Shown: positions 1-64,000, counted from the first letter of the stretch. The stretch is 64,000 nucleotides of DNA from Bdellovibrio sp. (GCA_036676395.1 JAKFCY010000002.1:2528001-2592000), one strand, 5' to 3'. Notes: generated by a model from the letters alone, not told the origin. A program made the numbers and translations.

Positions 1-48
1 TAATCATGATAAGAACGAATATATAGGTTTAAAAATTCGAGAGACGAA

Positions 49-201
49 TTAGTCTTTGTGAGTTTTAATTTTTTGCTCCGCTGGTTCAGCTTGTGGCCCG
101 CGTAAAAACAGATAAATAAAGACGCCGCCTAAGGCTAAGACAAAAAATAAAACGATACCTAAAGAGATTGTCGCAAATGACAGAAAATGACCGTCGTCCA
201 T
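49..201 (-). CDS. small single-TM membrane protein (hypothetical)
   Basis: One hydrophobic segment followed by a charged tail; start moved to the ATG at 201 (MDDGHF), since the longer ORF would crowd the gcvT promoter region. Confidence 0.45.
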   Translation of the reverse strand: MDDGHFLSFATISLGIVLFFVLALGGVFIYLFLRGPQAEPAEQKIKTHKD

Positions 202-261
202 ACCCGCATCATAAGTGAAAAAACTTGATTCGACGAGGCCTAACATTGTACGTTCTGACCC

Positions 262-1347
262 ATGTCACAAAAAACTCCACTTTATGCAGATCATGTAAAA
301 TTAAACGCTCGTATTGTCGACTTTGCTGGCTGGGAAATGCCCGTTCAGTACACTAGTCTTAAAGAAGAGCACACAGCTTGCCGCACACACATCGGTTTGT
401 TTGATGTTTCACACATGGGTGAGATTCGCTTCAAAGGCCCCAAGGCTGTTGAATCTCTTCAATGGTTAACGACGAACGATGTAACGAAACTAGAGCCAGG
501 ACAAGCGCACTACAGCTTATTACCCAATGATCAGGGCGGCCTTGTAGATGACATCTTTGTTTATTGTTTAGAAAAAAACGCTGACTACTTAGTTTGCGTA
601 AATGCTTCAAACATCGAAAAAGATTTCGCGTGGATGACTAAAAATAATAAAGCTGGCGCTGATATCACGAATGAATCTTCGCAATGGGGACAAATCGCCA
701 TTCAAGGACCAAAAGCTTTAGAATTATGTGATGCAATTTTTCCAGAGATGAAACCAAGCACTTGGGCTCGTAACGAAATTAAAAAATCCAAATTTCAAAA
801 CTTCAACGTGATGATCGCAACAACGGGTTACACGGGCGAAGCCGGTTGTGAAGTTTTCGTTGAAGCTGCAGGAACTTCTGCCTTATGGAATGCATTGATG
901 GAGCATCCGCTAAAACCAGTTCCAGTCGGTTTGGGCGCGCGTGATTCTTTGCGCACTGAAATGAAATACTCTCTTTACGGTCACGAGATCGATGACACGA
1001 CAAACCCTTACGAAGCACTTTTAGGTTGGGTGATTAAGCCGCAAGCTAAAGACTTTATGAACAAGGCGCAAATCGTTGCGGCTAAAGAACAAGGCCTTAA
1101 ACGTAAATTGATCGGCTATAAGACTTTAGAGCGCGGAATTCCTCGTCAAGGTTATGAGATTAAAAATGCAGCAGGTGAAGTCATCGGAATCACTACCAGC
1201 GGCACCCATTCACCGACTCTTGATGAACCGATCGGCATTGCCTACGTTGCAACTGCGCATTCGGCAGAAGGCTCTGAGATTTTCGTAGACATTCGTGGAA
1301 AGCTTGTTAAATCTGTCGTTGTTAAAACACCTTTCGTTCAAAAGTAA
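262..1347 (+). CDS. gcvT: glycine cleavage system aminomethyltransferase T
   Basis: FAGWEMPVQY, LFDVSHMG, TGYTGE, GLGARDSLRTE motifs; next to gcvH. Confidence 0.97.
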   Translation: MSQKTPLYADHVKLNARIVDFAGWEMPVQYTSLKEEHTACRTHIGLFDVSHMGEIRFKGPKAVESLQWLTTNDVTKLEPGQAHYSLLPNDQGGLVDDIFVYCLEKNADYLVCVNASNIEKDFAWMTKNNKAGADITNESSQWGQIAIQGPKALELCDAIFPEMKPSTWARNEIKKSKFQNFNVMIATTGYTGEAGCEVFVEAAGTSALWNALMEHPLKPVPVGLGARDSLRTEMKYSLYGHEIDDTTNPYEALLGWVIKPQAKDFMNKAQIVAAKEQGLKRKLIGYKTLERGIPRQGYEIKNAAGEVIGITTSGTHSPTLDEPIGIAYVATAHSAEGSEIFVDIRGKLVKSVVVKTPFVQK

Positions 1348-1376
1348 CCGTCAAAGACGGATAAATAGGAGCTATC

Positions 1377-1769
1377 ATGGCTACATTTCATATTCCTGAA
1401 GATTTTTATTACACAAAAGACCACGAGTGGGCTCAGGTTGACGAAAATATCGTAACTGTAGGTGTTACTGAATTCGCCCAAGACCAATTAGGCGAAATCG
1501 TTTACGTTGATCTTCCAGAAGAAGGACAAAAAGTAACGCAAAACCAAGCTTTCGGTGTTGTAGAATCAGTTAAAGCTGTTTCTGACTTATTTGCCCCAGT
1601 TTCGGGCACAGTTATCGAAGTCAACTCGGCTTTATTAGACGATCCTGCTTCTTTAAACGACGACCCAAACAACTTAGGTTGGTTAGTACGCATCGAAATG
1701 GACTCTGAAAAAGAATTAGCGGCTTTAATGCGCGCCCCTGATTACAAAAAGTTAATCAGCGATAAATAA
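1377..1769 (+). CDS. gcvH: glycine cleavage system H protein
   Basis: YTKDHEW and lipoyl-lysine motif ESVKAVSD; AGGAG RBS. Confidence 0.97.
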   Translation: MATFHIPEDFYYTKDHEWAQVDENIVTVGVTEFAQDQLGEIVYVDLPEEGQKVTQNQAFGVVESVKAVSDLFAPVSGTVIEVNSALLDDPASLNDDPNNLGWLVRIEMDSEKELAALMRAPDYKKLISDK

Positions 1770-1821
1770 TTATTGTTTTTTTAAATAAGGACGGTTAATT
1801 TGACCGTCTGTTTACGTCTGT

Positions 1822-1906
1822 GCCCAGTTGGTGGAATTGGCAGACACACTAGGCTTAGAACCTAGCGCCGCGAGGCATGGGGGTTCGACTCCCTCACTGG
1901 GCACCA
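1822..1906 (+). tRNA. tRNA-Leu (anticodon TAG)
   Basis: Acceptor stem GCCCAGT/ACTGGGC, D-loop GGAATTGGCAGAC, anticodon arm CTAGG-CTTAGAA-CCTAG, long variable arm, TTCGA T-loop, encoded CCA. Confidence 0.96.
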
Positions 1907-1932
1907 TTTTCTTTCTTTTCTTCTTTAAATCA

Positions 1933-2493
1933 ATGAACACATTATACTGGATCGAAGAACTACTCCCGAATGAAGTCATTTCAAAAAAAATGCCTAGCGG
2001 AGTCGGTTATTACTTAGAAGATAAGTTCATTCTTTTCTTAAGCGAAGACAGCAAAACCACTCTACATAAAGGCATCACCTACCCGTTTCAGCTTTTTTAC
2101 GGCATATTCTTTCCGATCGTAAAATTAAAGCACAACGCGGTGATCGCCAAATTTTCGTTTCTAGAAAATCATCCCGTAAAAAAAGAATGGCTTTATTTAC
2201 CGGCCGAAAATGAAAACTTTGAAGACGAAGCTAAACTTGTGCTTCGCGAAGTTTTAAAAAAGAATCCACTATTTGGAATTCCAGTTAAAGAAACTGCCGC
2301 AGAAAAGCGGGCGCGCGAAAACTCTGATGAAATTTCTGATCCACGCAAACCAAGTTTATTTAATACCGATGCTCCGAAGGCTTCTGTGAAAAAAGCACCG
2401 AAGCCAGCACCACGAAGAAAAACAAAAAAATCAAAACCCAGCAAAAAAGACGAGAACGCTTTTTTATTATCACTGACTAAACGTAAAAATTAA
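1933..2493 (+). CDS. hypothetical protein with basic C-terminal tail
   Basis: The ORF-track start lies inside the tRNA; first ATG after the tRNA is 1933 (MNTLYWIEE); Lys/Pro-rich C-terminus. Confidence 0.7.
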   Translation: MNTLYWIEELLPNEVISKKMPSGVGYYLEDKFILFLSEDSKTTLHKGITYPFQLFYGIFFPIVKLKHNAVIAKFSFLENHPVKKEWLYLPAENENFEDEAKLVLREVLKKNPLFGIPVKETAAEKRARENSDEISDPRKPSLFNTDAPKASVKKAPKPAPRRKTKKSKPSKKDENAFLLSLTKRKN

Positions 2494-3341
2494 TCACAGC
2501 TATGGGTTGCAGGGTGACCTGTCTTAATCACTGCGCGGCATACAGCTTTACTGTCTTTACCGCGGATAAATAAAAACTCAGAGGTATCTGCTGCAAATAC
2601 TTTACTTGTTGCATCCTGCATAACCCAATAAGGCTGGCCATCTAGATGCACAGCCGTTTTCACGGCTACACCTTGTTGTACATTATTCACCGGCGTTTCA
2701 TTACGAGGTGACTGCGTGCAACCAGAAATAATCACTGGCAAAGAATCAAAATGCATCAGGCTGGTGATATGATCGTGCCCCAAAATTAGAGCGGTAATTT
2801 TACTGCGGTATTCTTTTAAAATCGGACGAATCTTTACTTGAAAATCTTTTTTCTCGGTCCATTTATGTGAAGCCACTGTAAACGTTGGATGATGATAAAC
2901 TAAAAAAATTTGTTGCGCTTGTGAGTTTTGCAAATGCGATTTTAGCCAACTCATTTGCGCATCGACATTACGAGTGTTATCAGAATTTAAAACTAAATAC
3001 AAAACATCGCCACCGGCATAATCTTTAGCGAAATATTCGCCAGGCATTTGAAAAAATTTAATTTCGGCCTGATAACTTTCGTTATGGTTACCTATCGCGA
3101 TCACATCAAAGGTAAATCCGGCTTTTTTCCAAGCGCCCCATTGTTGCTCGTAAGTGCCCTCGTAAAGGTTATCACCGGGCATTATTATCTTTTTAACACC
3201 GAGCTTATTCATGGAATTTAACAGCATTTGTGTATTGTTATTCCAGCGGCCTGCGTCTCCTATGATCGAGAACTGCAGCGGCGCAGAGGCATAAAGATTA
3301 ATGGTCACGAAATACGAGAAAATAAATGCAGCTAATCTCAT
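2490..3341 (-). CDS. exported calcineurin-like metallophosphoesterase
   Basis: Signal peptide; IGDAG, PGDNLY, IGNHN, YHHP, GHDH motifs. Confidence 0.9.
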   Translation of the reverse strand: MRLAAFIFSYFVTINLYASAPLQFSIIGDAGRWNNNTQMLLNSMNKLGVKKIIMPGDNLYEGTYEQQWGAWKKAGFTFDVIAIGNHNESYQAEIKFFQMPGEYFAKDYAGGDVLYLVLNSDNTRNVDAQMSWLKSHLQNSQAQQIFLVYHHPTFTVASHKWTEKKDFQVKIRPILKEYRSKITALILGHDHITSLMHFDSLPVIISGCTQSPRNETPVNNVQQGVAVKTAVHLDGQPYWVMQDATSKVFAADTSEFLFIRGKDSKAVCRAVIKTGHPATHSCD

Positions 3342-3481
3342 TCTTACAACCCTTCCATGGTCTAGATGTAAGACTATTAACTAACGCTAATTTCGATTTA
3401 ACAAAGAAAAGCAATGCAAAGGTCTAGCCCCAGCCTGATCTTGTTTAAACGCTGACAATTTGCTGAATATTTCTTAACGAA

Positions 3482-4552
3482 CTATTTTAATTTCTCGATC
3501 CAGTTTAAGGAATCGGCTTTATAACCGTACTGGATATCCGTTAGCTCTTGATAAAGTTTTGTAGTTACATCGCCCATTTGACCGTTGTTGATTTTCACTT
3601 GCCAGTTTTTTGCAGCAAGTTCACCCACCGGAGAAATTACGGCAGCAGTTCCTGTACCGAAAGCTTCAACTAATGATCCGTTGTTGGCGCCGTCGCGAAT
3701 TTCCTGGATTTTAATTTTGCGTTCAACAATCGGAAGATTCCACTGTTTTAATACTTGGATCACTGAATCACGCATGCCACCAGCTAAGATCGTTCCATCT
3801 AATGAAGGTGTGACGATTTCGTTTTTGAAAACGAAAAATACATTCATGGTTCCCACTTCTTCAACATAAGTGCGAGTCGTGTCTAACCATAGAACTTGTG
3901 AATAATCTTTTTTCTTTGCTTCGTACGCCGCTTTTAAGCTTGATGCGTAGTTCGCAGCAGCTTTGGTATTACCCAAGCCACCCGGGCATGCGCGTGAGTA
4001 ATCTTCTTCAACCCAGATCGATACCGGAGATAAACCAGATTTATAGTATGCACCCACCGGAGATAAAATGACGAAGTAAATATATTCGCGCGATGGGCGA
4101 ACACCCAAGAAGCCTTCGCTACCGATTAAGGTTGGACGAATATAAAGCGCAGAACCTTTGTTTTCAGGAATCCACGATTGATCGATTTTAACTAATTCAC
4201 GAATACCTTGTAAGAATAATTCTTTCGGCGGAGCCACCATGCACAGACGTTCAGCGCCTTGGCACATGCGATTCCAGTTATATTCCATGCGAAATAACGC
4301 TACGTCGCCATTTTGCTGGCGAAATGCCTTCATGCCTTCAAAAAGAGCTTGCCCGTAATGCAGCACACTTGCTGCGGGATCCAATGGCAATGGCCCATAA
4401 GGAGTAATTTTGGATTCGTACCAGCCCTTATCATCGCTATATTTCGCCACAAACATATGATCTGTAAAATATTGGCCAAAACCTAAATTATTAACGTCGG
4501 GTTTCGCAAGAGGTTGCGTCGTTTTTGTGACTGAAATTGGGGCTAAATTCAT
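3482..4552 (-). CDS. ilvE: branched-chain amino acid aminotransferase
   Basis: LHYGQALFEGMKA, LYIRP, PLP lysine in KAAANY, EVGTMN, GTGTAAV; start set at MNLAP. Confidence 0.95.
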   Translation of the reverse strand: MNLAPISVTKTTQPLAKPDVNNLGFGQYFTDHMFVAKYSDDKGWYESKITPYGPLPLDPAASVLHYGQALFEGMKAFRQQNGDVALFRMEYNWNRMCQGAERLCMVAPPKELFLQGIRELVKIDQSWIPENKGSALYIRPTLIGSEGFLGVRPSREYIYFVILSPVGAYYKSGLSPVSIWVEEDYSRACPGGLGNTKAAANYASSLKAAYEAKKKDYSQVLWLDTTRTYVEEVGTMNVFFVFKNEIVTPSLDGTILAGGMRDSVIQVLKQWNLPIVERKIKIQEIRDGANNGSLVEAFGTGTAAVISPVGELAAKNWQVKINNGQMGDVTTKLYQELTDIQYGYKADSLNWIEKLK

Positions 4553-4634
4553 GGGCGTAATTAACCACACCACTGCTTGCCTTGACAAGAATTTTTATCC
4601 CCGTTGAAATGGTTATCTGTACGAGAGGAACCCC

Positions 4635-5117
4635 ATGCGTATTACATTGATTGCCCTATTGTTTGCTTTACCAGCAGTTGCACCTTTAGCACATGCCCTA
4701 GATAAACCTCAAACAATTGAATGCCCATTGAAAATGACTGTTAGCTTTAAACCTGAAAAAAATATCCCAACATTTCAATTTCGTGATTTCGAAACAGACA
4801 CTATTGAGTTCGTGTCTTTAGCGATGTTTGATCAAGATCCGAAAAAAAAGATGCAGTTAAAGCCTGATAACGGCGATGGCCCACAACCACACACCTGGAC
4901 GATTAAACCCGCAGAAGAAAAAAAAGACGATGGCACACCCGCTTGGCAAAACACGACCAGCGAAAAGCCAAAAGCAATTATTCCATGGTTAGTTTGTTAT
5001 TACGGCAAAAACAGCAAACAAATCTTCGTTAAACGTTTTGCAAAAGTTCCACAATCTTGCACAACACAAGCTGCAAAAACGAATTCAAAAGTTTTTAACA
5101 CTGTTGTCTGCCGATAA
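4635..5117 (+). CDS. exported hypothetical protein (STY0301-like Cys pattern)
   Basis: Signal peptide, four Cys, WLVCYY motif; GAGG RBS; family call tentative. Confidence 0.6.
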   Translation: MRITLIALLFALPAVAPLAHALDKPQTIECPLKMTVSFKPEKNIPTFQFRDFETDTIEFVSLAMFDQDPKKKMQLKPDNGDGPQPHTWTIKPAEEKKDDGTPAWQNTTSEKPKAIIPWLVCYYGKNSKQIFVKRFAKVPQSCTTQAAKTNSKVFNTVVCR

Positions 5118-6172
5118 TGTTAGAAATCATCGTTGTCGCATTTAGTATTTTTGCTAACGCCGTTTTATCTGGTCTTGAGATGGCGTTTGTTACTGTTTCA
5201 AAAGCACATTTAAAAAAATTAGCTGTTGAAGGATCTACTTCTGCCGCCCGTGTTTTAAAATTAAAATCAAATCCTGAACGCACCCTTTCAGTTTTACAAG
5301 TCGGCATCACTTTAGTGGGAGCCATTTCAGCAGCCGTTACGGGAGCCAGTGCCGAAGAGCATTTAAGCCCATGGATCATGTTACGTTTTGCTTTAAGTGA
5401 AGAAGTCGCTGAATCAATCAGTATCGTAGCCGTTGTGCTTCCATTAACTTATGTGAGTGTTGTGATCGGTGAATTAGTTCCTAAATCAATCGCCTTAAGA
5501 TTTCCGGTCAAGTTAGCCTTAGCGGGCGGCTTATTACTTATGGTCATGGATCGTTTCTTTGCACCATTTGTTGCGATCTTTGAATACTCAACAAAATTTA
5601 TCACGCGGATTTTATTCGCCAAAATCTCAACGAAAGAAAATGTCGATACGACTCAAGAAGTTGATCTGGATAATTTAAATGAAACTCATAAGCAGTACGT
5701 TTTTAACCTGATTGGCATCGACAAGCGCCGGGTGAAAGATGTTATGGTGCCTTGGGATCAAGTCACTACACTACAGATTAACGAACATGCGCATGATGTT
5801 TTAACAAAAATCAGAACCCAAATGTTCACCCGCTTTCCGGTCCTTAATGATGGTAAAATCGAAGGTATTTTATATATTAAAGATTTTATTGCCGAACCTG
5901 AAATGACGCTGCTTGATTGGACAAAACTTATCCGCAAAGTTGAATATTTATCCCCGAATGAGCCCATCGTTAATGCTTTAAAGAAACTGCAGCAGCGAAA
6001 AAGTCATATGGGAATTTGCCGTTCTGGTGAAAAAGTTTTAGGCATTATTACACTTGAAGATATTTTCGAAGAATTCATCGGCGATATTTACGACGAATCT
6101 GATGAAACCCAAACTTTATTATCAAGCACTTCAAAGATCAGAAATCAGAATTTTAGAACCAATGACAAATGA
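5117..6172 (+). CDS. CNNM/hemolysin C family transporter-associated protein (DUF21 + CBS pair)
   Basis: LSGLEMAF, LQVGIT, GELVPKSIA, TRFPV, GIITLEDIFEEFIGDI. Confidence 0.92.
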   Translation: MLEIIVVAFSIFANAVLSGLEMAFVTVSKAHLKKLAVEGSTSAARVLKLKSNPERTLSVLQVGITLVGAISAAVTGASAEEHLSPWIMLRFALSEEVAESISIVAVVLPLTYVSVVIGELVPKSIALRFPVKLALAGGLLLMVMDRFFAPFVAIFEYSTKFITRILFAKISTKENVDTTQEVDLDNLNETHKQYVFNLIGIDKRRVKDVMVPWDQVTTLQINEHAHDVLTKIRTQMFTRFPVLNDGKIEGILYIKDFIAEPEMTLLDWTKLIRKVEYLSPNEPIVNALKKLQQRKSHMGICRSGEKVLGIITLEDIFEEFIGDIYDESDETQTLLSSTSKIRNQNFRTNDK

Positions 6173-6557
6173 TGAAAACACCCTTTTTGAAGTTTTAGGC
6201 GGCAAAAAAACGATCGAAAAAATTGTAGATCGTTTTTACTATTTCATGGACACGTTGCCAGAAGCCAAAGACATTCGCGATCAACATGCGAAAGATTTAA
6301 CAGAGGCTAAAGAAAAATTAGTGATGTTTTTAACAGGTTGGTCAGGTGGACCGCAGCTATATATCGAAAAGCACGGTCACCCCAGATTACGCATGCGCCA
6401 CATGCCTTTTAAAATTGGCGAAAAAGAACGTGATCAATGGCTTCATTGTATGTTCAAAGCTTTAGATGATTGCCAAATTCCAGACCCGACAAAATCTGAA
6501 CTAAAGAAAAGTTTCGCCCATATTGCAGACTTTATGCGAAACCAACAGCCTACGTAG
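6162..6557 (+). CDS. group II truncated hemoglobin
   Basis: LGG..IVDRFY, FLTGWSGGPQLY, HGHPRLRMRHMPF, ERDQWL; start set at MTND. Confidence 0.93.
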   Translation: MTNDENTLFEVLGGKKTIEKIVDRFYYFMDTLPEAKDIRDQHAKDLTEAKEKLVMFLTGWSGGPQLYIEKHGHPRLRMRHMPFKIGEKERDQWLHCMFKALDDCQIPDPTKSELKKSFAHIADFMRNQQPT

Positions 6558-7764
6558 GGCCACCCGGCCCCATTGGCCCGCCAGGAAACGCGCCAAACTT
6601 AAAATTCATAAAATTAATTTTGGGACCCAAACGCGGCTCAAGATAAATACTTTTCTCTCCAGAAAAGCTATGCACCACTGAAAAGAAAATATAAACCCAA
6701 AATAACATCGAGATATCCATCAGAGTCGCACATAAGACCACGCTGGTCCATTTCAGCCGAGTGACTCCGGCAAATACAGCAAAAGCCCCCAAGGCTGAAC
6801 CAAGCAGAAAGCTCTCACCAAAAAACTGGGCCGTTACGGCGCCGATTCCACAACCTACTAAAACTAACGGCACAAACTCGCCACCAAAAAAACCAAGTGA
6901 TACGCAGAACAAAGTAAAAACTAATTTTAGCAGTATCATCTGCATATCTATTTCTGTCATCATCGCACCAGAACTGAACTTCTGCACTAAATCCAAACTT
7001 AGACTCTGCAACGGCCGTAATACAGGATTATAAAGTGCATAACCTATAGCTAAAGAAAACACTAAGGCCCAAACAATATTTCTCTTAGCGAAAAAGTCTG
7101 AAAGAAAAAAGTAACTTCTTTTATAAGCGCGAGAAAGATACCCGATCACTAAACCCAATAGAAAAATAAACACAAAACGTTTAAGCCAAGAATCAGCGTC
7201 AGGAATCACCACCGCTGATAGCAAATGTGGAAATTTAACAGACTGTAATATCAAAATCGAAATCCATGCCCCAAAAAATGTCCACACTTTTTGCGAAAAC
7301 TGCGTCGTGTACATTTCGACAAGAAAAATAAGCCCCACCCATTTATTACCGGTAATCGCAGCAAAGCCAATACTTGCTGCCACTGGCCCCCAGTAAGGAA
7401 GACTTAAATTAAATAATCTTGCAACACCTGTCGTCGCTAACACCACGACACCTTCACGGCCTACAGAAGCTCCGAACAGGTGACTTAAACTTGCTCCCAG
7501 AAAATGATAAAATGCTTTCCAGCGATTCCAAAAAAAATTTTTCGGCTCTGTCATTTCATTCATGTCTTTAACTTTGTACGGAAAATACAAAGTCTTCTTT
7601 TTTAACAGAACAGTTAAAATAAATAAAATTGGGAGGCCCAGAACAATTTGTGGGTACTCATGACGTAATTCTTCAGAAAAATCGATCACTGCCTGAAAGC
7701 CATAACTAATAGCTGCTGCAGCAACACCGAAAACAAGCGCTAAAAATAAATTCAACGGATTCAT
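6550..7764 (-). CDS. CLC family anion channel/antiporter (CLC-F-like)
   Basis: Multi-TM protein with GASVGREG and GGEFVP motifs. Confidence 0.8.
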   Translation of the reverse strand: MNPLNLFLALVFGVAAAAISYGFQAVIDFSEELRHEYPQIVLGLPILFILTVLLKKKTLYFPYKVKDMNEMTEPKNFFWNRWKAFYHFLGASLSHLFGASVGREGVVVLATTGVARLFNLSLPYWGPVAASIGFAAITGNKWVGLIFLVEMYTTQFSQKVWTFFGAWISILILQSVKFPHLLSAVVIPDADSWLKRFVFIFLLGLVIGYLSRAYKRSYFFLSDFFAKRNIVWALVFSLAIGYALYNPVLRPLQSLSLDLVQKFSSGAMMTEIDMQMILLKLVFTLFCVSLGFFGGEFVPLVLVGCGIGAVTAQFFGESFLLGSALGAFAVFAGVTRLKWTSVVLCATLMDISMLFWVYIFFSVVHSFSGEKSIYLEPRLGPKINFMNFKFGAFPGGPMGPGGPT

Positions 7765-9008
7765 GTGTTCTGTTTTCTCATATTAATCATCATATAGCCA
7801 ATGACAATCCAATAGAAGCGATCAGCCATGCCACCTAATGATAAGTGCACATGATAAATAAACAAAATCGGAATATGCGTCAGCACATAAATAGCCAAAA
7901 TTTTAAACTCTGGTGGTGCCGAGCGAAGCTTTTTAAAGCTAACAGCAATCAGCCCAATAAAACCTATAAATACCAGAACAATAAAACCAAAGCCGCCAAT
8001 GACTCCGGCTGAAACTAAAATATTATGCGGATCTTTGTTGGCATTATACTGCCCGACATCAGTTTCATTAATTTCACCAAACTTAGATAATAGCCCTTGG
8101 CCAATAATCGGACTTTTAGCAAAGATTTCATAACCCCGATCAAACTCATCAAAGCGCGAAGCCACACCATCTTGAGCCGCACGCAGACCCACAGCACTTT
8201 CACCCCGCACTAACTCAAGCGCGTAGTTACTGATATTTTGACCAAAAAGTACAGTCGCAATCACTAATGCAAATGCCACCGACACTTTAATAAATTGATT
8301 GGCCGCTTTTTTTGCTGGAAAAAACAAGAACGCCAAAAAATAACTTAAGATCACCGCAAATAATGCAGAACGTGTTCCTGTAAGAATTAAAGCTGTCATA
8401 GCCACAGCTAAACTAAGTAATAAATAAATTAAGCGTGGGCGCGAATTTGATTTAGCAAAAAGCTCATAGATTAAAAATATCGAAGCTAAGGTGGCCGTCG
8501 TTACCATATACGGGATGTGCTTAAACACCCCAATAAAGCGCCCGCCTTTAAAACTTAAAGCTGGCATCGCGATCAACAGAAGCAAACTTAAATAACAAAG
8601 AACGATGCTGATTTTTTGTGTCAGGGTGATAAATTTAATAATCGATAATTCGCTGGGTATCACACGCGCAAATAACACCACGGTAAAACACGCAGAAAGC
8701 GCTGCGCTGATTTGCAACCACCAAGGGCTGATACTTTCACCTAAGACGACTTGCACGGCTGTGATCGCCAATAAGAACAAACAAAAGACAAATAAGTAGA
8801 ATTTAAAAAAACGATTTTGCAAATAGTGGTGATTGCTCTTCCAGAAAAACTTAATCACCAACACCGAACCAATTATTATGTTAAAGAAAATATTTACGAA
8901 AGGATGTAAACCCTTTTGAAAAATAAAAAAGGATTCCTGATAAGGGAATCCCGGAATAAATCCAAATGAAACTTTAGATAAAAAAATCAGCGCGATTAAA
9001 AATAGCAT
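7761..9008 (-). CDS. O-antigen ligase/Wzy_C family membrane protein
   Basis: LTGTRSA, PIIGQG, PHNILV motifs; about 10-12 TM segments. Confidence 0.85.
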   Translation of the reverse strand: MLFLIALIFLSKVSFGFIPGFPYQESFFIFQKGLHPFVNIFFNIIIGSVLVIKFFWKSNHHYLQNRFFKFYLFVFCLFLLAITAVQVVLGESISPWWLQISAALSACFTVVLFARVIPSELSIIKFITLTQKISIVLCYLSLLLLIAMPALSFKGGRFIGVFKHIPYMVTTATLASIFLIYELFAKSNSRPRLIYLLLSLAVAMTALILTGTRSALFAVILSYFLAFLFFPAKKAANQFIKVSVAFALVIATVLFGQNISNYALELVRGESAVGLRAAQDGVASRFDEFDRGYEIFAKSPIIGQGLLSKFGEINETDVGQYNANKDPHNILVSAGVIGGFGFIVLVFIGFIGLIAVSFKKLRSAPPEFKILAIYVLTHIPILFIYHVHLSLGGMADRFYWIVIGYMMINMRKQNT

Positions 9009-9014
9009 GAATTC

Positions 9015-9527
9015 TTAGTCAGAGTTCTTTTCGATCAATACGCTTGTTAGGATGATGCTTGTGATTAAAGAAATAATTGTTACAGATTGCGCAATATCAC
9101 TAGAAATCCAAGGTTGTTTCTTAGGAATGTACACGAAATCATCTTGCGCCAACTTGAAAGGCTTAACTTCAGAAGTTGATTTCATCAATTTATTTAAATC
9201 AAGTTCGTACACGCCTTTTTGCGATGGATCAGTTTTACGAACTAAAACTTCAGTTAAATCTGCATCTCGTGTTCCGCCAGCCAAAGATACTAATTTTAAT
9301 AAATCAGTTTGTGCCGGAATGTAGTAGATACCTGGGTTTTCGACAGCGCCTAAGAGTTGAACGCTAATTAACGTTTCTTTTTGCGAAGAACGGTAAATAT
9401 ATTCAGCCGCGCGGGGTGGTTCTTTTATTTCAAAAAACGAATTCTGAGCCAAAGCAGTTTGGGTTTGAAAAAATATAGCTGCGATAACAACAGTAAAAAC
9501 ACGACTTCTTAACATAAGATTCACCAA
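9015..9527 (-). CDS. SLBB-domain protein (polysaccharide export-associated)
   Basis: VQLLGAVENPGIY..LLKLVSLAGG, LAQDDFVYIP; C-terminal TM; exact start uncertain. Confidence 0.8.
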   Translation of the reverse strand: MVNLMLRSRVFTVVIAAIFFQTQTALAQNSFFEIKEPPRAAEYIYRSSQKETLISVQLLGAVENPGIYYIPAQTDLLKLVSLAGGTRDADLTEVLVRKTDPSQKGVYELDLNKLMKSTSEVKPFKLAQDDFVYIPKKQPWISSDIAQSVTIISLITSIILTSVLIEKNSD

Positions 9528-9641
9528 CCTTCGTCTATTCTCTGGACTTTATACTGGATTATTTAAAACCAAAACAGGACTTATGGTCAACAACTTGGTC
9601 GTTGCATAAGCTATTAGTACTGCAAGCGAGGAACACTTTAC

Positions 9642-10496
9642 ATGATCGAAACTTTGAATATCCCAGAACACGAGAAGATTTTTAACGAAATTTGTCACAA
9701 GCTGAACGAATTGTCGCAAGACGAAGACCAGAAGAGCTCAAAAGACCGCGTTGTCCAATTGGACAAAATGCAGAACCAGCTGAAAAACTTCCAAATCGAG
9801 CTAGTATCGAATCACGAAGACATGAAGCTAAAAATCGATTCATTAGAGAAGATGACAACATCAAACTCTGATCTAACTGTTAAAGTTAAAGAATTAACAG
9901 ATCTTTTGAACCAAGAAAGATCTCATAATTCAAAACTATCGACAGACTTAGCAAGATCGCTGGATTTATCTTTAAAACTTCAATTAGAGATCCAAGAAAT
10001 CAAAACTAAAGCAATCCAAGCACAAATGGATGATCGTAAACAGTACTTAGAAAATTACGAAAACATTCAATTTGATTTTCAAAAAGAAAAAGGCCGTCTT
10101 TTAGACATGAATCAAGGCCTAGCTGCTGAATCAAAACAAAAAGAAGAACAAATCGAAATGTTAAGCGGCAGAATCAATGAACTTGAAACTGGCATGACAC
10201 AAATCGAAGGCACATCGCAAGAACAAGCTGAAACGATTAAACATTTAATGACAGTGGCTGAAAACAAAATCGTCGAACTAAAACTAGAAGGCGACAGAAT
10301 CCAATCAGAACTAGATAACGTACGTGGTCAGTTTGAACAATCAAGAACACAAACAGAAATCTTAAGAAAAGAAAACACAGCTCTTAAAGATTACATCAAC
10401 AAAATGACAGCGTTCCAACAACAGATCTTCGCAGCCCAAGGCCAACAACAAACAATCCAAGGCCAAGTTCAACAAGTACAACAAGCGCAAAGATAG
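9642..10496 (+). CDS. coiled-coil hypothetical protein
   Basis: E/K/Q/L heptad composition throughout, Gln-rich tail; GAGG RBS. Confidence 0.75.
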   Translation: MIETLNIPEHEKIFNEICHKLNELSQDEDQKSSKDRVVQLDKMQNQLKNFQIELVSNHEDMKLKIDSLEKMTTSNSDLTVKVKELTDLLNQERSHNSKLSTDLARSLDLSLKLQLEIQEIKTKAIQAQMDDRKQYLENYENIQFDFQKEKGRLLDMNQGLAAESKQKEEQIEMLSGRINELETGMTQIEGTSQEQAETIKHLMTVAENKIVELKLEGDRIQSELDNVRGQFEQSRTQTEILRKENTALKDYINKMTAFQQQIFAAQGQQQTIQGQVQQVQQAQR

Positions 10497-10524
10497 TTTT
10501 AAAAAAAATTAAGTTCAATTATAA

Positions 10525-10567
10525 GATCGGGGCTTTCGTCAGCAACAGACAGGACAGAGCCCCGATC
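10525..10567. terminator. hairpin between convergent genes
   Basis: Inverted repeat GATCGGGGCT...AGCCCCGATC. Confidence 0.55.
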
Positions 10568-10568
10568 G

Positions 10569-11894
10569 CTATTCAACTTTATGAAGCAACATCTTCAAAT
10601 ACTGACCTTCAGGAAACTGAATCAAACCAGGATGGTCCCATCCTAAGCCACCTTCGCAGATCAGCTGGGCTTTTTTACCAGTGCGAATAATCGATTTGCG
10701 CAATGAACTTTTAAAATCCGTCATTTGCACAGAGCCCGAACAAGAGCACGAGGCCACAACACCTTTGCTCATCACAATACGAAACGCCTGTTCATTCAAT
10801 TTCATATAGCCATGAAGGCCCGATTCCATATCTTTTTTATTTTTAACAAAGGCCGGCGGATCAGAAATAACAACGTGAAAACTATTGTCAGTAATAGTTC
10901 CAAGATCTTTAAGAACATCAGCCTTCAATACAGAAACTTTACTAGTATAGCGTTTCAAATTCTCTTTAGCTTTTTCAAGCGCAAGTTCAGAAACATCGAC
11001 TAACAACACCTGGAAAGGAATATTTTTTTGTTTTAAATAAAATGCTATCTGCGCTGACCATTGGCCCATGTAACAACACAGATCTAAAATTTTCAGAGGC
11101 TTCTCGTCAGTAAATTCTTTCACGCGAATAAGACCTTCTAAACTTTGAATCAACAAACGAATGTTATGCGTTTGATCTAAGAAAAAACCAGTTTTTTGAC
11201 CTTCAATCAAATTAACTGAGAACTTCAAAGTCTCGGTCGTATTTAAAGCCGAAGCCATCACTGAAGGGATAATAATCTGTAAATCAGTTAAAGAAATATC
11301 TTTAGGATTATAAATAATTTTAGGCTCTTCAACCTCAAGGCCTTCAAGTTTGCGAATATTCACATCATTACGTTGTAATAAAATCGTGTGCGCCCAGTCG
11401 ATATCAGAAAGTTTTTGCGAAAATAGAGCCTCAACAAGCTGTTTATAAATCGCTTCAGCTTTTTCAAAAATGCGATTCATGCCGTAAGTTAACAACTGAT
11501 ACGATAACACTTGATAACGTTCACCGTCTTTTTCAAATACGTAACGATCCATAATTAAGCCTGGTAAAGAATCGGCTTCTGAATAACAAACACGAAATGA
11601 ATCTGAAAAACCTAAATGAATACGCTTTTCCCAAGCTGTATAAAGTTTGGAACTAATAAAAGGAACTTCACCGATTTCAAAATCTTTTAATTCGTAAGTC
11701 ATCGCACGAAAGGCGATTAAAGAACTAGGGTTACCATAACCACGGGCAATAAAGTGACCTTGATAATCATGAACTTCAACTAATTCGCCAGGCGTTAGGC
11801 CGCGCGGACTATCCATCAATTCATTAGAAAACACCCACGGGTGGCGCGAACGTAAACGTTGATCAGAGCCTTTTTTTAGCTTCCAAATTCTCAT
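10569..11894 (-). CDS. RlmI-like SAM-dependent rRNA methyltransferase
   Basis: HPWVFSNE PUA-like N-terminus, EADSLPGLIMDRY, GQKTGFFLDQ, SDPPAF, CSCS. Confidence 0.88.
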   Translation of the reverse strand: MRIWKLKKGSDQRLRSRHPWVFSNELMDSPRGLTPGELVEVHDYQGHFIARGYGNPSSLIAFRAMTYELKDFEIGEVPFISSKLYTAWEKRIHLGFSDSFRVCYSEADSLPGLIMDRYVFEKDGERYQVLSYQLLTYGMNRIFEKAEAIYKQLVEALFSQKLSDIDWAHTILLQRNDVNIRKLEGLEVEEPKIIYNPKDISLTDLQIIIPSVMASALNTTETLKFSVNLIEGQKTGFFLDQTHNIRLLIQSLEGLIRVKEFTDEKPLKILDLCCYMGQWSAQIAFYLKQKNIPFQVLLVDVSELALEKAKENLKRYTSKVSVLKADVLKDLGTITDNSFHVVISDPPAFVKNKKDMESGLHGYMKLNEQAFRIVMSKGVVASCSCSGSVQMTDFKSSLRKSIIRTGKKAQLICEGGLGWDHPGLIQFPEGQYLKMLLHKVE

Positions 11895-11949
11895 GCGGGT
11901 ATACCTTTACGTGCCTTCGGCACGATTCCTCTTATGACAGAGGCTTTAT

Positions 11950-12948
11950 TTAGTCGATTTGGTATAAAAGAAAAAGGTTATTCTCGGTCTTTGAAAAATT
12001 ATTATCATTAATGACCATAAACTGAGTCTTTTGATCATTGAGCCAGCAAATACCCTCGTAATTTAGCACTTCTTTCACATGGGCTTTAAGGGCTTTATCC
12101 TGAGCGAAGTCGTAAAAGCAGTTCTTTTTAATCGCTTGAGTTGCTGGATTCTTTTCAGCGGTACACATCTGGGCATCGTAGTTAACACCATTTAGACTTA
12201 GACTTACCCCACGTTCGATCACAATCAGACTTTGATTTTTATCATAAACAAAATCTGTAACACCCATCGCAGCGCCTAACCCATCGCCGATATATTGGGG
12301 GATGGGGTAAGACCATTCGTTTTGCACCGAAGTGCCCGAAGCAGACCCTTCAAGCATAATTAACTTAGTTGGATCTTGCACCAGCGGGCCTTCTAAAATC
12401 GCGCCCCATACACCAAGATCAGCATCTATACTTAAACCTTCAAAGCCCATATTGTTTTGCGTGCCGCGCGTTTGTAACCCTGAAGGGTTAGCAATAAATT
12501 TTGTCGGCAAAGTCACATCACTTATACGCTGACCGGTCGAATTAATCCAAAAAAGAGAAACCGGCTGACGTGGTTTTTGGCTAAGATCACCTTCACTAGA
12601 AATTAAAGTGCGATCAGCAGAGATACGCGCGATGCCTTCCATATCCAAGAAAGTTTTATTATCTACGGGCTTGGCCACACGTAACCATTTCTGGTCTTTT
12701 ATGTTTAGTTCGGCTTTTTGACTATCATAGTTTAGAACTAAAATTCTTGGATGGCCTTGATTGCCACGATCGTCAGATACAAAATAAATTTCTTCACCCA
12801 GTTTACTGCAACCTGAAAGACCACCCACGGTGAAATTTTCTAATTTAGTTTGCGCCGGAATTTGCCAAACTTTTTTAAGGGTAAATTTGGGCGCAGCCAA
12901 TACGGGAAATGAAAACAAAAACGAAATTAAGACTAAAGAAATTTTCAT
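11950..12948 (-). CDS. esterase-like activity of phytase family protein (beta-propeller)
   Basis: Signal peptide MKISL; GGLSG, SDDRG, DMEGI, NNMGFEGL, NYEGI, NDNNF. Confidence 0.85.
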   Translation of the reverse strand: MKISLVLISFLFSFPVLAAPKFTLKKVWQIPAQTKLENFTVGGLSGCSKLGEEIYFVSDDRGNQGHPRILVLNYDSQKAELNIKDQKWLRVAKPVDNKTFLDMEGIARISADRTLISSEGDLSQKPRQPVSLFWINSTGQRISDVTLPTKFIANPSGLQTRGTQNNMGFEGLSIDADLGVWGAILEGPLVQDPTKLIMLEGSASGTSVQNEWSYPIPQYIGDGLGAAMGVTDFVYDKNQSLIVIERGVSLSLNGVNYDAQMCTAEKNPATQAIKKNCFYDFAQDKALKAHVKEVLNYEGICWLNDQKTQFMVINDNNFSKTENNLFLLYQID

Positions 12949-12953
12949 AACTT

Positions 12954-13808
12954 TTATTGTCTGCGGGCTTTGCAGGCCTGTAAAGTATTTTGCATAAGCA
13001 TAGCGATCGTTGTTACACCGACGCCACCAGGAACTGGGGATTGCGCAGATAACCACGAATCGTTTTCTATAGCTTTCACCACATCACCCGTTAGTTTATG
13101 GTCTGCACTTCTGTGAATTCCCACATCTATTACAATCGCGCCTTGTTTAAAATCTGTCGCTTTGAAGTATTCAGATTTACCGATCGCCACACAAACGATG
13201 TCGAAAGTTTTAATCTCTTGCATAAGGTTTTCAGATTTAGAATGAAACAAAGTCACTGTCGCATTTTCTTGTGTTAACAAATGTACAAGCGGAGTTCCCA
13301 CGATTTGACTGCGACCAATGACGGCAATTTTTTGACCGGCAATTTTAATATCGTAAAATTTTAAAATTTCGATGATGCCTGCTGGTGTGCAAGGTTTGAC
13401 AATCGCATCGCCCACGACCATTGAACCTATGTTTGTTTTTGTTAAACAATCGACATCTTTAAGTGGTGAGATTTTTTCTAAAGCAGTACGTTCGTGAATA
13501 TGTTTTGGCAGAGGTAGTTGCACCAAGATGCCATCCACTTTTGAATTTTTATTAAGTTCATCAATTTTTTTAAGTAATTCAGCTTCTGAGATTTTTTCAT
13601 CAAGTCTGATGACTTCTGATGAAAAGCCTAGGGCTTCACACATTCTGGCTTTATGCCCGACATAGACTTGGCTAGCGGGATCGTTTCCGACAAGAATCAC
13701 ACTTAAATGGGGAAGAGTAAGTCCTTTGGTTGGCCATGATGCGATCTCGGATTTGATATCCGCTTGGATTTTTTCACTGACCGGTTGACCCTTAAGGAGC
13801 TTCATCAT
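12954..13808 (-). CDS. folD: bifunctional methylenetetrahydrofolate dehydrogenase/cyclohydrolase
   Basis: DPASQVYV, DGILVQLPLP, KDVD, PCTPAGI, GRSQIVG, PVPGGVG. Confidence 0.96.
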   Translation of the reverse strand: MMKLLKGQPVSEKIQADIKSEIASWPTKGLTLPHLSVILVGNDPASQVYVGHKARMCEALGFSSEVIRLDEKISEAELLKKIDELNKNSKVDGILVQLPLPKHIHERTALEKISPLKDVDCLTKTNIGSMVVGDAIVKPCTPAGIIEILKFYDIKIAGQKIAVIGRSQIVGTPLVHLLTQENATVTLFHSKSENLMQEIKTFDIVCVAIGKSEYFKATDFKQGAIVIDVGIHRSADHKLTGDVVKAIENDSWLSAQSPVPGGVGVTTIAMLMQNTLQACKARRQ

Positions 13809-13946
13809 GTAGCCTCATTTCTATCGTGAGACTTAAAAGTAGCAAATATATGAGAGATTTCAAGGGGTTACAAACGGCAACACGAATAATGGTTTCTTGA
13901 CCAGAACCAAGTTTTCTACTAGATTGCGAAGTTAGACAAAAGAGGT

Positions 13947-14417
13947 GTGCAAATGGCTGAAAAAGTTAAACTTTCTAAAGATGGTAGCTCAATTGATTTC
14001 GTTCAATCTGAAAGCTTACCGACATCATTAAAAAAATTCCGCCAATCTCCTGAAATCGAAGGTTTTTACCGTTTCATTTTTGAAAACGATTTACAAAAAG
14101 AAGCTTATGAAATTTTAGACCGTATCGTTACTGGTCGTAAAGCGGCTAAAAAAGCGCAAAAAACTGAAAGCAAAGCCGCTGCAAAACTTGAAGCTCAAGC
14201 TGTTGCTGCCCAAGAAAAACAGGCCAAAGTTGCGGCTCAAGAAAAATTAGCTGCTAAAGCTAAACCTGCTCCGGCTGCTCCAGTTAAAGCTGTTGCTAAG
14301 CCGGCAGTAAAAGCTGCTCCAGTTAAAGCCGCGGCAAAACCAGCAGCTAAACCTGTAGTAAAAGCTAAAGTAGCTGCTAAAGCTGTTCCGGTGGCAAAGA
14401 AAAAAGCTAAAAAGTAA
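13947..14417 (+). CDS. small protein with histone H1-like Lys/Ala/Pro tail
   Basis: Globular N-terminal ~65 aa then AKPA/APVK repeats; GAGG RBS; start could be the ATG at 13953. Confidence 0.75.
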   Translation: MQMAEKVKLSKDGSSIDFVQSESLPTSLKKFRQSPEIEGFYRFIFENDLQKEAYEILDRIVTGRKAAKKAQKTESKAAAKLEAQAVAAQEKQAKVAAQEKLAAKAKPAPAAPVKAVAKPAVKAAPVKAAAKPAAKPVVKAKVAAKAVPVAKKKAKK

Positions 14418-14521
14418 TCCGCCAATCCGGTTATTCTCGAATAACGGATTCGATAAATTATAAAAAGGCCTTCGACTTGTTCAGGGCCTTTGCAGAAAGC
14501 CTCCTTCATGGAGGTTTTTTT

Positions 14522-14776
14522 ATGTCTAAAATTCTAAAAAATAAAAAGGGCCAAGGCCTAATCGAATATTTAATGCTCGTTGCTCTGATCGCGGTAGCAA
14601 CAATCGGTGTGGTTAAAGTTGTGGGTAATAACTTAACTAAGCAATACCAAAATGTAAATCGTGCATTGGGTGCTAAAGGCGAACAATTACAAGCAGAAAA
14701 TGCCAGCGAAGGTGCTATGGCGCAAAAAGATTTGTCGAATTTTTTAGATGGCGCAAAAACAAATAACGGTAAGTAA
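14522..14776 (+). CDS. flp: Flp family type IVc (Tad) pilin
   Basis: KKG|QGLIEY prepilin motif and hydrophobic helix; GGAGG RBS before ATG 14522. Confidence 0.9.
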   Translation: MSKILKNKKGQGLIEYLMLVALIAVATIGVVKVVGNNLTKQYQNVNRALGAKGEQLQAENASEGAMAQKDLSNFLDGAKTNNGK

Positions 14777-15104
14777 TAATAAAGGCCAAGCCCTAATTGA
14801 AGCTCTGGGTATGATGAGCATCACAGGGCTTTTTCTTTATTTATTACTGTATTGCCTTATCAAAGTGATTTTTTCGGTGGCTTTGGATGCAATAGCTGAA
14901 GATTATTTTTTCTGCGAGTTGGCCCGTAAACCCAGTTGCGAAGAGCGCTTAAAAACTCGTTTGCGCCAAAATCAAATGAAGAATGTTTCAGTCAAAATCC
15001 AAAAGCCCGGACAAAAAATTATTTTAACGATTTCAGCCACTCATTTGGCATCAATGACAATTACCCGCGAGTTTGATTATGAAAATTTTCGCCCACAGCT
15101 CTAA
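14748..15104 (+). CDS. TadE-like pseudopilin
   Basis: NKG|QALIE motif followed by a TM segment; start uncertain. Confidence 0.7.
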   Translation: MAQKQITVSNNKGQALIEALGMMSITGLFLYLLLYCLIKVIFSVALDAIAEDYFFCELARKPSCEERLKTRLRQNQMKNVSVKIQKPGQKIILTISATHLASMTITREFDYENFRPQL

Positions 15105-15807
15105 AGGTTTTGCTAATCTGACGTTTGTATTTGTACTGATGTCATTTGTTAGTCTTTATCTAACCGGTACTTTCGCGATTGCACTATCACAGCAGCGCGA
15201 TTATGTGCGCAGCACCTGCGTTCTAGAGGCCACTGAGATCCAAATCTCGACCTTGGAAAATGTTCGTGCACTGTTTGCTGTTAATCCTGAATCAACTATG
15301 ATTCGCCTAGGAATCAAAACTACAAAGGCAGCGATTGCTCTTGCCCTAGTACTTGAACCGCCAGCTGTTCCCGCCTTGCAAAAAATATTAGACGGCCATT
15401 ATCAGGCGCAAAATATATTGGATGGTGTTCAAAAAGTGATACTTAATAAAGCGCGCATAGAATTACAAGCGAAACACTATGCTTTAATTGCAAAAATTAA
15501 CTCTGGGCAAAGAGAAACAGCTCATCCGTGGCGATACATGATTTCGATGTGGTTAACTTTTGCTCCCCGTTCTGCGCCCACTCTGGCGATCCGTCCGGAT
15601 TCGGAAGGCGGCGTAGGCCCGAACTACGAATGGCTAGAAAATGCTGAAACAAAACAGAGCTTGGCCTATTCTTGGAATATATACTTTAAAACGAGCGAAC
15701 AGTATCAAAGATTTTTTACATGGATGAATGTTTTAAATCTGCAATGTTCTGTCGCTCCAGATTTAAGGGGTAAAAAATGGGGCTTAAAAATCAACGCGGA
15801 CAAGTGA
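15079..15807 (+). CDS. TadG-like / Tad minor pilin-like protein
   Basis: SKG|F prepilin-like N-terminus plus TM, within the flp cluster. Confidence 0.55.
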   Translation: MKIFAHSSKGFANLTFVFVLMSFVSLYLTGTFAIALSQQRDYVRSTCVLEATEIQISTLENVRALFAVNPESTMIRLGIKTTKAAIALALVLEPPAVPALQKILDGHYQAQNILDGVQKVILNKARIELQAKHYALIAKINSGQRETAHPWRYMISMWLTFAPRSAPTLAIRPDSEGGVGPNYEWLENAETKQSLAYSWNIYFKTSEQYQRFFTWMNVLNLQCSVAPDLRGKKWGLKINADK

Positions 15808-15935
15808 TCGCCGAATTTGTTTTAACAATTGTGCTTTTTACAGCACTGGCAACCGCAATCATGACACTTTCTAAAAATCAGCGCGCGATGTCTGATCAGT
15901 ACAAAATTTCTAAATCTGTTAAAGGAAGTCACTAA
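15777..15935 (+). CDS. 52-aa pilin/pseudopilin-like protein (not in ORF track)
   Basis: MGLKNQRG|QVIAEFVLTIVLFTALATAIM...; AAGGGG RBS; stop overlaps the next start (TAATG). Confidence 0.75.
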   Translation: MGLKNQRGQVIAEFVLTIVLFTALATAIMTLSKNQRAMSDQYKISKSVKGSH

Positions 15936-16420
15936 TGGATATCAAAACTCGCCTTAAACAATCTTTACAGCAACACAAATATTTTGTGTTTATGTTTTTC
16001 TTTTTTGTGTTTGTCTATGTTTACACAACTGCTGGTTCTGACGCCAAACCTGCACAAGAAAAGCTATTAACCGTAGATACGCTGATTCCTAATGGTTATG
16101 CCTTAGTGCCGATCGAATTAGAAAATATCGCTGCCATCGCAAGTTTAATTGAAAGTTACGGCGTCGTAGATATTTACTTAGGTAAAAGCAATTCTCGTAA
16201 TTCTAAAAAGATCTTTCAAAAAGTTAAAATTTTACGCGCGCCAAATAACCCACATGCTTATTCGTTACTGCTGCCCGATCATTTATCAAGTGTGCTGATG
16301 CAGTATGATGGGCCATTTTTTGCCGTTATTCAGAATAAGGCTGAAACTAGCGCTAACCCTGCAGTCGGCGAACAAGTACATACTAAAAAAACTGTAAAAA
16401 TTGAATATAACGGTGGGTAA
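15935..16420 (+). CDS. CpaB/RcpC-like Tad assembly protein
   Basis: N-terminal TM; LIPNGYALVPI, VVDIYL and KVKIL resemble the RcpC domain; Tad context. Confidence 0.6.
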   Translation: MDIKTRLKQSLQQHKYFVFMFFFFVFVYVYTTAGSDAKPAQEKLLTVDTLIPNGYALVPIELENIAAIASLIESYGVVDIYLGKSNSRNSKKIFQKVKILRAPNNPHAYSLLLPDHLSSVLMQYDGPFFAVIQNKAETSANPAVGEQVHTKKTVKIEYNGG

Positions 16421-16423
16421 TTT

Positions 16424-17185
16424 ATGAAATATTTATTTTTATTACTGTTAACGATCACAAGTTTTTCGCAAGCCGAAATTTTATTAGTGGCTAATAAAAA
16501 TACGCCCCTGTCAGATTATAAAAAAATCTGTGAAAAAAACGGTTATCTTTGCTTACCGCAAGGTTTTACTAATTTAAAACAAAGACAGACGCCGCATTTC
16601 GATCGTTTGATCGAAACCTTTGATTTAGACAACAAGAATTATGTTGCAGAGTTTAGTAAAAATTTAAGTTTAAGTTTAAAAGAAGATGATCTTACCTTGG
16701 ATCAAATTAAAAACTTAATTTTAGCGAGTGAAAAAATTGCGCATAATAATAGCCAAGTAAGTAAGCTTAAAAAATTGCACGCCATTCTGGAAAGCACTAA
16801 AGAAGAACCTTCAGATAAAATGCTCTATATCGCGGGCAAAACTTTGGCCAACAGTTTACAGAATCGTCTACGCCTTGATTCTTATTTAAACGAGATAAAA
16901 CATATTGAATTGGATTACATTTCTTACACTGAAAACAATGAGAAGAAATATTTCTTAAACGGTGATTGCGATCACCCCCGCTACACAGAATTTGTGAGCC
17001 AGCTTGATTTACAGGTGATTCCGCATTTTTCAGAAGGCTGTAGCATGACGCAAAAATACAATTGGGGTTCAGTCTTGATAGCCGATCACTTTAAAGAGAA
17101 TAAAAATAAATATCTGGCAGGCCTTGCAGCCATTGCCACAGCATTCTTTTTAAAATCGTACGAAGTTTCTATCGGATCTGAATAG
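16424..17185 (+). CDS. exported hypothetical protein with C-terminal hydrophobic segment
   Basis: Signal peptide; coupled to the upstream Tad genes. Confidence 0.6.
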   Translation: MKYLFLLLLTITSFSQAEILLVANKNTPLSDYKKICEKNGYLCLPQGFTNLKQRQTPHFDRLIETFDLDNKNYVAEFSKNLSLSLKEDDLTLDQIKNLILASEKIAHNNSQVSKLKKLHAILESTKEEPSDKMLYIAGKTLANSLQNRLRLDSYLNEIKHIELDYISYTENNEKKYFLNGDCDHPRYTEFVSQLDLQVIPHFSEGCSMTQKYNWGSVLIADHFKENKNKYLAGLAAIATAFFLKSYEVSIGSE

Positions 17186-18431
17186 TTTCGCCGTTAAACT
17201 GGATACTGATAATGCCTTGATCATCAAAATCTGTCTGGCATTGTCCCCACGTGGAAGTTGGATACGTGTGAAAACGTTTCCAATCTTCAGACGGTGCTGG
17301 AATCTGCTTCGCGCTCTCATTTAAGGCTTTTCGAGTTAACAATAAATTTGTGGGCTCAATCGGCGAATCTGAACCGAAATCGACATGAATGCGATTTTTT
17401 CTTAAAGCTTCCCATTGAAATAAATATTTTGTCAGATCACCAATTGTTGCTGGTAACCATGCGTGATCTGATAACCAGTGGCAAGGTTGCATATGCACAT
17501 ACACGTGTAACGGCTTCAACAAGGGAATGGTTTCAGGTCGAAGCAACTGTGCATGCTCTAGATGAATTTTACCCAGTAAACCCGCAGCAGAGACTTCACG
17601 CGCACATAATGCCACCGTGTGCGCGGCTTCATCGCCGATGCAGTGAATGGCGATTTCCATTTTATTACGCCAACAGTAAGCAATTGCTAATTTAATATCA
17701 GGCGCTTTCCACAGCAATAATCCACGCTGAGTGTCTCCGACATAATTTTTTGATAGATACGCTGTTTTTGAACCCAACGAACCATCGATAAAGATTTTTA
17801 AGCCTTTAACTTTTAATTGCGCACACGGGTCGTCGATACATTTTTGATATTCGGCAAAACCGCGATCAAAATCTGAAGTTGATTCAATGGTAACAAAACC
17901 TTCGCAGTATATTTTTAATTTGTTTTCTTCGCACAGTGCTTTTTGCAATTGCCATTGGCGATAGTTCATCGACATATCGCGCACATGGGTAAAACCACCG
18001 GCATTAAAAATTTGACCCGCTTTAAGCAAGAACTGAGTTAATTGCTGATCACTGTATTCTGGCAATTTGAATAAGGCATTAATATGATCTTGTTCAAGCA
18101 AGATACCTGAACAATCACCCTGAATATTTAATAGGGCAATCGCTTTTGAATTGATCCAACCGCTGTGGCCATCAACTCGCGCAAAATAAACTGGCGTATC
18201 CGGAAATAGCTGATCCAAGACCGTCTTCGTCGGCAATTCTTGTGACGTCCAATTATTATGATTCCAACCAAAACCAACTAACCAATCACCACGGTAATGA
18301 TGTTTTTCGATCTTAAGATTTTTCACATCGTCTGCTGATTTTAGATCACGTAATGATAATTCAAGCGCGACTTGGCCCGTGGCTAAAAAATGCGTGTGGC
18401 TATCAAAACAATTGGTGATCATTTCAGACAT
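17169..18431 (-). CDS. amidohydrolase 3 family (YtcJ-like) protein
   Basis: DSHTH, RVDGH, KIFIDGSLG, IHCIGD, LEHAQ, GSDSP. Confidence 0.9.
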   Translation of the reverse strand: MSEMITNCFDSHTHFLATGQVALELSLRDLKSADDVKNLKIEKHHYRGDWLVGFGWNHNNWTSQELPTKTVLDQLFPDTPVYFARVDGHSGWINSKAIALLNIQGDCSGILLEQDHINALFKLPEYSDQQLTQFLLKAGQIFNAGGFTHVRDMSMNYRQWQLQKALCEENKLKIYCEGFVTIESTSDFDRGFAEYQKCIDDPCAQLKVKGLKIFIDGSLGSKTAYLSKNYVGDTQRGLLLWKAPDIKLAIAYCWRNKMEIAIHCIGDEAAHTVALCAREVSAAGLLGKIHLEHAQLLRPETIPLLKPLHVYVHMQPCHWLSDHAWLPATIGDLTKYLFQWEALRKNRIHVDFGSDSPIEPTNLLLTRKALNESAKQIPAPSEDWKRFHTYPTSTWGQCQTDFDDQGIISIQFNGETIQIR

Positions 18432-18458
18432 AGATTGGTTCTATCATATTTTACCAAA

Positions 18459-18492
18459 TAAAAAAGGCTGAGTTTTTTAAGCTCAGCCTTTG
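18459..18492 (-). terminator. intrinsic terminator of the 18514-20790 gene
   Basis: AAGGCTGAG...CTCAGCCTT stem; A-tract on + gives a U-tract on -. Confidence 0.75.
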
Positions 18493-18513
18493 TCATTTTA
18501 GATTAACTAAAAA

Positions 18514-20790
18514 CTATCTTCCGCCACCTGATGGCGCAGGAACAGTTACTTGTCCACCCGTTGGTGGGTAAGTTGGATATGTTGGCTGCGGATAACTTTG
18601 TTGGTATCCCGCGCCACCACCTGGGATAAAGTTCGGCGGTGTTGAAGTCGGTGAACCGTATTGAACTCCACCAGTTGCTCCACCTACTGAAGGTGCTGCA
18701 ATACCAATTGATCCACCTAAAGAACCTGAGCCGTAGTATCCACCACCAGATGAGCCACCAGAGTATGCTCCAGTGTAAAGCATCTGTAAGCGCATTTGTA
18801 AATTCTGGATCTCTTGCTGAACTTGTTGCGCCTGCATTTGAACCTGAATTTGACGTTGATACTGTTGTTGTTGAGCTTGAATTTGCTGTTGGTAATATTG
18901 CATCTGCATTTGAGCTTGTTGCTGTTGCATTTGTAACATTTGTAACTGCATTTGTGGGTTCTGCATTTGCATTCCCATTTGTTGCATACCCATCACTGGC
19001 ATTCCACCGTTCATCGCAAGCCCGCCGTTGGCCGCAAAGCCTCCGTTAGCCGCAACACCGATTCCAGGACATGGCCACTGTATACACATCATTTGGCTTC
19101 CGTTCATAGGAATTCCGCCGTTGGCTGCAAAGCCGCCGTTAACAGCGAATCCACCTGGCATTTGGAATCCACCCGGCATTTGGAATCCACCTGGCATTTG
19201 GAATCCACCCGGCATTTGGAATCCACCCGGCATTTGGAATCCACCATTAACTGCGAGTCCACCATTTACAAAACCACCTGGCATTTGGAATCCGCCTGGC
19301 ATCTGAAAACCACCCGGCATTTGGAATCCACCAGCTTGGTTTCCGAATCCACCATTAACTACGCCATTAACTGCCATTCCATTTCCGAATCCATATGGCC
19401 ATCCGCCATTTGGACCAGCCATCATTCCACCTGGACCATAACCTGGAGGGTACATTCCGCCGCCCCATGGAGATCCGAACATTCCTTGAGGATAACCGAA
19501 CGCTCCACCTGGACCGTAAGGACCATAAGCACCCATTGGTCCGCCGAATGGTCCACCCATTCCACCGCCGGCTCCGTAAGGAAAACCGCCACCGTTCATT
19601 CCACCAGCACAACCGAATCCACCAAGACCAGATCCACCATTAATAGCCCCGTAAGCACCAGCTAAGATAAATGGAAAACCCATGCTCACTGCAGTTGGAT
19701 AACCTTGTGCAGGAGGATAACCTAATTGTGCAGAGTATTCTGCGTTACGTTCATCATATTGTTTACCGACGTAACCTAATCCAAGACCAACGCCGATTGT
19801 TCCTAAGATAGAAACCCAGTCACGTTTTGGTTTTTGATAGCCGCCATCACGATCGCCGCTTCCGCAATCTTCACATTCGCCTTCTAATTGAGTTTTAGCG
19901 CGATACTCGCGTTCGATTTTTGCACGCTCTCTGGCATCAGAGATAGCGTATTCACGGTCACGCATTTCGTCTTCAGCACGTTCAATTTTTGCCTGCGCTT
20001 CGTCACGTTTGATACGAAATTTACGATAATCAGCTAATTGTCTTCCGCACTCAGTTGTTGAGTACGAAGATGATTTTCTGTCGTCTGGTTTTAAAGTTTT
20101 ATCAGCACAGATCGCAGGGTACACTTTGCCGCCATCAGATTTATTTTTGGCAGCACAATATTTGTTATTCCAGTTAGCACGTAATTTTTCAGGAACATCA
20201 TCTTTACTTGCGCAATCAGCAGAAGCCACAACTTGTGTAGTTGTTGTTACAACTTGTTGGCCGGTGGCTGGATCTACAGAAGCAGAACCCGTAGCTACTG
20301 CAGTTGCTCCTGTTTGAGCATTACAATTTAAATTTGGAGCCGTTACGTAATCGTTACAAGTATTACCTTTTTCGATATGAGTCTCTAATAAGAAATCTAA
20401 AATTTCGCCGTCGAATTGTCTTTCAAGTTTACGGGCTGCAAATTGCATTTCAGTTTCAGCACGTTTTTTCTCTAGTTGACGAGCTTTCAAATCTTTTTGT
20501 AAATCAGAGATTCTGCGACGCTCTTCTTTTTCTTCATCAGACATGCTTGTCGCGCCAGAACCTTGCTTCCATGGGTAGCCACAACCTTGTTGTCCGCCAG
20601 AATAGCCTGATCCCCAAAGACCACCGCCGCCTCCGCCACCGCCGTAGTAGCCTGCACCACCGCCAACGTTAACGCCTGCATTCGCATAAGCATTAAACTG
20701 AGCTTGCGCTTTTTCACTTACAAAGCTGAGCGAGAATACAAAAGCAAACACGCTTGTAAGAAGAAAATTAATTATGTTTTTCAACGACAT
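18514..20790 (-). CDS. secreted Gly/Gln/Met/Pro-rich low-complexity protein with coiled-coil N-domain
   Basis: Signal peptide ending AQA; GAGGAG RBS; 8 GGFQMP repeats and a poly-Q region. Confidence 0.8.
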   Translation of the reverse strand: MSLKNIINFLLTSVFAFVFSLSFVSEKAQAQFNAYANAGVNVGGGAGYYGGGGGGGGLWGSGYSGGQQGCGYPWKQGSGATSMSDEEKEERRRISDLQKDLKARQLEKKRAETEMQFAARKLERQFDGEILDFLLETHIEKGNTCNDYVTAPNLNCNAQTGATAVATGSASVDPATGQQVVTTTTQVVASADCASKDDVPEKLRANWNNKYCAAKNKSDGGKVYPAICADKTLKPDDRKSSSYSTTECGRQLADYRKFRIKRDEAQAKIERAEDEMRDREYAISDARERAKIEREYRAKTQLEGECEDCGSGDRDGGYQKPKRDWVSILGTIGVGLGLGYVGKQYDERNAEYSAQLGYPPAQGYPTAVSMGFPFILAGAYGAINGGSGLGGFGCAGGMNGGGFPYGAGGGMGGPFGGPMGAYGPYGPGGAFGYPQGMFGSPWGGGMYPPGYGPGGMMAGPNGGWPYGFGNGMAVNGVVNGGFGNQAGGFQMPGGFQMPGGFQMPGGFVNGGLAVNGGFQMPGGFQMPGGFQMPGGFQMPGGFQMPGGFAVNGGFAANGGIPMNGSQMMCIQWPCPGIGVAANGGFAANGGLAMNGGMPVMGMQQMGMQMQNPQMQLQMLQMQQQQAQMQMQYYQQQIQAQQQQYQRQIQVQMQAQQVQQEIQNLQMRLQMLYTGAYSGGSSGGGYYGSGSLGGSIGIAAPSVGGATGGVQYGSPTSTPPNFIPGGGAGYQQSYPQPTYPTYPPTGGQVTVPAPSGGGR
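19147..19333. repeat. 18-bp coding tandem repeat (GGAATCCACCYGGCATTT), blocks of 5 and 3 copies
   Basis: Directly visible; encodes GGFQMP on the minus strand. Confidence 0.9.
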
Positions 20791-20959
20791 AGAGTCTCCT
20801 CATATAGGTACACGTATAACTAGATCATCGTATCACTTTTCGACAGGTCTATGCGATAGTTACAGGGTCCAGTAAATAAAATTAGTCTATGGTCTGTAGC
20901 CCAAAGGATAGCTTGCAAATTCACAGCTGGACCGGATTTTTTTCATTCGTTAGCATCAA

Positions 20960-22072
20960 GTGATGGATAAACCGAAGCTTTTGTTTCTTGATGATGAAGT
21001 AGATAATCTAGATGCTATGGAACGCTTGCTTCGTAAGCGTTTTAACGTATTTAAAGCTTCAACTCCGCAAGATGCATTTGCTCATCTCGACCAAAATCCA
21101 GATATTTCTATTATCATATCAGATCAACGGATGCCGCTCATTACCGGCACTGAGTTTTTAGAAAAATCCATTGTGACTCACCCTGACTCAATCCGGATTT
21201 TGTTAACTGGCTATACTGATATTGAATCTGTGATCGAAGCCATTAATAAAGGACAGATCTATAAATACATCACCAAACCGTGGGATCCTGTAGATTTACA
21301 AAAGAATTTAGAAAATGCTTACGAGAAATTAACTCTGCGTAAAGAACTAAAAGAGAAAAACAAAGCCCTCGAAGAGGCCTTATTAGAACTGCAATCTTTA
21401 GACAAAACAAAATCACAATTTATGATTTTAATTAATCATGAATTAAAAACTCCGCTTACTTCGATTTTAAGCTTTTCTGGTTTATTGCGCGAGTCTTCAT
21501 TATCTGATGAACAAGTTTTATTCGTAGATCGCATAAATAAATCGGCAGATAAACTTAAAGGCATCGTCGATGATGTGTTATTAATCGTTAAAGGTGAACT
21601 TGGTCAGATTCCGATTCGCTATGAAACTTTAAAAATTAAATCTTTCTTTGAACAACTGCCTGAAGACATGACCAAGATGATGGCTACCAAAGGGCAAAAA
21701 ATTGATTATGATCTAGCTGTTGAAACGATCGAGGCTGATGCCCAGTATATTCGTATCTTAGTGACTCGCGCCCTGCATAACGCCACTAAGTTTGGCCAAG
21801 CGCAAAGTGCAATTAAAGTGTCGTCTCGTTTAGAAGATAAAAATGTGGTGGTTGAAATTCAAAATTTAGGCCCTAAAATTTCACAAAATGTCTTAGATAA
21901 AATCTTAAGCCCGTTCACTTTAGATGAAAATGTGATGAATCATTCGGTGGGCATGGGTTTAGGTTTAACGATTTGCCAGACTTTATTAAAAGCTCATCAA
22001 GGACGTCTTGAAATCAGCAATACGGATAACGGAGTCAGCGTCCGCTTTGTTCTTCCGGAAATCCGGAAATAG
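20960..22072 (+). CDS. hybrid response regulator / histidine kinase (REC-HisKA-HATPase)
   Basis: LDDE, ISDQRMP, TKPW receiver; HELKTPL H-box, HNATKF N-box, GMGLGL G2 box. Confidence 0.92.
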   Translation: MMDKPKLLFLDDEVDNLDAMERLLRKRFNVFKASTPQDAFAHLDQNPDISIIISDQRMPLITGTEFLEKSIVTHPDSIRILLTGYTDIESVIEAINKGQIYKYITKPWDPVDLQKNLENAYEKLTLRKELKEKNKALEEALLELQSLDKTKSQFMILINHELKTPLTSILSFSGLLRESSLSDEQVLFVDRINKSADKLKGIVDDVLLIVKGELGQIPIRYETLKIKSFFEQLPEDMTKMMATKGQKIDYDLAVETIEADAQYIRILVTRALHNATKFGQAQSAIKVSSRLEDKNVVVEIQNLGPKISQNVLDKILSPFTLDENVMNHSVGMGLGLTICQTLLKAHQGRLEISNTDNGVSVRFVLPEIRK

Positions 22073-22114
22073 GATATTTCATTTAGTTTAAGATAGTAGT
22101 CGCTGGAACAGTTC

Positions 22115-23395
22115 ATGAACTGCTCTGTCGCTATGAAAACACTATTATTCTGCTTGTTGCTTCCTGTAAATTTCGTTCTGGCCGCACCTGGGCCGGCCGC
22201 ACCAAACTATGACATCATGGTCGAAATGGGCGATGAGCATGTTCTAAAAAATGTGTCACACAAGCTGTGGATTGAAAATCCTAAAATATTCTCAGCTTCG
22301 GGAAGTGGCAGTTCAGTCACGTTAAAGCCCTTAGCTTTAGGCTCATCGAAGATTCGTATCGATCAAAAAGAAATGGTTATTTTATCTGTGCCGACTGGAT
22401 TTAAAGGCTCTTATAAAATCTGGAATCAATTAACCCGCAAAAGCCCGCAATTAAGTGTGTCGTTCTGCGAACAAACTCTGTGTTTAAAAGGCGAGATATT
22501 TTCTTTAGAAGAATTTAAGAAAATTATCTCGCAGATGGAAGAAAAGAATGCTTCATTATTTTTAAAACTAACCATGAATGAAAAATTAACGGCTGAAGTT
22601 GAAAAGTGGTATATCCAGTATTTTAGAAACCACGAAATCACTCCGCCAAAAATTATTTTCTCGTCGATGCCTTGGAAGGCAGTACTGTCATCTAAAGACA
22701 ACAGTATCACTAGCCGCAATCAAACGCATCAGGTGGGCTTATTTACTCAAGACAACCCCAATAAAATTGAAATTAGCGATAACATCAAAGTTTCAGTTAA
22801 ATTTGTCGAAATTAAAAAATCGACCGCGCGTAAACTTGGCATTGAATGGCAAAAAATTATTGGCGGTCAGTTAATTGATTCAAAAGTGACCTTTGATCAA
22901 TCTATTGATTTATTTTTAAACGCTGAAGAATCTTCGGGTAATTCTAAAACACTGGCAAGTCCTACGTTAATTTGTCGCAATGGTAAAGAAGCCGAGTTCT
23001 TTGCCGGTGGCGAAATTCCGATTGTTTTAACCCGACATAAAACGCGTGAAGTCGTGTGGAAAAAATACGGCGTAAGTCTTAAGATTAAACCTGTCGTTGA
23101 TCCTTTAGGGCAGATGAGCATTGCGATTGAAACTGAGGTTTCAACACCGGATGAATCTAAGGCTGTTGACGGTATTCCAGGAATTTCTGCAAACCGCGTT
23201 TCAAGTCATTTTGATTTAGTGAAATCACGTACGATTGTTTTATCTGGTTTAATTCATAATGGTATTGGTGAAGCGGCTACGGGATTACCCTACTTAACAG
23301 CTATTCCCGTGATTGGAAAATTATTTTCTAGCCAAGGCTTTCGTGAAAATGAAACTGAAATGATGATCTTTGTAACGCCAGAGATTTTTGAATGA
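22115..23395 (+). CDS. Tad secretin RcpA/CpaC-like
   Basis: LASPTL, AEFFAGGEIP, GLPYLTAIPVIGKLFSS, ETEMMIFVTP; start may be 22133. Confidence 0.88.
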   Translation: MNCSVAMKTLLFCLLLPVNFVLAAPGPAAPNYDIMVEMGDEHVLKNVSHKLWIENPKIFSASGSGSSVTLKPLALGSSKIRIDQKEMVILSVPTGFKGSYKIWNQLTRKSPQLSVSFCEQTLCLKGEIFSLEEFKKIISQMEEKNASLFLKLTMNEKLTAEVEKWYIQYFRNHEITPPKIIFSSMPWKAVLSSKDNSITSRNQTHQVGLFTQDNPNKIEISDNIKVSVKFVEIKKSTARKLGIEWQKIIGGQLIDSKVTFDQSIDLFLNAEESSGNSKTLASPTLICRNGKEAEFFAGGEIPIVLTRHKTREVVWKKYGVSLKIKPVVDPLGQMSIAIETEVSTPDESKAVDGIPGISANRVSSHFDLVKSRTIVLSGLIHNGIGEAATGLPYLTAIPVIGKLFSSQGFRENETEMMIFVTPEIFE

Positions 23396-24495
23396 GTTTA
23401 GAACAAGCTAAAACTCTTTTTTATAAGCTTCGTACAGAAAGATCGGTGATTTTATCTACAGAAGCCAATAGCGAATCAGCTCCGCAACTGAAAGCACAAA
23501 GCCTATCGGTTTCTTTGGATGAGCACTTGCAGACTGTGGATGATTCAATACGTGAGCGCATATTGAATGAGTTGAACGGCTTTGGACCAATCACTGCACT
23601 TTTAAGCGATGATGCTGTGACTGAAATTCTAATTAACCAATTTGATCAGATTTATTTTGAAAAGATGGGCTCTTTACAGCGCAGTGAAGATCATTTTTTT
23701 GATGTGAACAGTTACAAAGAATTTATCGAAAAACTTTGTGGCTTTTGTAACACCTATATTAACTCGGAAAAGCCATTTATCGAAGTGCAGTTAAACAATC
23801 TGCGCATCACTGTGCTTTTTCCTGATATTTGCCGAGGTGAATACATTGTTTCGATTCGTAAACAGCCTTTAACTCGTTGGACGTTTGAGCGCTTGGCCGC
23901 ACAAGGCTGGGCAACGCCCGTAGAGATTATGGCGATTCAAAAGCTGATCTCTCAAAAGAAGAATTTTTTAGTCATCGGCGGTACTGGTTCAGGAAAAACG
24001 AGCTTATTGCAGGCTTCAATTGCTGAAATGGCGCAGGATCGTTTAGTGATTATTGAAGACACGCAAGAGTTGCAGCCCGTCTTTGCGCAAAATGCTTCGT
24101 TACTTACACGTATTGATCCGACGAAAAAATTAATAGATGTAACGATGAACGAATTAATTAAAAAAGCTTTGCGCCTTCGTCCCGATCGTATTTGCGTTGG
24201 TGAAATTCGCGGCGAAGAAGCCACAGCCCTATTGATGGCTTTATCTACTGGTCATGATGGAAGCTTTGGTTCACTGCACGCACGCACGGCACATGAAGCT
24301 TTGTTGCGCTTAGAAATGCTAATTCAAATGGGCGCCCCACAATGGTCATTGCAATCGATTCGACGTTTAATAGGTCTAACGGTTCAGAATATTCTCGTGG
24401 TCGAAAAATGTAATGGAAAACGTGTTTTGAAAGGGATTTACGAGATCACTTCTGTTGAAGAACACGGAATAACGCTGCAGGAATGGGAAAGCTAG
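23392..24495 (+). CDS. tadA: Tad pilus assembly ATPase TadA/CpaF
   Basis: GPITALL.D..VTEILIN, Walker A GGTGSGKT, IIEDTQEL, ALRLRPDRICVGEIRG, TGHDG. Confidence 0.9.
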   Translation: MSLEQAKTLFYKLRTERSVILSTEANSESAPQLKAQSLSVSLDEHLQTVDDSIRERILNELNGFGPITALLSDDAVTEILINQFDQIYFEKMGSLQRSEDHFFDVNSYKEFIEKLCGFCNTYINSEKPFIEVQLNNLRITVLFPDICRGEYIVSIRKQPLTRWTFERLAAQGWATPVEIMAIQKLISQKKNFLVIGGTGSGKTSLLQASIAEMAQDRLVIIEDTQELQPVFAQNASLLTRIDPTKKLIDVTMNELIKKALRLRPDRICVGEIRGEEATALLMALSTGHDGSFGSLHARTAHEALLRLEMLIQMGAPQWSLQSIRRLIGLTVQNILVVEKCNGKRVLKGIYEITSVEEHGITLQEWES

Positions 24496-24541
24496 ACTTT
24501 AGAATAGCAAAAATTTACTAGTTTATACCGATAAGTTTTCT

Positions 24542-24931
24542 ATGACTTATAAAGACCGCTTCGCTCAGGCTTTAAAATTGAAAGATTTTGTATCTTTGCA
24601 TGACGACAAAGCCGAAATCTTTTTAGTCTTTACAAGTGATACTGACTTTCAGGTTAAAGTTTTTGGCCCAGAAACTGATGATCACACTAAAAATCAAATC
24701 TACCATGAGTTTCGATACGCAAAAAAGTTACCAATAGCTTTTATTTGCTGGAGTGAAGTTGAAGAAGCTAAAGTGTATTCATATTATGATCCTAACTTTT
24801 ATGTTCACATTGACTTTAATTCTGGCGACCTAATGTATTTTGAGAGCAGTGACTGCGATTCATTAGATCTTAACGTTCTCAGAAAAGATGCTCTCGCAAG
24901 TTATAGTGAACTAATCACTAAGCTTAAATAA
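24542..24931 (+). CDS. hypothetical protein
   Basis: 129-aa ORF preceded by a sigma28-like CCGATAAG element. Confidence 0.55.
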   Translation: MTYKDRFAQALKLKDFVSLHDDKAEIFLVFTSDTDFQVKVFGPETDDHTKNQIYHEFRYAKKLPIAFICWSEVEEAKVYSYYDPNFYVHIDFNSGDLMYFESSDCDSLDLNVLRKDALASYSELITKLK

Positions 24932-25219
24932 TTCAGCTTTAATTATTGAATTTAATTCTGATAAGTTGGGATTTAATTTTCGCATTATTTCGCAAATAAA
25001 GTTTTTGAGCTCGTCATGACCAGTTCCGCGCGTCGGAAGCCAAATTCTGCTATACAAACAAAGTTGAAACTTCTGCTGCTCATTGATACCTAAAAACAAT
25101 ATGTCTTCTTTGATAAAAAACTTAGCTTCAGTCTGCTCGTTGATAGTTTTATTGCCCTTGTTAACAAACGCAACGATTTCAAAATAACTCTTTATACAAT
25201 CTGTTCTAAAATAATCCAT
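24911..25219 (-). CDS. hypothetical protein
   Basis: 102-aa ORF, no recognisable motif. Confidence 0.4.
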   Translation of the reverse strand: MDYFRTDCIKSYFEIVAFVNKGNKTINEQTEAKFFIKEDILFLGINEQQKFQLCLYSRIWLPTRGTGHDELKNFICEIMRKLNPNLSELNSIIKAELFKLSD

Positions 25220-25234
25220 ACGACAGCACAGTTC

Positions 25235-25273
25235 AAAAAAAAGACCCAGTTAACGGTTAAATTAACTGGGTCT
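25235..25273 (-). terminator. intrinsic terminator downstream of aspS
   Basis: AGACCCAGTTAA...TTAACTGGGTCT stem preceded by an A-tract on +. Confidence 0.8.
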
Positions 25274-25356
25274 CATGAATTTCAAAATCCGAATTTCGCA
25301 AAGCAACTTCGACTCGTTGCTCCCCAAAAAGGGACGGCCGCGAGCGGCCAGCCTAC

Positions 25357-27180
25357 CTATTTCGGTTGAGCTGCGGCTCTGTCTTCTAAAAACTTTTCAG
25401 CTTGAGCATTCAGCTTGATGCCGACTTCGTTTAATTGATCGCGGTTCACTGGGCTTGGGCAGTCTGACATTAAGCAAGACGCTTGCGCTGTTTTCGGGAA
25501 GGCGATCACTTCGCGGATAGCTTCAGTTTGTGTTAATAACATCACCAAACGATCCATACCCCAGGCGATACCCCCGTGTGGAGGAGTTCCGTATTTTAAA
25601 GCTTCTAAGAAGAAACCGAATTTCGCTTTTGCTTCTTCTTCAGATAATCCTAATAAACGGAAAACCGCGGCTTGGATTTCTTGTTTGTACACACGGATTG
25701 ATCCGCCACCCATTTCGTAGCCGTTACAAACTAAGTCGTAAGCTTTAGCTAACATGTGTGGATATGCTTTTTCGTTGTTATTAATCATATCCTGGAAATA
25801 TTCATCAGTTGGAGACGTGAACGGATGGTGACGCGAGAACCAACGTTTATCTTCTGGGAAGTACTCTAGTAATGGGAAATCAACAATCCATAAGAAATTG
25901 TATTTGTTGAAATCGATTAATTTTAATTCGCGACCTAAGTGATTACGTAACGCTGAGAGCGCCGAGCACGCTGGATCATAATCATCAGCAACGATTAAAC
26001 CGCAGTCTTTATCACCGCAACCTAAAGTTTTAAATACTAATTGCAATTTTTCTTGCGAGATAAATTTTGAAGCCGGAGACGCGATTGTGCCGTCAGCTTC
26101 TTTTTTCATCCAGACTAAGCCTTTTGCTCCGCCTTTTTTCGCGATCTCAGTTAATTTATCAAATTGACCACGGGAGAAAGCTTGTCCGCCTGGAACAGCT
26201 AAACCGCGCACGATGCCCTTACGAGCTAAAGTGTCGTCAAAAACTTTGAAACCTGAATTTTGTAAAACTTCTTCTAATTTTACGATGTGCATTTCAAAAC
26301 GTGTGTCTGGTTTATCATTACCGTATTTATCCATTGATTCGAAATACGTCATACGCTGAAGAGCTGGCACATCGATGCCTTTGATTTCTTTCCAGATCAT
26401 ACGAAGCATTTTTTCATTGATCTCGATGATGTCTTCAACGTCGATGAATGACATCTCCATATCGATCTGAGAAAATTCTGGCTGACGATCTGCACGTAAA
26501 TCTTCGTCACGGAAACAACGGGCAATCTGAAAATAACGATCGTAGCCGGCTACCATCAATAACTGTTTTAATAATTGCGGCGATTGCGGTAAGGCATAGA
26601 AGTTTCCGGGATTTACACGTGAAGGCACTAAATAATCGCGTGCACCTTCTGGAGTAGATTTAAATAAAATCGGAGTTTCAACTTCAATAAAGCCATTGTC
26701 AGATAAAAATTCACGCACTAAGCGCGCCACTTTGTGACGAGTGATCATGTGATGCTGTAAACGTGGAGAACGTAAATCTAAATAACGGTGTTTTAAACGT
26801 AAAACTTCGTTAACGTTTTCATCTTCGATTTGAAACGGAGGAGTTTCTGCTTTATTTAAAACTTCGCAACGAATGGCTTCGATTTCGATTTCGCCAGTTT
26901 TTATTTTTGTATTTTTCATGCCGTCTGGGCGAGCGCGAACAACACCTTCTAAAGCAACTACGAATTCGCCGCGAAACTCTTTTGCTGACGCGGTCTCTGC
27001 TTTCGATGGATCAAGAACAACCTGAACAATACCTTCACGGTCGCGAAGATCGATGAAAATTAGACTTCCGTGGTCACGACGAACGTTAACCCACCCCATC
27101 AAGACAACTTTTTGCCCCACATGGTTGCTGTTTAATTCGCCACAGTAATTCGTTCTTTTTAACTCTCTTACAAATTTCAT
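25357..27180 (-). CDS. aspS: aspartate--tRNA ligase
   Basis: RRDHG OB-fold, [40 protein letters not shown]. Confidence 0.98.
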
Positions 27181-27312
27181 ACTAATCCCGATTTCTACAA
27201 TTTTTTGCGTTTTGCGCGTCTTTTTCTGGTGTTCAAGCCAGTATAGAACAGCTAGAGTATAATAATTGACAAACGCGAGTCAAAACTCATCTTTAATTAG
27301 GAGTGAAATAAT

Positions 27313-27618
27313 ATGCCTAAACTGAACTTCGAAATGCCTGCCGCATTAACGGCTGACCAGGCTTTTACTAAGATCCAAACGTTTTTGAACTCGGATAATA
27401 ACTTTAAGAAGTTCGATCCCAAGGTTTCTGCGACTTTTGACCAGTCTAACAAATCATGTCAAATCAACGGTTCCCAATTTAAAGCTGATTTAAAGATCAA
27501 ACCCCAAGCTGATCAGTGTTCGGTGGCTATTGAAGTGGACATCCCGTTTGCATTAACCCTGTTCAAGGGAAAAATTAAAGAAGAAATCGAAAAAGCCTTT
27601 AAAAAGGTATTAACGTAG
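27313..27618 (+). CDS. polyhydroxyalkanoic acid system family-like protein
   Basis: Size and C-terminal VDIPFALTLFKGKIKEEIEK pattern; GGAG RBS. Confidence 0.65.
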   Translation: MPKLNFEMPAALTADQAFTKIQTFLNSDNNFKKFDPKVSATFDQSNKSCQINGSQFKADLKIKPQADQCSVAIEVDIPFALTLFKGKIKEEIEKAFKKVLT

Positions 27619-27624
27619 CGTTCT

Positions 27625-28758
27625 ATGTCTAAGAAAAAAGCCAGCACGAAAAAGGTGTCTGCTAAAAAAGTACCCGCAAAAAAAGTTAGTTCTAAAAAAA
27701 CTGCCGTTAAGTCGGCGGTTAAAAAAGCGATTACAAAATTAAAAGCACCTAAAGATAAAATCAAAAAAGTTCATGCCGTTCTGGTCGAAGATCACCATGA
27801 ACACGATGAACCTATTGATGTTCATGCGCAGGCTGACTTAGACGAAGCCCAAGCGGCTGATGAACTTGAGATTGAACAACCGACTCACCAGTTACCTTCG
27901 ATTGTATCTGATCAAGGTGTACGTTCGCGTGACCCTTTAACCACTTACTTAAATGAAATTCGTAAATATCCGGTGCTGAGCCGCGAAGACGAAATGAAAT
28001 TAGCTAAAAGATATTTTGAAACTAAAGACCCGGAAGCCGCGCAAGCCTTGGTGCGGGCGAATTTACGCTTTGTCGTAAAAATTGCCGCTGAATATGCCCG
28101 TTTTTCTTCGCGCATGATTGATCTTATTCAAGAAGGCAACGTTGGCCTTATGCATGCGGTGAAAGATTATAACCCTTACAAAGGCGCACGTCTTATCACT
28201 TATGCTGTATGGTGGATTCGTGGTTATATTCAAGAGTATTTGATGCGCCAATTTTCAATGGTGCGTATCGGAACAACCGCTAATCAAAGAAAATTATTTT
28301 ATCAATTACAGCGCCAAAAAAACGAACTTGAAAAAATGTCTTCACCAGAAAATATCGCGCAACTTTCGCATAAATTAGGAATCCCTAAAGACGAAGTTGA
28401 AGAAATGGCAAAACGTGTTTCAGGCCGCGATGTCAGTCTTGACAAAACTAGTGATGACGATGGCGGCGGAACATTATCTTTGGGCAGCATTCTAAGTAAA
28501 GAAGATGGCAGCCTGCCACTAGATGAACAGCTGGCTTTAAGCGAGCAACTTAAATTTTTAAAAGACGCGATCGATTCTATTAAAGCTGATTTAAATGAAA
28601 AAGAAAAAATCATCCTTGAAGAACGTGTCTTAAATGAAGAGCCCCTGACTTTACAGGAAATCGGCGAAAAATATCATATTACCCGCGAAGCTGTTCGCCA
28701 GAATGAAGCCCGCCTGATCAATAAAATTAAAACCGCACTTGCCCAGTTAATGAAATAG
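27625..28758 (+). CDS. rpoH: RNA polymerase sigma-32 factor
   Basis: DLIQEGNVGLM, YAVWWIR, RpoH box QRKLFYQL, region 4 TLQEIG..ITREAVRQ. Confidence 0.9.
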   Translation: MSKKKASTKKVSAKKVPAKKVSSKKTAVKSAVKKAITKLKAPKDKIKKVHAVLVEDHHEHDEPIDVHAQADLDEAQAADELEIEQPTHQLPSIVSDQGVRSRDPLTTYLNEIRKYPVLSREDEMKLAKRYFETKDPEAAQALVRANLRFVVKIAAEYARFSSRMIDLIQEGNVGLMHAVKDYNPYKGARLITYAVWWIRGYIQEYLMRQFSMVRIGTTANQRKLFYQLQRQKNELEKMSSPENIAQLSHKLGIPKDEVEEMAKRVSGRDVSLDKTSDDDGGGTLSLGSILSKEDGSLPLDEQLALSEQLKFLKDAIDSIKADLNEKEKIILEERVLNEEPLTLQEIGEKYHITREAVRQNEARLINKIKTALAQLMK

Positions 28759-28777
28759 ACCCATACTAAAAGAGCCG

Positions 28778-29626
28778 ATGAGAAATTCTGCTCTTTTTTT
28801 ATTTTTTGCTTTTCTATTCGTGTGTTTGCAACAAGCACAAGCTTATAAAGTTTTAGAAATTCGTAATAATAAAATCTTAGTCGACCTAGAAGGACAGATT
28901 CTAGAACGCGGTGATTATTTAAAAACTCTTCCGAATGCAGAATTTCAAGGCCGCGCTATTGTTATCACTATCCGCCCTGGCCAAGCTATCGGTAAACTTC
29001 AAGATGGTAATTTCACTGTCGGCGAACAAGTCACAAGAATCAAAGCCGATCCAAAGTTTAATGAAGAAGCTATTAAAGTTTCGTTACAATTTAAATATTT
29101 AAACAACGGGATTTCAATCAAACAAAGAGATAACAGCTTTCCAACGCCAAATTCAGAAACCGTCACAATGACCGGTTCTAGTGTTGGTGGCTTTGCGGTT
29201 ATTGACTGGCCCACGGATTGGTTTTTATTGCGCGGTTCATTAGGTGTGGAACCCGTAGAAGTTAAAGGAACAGCAAGATTTAATTCTTGTTTGAGCAAGA
29301 CATCTACAAATTGCACGGTCGACATTAATTATATCGCAGCCTCGGCAGCGATCCGTTATGATTACTACCGCAAAAACCGCCTAGTTACTTGGGTGGCGGC
29401 AGGATCTGGAATTAAATTTCCCTTAAATAAAAGTTCAACATCTTTAAACAAAGGCGCTATCGGTATTGCGAACTCAATTTTAGTAAGTACCGGCGCAGAT
29501 TATTTGATCACTAAAAAATATTTTATTCCGGTCGGAATGGAGTATCACTACTCATTAAATTATTCAGAGAAAGTTCCCGTTATTAGCCAGTTTGCCTTGC
29601 ATGCGGGTATCGGTATGGAATTTTAA
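28778..29626 (+). CDS. exported protein with C-terminal outer-membrane beta-barrel
   Basis: Signal peptide; amphipathic strands; terminal Phe (GIGMEF). Confidence 0.7.
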   Translation: MRNSALFLFFAFLFVCLQQAQAYKVLEIRNNKILVDLEGQILERGDYLKTLPNAEFQGRAIVITIRPGQAIGKLQDGNFTVGEQVTRIKADPKFNEEAIKVSLQFKYLNNGISIKQRDNSFPTPNSETVTMTGSSVGGFAVIDWPTDWFLLRGSLGVEPVEVKGTARFNSCLSKTSTNCTVDINYIAASAAIRYDYYRKNRLVTWVAAGSGIKFPLNKSSTSLNKGAIGIANSILVSTGADYLITKKYFIPVGMEYHYSLNYSEKVPVISQFALHAGIGMEF

Positions 29627-29636
29627 ATTATTACAG

Positions 29637-31679
29637 CTAAGGCGTAAGCGTTACATAGGAATGAACTTTACCATATGAATCGACGAAACGAACTACGCCC
29701 GAATCAATAAAATATATTCTTTCGTTGGCGCCCACAAAAGTATCCCATAGATCCAGTTCGCAGGCTGTTTTTCCGGTTCCATTAGCACAAAGTGATGCGA
29801 AGTTCTGAAATCCGCGCCCTACTTGTGTATCCCAAGAGCTGCCATTGTAACGTCGAACATAACCTTCAAGACGATTCATTGAATAAAGATTGCCTGTGCG
29901 CGAGACGAATAAATTATTATTACTGAAATAACTAGGCACTATAAAATTTAGCGCAGCAGCTGGAACGGCCACACCGTCTTCGCCAAATACAGACATAGTC
30001 TGAAAAGCACACGATGTATCGTCATCACAAAGTCGCGCATAGATATAAGATATATCTTTATTGGTCGTATCGTAAGTTACACCCATACCACCGTAAGGCC
30101 ACAAGGCATCAACAGCCTGGTCTGAATCACCGCTTACACCAGTACCTGATAACTTAATTGAAATGATTTTAATATCACGGTCTGGACGATACACGCGTAA
30201 ACGAAAACGATCAGTTTCATCAGGTAAAACAGAATTATCTAATTCTTTGAGCGGATCTTCTGAGTTAAAAACAATCCAGTTATTCGGTAAAACTTGAAAT
30301 GTGCCATACCATAATAAATTATCATGGTAATCAATTTGTAAGTTAGTGGCTGTCGTAACAGTGCCTGATGTGTCAGATCCACCACCAACGATGGTTTCAA
30401 TCGTTTGCGAACCAGGTGCTTCATTTAAATTAATTCGGCGAATACGATCATAATCAAAGATAATTAAATTTTCTTCGCGATCAAGAGCGATACGCATTGG
30501 CTTTTTAACTGAAGCTATAGCCAATAGCCCGTCAGCTATTGTACCTGTTTGTGGCACGATCACAGTTTGAGTTCCCGTAACTGGATTTACTTTAACAATC
30601 CCACGCACTTTATCGCGGATATAAACGATTCCTGCAGAATCTACCACAAACATTTGTGGATCTAACAACGAAGCATCAGAATCATACGGAGCTGTCGGAC
30701 TATCTGTTTTATTCATTACCGTTACACTGTTAACCACAACATGACTTGATACAGCTCCGCCAGTGATTGTTTTACCTGTGCAGTTTACACCCGCACAAGT
30801 GCGCGTATAGACATCGGTAATATCAGTATTTGTTACACCCACTGGCGAAGATGCTACCAGTGTTAATTCACTTTGATTATGAGCATAGTCACGAGCCCAA
30901 AGAGTTGTGGTCATACTTGCCATCGTCGTAAATCCGTAAAAGAACGGAATACTGACATTAGATAGTGAGGTTTCGCCAGATGAACCAGTTAAACTATTTA
31001 CATTTAACCAGCACGCATCAGTTTCAGTGGGAGCTGTTGTCGTAAAATGTTTAAGACAAACATCTTTGATCGGCGATAGCGAAAAAGTATCTGTGATATT
31101 CGGAAGTGAAATCGTAGAAAATCCAGTTGAAACGTCTCCGTCAATATGACCAAAATTCATTCCCAGCATAATGGGTGCACAAGAATCTACGGTAAACATT
31201 CCCGGTGTTACTTCTAGTGTCGGAAACGCATCCGGACGACCGCGGGTTAATACACGAATTTTATAATTGTTGCCATCGCTGACCTGGCTTGACGCCAAAC
31301 AATCTAATTCGCGTGGCACTGACCAATTAAAAACAGTTTCTTCACCAGAATTGGTCGCAAAATCGTTACCATCTTGGCCTGTTGATGACGTCATTACGGT
31401 CCATGTTAAACCTGCATCACGACTATATTCAATCGTGCTTGAGTTCGAATCTAATGTTGGATCAGTAATAGTTAAATGGACTTGGTATAACACTCCACCT
31501 TTAACATATTCACCACCGCGTAATGATTCAATCACCACAATTGGGGACTGACCATTCATGGGTGGGCTTTCAGAAGCCGGTGTTACCGGATCTTGAATCG
31601 TGCTCTCACAGCCAGAGACTGTTAACATCCCTGCTAATAAAACACTTAAATAAATGAAAAGTTTTTTAGTCTTTAGCAT
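29637..31679 (-). CDS. lipoprotein with Ig-like/Asp-box N-region and NHL/teneurin-like propeller
   Basis: Lipobox VSG|C; SRDAGLTW Asp-box; LIIFDYDRIRRI..TIETIVGGG; paralog of 32957-36463. Confidence 0.75.
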   Translation of the reverse strand: MLKTKKLFIYLSVLLAGMLTVSGCESTIQDPVTPASESPPMNGQSPIVVIESLRGGEYVKGGVLYQVHLTITDPTLDSNSSTIEYSRDAGLTWTVMTSSTGQDGNDFATNSGEETVFNWSVPRELDCLASSQVSDGNNYKIRVLTRGRPDAFPTLEVTPGMFTVDSCAPIMLGMNFGHIDGDVSTGFSTISLPNITDTFSLSPIKDVCLKHFTTTAPTETDACWLNVNSLTGSSGETSLSNVSIPFFYGFTTMASMTTTLWARDYAHNQSELTLVASSPVGVTNTDITDVYTRTCAGVNCTGKTITGGAVSSHVVVNSVTVMNKTDSPTAPYDSDASLLDPQMFVVDSAGIVYIRDKVRGIVKVNPVTGTQTVIVPQTGTIADGLLAIASVKKPMRIALDREENLIIFDYDRIRRINLNEAPGSQTIETIVGGGSDTSGTVTTATNLQIDYHDNLLWYGTFQVLPNNWIVFNSEDPLKELDNSVLPDETDRFRLRVYRPDRDIKIISIKLSGTGVSGDSDQAVDALWPYGGMGVTYDTTNKDISYIYARLCDDDTSCAFQTMSVFGEDGVAVPAAALNFIVPSYFSNNNLFVSRTGNLYSMNRLEGYVRRYNGSSWDTQVGRGFQNFASLCANGTGKTACELDLWDTFVGANERIYFIDSGVVRFVDSYGKVHSYVTLTP

Positions 31680-32960
31680 CTAGAATCCCACCACCAGTTG
31701 TAGTTCTGTATTTTTGAATTCGCGACTAAGACCTGCAGCAGTTTCAGCATTATAAGTTTCTGAATTATAGCCTGCACCGATCCAAAGTGGTTTTTTATTC
31801 ATTGTGAACTGGTAACGATACTCAACACCGATTTCAGTGTGAGATTTAATCACTTCAGACATCATACCAATCATATTCACGCGGGCGATCATACGATTTT
31901 TCGGATCAAATAAATAATCCGCGTAAAGCCCGTAACCCGCTTGGTTTGAAGACAGTTTTGCTGTTGATGATTTTTGCTGAACTGTAATTCCAGAAAAAAG
32001 TGCACGTAAGCCCAGATCAAGCACGTTGTTATAATTATAATGAGCACCAACATGCGCATTGTAATAAAGCATGTCTACAGATTCTTCTTTTTTACCTAAA
32101 GCAAAACTTGTTCTAAATTCGCCGCCGAATTTAAAGAAATTCATGTATTTCGGGCTTAACACAGAATACTTAAACGAATACTTACTGTCTTCACTAACGA
32201 CAGGATCTGCCGTGTAACTTAAATCTAATTTTCCAAGATAAATAGCTTGTTGTAATTCGCTGGAATTTTTTTGGATGGTTTTATCCATCGCTTCTTTTTT
32301 GGCTAAATCGATATTTTTTGGTGTAATTAATTCTAAAACAAATTGTTGATCGCCGTTTCTTAGCGAGATCGTACCAATTGCTCCACCTTTTGGCGATGTG
32401 GCTGGTAAGTTATAACTTCTCCATGGTTCACCTTTACCGGCCACTTCAAATAATGTTGAATCCATCCATTCGACTTGGGCTGGGGCACTTAAAGTAATAT
32501 TTAAAACTTTTTGCGAGTTATCACAAGAAACTGCTAGCGGAAAACTCAACGGTATTTTTGGATCTTGTAATTGCACACGCGCCGAATTTTTTGCACAACG
32601 CTCAACCACAATTCGTGATTTTGCAAGTGGTGTCCACTCGGCCGTGATTTTTTTCTCGACACCTGATTGGGTGGTGTACGTTAAAGTATCAACGCCGCTT
32701 TGAATGTACCAAATTGTTTTATCAGCAACAGGAGCCGTAACCCCGTTTTCGGTAATGAGTTCTGTATCTGTTTTAGCATCAGGAATAACAACACTCACAC
32801 CATATTGGCGAAAGCCTTCTGGGTTAGTGAAAAATCCTTCTTTCGCAGGCCATGCGACAACCTGACCTTTTTCATCGGTCATTTTAACTTGCGCATAAAC
32901 TTGTGATGATAGACTCATCATAGTAAATAGTACTCCTGCAAAAAATCTCTTTATCGTCAT
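31680..32960 (-). CDS. outer-membrane protein: N-terminal periplasmic domain plus C-terminal beta-barrel
   Basis: Signal peptide; aromatic amphipathic strands in the C-terminal ~200 aa; terminal Phe; ATGA overlap with the upstream gene. Confidence 0.7.
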   Translation of the reverse strand: MTIKRFFAGVLFTMMSLSSQVYAQVKMTDEKGQVVAWPAKEGFFTNPEGFRQYGVSVVIPDAKTDTELITENGVTAPVADKTIWYIQSGVDTLTYTTQSGVEKKITAEWTPLAKSRIVVERCAKNSARVQLQDPKIPLSFPLAVSCDNSQKVLNITLSAPAQVEWMDSTLFEVAGKGEPWRSYNLPATSPKGGAIGTISLRNGDQQFVLELITPKNIDLAKKEAMDKTIQKNSSELQQAIYLGKLDLSYTADPVVSEDSKYSFKYSVLSPKYMNFFKFGGEFRTSFALGKKEESVDMLYYNAHVGAHYNYNNVLDLGLRALFSGITVQQKSSTAKLSSNQAGYGLYADYLFDPKNRMIARVNMIGMMSEVIKSHTEIGVEYRYQFTMNKKPLWIGAGYNSETYNAETAAGLSREFKNTELQLVVGF

Positions 32961-35900
32961 GGACATATTCCTGTTGTCGTCACACAGTACTTACCTACAC
33001 CCGACAAACCATTTTGTCTGGTTGGAAAATACACTTGCTGCTTATTATAATCCCAAGAAATTGAATTTCCGTCACATGTAAAAAACTTTTTACCTGTACT
33101 ACTGGTCGGTAGTGGCAAGTTTGTTTCTACTCCGGTAGTTAAATTCTTTTTGTTTAATGTACCATCAGTTGCACAGTAATAGACTTCGTACTGGCTTGAT
33201 GCGTTTTTCTTATATGTAAACGAACGAATTCCTTTTGCCGTTGTGGCAAAAACCGAAGACATCCCCGCACCGATAATCATATCTGAACCGTCACGCGATA
33301 GGGCTGCTTTAATAATTTTTGCGTATCCTGGATTTGCCATCAACACAGCTCGCTCTTCTTTCAAATAAATCGAAGACGTTGTTTGGTGACCCCAGTTAGG
33401 CATATAGATGCTATCACTGATATCTACATTTTCTTCAAAAATTGGATGTCCTTGACAAGTCGGATTGGTAGCTGCACCCATAAATTTACGAACTGTACCA
33501 CTTGTTGATTTAAATATTTTTGCATGTTGATCGACATGACATGCCCCATTCCAACGTTGCGTCCAGGCTATCAAATAAGCCTCACTAGTTCCATTTTCGA
33601 CAGCGTAAGTTCCAATTGTACTTCCGTCCGGAACCATGATCCCGTGAAGAACTAAAGGATAACCATTCATTGAAATGTTTCGGCCTTCGACACCATTAGC
33701 AGCAGCACTTAAAAAAGCGGTTCCGCCAGCACCAAGTACCAGTTTCCATTTACCGGCTTTACCTGTAGCTACGTCTCTTTCATATTTAACAACAATTCCA
33801 TTACGAGTCAGTGACGCATAGAATGTTCCGTCGCGCGGATCAACTTGTACACCTTGAATACCGCCCCAGAATTCGTTGGCAAATGACGATGCGGATGCAG
33901 CATTGGTTGAATAACGATTGACCGACGGAGCTTCAAAAGAAACGCCTTCATCCGTGTAATTACCAGCTAAGCGTGAGATTACGCCAGCATCACCTTGCGT
34001 AATTTCACGCACATTAAATTCTTTATTATCGGCAGCAACAACAGTGTCACTGGCTCCCCAAACACCTAAATAGTTTACACCATTCATTCGCGCAGCTAAT
34101 GGCGAAGCGCCATCACCGGCAGATTTTCTTTCACCAAACAGAGTTTTTAATTTACCATCTGGTAAAATTACGCGGATTTGTCCGGCATCATTAAAATAAA
34201 CTGTATTGGTTGCATCAACAAACGCATCGATACCTGAAATATTACATGAGGCTGCGGTGCCACCATCGGCACAATAACCTTGGGTTTGCCCGCCGACCAC
34301 TGTGTTCCACTGGTTTGTCGCTACATTGTATTTACCTAATTTAAACGGATAATGGGCACCTAACCAATAAACAGCGCCACGACGTGAAGCAAACATTTGC
34401 GTTTCCCAGTAAGCATAATTTGGTGCATGCGTTCCATAACCCACACTCACCCCATTACGCGCATTGAAATTAGCCACGTGATGACCACAACCGCCCGGTA
34501 CAGGAAAACAAATATATGATGTTAAAAACTCTGGTTGCGAAGTTCTGTAATTGAACGACAAGGCAATAGTGCGTACATAATCTGTCGTAAAGATATATTC
34601 TGGGTCGCCGTATTTACCTTTGCCAGATAGTTTCATAAAATAAACTTTATCTTCAGCCGCTTTATAGATACCCATCGTATAATCTACTACTCGCGCCGTC
34701 GGACTGCCCAGCGTAAACCAAATATTTCCGTTCGGTAATACCTGGAATAAGGTGTACATGTTCATTGAAGTTGAAAATTTTAAACTTTTTGCAAGAACGG
34801 CTTTGGTGTATGTCGTAACAGTACCGCCACCAATAATCGTGTTGATCGTACCGTCAGCTTCAACGCGACGAATGCGGTCGCCGTCAAAAATTAACAGACG
34901 ATCTTTGTAATCAACGGTGATTTTTCCGTTACCGATCGTTGTTGCTGAGGTTGCTTGGCCGCCATCGCCAGTTTTAGCGCTGCCTTTGGCTACGAAAACT
35001 TTTTGCACGCCATCGACCGGATCTACTAATAAGACTCCGCGTGTGGCATCCATGAAATAAACTTTACCTTTTGACGTTACCGCTAAAGTACCAAAATCAC
35101 CCGGAACGTCAGCTGCACGAACGACTGATAAGAAAATCGCTTTATTTGCCGAGCCGTTAATACCTAAATCAGTATTACCCGCAACAATTGAAAACTTTTC
35201 TGTATTCAATGCCGGTGTGGCACTTAATGAAACTAAACCCGATTGATCTTTTACTTTGATCTGAATTTTAAAATATTTATCTGTTGGCGCAGGAATACGG
35301 CGACAGCCGGTGAAGTTACCATCAATGGTACATCCCACTGGCGTATTCGTGATATCTTGCATATTCGGAACTTCAATGAAGGTTTCTTCATCTAATGTAT
35401 AATATAAACTAATTGGGGCTGTTAATAAGTCTGAATCTGTGACTTTCCAACGAATAAATAAATCTTGGTTCTGCACAAACGTTGTTTGCTCTTTTGTCGG
35501 AGATAAAGATGATGAATCATTCGTTGAACCGATCATATTTGTAATTGTTGGAGCTACCGCTGGGTTGTACGCGATTGTAACCTGGTCAACATTTTCAGCG
35601 CCTGATCCAGCTGTTAAACCCGAAATGTTTCCGGCAAAATCCATCGCCCAAACACTGATTTTATAAGTGTTTTGCACGAAGCCGACGAAGGTAGAAATAT
35701 CTGTTTTGATTAATGACTTGGCAGCCGTATCTTCTAAATCCTGCCAGCAGGTATCATCTGCATTGGGCGCGATAAGATCAAAAGCTTTTACGCAAACAAA
35801 TTTAATAACCGTGGTTGTATCAGAAGCAGCAATTCGAGTTTCAAAGAAACTGCGATTCACTACTTTAGCTACCGTTGGGTCACTAACACTGCCAACACTG

Positions 35901-36463
35901 ACAACGCCAAGGGCGCCGGCAGTTAAACCGAAAAAATTAATCGTAGGAGCCGTGCCATCAACAGTGAAAGTGCGTGATGACTGGGTCGCGATTGTTTTAT
36001 TAGCGGCATTTGTTGCTGTCGCTCTGATTAAATATCCGATGCCATCTGGTTGAAATGCAGGGGCTACGGCCCAGTCAAATGAACTTTCTGCACCGGCAAC
36101 ACTTGGTAAAGCGCCAGCACCAGTGATCGTTGTCCATGTTGTTCCGCTGTTTGTTGAAAATTCTAATTTTACTGTGTAAAGCCCCGGATCCACTGCACCA
36201 TCGGCTTCAGAAGTTCCTGATACAATTTGATATTTAATTTTATGAGTCATGTCTGATTTGTAATATGGCCAAGTCGTGTCACGGTCACCATCGGTGAACG
36301 TCACCAGATTTAGCCCTGGAACTAAAATTTTTGCCGGATCCCATTCGTCAAAATCAGAGTCTCCCACAGGAGCTTCTGCTGACTGAATCATAGGATCAGT
36401 AATTTCAGCCTGACAGCTGAACAAAGTAGATAATAAAAAGCAGATCAATAAAATCTTTTTCAT
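32957..36463 (-). CDS. large lipoprotein with NHL/teneurin-like repeats
   Basis: MKKILL..LFS|C lipobox; GDGGQAT, GDGASPLAA, RLLIFDGDRIRRV..TINTIIGGG repeats. Confidence 0.78.
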   Translation of the reverse strand: MKKILLICFLLSTLFSCQAEITDPMIQSAEAPVGDSDFDEWDPAKILVPGLNLVTFTDGDRDTTWPYYKSDMTHKIKYQIVSGTSEADGAVDPGLYTVKLEFSTNSGTTWTTITGAGALPSVAGAESSFDWAVAPAFQPDGIGYLIRATATNAANKTIATQSSRTFTVDGTAPTINFFGLTAGALGVVSVGSVSDPTVAKVVNRSFFETRIAASDTTTVIKFVCVKAFDLIAPNADDTCWQDLEDTAAKSLIKTDISTFVGFVQNTYKISVWAMDFAGNISGLTAGSGAENVDQVTIAYNPAVAPTITNMIGSTNDSSSLSPTKEQTTFVQNQDLFIRWKVTDSDLLTAPISLYYTLDEETFIEVPNMQDITNTPVGCTIDGNFTGCRRIPAPTDKYFKIQIKVKDQSGLVSLSATPALNTEKFSIVAGNTDLGINGSANKAIFLSVVRAADVPGDFGTLAVTSKGKVYFMDATRGVLLVDPVDGVQKVFVAKGSAKTGDGGQATSATTIGNGKITVDYKDRLLIFDGDRIRRVEADGTINTIIGGGTVTTYTKAVLAKSLKFSTSMNMYTLFQVLPNGNIWFTLGSPTARVVDYTMGIYKAAEDKVYFMKLSGKGKYGDPEYIFTTDYVRTIALSFNYRTSQPEFLTSYICFPVPGGCGHHVANFNARNGVSVGYGTHAPNYAYWETQMFASRRGAVYWLGAHYPFKLGKYNVATNQWNTVVGGQTQGYCADGGTAASCNISGIDAFVDATNTVYFNDAGQIRVILPDGKLKTLFGERKSAGDGASPLAARMNGVNYLGVWGASDTVVAADNKEFNVREITQGDAGVISRLAGNYTDEGVSFEAPSVNRYSTNAASASSFANEFWGGIQGVQVDPRDGTFYASLTRNGIVVKYERDVATGKAGKWKLVLGAGGTAFLSAAANGVEGRNISMNGYPLVLHGIMVPDGSTIGTYAVENGTSEAYLIAWTQRWNGACHVDQHAKIFKSTSGTVRKFMGAATNPTCQGHPIFEENVDISDSIYMPNWGHQTTSSIYLKEERAVLMANPGYAKIIKAALSRDGSDMIIGAGMSSVFATTAKGIRSFTYKKNASSQYEVYYCATDGTLNKKNLTTGVETNLPLPTSSTGKKFFTCDGNSISWDYNKQQVYFPTRQNGLSGVGKYCVTTTGICP

Positions 36464-36465
36464 AA

Positions 36466-38283
36466 TTACCTTCCTATACACCTAACTGCGTAACTAAAAC
36501 TGCGTTCATCTTTGCTGCGCGTGCCAGTTGTCGGATCAAATAGCCAAGCTTTTAATCTATCTGTCGAATCAACGGTGGCTGTCCACTCTTGACCAGAGGT
36601 ATTTGCATTAAGTGCATCAGGCATTACAAAACGAAGACCATCATGGTTTGCCACCATGTAATCGTAAATCGATGGCAGACGCCATTTAGCTTTCGGAGTA
36701 GTTGTTCTATCAAGACCGGCTTTACCGGCATTATCGATATCTGTATCTGTCGATGAAAAACCTATGGCATCTTCACAGGCACTGATTGGACTGGCTGATT
36801 GAATTTGATAGAATGAATTATCACAAATATCATTTGGATCATCTTCATTGTAGTTTCCGGCCACAATATTTGATTCTACTGAATTTGAACTTCCAGAAGC
36901 TTTACACCAGTTTATTCCTGCTGAAACAACACTGCTCCACATTAAACCTGTTGATTGATCTTGCCAAACTTCGCGGCCTTTACCAGCAGAGACATCTCCG
37001 GTACGAGTCACCAATTTCCATTGGCCTTCGCCGTTGTGGCCCTTTGAGGCTCCATCCCATGTTGCGTTCGCACCGAAAACAGTTGCGCAATCTGCGATTC
37101 TTAATCCGATTGAAGCTTGCGCTGTTCCGCAAGTTGTTGCGGCCCAGCCCGTGCGATCAACTAACGTCACTTGTGTCGTTAAGTTATAAGCATCATCACT
37201 TGAAGCAATTCGTGGAACCGGATGATAATAAGAAGGAAGCACCGTGGCCGAGGCTGCTGAATATGTTGTTGTTTCAGAAACATAAGTTAAAACATTAACC
37301 GTGGTTGAAGTCGTGCGCGACATTCCCGAACCCCACTCTGTTAATACACCCGTGAATGAGCCGGCAACTCCAAAAATAGTTTCACTCACGCGGATATTGC
37401 CCGCGATTAAATTTGCATCGACAACATTTTTATTGGCCGCAAACCAACAACTACCCACATTATTTGAAGTACAAAGGGTATTACGACCACCATATTCAGT
37501 TGTATAAACATATTTTGGCGGCGAAATCACGCATGATCCGCCATTGTAACCATCAGCACAGGCAATCGCACTGCGAACATAGGTATTCGGTTGATTTGTC
37601 CAACAAGGAGCCGCGTTCGGTACGTTTAAGGTACAATTTAATGAACGCCCGCCGTACTCAGAGTTATACCAGTAATTGCTGGCTGCAACCACGCAGGCCG
37701 TACTAATAATACCTTCAGCTGTACAATTAGCGATCGTTACAGAATCAGAAATAATATATCTGCCAGTGATTGGTAACCAACAAGGCGCCGTCAATTCAAC
37801 GTCTTCAACGCAAATATTACTGCGTCCGCCGTACTCTTCATCATAAACGAAATTACCGGTTTCAGCCTTACATGAAGCGCCGATTAAACCTTCGCTATCA
37901 ACAACACCTGGTGCTGTACATAATGGAAAAGATGAACCGGTTTGATCACCGGTCACGCCAAAAATAGTCGTGCCGCTTTGGATATTTGAAGATTGCAGAT
38001 CAGTATCAACTACAGTAGCAGTTCGGCCATCATACCAACCAACCGGCAGAGCACGTGTTAAAGAACCATCTGCAGTCGTTAAATTTGTACCTTCAGTTGT
38101 ACGCCCACCGTATTCAGCGTTATAAACATATTTACTAGCCATTACTACGCAAGGTTCAGTCGTGGTGATAACGCCTTCATCACACTCAGTCAGATCTAAA
38201 AGAGATGATTCATCGATTTCGAATTTCGAACATCCCAACGAGAACATAAACATTGTAAGTAAAAGTAATATATATATTTTCAT
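36466..38283 (-). CDS. Cys-rich YGGR-repeat lipoprotein with C-terminal DUF1566 (Lcl/CLec-like) domain
   Basis: SLG|C lipobox; WQDQSTGLMW, WRLPS, EWTAT, terminal AVRCIGR. Confidence 0.8.
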   Translation of the reverse strand: MKIYILLLLTMFMFSLGCSKFEIDESSLLDLTECDEGVITTTEPCVVMASKYVYNAEYGGRTTEGTNLTTADGSLTRALPVGWYDGRTATVVDTDLQSSNIQSGTTIFGVTGDQTGSSFPLCTAPGVVDSEGLIGASCKAETGNFVYDEEYGGRSNICVEDVELTAPCWLPITGRYIISDSVTIANCTAEGIISTACVVAASNYWYNSEYGGRSLNCTLNVPNAAPCWTNQPNTYVRSAIACADGYNGGSCVISPPKYVYTTEYGGRNTLCTSNNVGSCWFAANKNVVDANLIAGNIRVSETIFGVAGSFTGVLTEWGSGMSRTTSTTVNVLTYVSETTTYSAASATVLPSYYHPVPRIASSDDAYNLTTQVTLVDRTGWAATTCGTAQASIGLRIADCATVFGANATWDGASKGHNGEGQWKLVTRTGDVSAGKGREVWQDQSTGLMWSSVVSAGINWCKASGSSNSVESNIVAGNYNEDDPNDICDNSFYQIQSASPISACEDAIGFSSTDTDIDNAGKAGLDRTTTPKAKWRLPSIYDYMVANHDGLRFVMPDALNANTSGQEWTATVDSTDRLKAWLFDPTTGTRSKDERSFSYAVRCIGR

Positions 38284-38284
38284 A

Positions 38285-40195
38285 TTACCTTCCCACACAT
38301 CTAAAAGCTGAAGTTAAAGTTCGCGCTTTTGTCGAATGCACACCTTGTGCTCCGTTATATATCCATGCGCGTGACCGGATTGAAGAAGATAATGTCGCTG
38401 TCCATTCATCAAGATTTCCGTTAACACCAATATCAGGTAAAACAAAACGTAATCCGTTCGCGTCTGCAACTTCGTAATCATATAATGATGGTAAACGCCA
38501 AGCCACCTGAGGAGCTGTCGGCGAACCCGCAAGATCCATTGCGACCTTGCCTAGAATATCAATTGAAGCATCTGTTGTTGTAAAACCAGCCGCTTCAAAG
38601 CAACCGCTGATCGCTGTTGTCTGATTTTGATAGGTTCCTGAATCGCAAATACTTGAAACATCAGCTTCTTTAATTGATGCCGATACATTTGTTGCGTTAC
38701 TGCTGCCCGAAGCTTTACACCAGTTGGTAGCAGTTCCGATCACTGAACTCCACAATAAACCCGTGCGCTCATCACGCCAAACTTCGCGGCCTTTACTTCC
38801 TGATTTTGCGCCAGAACGGCTGACTAATTGCCAAATTCCTTGTGAAGCATTACCACTTGAAGCCCCGTTCCAGCGGGCATTCGCTCCGAATACAGTACTG
38901 CAATCTGTAATGCGTTCTAAAACTGTATCGTCAGTTGTTCCGCAAGAAGTTGTTCCCCAACCGGTGCGGTCAACAGCCTCTAAATTTAAATTTGAAGTAT
39001 CAAAACCATCATCATCATACGCAATTTTTGGAACCGTACGATAACCTGAAGGTAAATTCGGCAATGAACCATTACCTGCATATTGACCAGCTTCTGCAGC
39101 CGAACCAATTTGCGGAGTATCAATATTACGATGAGCCCCAGAACCCCAGTCACCATTACCAGAGAATGTTCCGGTAATACCGAAGATCGTAATATTATTA
39201 CGAATATTATCTGACTCTAAATTAGGTTCTAAAATTTGTTTTGTACTCGCCGTCACAAAACACGATCCATTAACATCATTGGTACAATTTGCGGCGCGGC
39301 CACCGTATTCGAAATCGTAAACATAACGGCCCGGCTGAGTATCACAGGCACCCGCATTTAATGCATTATCAGTACACGCATTGCTGCCGTCAGCTAATGA
39401 AACGATATAACCTGTTTGATCTAACCAACACGGGTTTGTATTAAGGCCGATTTGACATAATAACGAACGGCCACCAAAAGCTGTCGTGTATCTGTAAGTA
39501 GCCACATTACCACGACAAGCTGCACCTTGTTGCCCTTCGACAGCGCAATCTGCAGATGACCCAGAATCACTTGGTAAACTTGCGGTTACGCGAACACCCG
39601 TTGTATTCACGTAACAAACTTGCGTGTTTGTCGTCGCTTGATTGATGTTCGTACAATTGAATGAACGACCACCGTAAGCTGAAAGATAAAAATAATCGTC
39701 ACGCGCGGCCGAACAATCCACACCCAGTGGGGTGGCATCATTTGTTAAAATACATGCTGCTTCTGCAGTAGTTACCAGAGATCCATTAATGCCAAATACA
39801 TTAACTGCAGCCTTAATCAAAGCCGTATTACCACCAGAAATAACCGGATCAGAAAAAGTAACTAACCCGATGGCTCCATACCAACCAGTTGGTATCGCGA
39901 CATTACCGACACCACTTGGTGCTATAACATTATTTGAAGACGCATCAAAACGACCGCCGTATTGAGCCGGGTACACATAGTGACCCGCAGTGCGGTTAAT
40001 ACAAAGTTCAGTTGTGGCTGTCGCAGAATTTACAACCAGATCGCAATCAAGAGTTGTTTCTGCCTCAGAAAGTTCTTCTTCAGACGGAGCTTGTGAACAC
40101 GAAGTGCCCGCAACCAATAAAAGGCAGGTGGCAGAAATTTTTAACTTCTGCCAAAACGTTAATTTGAATGAAAGAGTGATTCTTTCGTTACTCAA
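38285..40195 (-). CDS. Cys-rich YGGR-repeat lipoprotein with C-terminal DUF1566-like domain (paralog)
   Basis: GTS|C lipobox; WRDERTGLLW, WRLPS, EWTAT, AFRCVGR; TTG start overlapping the upstream stop. Confidence 0.8.
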   Translation of the reverse strand: MSNERITLSFKLTFWQKLKISATCLLLVAGTSCSQAPSEEELSEAETTLDCDLVVNSATATTELCINRTAGHYVYPAQYGGRFDASSNNVIAPSGVGNVAIPTGWYGAIGLVTFSDPVISGGNTALIKAAVNVFGINGSLVTTAEAACILTNDATPLGVDCSAARDDYFYLSAYGGRSFNCTNINQATTNTQVCYVNTTGVRVTASLPSDSGSSADCAVEGQQGAACRGNVATYRYTTAFGGRSLLCQIGLNTNPCWLDQTGYIVSLADGSNACTDNALNAGACDTQPGRYVYDFEYGGRAANCTNDVNGSCFVTASTKQILEPNLESDNIRNNITIFGITGTFSGNGDWGSGAHRNIDTPQIGSAAEAGQYAGNGSLPNLPSGYRTVPKIAYDDDGFDTSNLNLEAVDRTGWGTTSCGTTDDTVLERITDCSTVFGANARWNGASSGNASQGIWQLVSRSGAKSGSKGREVWRDERTGLLWSSVIGTATNWCKASGSSNATNVSASIKEADVSSICDSGTYQNQTTAISGCFEAAGFTTTDASIDILGKVAMDLAGSPTAPQVAWRLPSLYDYEVADANGLRFVLPDIGVNGNLDEWTATLSSSIRSRAWIYNGAQGVHSTKARTLTSAFRCVGR

Positions 40196-41309
40196 GTGTA
40201 ATTTTACCCTTTTCGTCGACTTTAATACGGACTTCTTTTGTTTTGTCTGTTTTTGATAAAGTAATCATCGGAAGCTTTAAGTTTTCAGTCACAGTAATAA
40301 CACTGGCTTGCACTTCTGCCGGAGCATCATTACCGTTTGTATTGTAGAGAGTAACTTTTACTTTGTATTGGCCAGGTTGTAATTTAGGTGTTTTCCACAT
40401 CTCTAAACCCGGGCCATAACGGCTATCAATTTCAAATTGACCGTCAACTCCACCGTAGCTTTTTTTCTTAAAATTGAATTTTTTGTTATTCACATCGATA
40501 ATTTCTAAATCGATGTCGTGTTTTTCAGAAGCCCACGTCGTGCTGATCATTAAAAAGTTATTTGGATTTTGTGTGATTTGATCTTTCGGGATCATATCCT
40601 TCATTTTTTCAACTAGGTCTTTTTGTTTTTGAATTGTTTTTTCTAATTCTTGTTTAATCTTTTGATTTTCAATCGTCACAGTCTGAACTTTTAGCGAAGT
40701 GTCATTCACAGAAGCTAACTGGCGCTTTTGTTCTTCAACTTCTTTAGTTTGCTGAGTCTGAACAGTTAACTGTTCTTGCATACGTTTTTGTAATTCGTCG
40801 ATTTTTTGTTCTAACTGTTTCTTTTCAGTTTCTGTAACCGTTAAATCTTTTTTAACTTCAACGATTTCCTGAGATTTTTGTAAATCTTTGGCTAACTGTT
40901 TGTTTTTTTCTAAAAGTTTTTCAACCATTTGATCCGGAGAAACTTCTTTAAGGTCAGTGGCACTAATCGCTCCGCCAAAAGCTTCTTCAGAGATTTTTTT
41001 CATTTGCTCTTCCATCTGACCTTTCGAGGTCGTAGAAGACATTGTGTATAACAACACGAACAGACCAAATAACAAGGTCATCATATCTGCATAACTTACT
41101 AACCAACCCATCTCAGTACCATGACCACCGCCACCGGCATGAGCATTACCCGCGCCGTGACCGCCGCCAAAGGCAGAATCAAAATGATCGTCTTGACCAT
41201 GATTTTCTACGGCATGTGGCTTGGGATCAAATTCGAAACCCGAAGCAGTGTCTGCTTCGGAAACGTTTTGATCTTCAATGGGTATAGAGTTGTTTTCGTC
41301 TTGATTCAT
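40188..41309 (-). CDS. atypical MotB-like protein (MotB TM/plug + coiled coil + YfaP/DUF2135-like domain, no OmpA domain)
   Basis: WLVSYADMMTLL with the conserved Asp; C-terminal W..HDIDLEIID...DSRYGPGLE...PGQYKVKV. Confidence 0.8.
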   Translation of the reverse strand: MNQDENNSIPIEDQNVSEADTASGFEFDPKPHAVENHGQDDHFDSAFGGGHGAGNAHAGGGGHGTEMGWLVSYADMMTLLFGLFVLLYTMSSTTSKGQMEEQMKKISEEAFGGAISATDLKEVSPDQMVEKLLEKNKQLAKDLQKSQEIVEVKKDLTVTETEKKQLEQKIDELQKRMQEQLTVQTQQTKEVEEQKRQLASVNDTSLKVQTVTIENQKIKQELEKTIQKQKDLVEKMKDMIPKDQITQNPNNFLMISTTWASEKHDIDLEIIDVNNKKFNFKKKSYGGVDGQFEIDSRYGPGLEMWKTPKLQPGQYKVKVTLYNTNGNDAPAEVQASVITVTENLKLPMITLSKTDKTKEVRIKVDEKGKITLE

Positions 41310-41311
41310 AA

Positions 41312-42151
41312 TTATGCTGCTTTATCCGCTTGGCCTTTTTTGCCTTTGTAAGCCGGAATCGCTCCGCCATTTTGTAATTGTTTAAATTTAGATTTAAGCG
41401 CGATACGTTGAGGTGCTGATAAACGAGAAACAACAGTTTCTGTTACAACCTTTTCAGGATGGCCGCGTTTAATTAAGATCACGGCTTCAACGATCATATT
41501 ACGAATATACATTTCATCTTCGGCAGCTTTAGTTGCAGAATCTGATAAAGGTAAAAAGATAAAGTTATTTAAGAAAATTCCCCAAAGAGTCGCGGTTAAG
41601 GCAACGGCCATGGCGCCACCGATAACTTCGATACCACCTTTACCAAGACTGACCATCATCTGAATCATACCAGAAGAAGCTCCTAGTAATCCTAAATGGG
41701 GAGGATACTTAGCGATGTTATTTAAAACTTTTGCATCTTCGAAGTATTTTCTAGAAACCGCATCACGGCGTGCATGTAAAATGTGAGTCACATCGGCCGC
41801 AGAGATATCAGCTTCATTTAAAATTCTAAAAGAATCATTTACAAAGGGGTGATTGCTAGAATTCTGATACCAAGAATTGTTATACCAATTTTTCACAGTC
41901 ACTAAAAGATCTTCAATCATGGCAACGTCTTTTTTAGTTTTCTTAAAAAAGAAACCGTTGTTCACGAAGTTCCAAACTTCTGAGATTTTTTCAAACGAGT
42001 ATGAAAAAAGTGTGATCGCGACTGTTCCGCCCATTACGAGAATAAGAGCATGCGGATTTAACAACATTGTCGGAGCACTTAAACCGTGAATAATACCAAA
42101 GTAAACGACGGTACAACACGCGATAAGGCCTATAAAAACAGATGAATTCAT
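41312..42151 (-). CDS. MotA/TolQ/ExbB family proton-channel subunit (MotA-like)
   Basis: 4-TM layout; LILVMGGT, PHLGLLG..GMIQMM, IGGAMAVALTATLWG..FLPL; GGGGAG RBS before ATG 42151. Confidence 0.85.
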   Translation of the reverse strand: MNSSVFIGLIACCTVVYFGIIHGLSAPTMLLNPHALILVMGGTVAITLFSYSFEKISEVWNFVNNGFFFKKTKKDVAMIEDLLVTVKNWYNNSWYQNSSNHPFVNDSFRILNEADISAADVTHILHARRDAVSRKYFEDAKVLNNIAKYPPHLGLLGASSGMIQMMVSLGKGGIEVIGGAMAVALTATLWGIFLNNFIFLPLSDSATKAAEDEMYIRNMIVEAVILIKRGHPEKVVTETVVSRLSAPQRIALKSKFKQLQNGGAIPAYKGKKGQADKAA

Positions 42152-42169
42152 GAGATTCTCCCCTATGTA

Positions 42170-42177
42170 CATATCGG
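42170..42177 (-). promoter_or_regulatory. sigma28-like -10 element upstream of the motAB-like operon
   Basis: CCGATATG on the minus strand, 6 nt before the RBS; -35 element weak. Confidence 0.45.
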
Positions 42178-42320
42178 TTTTTTCTCAATTTAATAAACCG
42201 ACCAAAGTTGGTTATATTGTCGACAATAGGTTTTTTGTTCGCAAAAAGCGGAGTCTCGAAACAGGACGTTGGTACTAGGTTAAATTTTATTTAATAGTAA
42301 TTGTGTTTGATCTGGACCTT

Positions 42321-45300
42321 TTACTGGCAAATCGGAGCCGCAGGGTCTTTACTGCAAAGATAGGCTTTAATCGCCGCATTTTCTTGTTCTAGGCTTTGAA
42401 TTTTACGATCTTTAACAGCGTTCTCTACTTTAAGATTTTTTATTTCAACTTCGACACCGATCAACTTATGATAAATTTCTTTGATGGCATTTACTGCCGT
42501 CCAAATAATCGAGTCATTAGTGACATGAAAAAAACCTTCAGAATCCTGCGTCACCGCTTCAGGAATAACCTTCAACACATCCTGAGCTTTGATACCCACA
42601 AACTCTTTGCTGGATGGAAGACCAAGAGGATTATCTTGTTTGTAATTAAAATAAACTGTGTTCAAACCATTTAAAGCAGCGATACCACGAGTAAATGGAG
42701 CGCGAATATTTTTAAGACGTTCATCGGAAGCAATTGTCCAAGTGCTTGTTCCAGGTTTTGCCGCAGAATCTGTCGACAATTGTAACTGGTAAGTTGGCGC
42801 AGATACACCGATACCAACATTATTTCCATGAACCACCATTGCCGGAGTCGATACGCCACCACCGTTTGGCGCAAAAGAAATTCTATCCGGCGAAGATTCG
42901 GTATAAAAAATACCAAAATTAGGATCGGCTGTGCTAAAGCGCCAGATAGCGCGTGTGCCGCCGTATAGACCTCCGTAGATATCACCATTAACTTGTACGT
43001 TGCCGCTAACGTGCAATTTTTGTAATGGGGTGCTGGTGCCAATACCAACATCACCATCGTTTTCAAAAGTCATCACTTGGCCTGCACCATAATAAAAATC
43101 TAAAAATGCATCAGCTCCCAGATCACGCGCGTCGATTTTCCATGGACCACCTGTGTGACCATAAGGGTGAATAACCATACGAGTTATGGAGCCGGAAGTT
43201 CCGGCTGCAGCTTCTTGTTTACCAATACCAACATACCCCGAACTGTCGACTCGCATTCTCTCGATAGCACCGGTTGAAAATCTAATTCCACCCGCACTTG
43301 CCGATATATTAATACCGCTGACAATACCGCTATTAGAAAAAAGCGCTAACTGATTTAGCGCTGTCGTACTCGACACGCCACCAAGTAATATGCCCGCAGA
43401 ATTCGAGCCATAAGCTGAGCCGATGTTTGTCATGACAAAACCAGCTCGGGATAAAGTGCCCGAATTATTATTTGTCACATTCACAAAAGTATCTGCATTT
43501 GAATTTTGTTCGATTGATAAAATTGAAGTTGGATTTGATGTGCCGATACCGACATTACCCGTATTTGTAATGCGCATTCTTTCTGGCACGTTACCTGGAG
43601 CTACTGTCGTTTGATTGGTGCCGAATGAAATACCACCCTCATTACCGCTGCCATTAAACTGCAAGTAACCCATCCACGTAGCATCGATTTTTTGCTGAAT
43701 GCGAGACCCCGCAGAAAACCAATTTGTACCCGAAGCTGTTCTAATCTGACGAATATCTAAAAGACCGACATTTCCATTATAAGAATTAAATCTTTGCAGC
43801 TCAACGGTGTCATTTATATTCTGACCTAAATCGCTGCCTTTAACCTCAAATTTTGCAGTTGGCGCAGATGTTCCGATGCCGACATTGCCAGTGCTTGTTA
43901 TACGAAGGCCTTCTGTCAAGGCCGGCGAAAGGGCTTGTCTATACATAAGAGAAAGATATCCCGCCACATCAGATGTTGTGGCATTTTCTTTAGAGCCGCG
44001 AACCGCGCCAAACACCACTGGTGCTGTTCCGGAAGATATGTACCCTCCGAAACCTAGGCCACCACCGACACCAGTCGCGGCACCGGCATTATCTACAACA
44101 AATGAGTTTACCGGATAACTTGCACTATAAAGCGGACCAAGAACATCCAGTCGTGTTACCGGAGCGCTTGTTCCAATTCCAACGTTGCCCCCGTGAGGTT
44201 GTAAAACAAGTTCTGAATCACTGGCGAAAGTTGCAAATGCTGGATCTCGATGACCCGATTGAATCCACGAAGTGCGAGTGTTTGAAAGCTCACTTACACC
44301 GAAATATAAAGCATTACTTCCAGCACCGAAATCCGCTGCCACACGAAAGCCAGATTTATTTATAAAGTTATTTGCATCTGAATTTGTCGCATTCGGAGTT
44401 GACCCAGGATAGTTTACATCTAAACGTGAAATTGCAGCGGTCGTTGCAATACCCAAATTTCCATTGGTATCAACGCGCATTCTTTCGGTGTTACTTGTAC
44501 CGAATAAAATCGGCTGACCTTGAATTGTACCGATAGAAAAACCACCGGCCACATCACTTATAATTGTATTACCATCAGCAAATAATCCATTGCCTGAAGC
44601 TTCTTGCACACGCAGAACTGCGTTATTTAAATCATATGAACCAAAACCCGTTCCTAAAGTTGTACTTTCAAAAACATGTAATTGCGCTGTTGGAATCTGC
44701 CCGATACCTAAGGCACCACTTGCTGTCATACGCATGCGTTCGCCATTGTTTGAATAAAACGATAGCTGTCCGTTCGTAGGACCTGCTGTGCCTGTTGAAA
44801 ATAATCCTGTATCGCCATCTGCACCGAACGCGTAACCCACTGTCGAGTTATCTCCGTTATCCGGAATTCCTTGATTAGCTCTAAAACCAGTACCTTTAAT
44901 AATCGCAGAACCACTGATGATACCACCGACATTCAATGCACCAGCAATACCTGCGCCGCCATTTACAATTAAAGCACCTGTTGAAGAATTTGTTGAAGTC
45001 ACAGTTGATGATACAACAACTGAATTTCCTGCTGCCGGCCACAACGTGATTCCAGAAGTTGATGACACTGTATTTGTGTTTGTTAATACTCCGCCAGTGG
45101 TTGCTGTTGCAATCGTGCGGCGAATGCCAGAATTATCAGTCACGTAATAGTCAGTGCCATCATATTCGATCGTTCCTGACTGCGGCGAAGTTAATAAAGT
45201 ACCTAGCGCTAATCTAATCGGTGCGACTGATGAAGTTCCCGGAGTGATGTGAAGTCTTGCTGTTGGCGCTGTTGCCCCACCGATGTAAACACGGCCTGTC

Positions 45301-48300
45301 GATGTCACTTGAAATACTCCGGTCGCGCCAAGATCAAGGCCTGGTCCTATACCCCAACCAGTAGTGCCATTAATCTGACCGGCGAAAACACTGCCTAGAG
45401 TATTTTTATACTCGATCAAACTATTCTGATTATTCGCGCGTTCAAGCGTAAGAATATTTGCTACGTTATCGACAATATGCAAACGCGTCGCCGGTGCTGA
45501 AGTTCCTATACCGACGTTACCGGCTTTAACAGTAAAGTAATCAAAAACACCCGTAGAGTTCTGCACGCGAAACTCATTTGTGGCGGGTCGAAGCAGCAAT
45601 ACCCCAGAGCCATTATTTGAAAAACTACCCGCGCCTGAGATCGTTAGATTTTCATCGGCTCGAATAGTTCCGCTCACATGCAGCGTTGAAGTAGGGCTGC
45701 TTGTACCAATACCCATGCGGCCTTGGCCATTTAACACCATACCAATGCTATCAACTACGCCGGTGTTTGAAGCTGAATAACGAATTGCGAAAGCATCATC
45801 AGACTGATTATTTCTAAGATCGACCACAAATGATCCATTCGATGGCCCTTGAATATAAGCACCATTTGAAGTTGAAAATCCTGGGTTTAAACTTCCGTAA
45901 ATCATGTTACCCATTTCAATATTAGCGGCTGAACTCACTGATGTGGCCAAACGAAACGTACCAATAACATCAAGGGCAACTGTGGGAGCTGTGGTACCGA
46001 TACCCACATTACCCGCTTCGGTAACGGCCATAAGTGTTGTTGCACTTGCACGGTCACTGCCGTTAGTCATGACTCTGAATTGACGAATTGTATCGTTGTT
46101 ATCAGTATCGATGGCGACATCCACACTGCCAACACTTGAAAGGCGCATACCACCACTGCCATCACCTAAGTTACCCGCAAAATTAATTTGGCCAGTGTTG
46201 CCACCGCTGATCGAGCCGCCAACATTAATATCACCGGCAATACCGGCACCACCTTTGACAATTAAAGCTCCTGTGCTAGTGCTTGTCGAAGGTGTTGTGC
46301 TTGAAACAATGACTGAACCCACAGGAACCATCGAAATGTTTCCTGTCGAATTAATTATTGAAGCATTATCAATTGAGCCAGAACTTGAACCCGTTGCAAT
46401 CGCGCGGCGATTATTTGATGCGTCTGTTAAATAAAAATTTGCCCCATCGTATTCCATCGCTCCAGTTTGCGCAGACGCGGTTAATGTTGAGGCTGTAAAT
46501 CTTAAAGCCGCAGTGACTGATGTTCCTGATGTTAAATGTAATTTCGCTGTAGGAACTGCAATGCCAATACCGACGTTGCCTGCACTGGTTATTCGCATTT
46601 TTTCGGTGGCGCTTGTCCCGAAAATTAAATTACTAGATATGTTGGTAGTTAATACTGAATCTCCTACTGCCGTACCTGGCAGAAAATGGCCAGCAGCCAG
46701 CGCCGCACCGAAGGTCGAATTTAAATTAGATCCGCTATACAATCGAAATGCTGGTGCATTCGTTCCCGTCCCCTGAATCTTCACTCCATTACCCGGTGAA
46801 GTTGAGACTATATGTAAATTAGAGTCTGGGGCACTCGTTCCAATTCCAATGTTGCCACTAGGAGCCACAGTTAAAGCACGCACCGGGGTCATGTTAGTTC
46901 CCCAATTTGCTGTGATCAGACTCATTCCGGTATCGTTTGACTCAAGACCAAACGACGGCGCGAACGCCGATGTCAACGTCGGCGTTCCGACAACTGAACC
47001 TGAACCTAAAGTACCACTTAATAATATATATTGATCATTGGTCGAAAAATTACCAATACTTTGAATATTGATCGAACGGTTCTGCAAAGTCGAATAACCA
47101 AAACTTGCTAAAGTATTGACCGCATCATTTACCACTGAATAACCAACATGTAATTTTGAATTCGGCGAAGTTGTGCCGATGCCGACATTGCCATTGTTGT
47201 AGTAAATTGTGCTTGCGCTGCTGACCCATTGCGAACTTGTAATCGCTGCAAAACTTGCTGCTGTAGTTACAGATAAACTTGATACCGTCGAAGAAAGCGT
47301 TGTTACACTGACAACATTTGCCGGTGTGTAACCCAGTGTTGCAACAACAGCCGCGCTTGTTGCTGATTGTTTATTTGAAAAATTTAAATAGTCATTATAA
47401 GAAATTAATCCTGCAGTTGTTGTTGCGGCAGAAGCCATCGGAAAATTAAAAGTGTGAACAGTTCCAGTTGAAGAAACATTTGGCGCGACGCCAGAAACTC
47501 CCAGGGCAAAAGTTTGTGATCCAGAGACTAAGCCATTAATTGATAAAATACCTGCACCAGAAACTCCGAACGTTACCCAGGTTGTTCCGTTACAGTATTC
47601 GACAACGCCAGAATTATATCTTAAAGTTCCTGCAAAAGTTGCAGAACAAGAATTTGCTTCAGTGCCTATTTTAATTCCGCCAGCAACATCTAATGTCGTC
47701 ACCGGAAAACTTGTACCGATACCGACAGATCCAGAAGCAGTAATACGCATTCTTTCGTAAGAACCTGTTCCAAATACTAAGTGATTATTTTTATAAGTAC
47801 CAATCGCTAAGTCACGAGCTGATGCTCCAGAACTACCATTAGTTAAAATCATCGAAGTCGTGCTGCGCGGTAAACCAAAAATAGTTCCTGTGTTTGAAAC
47901 TCCAGGTTGCGAAAAAGCAATATAATTTGTTTGCGTATCGAAAATCGTAAAACGGGCATCCGCAGTTGCACTGGTGCTGTGATTTTTTACTTCTATGCCA
48001 GAAATAGCATTCACATCACTAGCCACCAATAAAGCAGGGGTAAATTCTGGCGCGCCATAATTGCCAATTTCGACGGGACCGGTTTGATATGAAATTGCAG
48101 TGCCGCTTGCAATCCATTGTGAACTGGTGATCGTGGCAAAACTTGCAGTTACTGAGTTTTGTAAACTTGTGACCGTACTTGAAACCGAAAACACTGTTGA
48201 TGAAACTGAACTTAATGTCGAAGTCACATCGGCGCCATCTGCCGGAGTATAGCCCAAGGCTGCAATCACCGAACTCGAAGTCACACTGACATCGGGATTA

Positions 48301-48914
48301 CCAACCGCCACACAAGAAAATCCTGCGCCGTTAAATCGTACGGCTTCACTGGCTGTACATGTTGGCAAACTTGCCACTTGGACAAAATCAGTTATATCTT
48401 TGCCACTAAATTTTAAAGAGTCGTTGGCATACATCGCGTAGGGAACAGCGTTGATTGTCATGGCCGGTAATGTTTGCCAACCGTTACCATCATGAAACTG
48501 CATCACAACTCGGCGTGTGTCGGTTGCTAACGGAGAGTAAGTGCCCGGGCCACCCGCATCACAAGGCAGTGATGCCGTTGTGTTACTGAACACCTGTTCA
48601 AAAGTGCTACCACTGACTGGAAACGTTCGTACTCCACTGCCTAGTGAAAATGAAACTAAGCCGGCACTTGAACCCATATTCACATTCGAATAAGTTTCAG
48701 CATATAAAATACAACTTCCTACCGGATCTAAAATCGTGAATTTAAAATTAACGGTTGAAGCTTCAAGAGGATAACCATCTGGTTTAATAATTTTTGCCTG
48801 ATAAGTGGTGCGCGAAGGCCCCGCAAATGCGAACGCCATGTTTAGCAGAGTAAACACAAAAAATAGAAAAAAATTGTGATTCAGAATTTTATTCTGCCGA
48901 CCTGTACGTTCCAC
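42321..48914 (-). CDS. tail-fibre-like trimeric adhesin with C-terminal peptidase S74 chaperone (Bdellovibrio MAT-like)
   Basis: Signal peptide; about 15 GNVGIGT..P repeats; SDERLKNI cleavage motif, GIKAQDV..PEAV and terminal coiled coil. Confidence 0.88.
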   Translation of the reverse strand: MERTGRQNKILNHNFFLFFVFTLLNMAFAFAGPSRTTYQAKIIKPDGYPLEASTVNFKFTILDPVGSCILYAETYSNVNMGSSAGLVSFSLGSGVRTFPVSGSTFEQVFSNTTASLPCDAGGPGTYSPLATDTRRVVMQFHDGNGWQTLPAMTINAVPYAMYANDSLKFSGKDITDFVQVASLPTCTASEAVRFNGAGFSCVAVGNPDVSVTSSSVIAALGYTPADGADVTSTLSSVSSTVFSVSSTVTSLQNSVTASFATITSSQWIASGTAISYQTGPVEIGNYGAPEFTPALLVASDVNAISGIEVKNHSTSATADARFTIFDTQTNYIAFSQPGVSNTGTIFGLPRSTTSMILTNGSSGASARDLAIGTYKNNHLVFGTGSYERMRITASGSVGIGTSFPVTTLDVAGGIKIGTEANSCSATFAGTLRYNSGVVEYCNGTTWVTFGVSGAGILSINGLVSGSQTFALGVSGVAPNVSSTGTVHTFNFPMASAATTTAGLISYNDYLNFSNKQSATSAAVVATLGYTPANVVSVTTLSSTVSSLSVTTAASFAAITSSQWVSSASTIYYNNGNVGIGTTSPNSKLHVGYSVVNDAVNTLASFGYSTLQNRSINIQSIGNFSTNDQYILLSGTLGSGSVVGTPTLTSAFAPSFGLESNDTGMSLITANWGTNMTPVRALTVAPSGNIGIGTSAPDSNLHIVSTSPGNGVKIQGTGTNAPAFRLYSGSNLNSTFGAALAAGHFLPGTAVGDSVLTTNISSNLIFGTSATEKMRITSAGNVGIGIAVPTAKLHLTSGTSVTAALRFTASTLTASAQTGAMEYDGANFYLTDASNNRRAIATGSSSGSIDNASIINSTGNISMVPVGSVIVSSTTPSTSTSTGALIVKGGAGIAGDINVGGSISGGNTGQINFAGNLGDGSGGMRLSSVGSVDVAIDTDNNDTIRQFRVMTNGSDRASATTLMAVTEAGNVGIGTTAPTVALDVIGTFRLATSVSSAANIEMGNMIYGSLNPGFSTSNGAYIQGPSNGSFVVDLRNNQSDDAFAIRYSASNTGVVDSIGMVLNGQGRMGIGTSSPTSTLHVSGTIRADENLTISGAGSFSNNGSGVLLLRPATNEFRVQNSTGVFDYFTVKAGNVGIGTSAPATRLHIVDNVANILTLERANNQNSLIEYKNTLGSVFAGQINGTTGWGIGPGLDLGATGVFQVTSTGRVYIGGATAPTARLHITPGTSSVAPIRLALGTLLTSPQSGTIEYDGTDYYVTDNSGIRRTIATATTGGVLTNTNTVSSTSGITLWPAAGNSVVVSSTVTSTNSSTGALIVNGGAGIAGALNVGGIISGSAIIKGTGFRANQGIPDNGDNSTVGYAFGADGDTGLFSTGTAGPTNGQLSFYSNNGERMRMTASGALGIGQIPTAQLHVFESTTLGTGFGSYDLNNAVLRVQEASGNGLFADGNTIISDVAGGFSIGTIQGQPILFGTSNTERMRVDTNGNLGIATTAAISRLDVNYPGSTPNATNSDANNFINKSGFRVAADFGAGSNALYFGVSELSNTRTSWIQSGHRDPAFATFASDSELVLQPHGGNVGIGTSAPVTRLDVLGPLYSASYPVNSFVVDNAGAATGVGGGLGFGGYISSGTAPVVFGAVRGSKENATTSDVAGYLSLMYRQALSPALTEGLRITSTGNVGIGTSAPTAKFEVKGSDLGQNINDTVELQRFNSYNGNVGLLDIRQIRTASGTNWFSAGSRIQQKIDATWMGYLQFNGSGNEGGISFGTNQTTVAPGNVPERMRITNTGNVGIGTSNPTSILSIEQNSNADTFVNVTNNNSGTLSRAGFVMTNIGSAYGSNSAGILLGGVSSTTALNQLALFSNSGIVSGINISASAGGIRFSTGAIERMRVDSSGYVGIGKQEAAAGTSGSITRMVIHPYGHTGGPWKIDARDLGADAFLDFYYGAGQVMTFENDGDVGIGTSTPLQKLHVSGNVQVNGDIYGGLYGGTRAIWRFSTADPNFGIFYTESSPDRISFAPNGGGVSTPAMVVHGNNVGIGVSAPTYQLQLSTDSAAKPGTSTWTIASDERLKNIRAPFTRGIAALNGLNTVYFNYKQDNPLGLPSSKEFVGIKAQDVLKVIPEAVTQDSEGFFHVTNDSIIWTAVNAIKEIYHKLIGVEVEIKNLKVENAVKDRKIQSLEQENAAIKAYLCSKDPAAPICQ

Positions 48915-49079
48915 AGCTAACTTGTCGGAATATTTGACGAATTTATGAAGTTTTGTCGCCGATAAATTTCAATCAATTTCACGCCGCTAAATGCGACATG
49001 AGATCGTTTTTAAAAGACTTGTTGTATCAAGACGAAACAACAAGTGTGAATGACTGGACTTTCGTAAAGTAAATGACAG

Positions 49080-49865
49080 CTAAATCGCTTCTAACTCGCC
49101 CGCTTCGATTGAGGCTGCAAGTTTAGCACGTAAGCGTAACACCGCTTGTGCATGCAGCTGAGAAACACGCGATTCAGTCACGCGTAGCACTTGTCCGATC
49201 TCTTTTAAGTTCAGATCTTCGAAGTAATAAAGTGATAACACTAAACGCTGGCGCTCTGGCAGATCTTCGATTGCTTTAGCTACAACATCTTTGACCACTT
49301 TTACATTTAACTGATTAAATGGATTATGTGATTTAGCACCTTCTAATAAATTCACGATAGATTTTTTATCTGAATCACTGAATGAAGGTTGATCATCAAT
49401 AGATAATAAACTGACCGGGCGAACCTGATTAATTAAATCATGAAACTCTTCGATCGGCATATTTAGACGCGCAGAAATTTCTTCGTCCGTCGGAGAACGG
49501 CCTAATTCAGATTCTAAAGCAGTGATTGTACGATCTAAAGCTTTTGATTTATCACGCACAGAACGCGGAATCCAGTCTTGTGAACGCAATTCATCTAAGA
49601 TCGCACCACGAATACGGAATTCAGCATAAGTTTTAAATTTATTATCACGGGTTGGATCCCATTTATCGATAGCATCCATTAAGCCAATCGCACCAGCTGA
49701 AATTAAATCATCGATGTCGATGTTCGGCGGTAAACGTACTGCAATTTTTTGCGCCACAAAGCGAATAAGCGGCGCATACTCTTTGATAAGCTCTTCTTTT
49801 TGCTCGCGCTTAATTTTTTTAGGCTCATCTTTAGAGTACTTTTTCAGTAGATTAGCTTTAGACAT
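49080..49865 (-). CDS. fliA: flagellar sigma factor sigma-28
   Basis: DDLISAGAIGL, RIRGAILDELRSQDW.PRS, LKEIG.VL.VTESRVSQLH. Confidence 0.96.
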   Translation of the reverse strand: MSKANLLKKYSKDEPKKIKREQKEELIKEYAPLIRFVAQKIAVRLPPNIDIDDLISAGAIGLMDAIDKWDPTRDNKFKTYAEFRIRGAILDELRSQDWIPRSVRDKSKALDRTITALESELGRSPTDEEISARLNMPIEEFHDLINQVRPVSLLSIDDQPSFSDSDKKSIVNLLEGAKSHNPFNQLNVKVVKDVVAKAIEDLPERQRLVLSLYYFEDLNLKEIGQVLRVTESRVSQLHAQAVLRLRAKLAASIEAGELEAI

Positions 49866-49946
49866 TCAATTTTACCCCTCGTGCGTATCATCTATAGTTT
49901 ACCGAAACTTTGTTCAGTTCCGATAGTCCAATAATTATTTTATCGA

Positions 49947-50792
49947 TTAAGCATGACCTGTGGCTGGTCTGAAAATAGCTGCCAACCCACTGGTCTTTTG
50001 GCTTGCCGGTTCACCCGCGTGACCTGTATTCACTGAAAACGAGTCGCGAGCCCCGCCCTGAGCAGCTTCGGCTAATATTTCGACAGCAATTTGTCTGAAA
50101 ATATTTGCAGTTTCTGAAGGCGCATTTTGTCTCATAATAGTACGTTGTTGCTGTTGGTACTTCTGCAAATTCTCATCAAACGGAAGACTGCCAAGCAAAC
50201 TAAGACGTACAGATAAAAATCTTTCAACCACTTCAGCAAACTTAATGAACAGCTGTTCACCGCGCATACCTTTCATTTGGTTACAAACGATTTTGAAATT
50301 TTGTAATTTATATTTCTGATGTAAAACTTTAATCATCGCGTAGGCATCAGCAAAGCTTGATGGATCTTGCGTAAGAACGATAATGCATTCATCAGCTACG
50401 GCATTTAAATGCAACACGTGTTCATAAATTCCGGATGCGGTATCGATAATCGCATAGTCATATGAAAATTGCATATCTTGCACTTGATTGATTAATTCAC
50501 GACGCTGAAAAGCATTGAGGTGAGTTAATTCAACCAACCCACTGCCACCGGCTATTAAATCAATATTTTTAAATAATGGTGTAATACATTCTTTGATCGA
50601 CTTACCTTTTAGCACATCGCCTAAGTGCTGCTGCGGGCGCACGCCAAAGTGAATATCCACGTTAGCTAAACCCATATCACCGTCGATCATTAGAACTCTT
50701 TTATTTTGTTCTGCGATGGCGATACCTAAATTACAAGACAAAGTGGTTTTACCGACTCCGCCTTTTCCCGAACTGATAGCAATTATTCTCAT
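49947..50792 (-). CDS. flhG: MinD-like flagellar number regulator
   Basis: SGKGGVGKT, DGDMGLAN; lies between flhF and fliA. Confidence 0.88.
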   Translation of the reverse strand: MRIIAISSGKGGVGKTTLSCNLGIAIAEQNKRVLMIDGDMGLANVDIHFGVRPQQHLGDVLKGKSIKECITPLFKNIDLIAGGSGLVELTHLNAFQRRELINQVQDMQFSYDYAIIDTASGIYEHVLHLNAVADECIIVLTQDPSSFADAYAMIKVLHQKYKLQNFKIVCNQMKGMRGEQLFIKFAEVVERFLSVRLSLLGSLPFDENLQKYQQQQRTIMRQNAPSETANIFRQIAVEILAEAAQGGARDSFSVNTGHAGEPASQKTSGLAAIFRPATGHA

Positions 50793-52171
50793 AAGTTCAT
50801 TCCTGTTTCTGCTTTTGAACCGGTGATGTTTAAAATTAAATCTAAAACGCGCTCAGCAGTGGCACGTTCAAAGTCTTCCGGTGTTCTAGAGCCAATTCCG
50901 AAGGCGAATATCGGAGCTCTGGTTTTTTGTATAAAGTTATAGATATTTCCATGCATTGAAGCTTCATCAAGAGATGTAAAAATCACATCTGAAATTTCTA
51001 AAGCCTGATAACGTCTGTGCACTTCTAATAAATCTGCATCTTTTGACATTGCCGATAATACCAAGTGCGTGCGCACCGGCTCTGATGTTGGCGGCATCAT
51101 TTTTTGGATATAACGAATTTCGTCAGCTGCTTTTAAATTTAAAGAAGCAAAATCGACAAGCACATGATCCACTTGATTCAAATAAGGGATAACTTTGAAC
51201 CAATCAGCCTCAGACCGAATCGAAATAAAAGGTAAATTTAAAATTTGAGCAAAAATTTTCATTTGTTCATCAGCACCGATTTTAATGGTGTCTGTTGAAA
51301 TTAAAGCCACGCGCTTTTTATGATTTAAAACTAAATCACTGGCATACTTAATCATTGTCGAAGTTTTGCCAGAACCAGACGGCCCCATGAATAAATGAAA
51401 CTGTTCAAAGTTTTCTTGCGCTACCGGAACTGATTTTAAAATATATCTGGCAATGTAGGCCTCAATGACGGCTTTTTGATTTTGTTTATCAGGCGTAATC
51501 TGAGTTTGCGCCTGAATTAAAATTTCAGCTGCCACTTCAGGTAATAATCCTTTACGCGTTAGCATTGAATAGTATGAACTTAAATTATAATTCACGCCTT
51601 GCTCAGCGCCTGGGTGAGCCTGTACAAAGCCTTGTGGCATTTGTTTAAACTGACCAAGTAAGTTTTTTAACTGATCAATTTCAGATTTCAATTGATCGAC
51701 TTCTAAATTATTAAAAGACGATTGCGCTTGCTGAGTTAGTTTCGGTGTCGGATTATATTTCGACGGCTGCGCAGCAACCGGAGCCTGGGCGACAGTGTCT
51801 TCACGGTCAATGTCAACGTACCGGCGCTGAGTCATCGTCGTAGGAATCATTGGCTTTTTGCGGGTTTCTTCACGCTGCATTTGTTGCAATCTTTGTTCAA
51901 TTGATTTTTGCATTGTCTCTTTTTGTAGACGAGCAGATGCCGTTTTAAACGCTTCACGTGTCTGCGTTGGCATTTTTGATTCGACATATTTTCTATGCTG
52001 TAAAACATTTTCAGAATAAGCTGCGGTGATCTCAATGCTTTTTTCACCACCTAAGCCAAATCCTTTTGTCACTTCTTTAGCTGACAAGATAACTGCATCA
52101 GGGCCTAACTGAGTTTTTACTAACTCTAAGGCTTCTTTCATTGATCTAGCTTCGAATTTCTTGATCTGCAT
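50789..52171 (-). CDS. flhF: flagellar SRP-like GTPase
   Basis: MQIKKF..LGPDAVILS N-terminus; GPSGSGKT; TSLDE. Confidence 0.92.
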   Translation of the reverse strand: MQIKKFEARSMKEALELVKTQLGPDAVILSAKEVTKGFGLGGEKSIEITAAYSENVLQHRKYVESKMPTQTREAFKTASARLQKETMQKSIEQRLQQMQREETRKKPMIPTTMTQRRYVDIDREDTVAQAPVAAQPSKYNPTPKLTQQAQSSFNNLEVDQLKSEIDQLKNLLGQFKQMPQGFVQAHPGAEQGVNYNLSSYYSMLTRKGLLPEVAAEILIQAQTQITPDKQNQKAVIEAYIARYILKSVPVAQENFEQFHLFMGPSGSGKTSTMIKYASDLVLNHKKRVALISTDTIKIGADEQMKIFAQILNLPFISIRSEADWFKVIPYLNQVDHVLVDFASLNLKAADEIRYIQKMMPPTSEPVRTHLVLSAMSKDADLLEVHRRYQALEISDVIFTSLDEASMHGNIYNFIQKTRAPIFAFGIGSRTPEDFERATAERVLDLILNITGSKAETGMNL

Positions 52172-52172
52172 A

Positions 52173-54260
52173 CTATGCTACCCCTACTGATGCTACCGAT
52201 TGAACTTGTGCTTCCGGCGAAACTTCACTGTGCGAAAGCACAATTAATTGCGGAATAAATCTTGATAATAATTTGAATAAATGACGACGAACTGTTGGGC
52301 TCGTAAGTAAGATCGGCTGCCCGGCAATCTCAGGATGAGTTTCAATTTGCTGCGCAATATTTGAAATCATTTTAGAAGCCGACTGCGGATCCATCACTAA
52401 TTGCACACCTTGTTCAGTTTGCAGTAAAGCATTTGAAACTAATTCTTCTAAACGAGGATCTAAAGTCATTACCGACATGGCGCCATCATCAGAAACATAT
52501 TTTGCCGTGATTGAACGCGATAACTGTTTACGAACTGATTCAGTTAATAAATCGATATCTTTCGTGCGCACGCCATCATCAGCCAAAGTTTCAAAAATGG
52601 TGTATAAATCACGTATTGAAACCTGCTCTTTAAGAAGGTTTTGCATAACCTTAACCACACCGCCTAAAGATAAAGTGTCTGGGATTAGATCTTCGACAAC
52701 TTTTGGATGCGTTTTTTTGAAATTATCAATTAATGTAGAAGCCTCTTGGCGACCTAATAATTCATGTGCGTGCGTACGAATCATTTCAGTTAAATGCGTC
52801 GCGATCACAGTTGGAAGATCCACCACTGTGTAACCTGCCATCTCGGCCGTTTCTTTATTATTTTGGCTGACCCATAGTGCATCTAAGCCAAAAGCAGGCT
52901 CTTTTGTCGGAATACCATCAACTTTAGCTGTGATATTACCTGGATCCATCGCCATTAACATGTCTGGCTTAAGGTTTCCGCCGCCAACTTTATTACCTTT
53001 GATCATAAAACGGTATTCACCCGGAGCTAAAGTCAAATTATCTCTGATATGAATACTTGGAACTAGAATTCCCATATCTAAAGCAAATTGTTTTCTGATC
53101 GAAGTGATACGCTCTAATAAATCGCCGGCTTTAGTTGAATCAACAACTTTGATTAGCCCATAACCCACTTCAAGTTCAAGCATATCAACGCCCTGAACTC
53201 CGTCGATCTGTTCTTTTTTAGGCGCAGCCAATTCAAGATCGGCTTTTCTTTTTTCTTCGACAACTTTTTCATTTTTGTACTGAGATATAACCCACGCGAA
53301 AGCGGCCATCGCTAAACCCATGCCAACAAATGGTAATGTCGGTAATCCAGGAATAATCGCCAACACCCCGAACACACCGGCAGAAGCATAGATTGGTTTT
53401 GGATTAGTTAATAACTGACCAGAAACCTCAGCTCCCATATTTTCTTCACTACCACTGCGAGTAACGATAATACCAGCTGCAGTTGAAATAATAAGAGCAG
53501 GAATCTGTGCTAATAAACCATCACCGATTGTTAGCATCGTGTAATTCTGAGCAGCTGTAGCGATATCAAGATCTTTTTGCAGAACTCCGATTAATAATCC
53601 ACCAACAACATTTACGATGGTAATAATAATACCCGCAATAGCATCACCGCGTACGAACTTCGAGGCACCATCCATCGATCCATAAAAGTCTGCTTCACGT
53701 TCAATTTCTTTACGACGTCTTTTAGCTTCGCCTTCATTGATAACACCGGCATTTAATTCTGCATCGATCGCCATTTGTTTACCTGGCATTGCATCTAATG
53801 TGAAACGTGCTGCAACTTCGGCCACGCGCCCAGAACCCTTTGTGATTACAACGAAGTTGATAACAACTAAAATCACAAACACAACTAATCCGATAACGTA
53901 ACTATCACCAACGACCACGCTGGCGAAGGCATGAATCACAGCTCCGGCTGCTTTTTCACCCTGATGACCATCACTAAGAATTAAACGCGTTGTTGCAACG
54001 TTAAGTGCAAGACGAAATAGTGTAGTCATTAGAAGTAATGACGGAAACGAAGAAAAATCTAAAGCTTTTGTTGTGTAAATTGATGTTAATAAAATTAATA
54101 TGCTTAGCGCTAAAGAAAGCGTTAAACCGACATCAAGCATAATTGCTGGTAACGGAATAATCATCACGCCTAATACGGTTAAGATAGCAATCGCTACGAA
54201 CAGGTCAGTGTTCTTAGTGTATTTATCAAATCTTTTAACAAACTGAAAAATATCTTCCAT
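52173..54260 (-). CDS. flhA: flagellar export gate protein
   Basis: TKGSGRVAEVAARFTLDAMPGKQM, FYGSMDGASKFVRGDA. Confidence 0.98.
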   Translation of the reverse strand: MEDIFQFVKRFDKYTKNTDLFVAIAILTVLGVMIIPLPAIMLDVGLTLSLALSILILLTSIYTTKALDFSSFPSLLLMTTLFRLALNVATTRLILSDGHQGEKAAGAVIHAFASVVVGDSYVIGLVVFVILVVINFVVITKGSGRVAEVAARFTLDAMPGKQMAIDAELNAGVINEGEAKRRRKEIEREADFYGSMDGASKFVRGDAIAGIIITIVNVVGGLLIGVLQKDLDIATAAQNYTMLTIGDGLLAQIPALIISTAAGIIVTRSGSEENMGAEVSGQLLTNPKPIYASAGVFGVLAIIPGLPTLPFVGMGLAMAAFAWVISQYKNEKVVEEKRKADLELAAPKKEQIDGVQGVDMLELEVGYGLIKVVDSTKAGDLLERITSIRKQFALDMGILVPSIHIRDNLTLAPGEYRFMIKGNKVGGGNLKPDMLMAMDPGNITAKVDGIPTKEPAFGLDALWVSQNNKETAEMAGYTVVDLPTVIATHLTEMIRTHAHELLGRQEASTLIDNFKKTHPKVVEDLIPDTLSLGGVVKVMQNLLKEQVSIRDLYTIFETLADDGVRTKDIDLLTESVRKQLSRSITAKYVSDDGAMSVMTLDPRLEELVSNALLQTEQGVQLVMDPQSASKMISNIAQQIETHPEIAGQPILLTSPTVRRHLFKLLSRFIPQLIVLSHSEVSPEAQVQSVASVGVA

Positions 54261-54273
54261 CTGCTAATCCTTC

Positions 54274-55407
54274 TTAGGCAAAAGGCCCTGGGTTATTATT
54301 GCGAGTACTTTGTGGTCTTTGCGCTGTATTCTGAGTTCTACGCGCTTTACGTTTACGTTTAAGTCTTAATACATAAGATAAAATTTCAGCGACCGCGACA
54401 AACAGTTCACGCGGAATCACTTGGCCCACTTTCATTGTTTTAAAAATCGTACGAGCCAGAGGTTTATTTTCGATCACCGGAATATTATGCAGGCGGGCTA
54501 ATTCTTTGATTTTTTCAGCCATGAAATCAGCACCCTTACCGATAAGTTGTGGTGCTGGTAATTTATCAGAATAACGTAACGCGACTGCAATGTGCGTCGG
54601 ATTTGTGATGATCACATCGGCTTTCGGGATATTTTGCATCATTTTACGTTGTGAAATTTCACGTTGAATTTTACGGATACGCGCTTTGATCATCGGATCA
54701 CCCTCGCGCGATTTATGTTCTTCTTTGATCTCTTGTTTGCTCATCATCATTTCGCGCTCTAACTGCCAGCGCTGAAAAAAGTAATCCGCAATAGCGATCA
54801 CTAACATGAAGATGCCTGTACCCATTAAAAGTTTAAAAACAACACGCCCTAAATAGGCAAAAATTTCTGGAATAGCATAGCTGGATAAAACAGGAATTTG
54901 GTTTATTTCAGATTTTAATAACAAATACATGGTCCAACCAACCACGATCATCTTCAGCATGGATTTAACTAATTCGCCAAACCCCTTCATTGAAAAAATT
55001 CTGCCAATCGCTGATAACGGATTTAATCGGTTAAGATTCATACTTAATGCATCTTCAACTTGTAAAAATCCTGTTTGAATCAGGTTTGAAGCTACACCAA
55101 TAACCAAGGCCCCAAACATAACCGGGCTGATTAATAAAATTAGTTTTCCGCCGGCAAACCATAACAGATCATTAAATTCGCCAGCTTTGGCAAATTTCAC
55201 CATCGAGTGACCGAAGCTCACATTGAATACTTCAGCAATATTGGTAAAGAAAAAACGAGACATCGCATACAATAGACCAGCAGCCGCTATAAACACTAGC
55301 GCTGTACCCAGTTCTCTGGTCATAGCCACTTGCCCGCGCTTACGGAATTCTTCCCGGCGGCTATCCGTGGCCTGTTCTGTCTTGTCGTCCTGACCTTCGT
55401 CTGCCAA
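54274..55407 (-). CDS. flhB: flagellar export specificity switch
   Basis: DKTE..T, EGDP.IK, NPTH autocleavage motif. Confidence 0.97.
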   Translation of the reverse strand: MADEGQDDKTEQATDSRREEFRKRGQVAMTRELGTALVFIAAAGLLYAMSRFFFTNIAEVFNVSFGHSMVKFAKAGEFNDLLWFAGGKLILLISPVMFGALVIGVASNLIQTGFLQVEDALSMNLNRLNPLSAIGRIFSMKGFGELVKSMLKMIVVGWTMYLLLKSEINQIPVLSSYAIPEIFAYLGRVVFKLLMGTGIFMLVIAIADYFFQRWQLEREMMMSKQEIKEEHKSREGDPMIKARIRKIQREISQRKMMQNIPKADVIITNPTHIAVALRYSDKLPAPQLIGKGADFMAEKIKELARLHNIPVIENKPLARTIFKTMKVGQVIPRELFVAVAEILSYVLRLKRKRKARRTQNTAQRPQSTRNNNPGPFA

Positions 55408-55446
55408 ACTTAATTCCTTCCTAGAATCAGTTCGATTTAGTTTTCA

Positions 55447-56232
55447 CTAAATCATTTTTATAAACTTAAATAACTCTGCGGTTGAAACTTCTAACATCCC
55501 GCCCAGTTGTAAAACCATCAACGGTAAACTAATAAATAAAATCGCAAAACCTAATAAAATGGTTACCGGTGCTGCCGTCATTAACACGTTAATTTGCGGA
55601 ACCGCACGGCTTAGAATACCCACGCCCACTTGCACCACTAACATTGAAATCATCACCGGAGCTGCGATTTTGATTCCGAAAATAAAAAATTCCTGAGTGT
55701 ACTTAGCCACTTCATAAAAACCAAGGGCCTTAATACTTACAGTTGATAACTGCACCACTTCAAAACTGCTTGTTAAACCCTGAATCATGTAATGATGACC
55801 GTTTAAACCCATGTACAATAACGTAGCCAGAGCCACAAAAAATTGCTCCATCACATTACCCATCGAACCCATCATCGGATTAAAAATTTGCGCTTGGCCT
55901 AAACCCATCGAAACTGAAATTAATTCGCCGGCCATAGCAATGGCAAAAAAGAAAATGCGCGTCGTAAAGCCAATCGATACACCGATAAAAACTTCTTTTA
56001 AAGCTAAGGTTATCAAAGTGTCTTCTAAACTATTAAGCTCTACTAAAACGGCGTTGTTCGCTACCGTATTAAAAACTGTCATTGTTAAAACTAAAGATAA
56101 CAATATTTTTAACGGAGTTGAAACCGACTGAGAGTTCAAAATCGCAGCGGTAAAGACAAAGCCCGACATTCGGAGCAAAATTAGTCCGAAGGCGATCAAT
56201 TGAACTTCGTTCAGCTGCGAAACTGAAAACAT
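55447..56232 (-). CDS. fliR: flagellar export protein
   Basis: Multi-TM; AGELIS..MGL, SRAVPQINV. Confidence 0.94.
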   Translation of the reverse strand: MFSVSQLNEVQLIAFGLILLRMSGFVFTAAILNSQSVSTPLKILLSLVLTMTVFNTVANNAVLVELNSLEDTLITLALKEVFIGVSIGFTTRIFFFAIAMAGELISVSMGLGQAQIFNPMMGSMGNVMEQFFVALATLLYMGLNGHHYMIQGLTSSFEVVQLSTVSIKALGFYEVAKYTQEFFIFGIKIAAPVMISMLVVQVGVGILSRAVPQINVLMTAAPVTILLGFAILFISLPLMVLQLGGMLEVSTAELFKFIKMI

Positions 56233-56507
56233 TATGGCTCCCTCACAATTGTGGCCATATTCTCGAATAAATTAACGGTGTAGTTTTTCATTACGTCCAT
56301 CATCCAAGGGCCAGCTAAAATAAGCACTATAGCAATGACAATCATCTTAGGAACAAAGGTCAGCGTATTTTCATTAATCTGAGTTAAAGCCTGAAAAATA
56401 CTGATAACTAGACCAATGACGAGCGTACTTAAAAGCAATGGTGCTGATAACATTGCCGTTGTCTTAAGAGCATCTTGTCCTAATTGTAAAATTATATCTT
56501 CACCCAT
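56232..56507 (-). CDS. fliQ: flagellar export protein
   Basis: FQALTQINENTLTFVPK; start set at MGED (overlaps the fliP stop). Confidence 0.95.
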   Translation of the reverse strand: MGEDIILQLGQDALKTTAMLSAPLLLSTLVIGLVISIFQALTQINENTLTFVPKMIVIAIVLILAGPWMMDVMKNYTVNLFENMATIVREP

Positions 56508-57253
56508 TAACCGAAGCTCCTTACCATTGAACCAATTAATAAGGTCCAACCGTCAACCATTACAAATAACATGATCTTAAACGGAAGCGCGATCACCGCT
56601 GGTGGCACCATCATCATACCCATCGACATCAGCACACTCGCCGCTAAAATATCGATAATTAAGAATGGTAAGAAAATAATAAAACCGATCATAAATGCCG
56701 TTTTTAATTCTGAAATAATAAAAGCAGGAATCAAAACTAACGTCGGAACATCAGCACGTGTTTTTGGCTGCACCGTTTTAGATAGTTTTACGAATAACGC
56801 TAAATCAGCATCACGCGTTTGTGAAAACATAAAACGACGTAATGGCGTCACGGCATTATCAAAAGCGGCTTCTTGGGTGATCGTACCAGCCATATATGGC
56901 TGCAACGCTTTTTGATTAATCTCAGTGATCGCCGGATTCATCACAAAAAATGTGATAAATAAGCTTAAGCCAACTAAAAGCTGATTCGGCGGCAACTGTT
57001 GCACACCCATCGCTTGGCGTAAAAAAGACAAAACGATTAAAATACGGGTAAAACCCGTCATCATAATTAAAATCGCCGGTGCTAAAGTTAAAACTGTCAT
57101 CATCAAAACTAATTTGATGGCGTTTACAACTTCACCCGGATTTTTTGTATTATTAAATCCTAAGCTCACCGTCGGCAAAGTCACCTGAGCATAAGCCCAA
57201 GTGCCTACCAGCAATGAAAGAAAAAATGCAACGATCGATAATCGTTTAATCAT
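56507..57253 (-). CDS. fliP: flagellar export protein
   Basis: MMTGFTRI, PPNQ, PAFIISELKTAF, LPFKIMLFVMVDGW. Confidence 0.97.
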   Translation of the reverse strand: MIKRLSIVAFFLSLLVGTWAYAQVTLPTVSLGFNNTKNPGEVVNAIKLVLMMTVLTLAPAILIMMTGFTRILIVLSFLRQAMGVQQLPPNQLLVGLSLFITFFVMNPAITEINQKALQPYMAGTITQEAAFDNAVTPLRRFMFSQTRDADLALFVKLSKTVQPKTRADVPTLVLIPAFIISELKTAFMIGFIIFLPFLIIDILAASVLMSMGMMMVPPAVIALPFKIMLFVMVDGWTLLIGSMVRSFG

Positions 57254-57900
57254 TGAAAATTCCTCATGGATTTAAGTTTTTGCGAAACATTAGATTTAAT
57301 ACCGGCAAAAGAAAAATCATCTTCAACTTCAGAAGCAAGTTCAGTGATTTCTTTACTTTGCACAACTTGTTCACCGCCACCTAAAGCCATTGTAGCCGCA
57401 AAACTTTGCGAAGTGACTTCTGCAGGAACTTCATCATCAATTAATGATAATGATTTAATCATCGAAATATTTTGATCAGTAACACCAATCAGGATTGATT
57501 CACCAGCCACACGGATAATAGCTAATGATTTTTTCGCTCCTAAATGATGTTGCGATAAAACTTTGATCTGCGTATTTGATTTGTGAATTTTATTTGAGAA
57601 AGCGTATTTTCTGGCTAAAAATAAACCAGCGCCACCCATACCAACTAAAACAAATAACGTTAAAAATAATTTACCAGATTGCGAAGTTTGTTGTTGTGAA
57701 GTTGAAGCTTTCTCCAGTTTAAGCGGAATTTCACTTTCTGGAGTAGCTTTAGTTACTTCAGCAGACAACGGCTGAGCCTCAGTAGCAGTAGTTGCCACTT
57801 GCGGCGCAGCCGTAGCACTGAATTGTTCAGCTGCCTGTGCAAGACTAGCAAAAGCCACTGTTAAAACTACAAATGCCGGTAAAATTATTTTTTGCATCAT
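57250..57900 (-). CDS. fliO: flagellar biosynthesis protein
   Basis: TM followed by IKVLSQHHLGAKKSLAIIRV..ILIGVTD; lies between fliN and fliP. Confidence 0.88.
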   Translation of the reverse strand: MMQKIILPAFVVLTVAFASLAQAAEQFSATAAPQVATTATEAQPLSAEVTKATPESEIPLKLEKASTSQQQTSQSGKLFLTLFVLVGMGGAGLFLARKYAFSNKIHKSNTQIKVLSQHHLGAKKSLAIIRVAGESILIGVTDQNISMIKSLSLIDDEVPAEVTSQSFAATMALGGGEQVVQSKEITELASEVEDDFSFAGIKSNVSQKLKSMRNFQ

Positions 57901-58277
57901 TTTAATTGCTCGATTCTTTCTGTCGGGCTGATGATGTCCGTTAAACGAACCCCGAATTTTTCATTCACCACTACGGCTTCACCGCGGGCAATAAGTTTCT
58001 CATTAACTAAAACTTCCATTGGTTCACCAGCAAGTTTCATTAACTCGATCACTGAACCTTGGGTTAAGTTAAGCAGATCACTGACCGGCATTTTTGTGCG
58101 GCCAAGTTCTACTGTTACTTTTAATGGAATATCTAAAATTAAATTTAGATTTCTGTCTTTTGTCGCATTACCAGCTGATGAGCTGTTACCGCCACCACCA
58201 CCGCTGCTACTGCTTCCGCCGCCCAGCTCTTGTTCTTCCAGCTGTTCAAGCACTTTATCCATTGGATCGTTACTCAT
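57897..58277 (-). CDS. fliN: flagellar motor switch protein
   Basis: ILDIPLKVTVELG, ARGEAVVVNEKFGVR. Confidence 0.96.
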   Translation of the reverse strand: MSNDPMDKVLEQLEEQELGGGSSSSGGGGGNSSSAGNATKDRNLNLILDIPLKVTVELGRTKMPVSDLLNLTQGSVIELMKLAGEPMEVLVNEKLIARGEAVVVNEKFGVRLTDIISPTERIEQLK

Positions 58278-58308
58278 GTTGTTTCCTCCGTGTTACTAAC
58301 TATTTAAA

Positions 58309-59340
58309 TTACTTTTCAATTTGTCTTGTTACTTGCACTGCCACTGTACCGTGGTGAATCCCGTAATAGCCTTTGAACTTTTTCACGTCCTCGACTTGGA
58401 TATCTAATTCACCCGATGAATCCTGAGTTAATGGGATTACATCCCCAACCTTAAGGCCCATCATATCTTTTAATTGGATTTGTGTTTCACCAAGATTTAC
58501 TTTGATGTCGACAACCGTATCTAATAATTGTTCTTTAATAATCGCAGTCCAAAGTTTTTTATCAGTTTGATCTGACTCGACCTGGAAACCCGTTGATAAC
58601 TTTTGTTTAATAGGCTCGATCGTAGCGTAAGGGATAACGATTGAAACTGTGCCGTTGATGTTTTCTAATTCGACATCAAAAGTAGAAGCAATAACCACAT
58701 CTGTCGGAGGCACGATACCCACGAACTGTGGATTGATCTCTGTACGTTGAAACGAACAACCGATCACTTCGATTGTCGACCAGGCCTGCTCTAAATCACC
58801 GATCGCAAGTTCTACAACTTTTTTAACGATCTGTAATTCAATCGGCGTAAACTCTTTACCGTCTAACTTCGAGTACGGACGGTCAGATCCACCGAAAAAA
58901 GAATCGACCAGCGCGTACGCCAGTTTTGCTTCGATCACAAATAATGCAGAGCCGCGAAGATTATTAAAACGTAAAACGCTCATACACGTTGGGATCGGGA
59001 GGGTGTTAATGAACTCGCCGAATTTAATAAACTCAGTTGATGTTAAAGTAATAGAAGCAATTTTTCTTAAAGCTGAAGATAATGACACACGAAACGCACG
59101 CATGAATTTTTCGTAGATAACTTCTAATTGCGGAAGTCGACCACGAATAATTCTATCCTGTGATGTTAAATCATAGGCGATAACATTTTTATCTTTAGCA
59201 ACACTGCCGCCACCGCCGCCGCCAGATGATCCACCAGAACCACCGCCGCCTGAAGACGCCGAGTCACCGCCACCAAGATCGCCGTCACTAACTGCGGCTA
59301 ATAGGGCATCAACTTCACTTTGCGATAGAATTTGATTCAT
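58309..59340 (-). CDS. fliM: flagellar motor switch protein
   Basis: ILSQSEVDALL CheY-binding motif; C-terminal SPOA domain. Confidence 0.96.
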   Translation of the reverse strand: MNQILSQSEVDALLAAVSDGDLGGGDSASSGGGGSGGSSGGGGGGSVAKDKNVIAYDLTSQDRIIRGRLPQLEVIYEKFMRAFRVSLSSALRKIASITLTSTEFIKFGEFINTLPIPTCMSVLRFNNLRGSALFVIEAKLAYALVDSFFGGSDRPYSKLDGKEFTPIELQIVKKVVELAIGDLEQAWSTIEVIGCSFQRTEINPQFVGIVPPTDVVIASTFDVELENINGTVSIVIPYATIEPIKQKLSTGFQVESDQTDKKLWTAIIKEQLLDTVVDIKVNLGETQIQLKDMMGLKVGDVIPLTQDSSGELDIQVEDVKKFKGYYGIHHGTVAVQVTRQIEK

Positions 59341-59361
59341 ACCGTTTCTCTTTTCCTACTA

Positions 59362-59919
59362 TTAGTTGTAGATAATTTCTGTGAAGAACACGTTTGTGAT
59401 CTTACCTTTACTTAAAAAGGTATTAATATTGTCTTTAATTTCATTTCTTAAAAAGTCTTTACCATCTTTAGTAGAAACCTCTTCATACGACTTGCTTGAT
59501 AAAATAATAATAATGAAATCGCGGATTTGCGCTTTGCGGGTGTCAATTTCAGCGATGATATTGCCATCACCTTCTTTATTACCTTTAACTTCTAATTCCA
59601 TATTCACTTTTAAAACTTTACGGCCTTTAGATCCGGCTAAATTCACAACGAAAGTTTCTAAAGGAATCACTTTTCCGATCTCAACTTCTTTAATTGCGTC
59701 TTCTTTAAGTTTAGTTTTTTCTTCGCCTGCAACGATGTGATCAAGCGATGGTTTTTCAGATTCAATCTTACGGCCTTTCCAAACCATAAAACCTACCCCT
59801 AAAACTACGAGCATATTCACAACAACCAGGCCAATTAAGACCATAGGCTTTTGTCCTGCTTTTTTGGCTGCGTCGCCGGCTTGTGCTGCATCTGTCTTTT
59901 GTGCTTTATCTTCAGCCAC
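59362..59919 (-). CDS. fliL: flagellar basal body-associated protein
   Basis: TM, FVVNL, IRDFII, NVFFTE; GGAGG RBS. Confidence 0.92.
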   Translation of the reverse strand: MAEDKAQKTDAAQAGDAAKKAGQKPMVLIGLVVVNMLVVLGVGFMVWKGRKIESEKPSLDHIVAGEEKTKLKEDAIKEVEIGKVIPLETFVVNLAGSKGRKVLKVNMELEVKGNKEGDGNIIAEIDTRKAQIRDFIIIILSSKSYEEVSTKDGKDFLRNEIKDNINTFLSKGKITNVFFTEIIYN

Positions 59920-59961
59920 TGTTTTCCTCCATGAAAACTTCTTTTACCAATTCATAAATAA

Positions 59962-59978
59962 AGCAACGCCAATGCCAA
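59962..59978 (-). promoter_or_regulatory. sigma54 -24/-12 promoter of the fliL operon
   Basis: TTGGCATTGGCGTTGCT on the minus strand (GG-N10-GC), about 40 nt upstream of the fliL start. Confidence 0.75.
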
Positions 59979-60264
59979 ATAGACCTTTGTCGAATGACAG
60001 AAAGACACCACGGATGTTGGTCGAGTAAGAATATCCCACCGTCAAAATTATAACATTTGAGCGTTTAAATATAGGCAGCAGAACTTTAGTCTCGGCAAAA
60101 AAGATCCAAATATATGACAACGTCCAGTTGGGATTTTGACGAAAAAATGACAGGACTAAGGTGCTGACCATCGCACTGCTACTGGCTTTAGGTCTTAAGC
60201 CGAAAGTTGACCGTTGGTATAGAGCAGCATGTTTAGAAGTGATTACTTTGTTAACTTCAAGTCT

Positions 60265-60669
60265 ATGAAATTTATTATTTTTGTAATCATGATTTTGGGT
60301 TTTTCTCCTACGTTTGCACAATCAGAAGTAGACTGCAGTGGAGATGCCGGATTTAAAAACAAGCAAGAGCTGACAAAATTTACTGAAAGTTTAAAATCTG
60401 CCAATTCGGTAGAAACTTTATCTTCGCTGATTTCGTACCCATTAAGAATAAATGAAGGATCAAAAAAACATTTTTTAATCAAAAATGAGAGTGAATTAAA
60501 GGTTCACTTTAAAAAAGTATTTCCCGAGGAAACTTTAAAAGTAATTCATGAACAAGATCCAAAAATCACATTTTGCAATTACCAAGGTTTAACAATTGGT
60601 GGGGTTATTTGGATTAACAAAAAGAACGGCAAGCCTGGTATTTACGTCGTAAATATGCGCGCGAAGTAG
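60265..60669 (+). CDS. exported hypothetical protein
   Basis: Signal peptide from MKFII; ISYPLRIN motif; two Cys. Confidence 0.65.
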   Translation: MKFIIFVIMILGFSPTFAQSEVDCSGDAGFKNKQELTKFTESLKSANSVETLSSLISYPLRINEGSKKHFLIKNESELKVHFKKVFPEETLKVIHEQDPKITFCNYQGLTIGGVIWINKKNGKPGIYVVNMRAK

Positions 60670-60672
60670 TTC

Positions 60673-61521
60673 CTACTTACGAATTATACCCTGAATTTCG
60701 CTTTGAAATTTTCCAACGATAGTCGCATTACCTGCAATTGAAGACTTCTTAAACGGATCGTAAGTTTCACCTTCAAAAGTAACTACAACTCCGCCCGCTT
60801 CACGCACTAATAATAACCCCGCAGCAGAATCCCACGGTTTCAAATTCTTCTCCCAATAAAGATCAAAAACACCAGCAGCAATTAATGCTAAATCATAGGC
60901 GGCAGCCCCAGGGCGACGAATCGCCTGCGCTTTCCAAACAACATCTTCAAAAATACGAAGTTGCTCAGATAAAACTTCACGCTTTTCGTTCACAAAACCC
61001 GTCGACATAAACGCTTGTTCGAATTCAACAGTTTTAGAAACAGAAAGTTTTTCGCGAGTGCCATCTGCCTGAATGCACCAAGCGCCTTGGCCCCGAATCG
61101 AAGTAAAAGTTTGATTCAACATCGGCATATCGACAATACCGATTTCTATTTCACCGTTCACTTCTAGGGCTAATGAAATACAAAAGATCGGAAACTTGTG
61201 CACAAAATTTGTGGTGCCATCCAGAGGGTCTAAAATCCAACGTGGGCGTACCGATGCGCTGAACTGATCATTGCCTTCAAGGTAGGCTGATTCTTCGCCT
61301 AAAAAATCAAAATCGGGGTAAGCTTTTGCCAGCATGCCTTTGATCAAAGCTTCGCTTTCGCGGTCGGCCTCACTAACTAGACCAGCAGATTTATCTTTTT
61401 CTTCGACATTGTTTATTTTACCGAAATATCCCAATAACAAGGCTCTGCCGGCCATTACGGCCTTCATAGCTTCGTTATAAATTTCATTTGATTGTACCGA
61501 GTCAAAACTAGACTTTCCCAT
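60673..61521 (-). CDS. suhB: inositol monophosphatase family protein
   Basis: LGEE, WILDPLDGTTNF, RRPGAAAYDL, KPWDSAAG. Confidence 0.88.
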   Translation of the reverse strand: MGKSSFDSVQSNEIYNEAMKAVMAGRALLLGYFGKINNVEEKDKSAGLVSEADRESEALIKGMLAKAYPDFDFLGEESAYLEGNDQFSASVRPRWILDPLDGTTNFVHKFPIFCISLALEVNGEIEIGIVDMPMLNQTFTSIRGQGAWCIQADGTREKLSVSKTVEFEQAFMSTGFVNEKREVLSEQLRIFEDVVWKAQAIRRPGAAAYDLALIAAGVFDLYWEKNLKPWDSAAGLLLVREAGGVVVTFEGETYDPFKKSSIAGNATIVGKFQSEIQGIIRK

Positions 61522-61577
61522 AGATTCCGCCTGTTGATAAGATGTAAGCTATACCCAAATTAGGTAGGAAGCAATTT

Positions 61578-62300
61578 ATGACAATGAATACAAATCGCAT
61601 TATTGAGTTAGCCTTAGTTTTCTTTATCTCGTTATTTTCGTTCTCGATCGGAACCTTCGTAGGTAAGAAGTATTCTGATAACCAGCACCGTCTTGCGTTA
61701 CTTGAGCCGAACAAAAAAACAGAAGAGCGCCAAGCGGTTGAAGCCGTAGCTCATTCTGAAGCGGCCACAGCAACAACAGAAAGTGAAATCACTGACGCCG
61801 ACGTGGCTAAAATGGCCGAAGAGTTTTCAACTGAAGGCGAAGAAGTGCACGGCGGCGAAGCAACTCAAGCTGCGACTCAAGGCATGCACAACGACGCACA
61901 CGCTGCAGCAACTACGGCTAACGCAAATCAAGTAACAACTAAAACTGTTACAACAGTTAAACCAGCCGTTAAAGATGTCAAAGAAGTGACACTGCAAGAA
62001 GCTGATGGCGAACTTCCTGAACGTGAAGTAGCTAGCATTGCTCCTAAAGCAAAAACAATGCAAAACTACACCGTGCAAGTGGGTTCATACCCTTCTGAAA
62101 TTGAAGCTAACAAAATGGCTGAATCATTATTAGCACGTGGTTATAAAGCCAATGCAGTTGCAGCTAACGTAAATGGTAAAACAATGTACCGCGTTCAAGT
62201 GGGAATGTTTAATAACTTTAACGAAGCGCAAGAATACAAAAAAGAGTTAGTCGAAAAAAATCGTTTAACTTCTGCTTTCGTGCAAAAAGTTTCTAAATAA
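61578..62300 (+). CDS. SPOR-domain membrane protein
   Basis: N-terminal TM, disordered linker, YTVQVGSY...YRVQVG. Confidence 0.9.
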   Translation: MTMNTNRIIELALVFFISLFSFSIGTFVGKKYSDNQHRLALLEPNKKTEERQAVEAVAHSEAATATTESEITDADVAKMAEEFSTEGEEVHGGEATQAATQGMHNDAHAAATTANANQVTTKTVTTVKPAVKDVKEVTLQEADGELPEREVASIAPKAKTMQNYTVQVGSYPSEIEANKMAESLLARGYKANAVAANVNGKTMYRVQVGMFNNFNEAQEYKKELVEKNRLTSAFVQKVSK

Positions 62301-62323
62301 TATTTAAAGAAATTTAAATCTTG

Positions 62324-62354
62324 AAAAAGGCGGCTTGAACAGTCGCCTTTTTTT
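62324..62354. terminator. bidirectional intrinsic terminator
   Basis: AAAAAGGCGGC-loop-GTCGCCTTTTTTT between convergent genes. Confidence 0.85.
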
Positions 62355-62364
62355 GTTTTCTAAA

Positions 62365-62934
62365 CTAGAAATTAAAATTAACACCTAATTTGAACGTGCT
62401 CACCCATACTGATTTGGGTAGATAAGCGTTCGACTGCATCATGCGACCGTCAAAGCCTGCGATAAAGTAATCTAAGCGAAAAAAAGCTAAACCACCAATC
62501 CCCATCACACTTTGCGATTCTGAAGAGTCTGTTTGTTGCTGTCCGTTTAACGATGTTTCAATTTCACTTTGGCTAGTACCAGCTAATACAAACCCCAAAA
62601 TTTCGATATTTGTATTCGGGGTAAGATTTGTGAACTCAAGTTTAGCTAAGCTATAACCAAGTAAGACATTCCACTCTTTAATTTCTGTTTTAACGCCCAA
62701 AGAAGACGACCCCGTGTTGTCATCTGTTGTGTTGTGCTCAATGCCTAATAAAAAACTTTGATACATATAATTGATCGCATAGTGCGTGTAACTGCGCACA
62801 TCGATATGCTGATCAGAACCTTCTTCGTAACGAAGCTGAATACCTGGAACATATATTTGTACTTCATTATTCTGCGCAGAAGCCAGAAGGCTTGAAAATA
62901 CTAAACTCACAAAAACTAATGAACGAAAAATCAT
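62365..62934 (-). CDS. small outer-membrane beta-barrel protein
   Basis: Signal peptide; amphipathic strands; terminal GVNFNF. Confidence 0.65.
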   Translation of the reverse strand: MIFRSLVFVSLVFSSLLASAQNNEVQIYVPGIQLRYEEGSDQHIDVRSYTHYAINYMYQSFLLGIEHNTTDDNTGSSSLGVKTEIKEWNVLLGYSLAKLEFTNLTPNTNIEILGFVLAGTSQSEIETSLNGQQQTDSSESQSVMGIGGLAFFRLDYFIAGFDGRMMQSNAYLPKSVWVSTFKLGVNFNF

Positions 62935-63998
62935 GGTGTAATCACTTTATAAGATTCTAATTCTTGAACTTTTTCACAACTGTATTTAGCCGCGATCACA
63001 TCAGCTTTTTCTAATGGTGCATTTAAATACTGAATGATTAATTCACATTGTTCTTTAGATTGCAAACCAGAATCGCGCGCATCTACAGCTAAAAACAAAT
63101 CTCGTGTTGAAAGCTTGTCATTGCTCTTAAGAGTGATTGCTGATTTTCCCAGATTTTGCACAAAGCCAATCACAAATTGACTGACTTGGCGTTTAGCTTC
63201 AACCAGAGGTAAACCCTCTTGCTGCATTTTCACATACACCAGTTCTTTTAAAAAACGCGCGTACGGCGTGCCGATATCATAAATAAAATTTGATAACGCC
63301 ATTGATGGATCATCTGAAATACTTTGCGCTTCAACTACGGCCACTTCAATATCGCGATCAGATTTGTAACTGACTTTATCTGGTTTATTTAAACTGCGTT
63401 TTTTAGTGTGGCTTGATAGCGACCACTTTAAAAAATCCGGATCATCGGTGTAAGCCCAACCCCAAAAATCAGCTAAGCCTTCGTTGATTCCGCGTAAGTA
63501 AGTTTCATTAAATAATTCTTCGCCCGATAACTCTAATTGAATTTTAGAGGTTTTACCGCCCCAGCCTTCATAACTATGAACTGTCGTATCAGAAATACGC
63601 TGTGAAACAGCTAATTTTTTCTGACTAACAGGCCCTAAAACTTTATTGTAAAAGATCGAATGAAAAAATTCATGTGCGATAATTCCTGCATTGGCAGAGA
63701 TCGGCATTTCTTTAGCTGTGTACGGAACAAATAACATCGCCTTAGAGCGGCCATCAAAAAAAGCATTGTTATTCTGGATGGACTCGTCGCCTTTAATTTG
63801 CGTGTTTAATCCAATTTGCATTGGCGCTTTCATCGAGATTCCCAGATCTTGCGCCAAAGTGATTAGACTTTGCATGTGATAATAAATCGTTGCCATCTGT
63901 AAAGATAAGGCATCTTTGGCGATATAGGTTTGTTCTTTAGTTTTTGCAAAATACGCAACTGGTGAGCCACCATTTAATCGGCCTTCGACAAGCCCAGG
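62931..63998 (-). CDS. gluzincin (M4/M36-like) metallopeptidase, 5' end beyond the window
   Basis: NNAFF, IAHEFFH, NEGLADF; reading frame stays open from 63896 to the window edge. Confidence 0.75.
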   Translation of the reverse strand, partial: PGLVEGRLNGGSPVAYFAKTKEQTYIAKDALSLQMATIYYHMQSLITLAQDLGISMKAPMQIGLNTQIKGDESIQNNNAFFDGRSKAMLFVPYTAKEMPISANAGIIAHEFFHSIFYNKVLGPVSQKKLAVSQRISDTTVHSYEGWGGKTSKIQLELSGEELFNETYLRGINEGLADFWGWAYTDDPDFLKWSLSSHTKKRSLNKPDKVSYKSDRDIEVAVVEAQSISDDPSMALSNFIYDIGTPYARFLKELVYVKMQQEGLPLVEAKRQVSQFVIGFVQNLGKSAITLKSNDKLSTRDLFLAVDARDSGLQSKEQCELIIQYLNAPLEKADVIAAKYSCEKVQELESYKVITP

Positions 63999-64000
63999 AG

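Follow-up and report, generated by a model that had tools for sequence, protein, structure and literature searches.

What work does a MotAB-like ion motor perform when it is encoded together with an outer-membrane barrel and four large lipoproteins? The question is raised by seven minus-strand open reading frames at positions 29637–42151 of the window, the 64,000-nucleotide stretch of Bdellovibrio sp. DNA analyzed here. The host of the operon is a Pseudobdellovibrio/Bdellovibrio relative. All seven reading frames lie where the initial annotation had placed them, and their spacing predicts a single operon. The first gene encodes a MotA-like ion-channel subunit (41312–42151, 279 aa) and is separated by a 2-nt gap from that of a MotB-like subunit (40188–41309), which in turn overlaps by 8 nt the gene for lipoprotein 3 (38285–40195, 636 aa). 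There follow lipoprotein 4 (36466–38298, 610 aa, probable start ATG 38283), a large NHL-repeat lipoprotein (32957–36481, 1174 aa, probable start ATG 36463), an outer-membrane barrel protein (31680–32966), and a small NHL-type lipoprotein (29637–31679, 680 aa). With ATG starts, lipoproteins 3 and 4 are 1 nt apart, lipoprotein 4 and the large NHL gene are 2 nt apart, and the large NHL and barrel genes overlap by 4 nt (GTG starts give overlaps of 14 nt and 16 nt at the first two of these three junctions, and the first ATG gives 10 nt at the third); the barrel and small NHL genes abut with a 0-nt gap. The previously described pattern of 0–2 nt gaps and 4–8 nt overlaps is reproduced using these ATG starts. 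The MotA-like reading frame extends to 42172, but the ATG at that position is not kept in relatives, whose loss of it leaves the ATG at 42151 (MNSSVF...), with a ribosome-binding site, GGGGAG, just ahead, as almost certainly the true start, as originally proposed.

The MotA-like protein matches Pfam MotA_ExbB (4.2e-14) and aligns over its full length with solved flagellar MotA/PomA structures (9lu9, 1.1e-17, residues 10–245; 6ysl, residues 10–269). In this alignment the TM3/TM4 prolines are retained, with YPPHLG and FLPL kept; within the family, P208 is invariant and P157 nearly so. In flagellar stators, two charged residues of MotA's cytoplasmic loop (R90/E98 in Escherichia coli) contact FliG. 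Here, KNWYNNSWYQ stands opposite ARREGVLALE of Paenibacillus MotA1, such that N/W and Q face the Arg and Glu, and no Arg...Glu pair is conserved in this loop among 18 aligned family members. The canonical MotA1 of the same genome retains the charged pair (FRKEGPQGVE) and passes its NCBIfam cut-off (336.7 versus 303.8 bits). Scores of the operon's pair against the NCBIfam stator models fall far below the cut-offs, the best being 103.5 bits versus 340 for MotA and 43.6 versus 283 for MotB. The MotA-like protein keeps a flagellar-sized cytoplasmic domain that has no obvious partner, a point that counts against the explanation we prefer below.

The MotB-like protein carries a MotB_plug domain (Pfam, 3.6e-14) and a channel Asp, D75, in its transmembrane helix that is invariant in 24 sequences. 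Pfam detects no OmpA domain in it, the genome's five OmpA matches all lying elsewhere. Together with the missing rotor-contact charges and the low stator scores, this bears out the initial view of the pair as something other than a standard flagellar stator. In the structure model, the transmembrane helix and plug helix are followed by helices 125–201 and 208–239, and a helical stalk of ~115 residues and a C-terminal beta-sandwich (residues ~250–373, pLDDT >90) replace the OmpA domain. The nearest folds of this sandwich belong to the TerD family (Foldseek, 2qz7, E 1.5e-4; 3ibz (VIA), Z 10.1, rmsd 4.1, 126 aligned); TerD structures head the fold comparison (Z 10.1–8.2, rmsd ~4, 122–126 aligned), ~2–4 Z above generic Ig-like folds, and the TerD sequence family PF02342 has no match anywhere in the genome. 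The initial annotation had assigned the domain to DUF2135. Pfam does not bear this out, as PF09906 matches neither the MotB-like protein nor the locus; what stands is a remote profile link, in which hhalign pairs the C-domain profile (probability 95.7, E 1e-8) with one repeat in P0215, a caspase-domain protein with a borderline PF09906 match in another repeat (20.5 versus 22 bits). Invariant residues of the MotB-like family, besides D75, include H264, D265, D267, D295, R297, G299-P300-G301, E303, and W305.

The barrel protein starts with a type-I-like signal (VYA/QV), and its Pfam match to OMP_b-brl is only 0.005. Its model (pLDDT 81.9) comprises two periplasmic beta-sandwiches (26–112 and 119–215), a helix (217–236), and a ten-stranded barrel (239–427). 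This barrel matches OmpT-like 7xw0 (Z 19.9) and OpcA 2vdf (Z 19.5), with Foldseek in agreement, a likeness of fold class only that does not imply their protease or adhesin function. C124, C148, and G177-K178-G179 are invariant in the family, and the C-terminal F is nearly so. A 10-stranded barrel is too narrow for folded proteins of 600–1200 residues, and export of the operon's lipoproteins through it is therefore unlikely. Across loci, the MotB stalk, measured from channel motif to C-domain, ranges from 140 to 283 residues, and the periplasmic part of the barrel protein offsets this length weakly (Spearman −0.37, p ~0.05, 29 loci, with relatives non-independent). Given a variable stalk and such weak compensation, a simple fixed-ruler contact between MotB and the barrel protein is unsupported.

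All four lipoproteins begin with a hydrophobic N terminus ending in Cys (LVAGTSC in lipoprotein 3, FSLGC in lipoprotein 4, TLFSC and TVSGC in the large and small NHL proteins), as do most accessory proteins of other loci. Lipoproteins 3 and 4 are paralogues (42% identity). The former, a member of family F6 with no Pfam family, bears repeated Y-x-Y-x-x-(E/A)-(Y/F)-GGR motifs; the latter has an Lcl_C-like C terminus (2.5e-6, 28.2 bits, under the 34.9 cut-off), Lcl_C being the family formerly named DUF1566. The F6 family has four members in the genome, all at the two motor loci, and the signal peptide of some members at the paralogous locus lacks the Cys, which counts against our preferred explanation. 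The two NHL proteins belong to family F5: the large one matches TEN_NHL above the cut-off (8.1e-10) and teneurin NHL structures weakly over one blade, and the small one, below the TEN_NHL cut-off (0.006), is homologous to it (4e-31 in relatives).

We tabulated the neighbors of MotB C-domain genes at 51 other distinct loci. A MotA-type gene lies directly upstream of motB in 50 of the 51 (46 MotA-like and 4 divergent MotA/ExbB), and a member of the barrel family lies near motB in 42; L040, L047, and L052 have no nearby barrel though well covered, which counts against our reading. An NHL plus Lcl_C-like lipoprotein set occurs beside the core in 12/51 of these loci, as does F6 (12/51), and 15–17 of the 51 carry instead a cassette of an S8 subtilase and two Cys-rich lipoproteins. 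Thus, of the partner set initially proposed, the linkage of motor and barrel held up and the universality of these lipoproteins did not. Because the lipoprotein set is not universal, the conserved unit is MotA, MotB, and barrel, with exchangeable lipoprotein cassettes. A second locus of the same genome, L055, has motA, motB, a barrel gene, and two genes each of F6 and F5, but rearranged and not all on one strand.

A single sample of 401 genomes from Bdellovibrionota was surveyed for the system. Full MotB was present in 25 of these and the barrel in 21, all within the 25; none of the 376 genomes without full MotB had a full-length barrel match. Four of the 25 lack a barrel match, which again counts against our reading. 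MotB and barrel copy numbers go together, at 2 and 2 in each of G000, G156, and G301, and 3 and 4 in G346; genomes hold up to three copies of the system. Full MotB occurs in 5 of the 14 sampled genomes of the window's genus, and the B. bacteriovorus-like genus g3 gave plug-region matches only, in 26/26 sampled genomes. Apart from one record labeled just "bacterium," full-length family members were found in Bdellovibrionota-labeled records only. The motAB pair and barrel are thus co-conserved across several Bdellovibrionota families and at the second locus.

These data lead us to favor, with some reserve, a Bdellovibrionota-specific non-flagellar envelope machine in which a flagellar-stator-derived 5:2-type motor works on outer-membrane lipoproteins. 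The MotA-like and MotB-like proteins, with their channel Asp, plug, and TM3/TM4 prolines, would form an inner-membrane channel, and the peptidoglycan anchor of MotB has given way to a long helical stalk ending in the TerD/DUF2135-like sandwich with its invariant acidic and Gly-Pro-Gly cluster. This stalk may reach a dedicated outer-membrane protein formed of two periplasmic sandwiches and a 10-stranded barrel. Coupling of a non-flagellar ion motor to the barrel is the part we consider likely. Ion flow would then be converted to mechanical work at the outer membrane on an exchangeable cassette of large lipoproteins, represented here by two putative NHL-propeller proteins and two Lcl_C-like adhesin-type proteins. 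The likeliest work would be to expose, release, activate, or move these lipoproteins at the predator's surface; that they are the objects of the motor's work, by display or export, is a tentative suggestion, as are their orientation, the surface location, and the export, display, or motility role proposed earlier. Possible but doubtful is a broader reading, that of a novel type of outer-membrane machine, powered by an ion gradient, which arose by exaptation of the flagellar stator, is confined to predatory Bdellovibrionota, and brings large adhesins and proteases of the lipoprotein type to the cell surface or switches them on there. If true, this would in effect be a new secretion/display system, and its interchangeable cassettes would adjust the set of proteins shown to prey.

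We found no description in print of a system combining these MotAB, barrel, and lipoprotein components, and at E 0.01 no PADLOC model matches any of the seven, in keeping with the initial impression that this partner set differs from those of the familiar 5:2 motors. Flagellar MotAB/PomAB (the "FIT" group of PMC12505986) are the closest by sequence, sharing full-length MotA, the transmembrane Asp and plug of MotB, and adjacent genes; they differ in having an OmpA-like peptidoglycan domain where the stalk and TerD-like domain are found here, and in their conserved rotor-contact charges, the partners here being a barrel and lipoproteins. In ExbBD–TonB and TolQR–TolA–Pal, as excerpted from PMC12204202, an inner-membrane 5:2 motor passes energy via a periplasm-spanning element to an outer-membrane barrel or lipoprotein. 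The proposed machine would work similarly, but its B subunit itself carries the stalk in place of a separate TonB/TolA-type transducer, and its A subunit is of flagellar rather than ExbB/TolQ type. Neither ExbD/TolR, TonB, nor TolA families were detected on any of the seven proteins, the only related match being generic PF01618 on the MotA-like protein. In GldLM/PorLM of type IX secretion and gliding, a long periplasmic extension of the B-type subunit reaches outer-membrane partners, both lipoproteins and barrels, and proteases and adhesins are carried as cargo. The resemblance lies in this extension and these partners; there is no sequence-family match, the barrel, with 10 strands, is not of the giant SprA-like kind, lipoproteins take the place of accessory proteins with a C-terminal sorting domain, and the phylum is another. 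PMC12204202 describes TPH-vWA proteins and SiiAB, in which a domain on the motor's dimeric subunit does not bind peptidoglycan and passes force on directly. The principle of a replaced B-subunit periplasmic domain is the same, but those systems have TolQ-like pentamers and vWA domains, unlike the flagellar-type pair, plug, coiled stalk, and TerD-like domain seen here. Slam translocators consist of a TPR periplasmic domain and a DUF560 barrel; a Slam-type surface lipoprotein translocator was rejected, as no such Pfam families were found and the window's barrel protein has an all-beta periplasmic part and 10 strands.

Instead of being cargo, the lipoproteins could be structural components that face the periplasm. 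In a Tol–Pal-like arrangement for envelope tethering or maintenance, the motor would hold or reshape the outer membrane by pulling on the barrel, with the lipoproteins facing the periplasm as TolB and Pal do. The modeled architecture of motor, stalk, and outer-membrane protein and the narrowness of the barrel are consistent with this, and NHL/beta-propeller proteins recall the TolB propeller. TolB-like outer-membrane proteins of Bdellovibrionales are also mentioned in an excerpt of PMC12204202. We nevertheless consider tethering unlikely: a patchy (25/401 genomes, 5/14 in the genus), multi-copy distribution is odd for a housekeeping function, the cassettes are exchangeable and one includes a subtilase, and the window's operon encodes no Pal/OmpA-type peptidoglycan binder.

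The adhesin-like character of the accessory proteins (NHL, Ig-like, Lcl_C) would also suit an engine of surface motility or adhesion trafficking that shifts adhesin lipoproteins within the outer membrane or along it, like Agl–Glt with CglB or GldLM with SprB. B. bacteriovorus glides, yet the genus resembling it yielded the plug-region matches alone; moreover, the other cassette consists of a protease set in place of adhesins, and Pfam detected no Glt-type or Gld-type families on the operon proteins. Excerpts of PMC9946355 and PMC3169522 describe gliding engines as 5:2 motors with outer-membrane barrels and lipoprotein adhesins, among them Agl–Glt with CglB in a predatory former deltaproteobacterium. 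The component families of Agl–Glt (Myxococcus, with homologues in Bdellovibrio) differ from the window's, and its AglRQS motor is TolQR-like (PMC12505986). We regard a motility engine as distinctly unlikely.

Several features are suggestive of an accessory flagellar stator anchored through an outer-membrane scaffold instead of peptidoglycan. By sequence, the motor pair is closest to flagellar MotA/PomA/MotP and MotB/MotD, and flhA-flhF-flhG-fliA lie directly upstream of the operon in this lineage, which places it immediately downstream of fliA and counts against a non-flagellar reading. Upstream of the operon, a block at 42172–42225 (minus strand), a candidate promoter/operator with the palindrome TGTCGACA and a CCGATA(A/T) element, is near-invariant across four relatives and has diverging flanks; in Bdellovibrio sp. 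qaytius it comes after a hairpin with a T-run that follows fliA. However, the spacing of this block to TAAA is non-canonical for sigma-28, and the paralogous locus and most others are not beside flagellar genes. With the Arg/Glu rotor-contact pair absent and unconserved, every stator model far under its cut-off, up to three copies per genome, and partners that include a subtilase, an accessory stator is very unlikely. A Zorya-type anti-phage or conflict system with the motor as envelope sensor, suggested by a patchy, multi-copy MotAB-like pair with unusual appendages, is extremely unlikely, as PADLOC returned no ZorA/ZorB match, neither ZorC/D-type effectors nor genes for nuclease or ATPase effectors are present, the MotA-like protein lacks a long cytoplasmic tail, and its partners are envelope proteins.

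The non-flagellar envelope machine that we prefer may have an eighth component. A secreted protein of 282 aa, F7 (28778–29626, plus strand), which has no Pfam family, is encoded convergently with the operon here. It is found with the NHL plus Lcl_C cassette at 5 further loci, and in L067 and L100 its gene is co-directional right behind that of the small NHL protein.

The interval 29637–42172 of the window (G000:C2:2528001–2592000, contig C2 of the 3.4-Mb genome G000) is filled by seven minus-strand ORFs. Among named organisms, the nearest relatives are Bdellovibrio sp. qaytius, whose MotB-like protein is 81% identical, and Pseudobdellovibrio isolates. The seven-gene anatomy and junctions described in the initial annotation were borne out: with ATG starts, neighboring genes are separated by 0 to 2 nt or overlap by 4 to 8 nt. 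The motA-like gene starts at ATG 42151, preceded by a GGGGAG site; ATG 42172 was rejected as its start for lack of conservation in relatives. Pfam assigned MotA_ExbB (4.2e-14) to the first product and MotB_plug (3.6e-14), with OmpA absent, to the second. Lipoprotein 4 matched Lcl_C with a score under the cut-off, TEN_NHL was found over the cut-off in the 1174-aa NHL protein and weakly in the 680-aa NHL protein, and the 428-aa barrel protein gave only a faint match to OMP_b-brl. The four accessory proteins begin with a hydrophobic run up to a Cys, and the barrel protein carries a type-I-like signal. Beside the locus, positions 28778–29626 (+) encode a secreted 282-aa protein with no Pfam family; elsewhere, five loci with the NHL and Lcl_C cassette also have this gene, which in two of the five is co-directional with, and directly after, the small NHL gene.

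We took approximately 20 kb around MotB C-domain genes, called ORFs, and clustered the products. This gave 51 distinct loci besides the window, several of them near-identical, and the locus counts therefore cannot be treated as independent. A MotA-like gene lies immediately upstream of the MotB C-domain gene in 46 of the 51 loci, and one locus begins at a contig end; in 4/51 (L045, L046, L053, and L058) the upstream gene is a divergent MotA/ExbB-family member, confirmed by Pfam in one. The barrel family is nearby in 42/51 loci (38 through cluster F2, three through the divergent branch F14, and one through the HMM only). Six of the nine barrel-less loci run into a contig or locus end (L054, L073, L083, L085, L088, and L095), leaving L040, L047, and L052 as genuine misses, and the genome of L040 has a barrel on another contig. 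In three of the loci with a divergent MotA/ExbB gene (L045, L046, and L058; L046:4555–5816 +), that gene is preceded by one for a ~143-aa FHA-domain protein, which hints, from domain content, at control by phosphorylation there.

Genome-level sampling gave the same association. Among 401 Bdellovibrionota genomes (one sample), a match reaching the MotB C-domain occurred in 25 and a strong barrel match in 21, all of them within the 25; G093, G116, G209, and G289 are the MotB genomes with no barrel match. Of the other 376 genomes, six gave weak matches confined to the barrel (E 2e-6 to 4e-13), and none gave a stronger one. The distribution is patchy: 5 of the 14 genomes in the window's genus carry the MotB C-domain family, and in the Bdellovibrio bacteriovorus-like genus only the plug region matched (26/26 sampled genomes). 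In a named collection, by a scan that rests on two peptide patterns, full-length matches came from records labeled Bdellovibrionota plus one labeled "bacterium," and records from other phyla matched in the TM/plug part only. The conserved unit is the MotA-like subunit, MotB with its stalk and C-domain, and the barrel, to which lipoprotein cassettes are joined as exchangeable accessories.

The genome encodes seven MotA/ExbB-family and three MotB_plug genes. One pair is canonical (MotA1, 336.7 bits against an NCBIfam cut-off of 303.8), the other two being that of the window and its paralogue at C2:1.79 Mb. An accessory flagellar stator is the rival reading that this ancestry favors: the NCBIfam matches of the window's MotA-like protein are to flagellar stator models only and are full-length, residues 10–269 align to solved MotA and PomA structures, and the TM3 and TM4 prolines are retained. 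Those NCBIfam scores are far under the cut-offs. The rotor-contact Arg…Glu pair of flagellar MotA corresponds to R90 and E98 of the Escherichia coli protein; the corresponding stretch reads KNWYNNSWYQ in the window's protein and FRKEGPQGVE in MotA1, and no charged pair is common to the 18 aligned MotA-like family members at this place. The partner of MotA1 is a 317-aa MotB (G000:C2:418934–419887; L059:6935–7888 +) that has a plug and whose TM segment resembles that of E. coli; Pfam OmpA did not match it, and the genome's five OmpA matches are all elsewhere. A single canonical pair fits the loss of motAB genes in epibiotic predators, for which a preprint describes absence of motAB1, mostly also of motAB2, and retention of motAB3 (bioRxiv 10.1101/2025.02.19.638989).

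In the MotB-like protein, Asp75 is invariant and the plug is retained, and likeness to solved MotB is limited to residues 66–186. The predicted model has a TM helix (68–94), a plug helix (99–111), two further helices (125–201 and 208–239), and a confident sandwich domain (253–372). The best fold matches of this C-domain were in the TerD family (Foldseek, 2qz7, E 1.5e-4; VIA, 3ibz, Z 10.1, rmsd 4.1, 126 aligned residues, a few Z units over generic Ig-like folds). Pfam models for TerD and DUF2135 did not match it. Its profile aligns to a repeat of P0215, a caspase-domain protein (hhalign probability 95.7, E 1e-8) that has a borderline DUF2135 match elsewhere in its sequence; the DUF2135 label first given to the domain therefore denotes at best a remote relationship. 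A search of 1.84 billion cluster representatives returned 159 family members at E 1e-30 or better, and in nearly all of these the domain forms the C terminus of a 270- to 470-aa protein. Profile matches to the giant proteins P0157, P0169, and P0201 were set aside as uninformative, because these are Big_3 repeat proteins whose scores sum over many weak Ig-like stretches.

The barrel protein was modeled (pLDDT 81.9) as a 10-stranded barrel preceded by a helix and, at the N terminus, by two sandwich domains. The barrel part resembles OmpT-like proteins (Z 19.9) and OpcA (Z 19.5), and Foldseek likewise pointed to a 10-stranded outer membrane barrel; both fold-search lists were taken up by barrel-domain matches. 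The ESM Atlas returned unnamed clusters only, with weak leads (<0.9) to PEGA and autotransporter proteins. Across 21 family members, C124, C148, and G177-K178-G179 of the second N-domain are invariant and the C-terminal Phe is nearly so. Complex predictions for the barrel N-domains (residues 24–238) with the MotB C-domain (245–373) scored 0.32, 0.13, and 0.03 in separate runs, which speaks neither for nor against binding. MotB stalk length and barrel periplasmic length were at most weakly related, with a Spearman coefficient of -0.37 (p about 0.05) over 29 loci whose relatives are not independent; 12 of the 51 loci were omitted because the motif pattern was unmatched and the rest for want of an F2 barrel, and the truncated barrel of L086 was included.

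Two accessory cassettes were distinguished. The window's type I cassette comprises two Lcl_C-like (F6) and two NHL (F5) proteins, each family occurring in 12 loci; outside the motor loci the genome holds no further F6 copies and two of F5. Type II combines two F3 proteins (17 loci) with a ~1140-aa S8 subtilase (F4, 15 loci); two F4 members were scanned and matched Peptidase_S8 at 3e-31 and 1e-34. Almost every cassette protein has a lipoprotein-like N terminus; the signal peptides of three F6 members from paralogous loci lack the Cys. An unusual lipobox-like motif, (F/H)-Q-N-C, closes the hydrophobic N-terminal run in 10 of the 15 F4 subtilases (L035, L046, L051, L077, L081, L083, L085, L088, L095, and L096) and also occurs in two F13 proteins. 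In L055, the second locus of the genome, the four type I genes are convergent to motA-motB-barrel rather than lying between them. Directly upstream of its motA, on the same strand, are genes for proteins of 572, 564, and 598 aa (L055:14122–19302 –; G000:C2:1791621–1796801), none of which has a Pfam family, and between its motB and barrel genes is one for a protein of 223 aa that has a C-terminal TM segment and, on visual inspection, a LysM-like YIVKPGDTLSGI motif.

Ion-driven 5:2 motors form a short list: flagella, Ton, Tol, gliding and type IX secretion, and Zorya. What can be read directly from these genes is a predicted stator-derived channel that lacks a wall anchor and rotor-contact charges and is co-inherited with an outer membrane protein having large periplasmic domains. 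The anatomy and nonflagellar nature set out in the initial annotation stand, as does co-conservation, and the function it gave to this envelope machine is inference only. By analogy with Ton, Tol, and GldLM, the MotB stalk would engage the periplasmic domains of the barrel, and ion flow could then do work at the outer membrane on the lipoproteins. Because these are adhesin-like or a protease, the arrangement suggests that, in a predator, they would be displayed, activated, or moved at the surface. The barrel is narrow, which speaks against its being the conduit itself, and a stalk of variable length speaks against a rigid ruler.

Machines in which a 5:2 motor acts on the outer membrane are already known. 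Rival readings are a Tol-like tether, against which the exchangeable lipoprotein cassettes speak, and a gliding engine, against which a cassette carrying a subtilase speaks. One survey divides MotAB homologues into flagellar stators, which combine a plug with an OmpA-like anchor, and "generic" transporters, which have neither (PMC12505986). The window's family fits neither of the groups described there, being flagellar by sequence and plug yet having lost the wall anchor and rotor-contact charges. In their place are a stalk and a new end domain, along with lipoprotein cassettes and an outer membrane barrel dedicated to the system. A Zorya-like defense system would share the motor, but PADLOC models matched none of the seven proteins. 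B subunits bearing a non-wall-binding domain are described for other motors in another study (PMC12204202), a term search of the main text of PMC11656739 gave no mention of MotA, MotB, or stators, and our literature search found no description of this motor, barrel, and lipoprotein system. The family would be an instance of a flagellar stator put to a different use, and it offers a testable route to surface arming in predators without the well-known surface-lipoprotein pathways and to energy supply to the outer membrane. Genetics is feasible, since cultured relatives exist (Bdellovibrio sp. qaytius and Pseudobdellovibrio sp. HCB154).

Upstream of the locus, on the same strand, lie a fiber gene and then fliA, flhG, flhF, flhA, flhB, fliR, fliP, fliO, and fliM. 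The fiber gene (42321–48914 –) encodes a 2197-aa mosaic adhesive trimer protein (NF053851/Bdello_MAT_N, 1.6e-46) with a Peptidase_S74 chaperone domain; it separates fliA from the motA-like gene in the window and three close relatives and is absent there in Bdellovibrio sp. qaytius, where fliA is followed by a hairpin with a T-run and then directly by the motA-like gene. A ~55-nt block 5′ of the motA-like gene (42172–42225 –) is near-invariant in four relatives and holds a palindrome, TGTCGACA, an imperfect repeat, AACCAAC…GGTCGGTT, and CCGATA(A/T). Given this block and the hairpin after fliA, the operon seems to be under a control region of its own. A TAAA lies just 11 nt from the conserved CCGATA(A/T); in a sigma-28 control comparison, canonical TAAAGTTT-N11-GTCGATAA was present in only one of eight flagellin genes.

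The locus of a close relative is present in an RNA library: soil metatranscriptome contigs from one run (X1; share 0.08), 88 to 99% alike, match in 27 of the 30 bins across positions 29400–42400. One contig bridges the large-NHL/barrel junction, although DNA may be present in an RNA library and a contig is not proof of a single transcript. Elsewhere in the window, consecutive genes (20960–24495 +) for a secretin, a T2SSE-type ATPase, and a hybrid response-regulator/histidine kinase resemble a module for secretion or pili of the Tad/type II-like kind.
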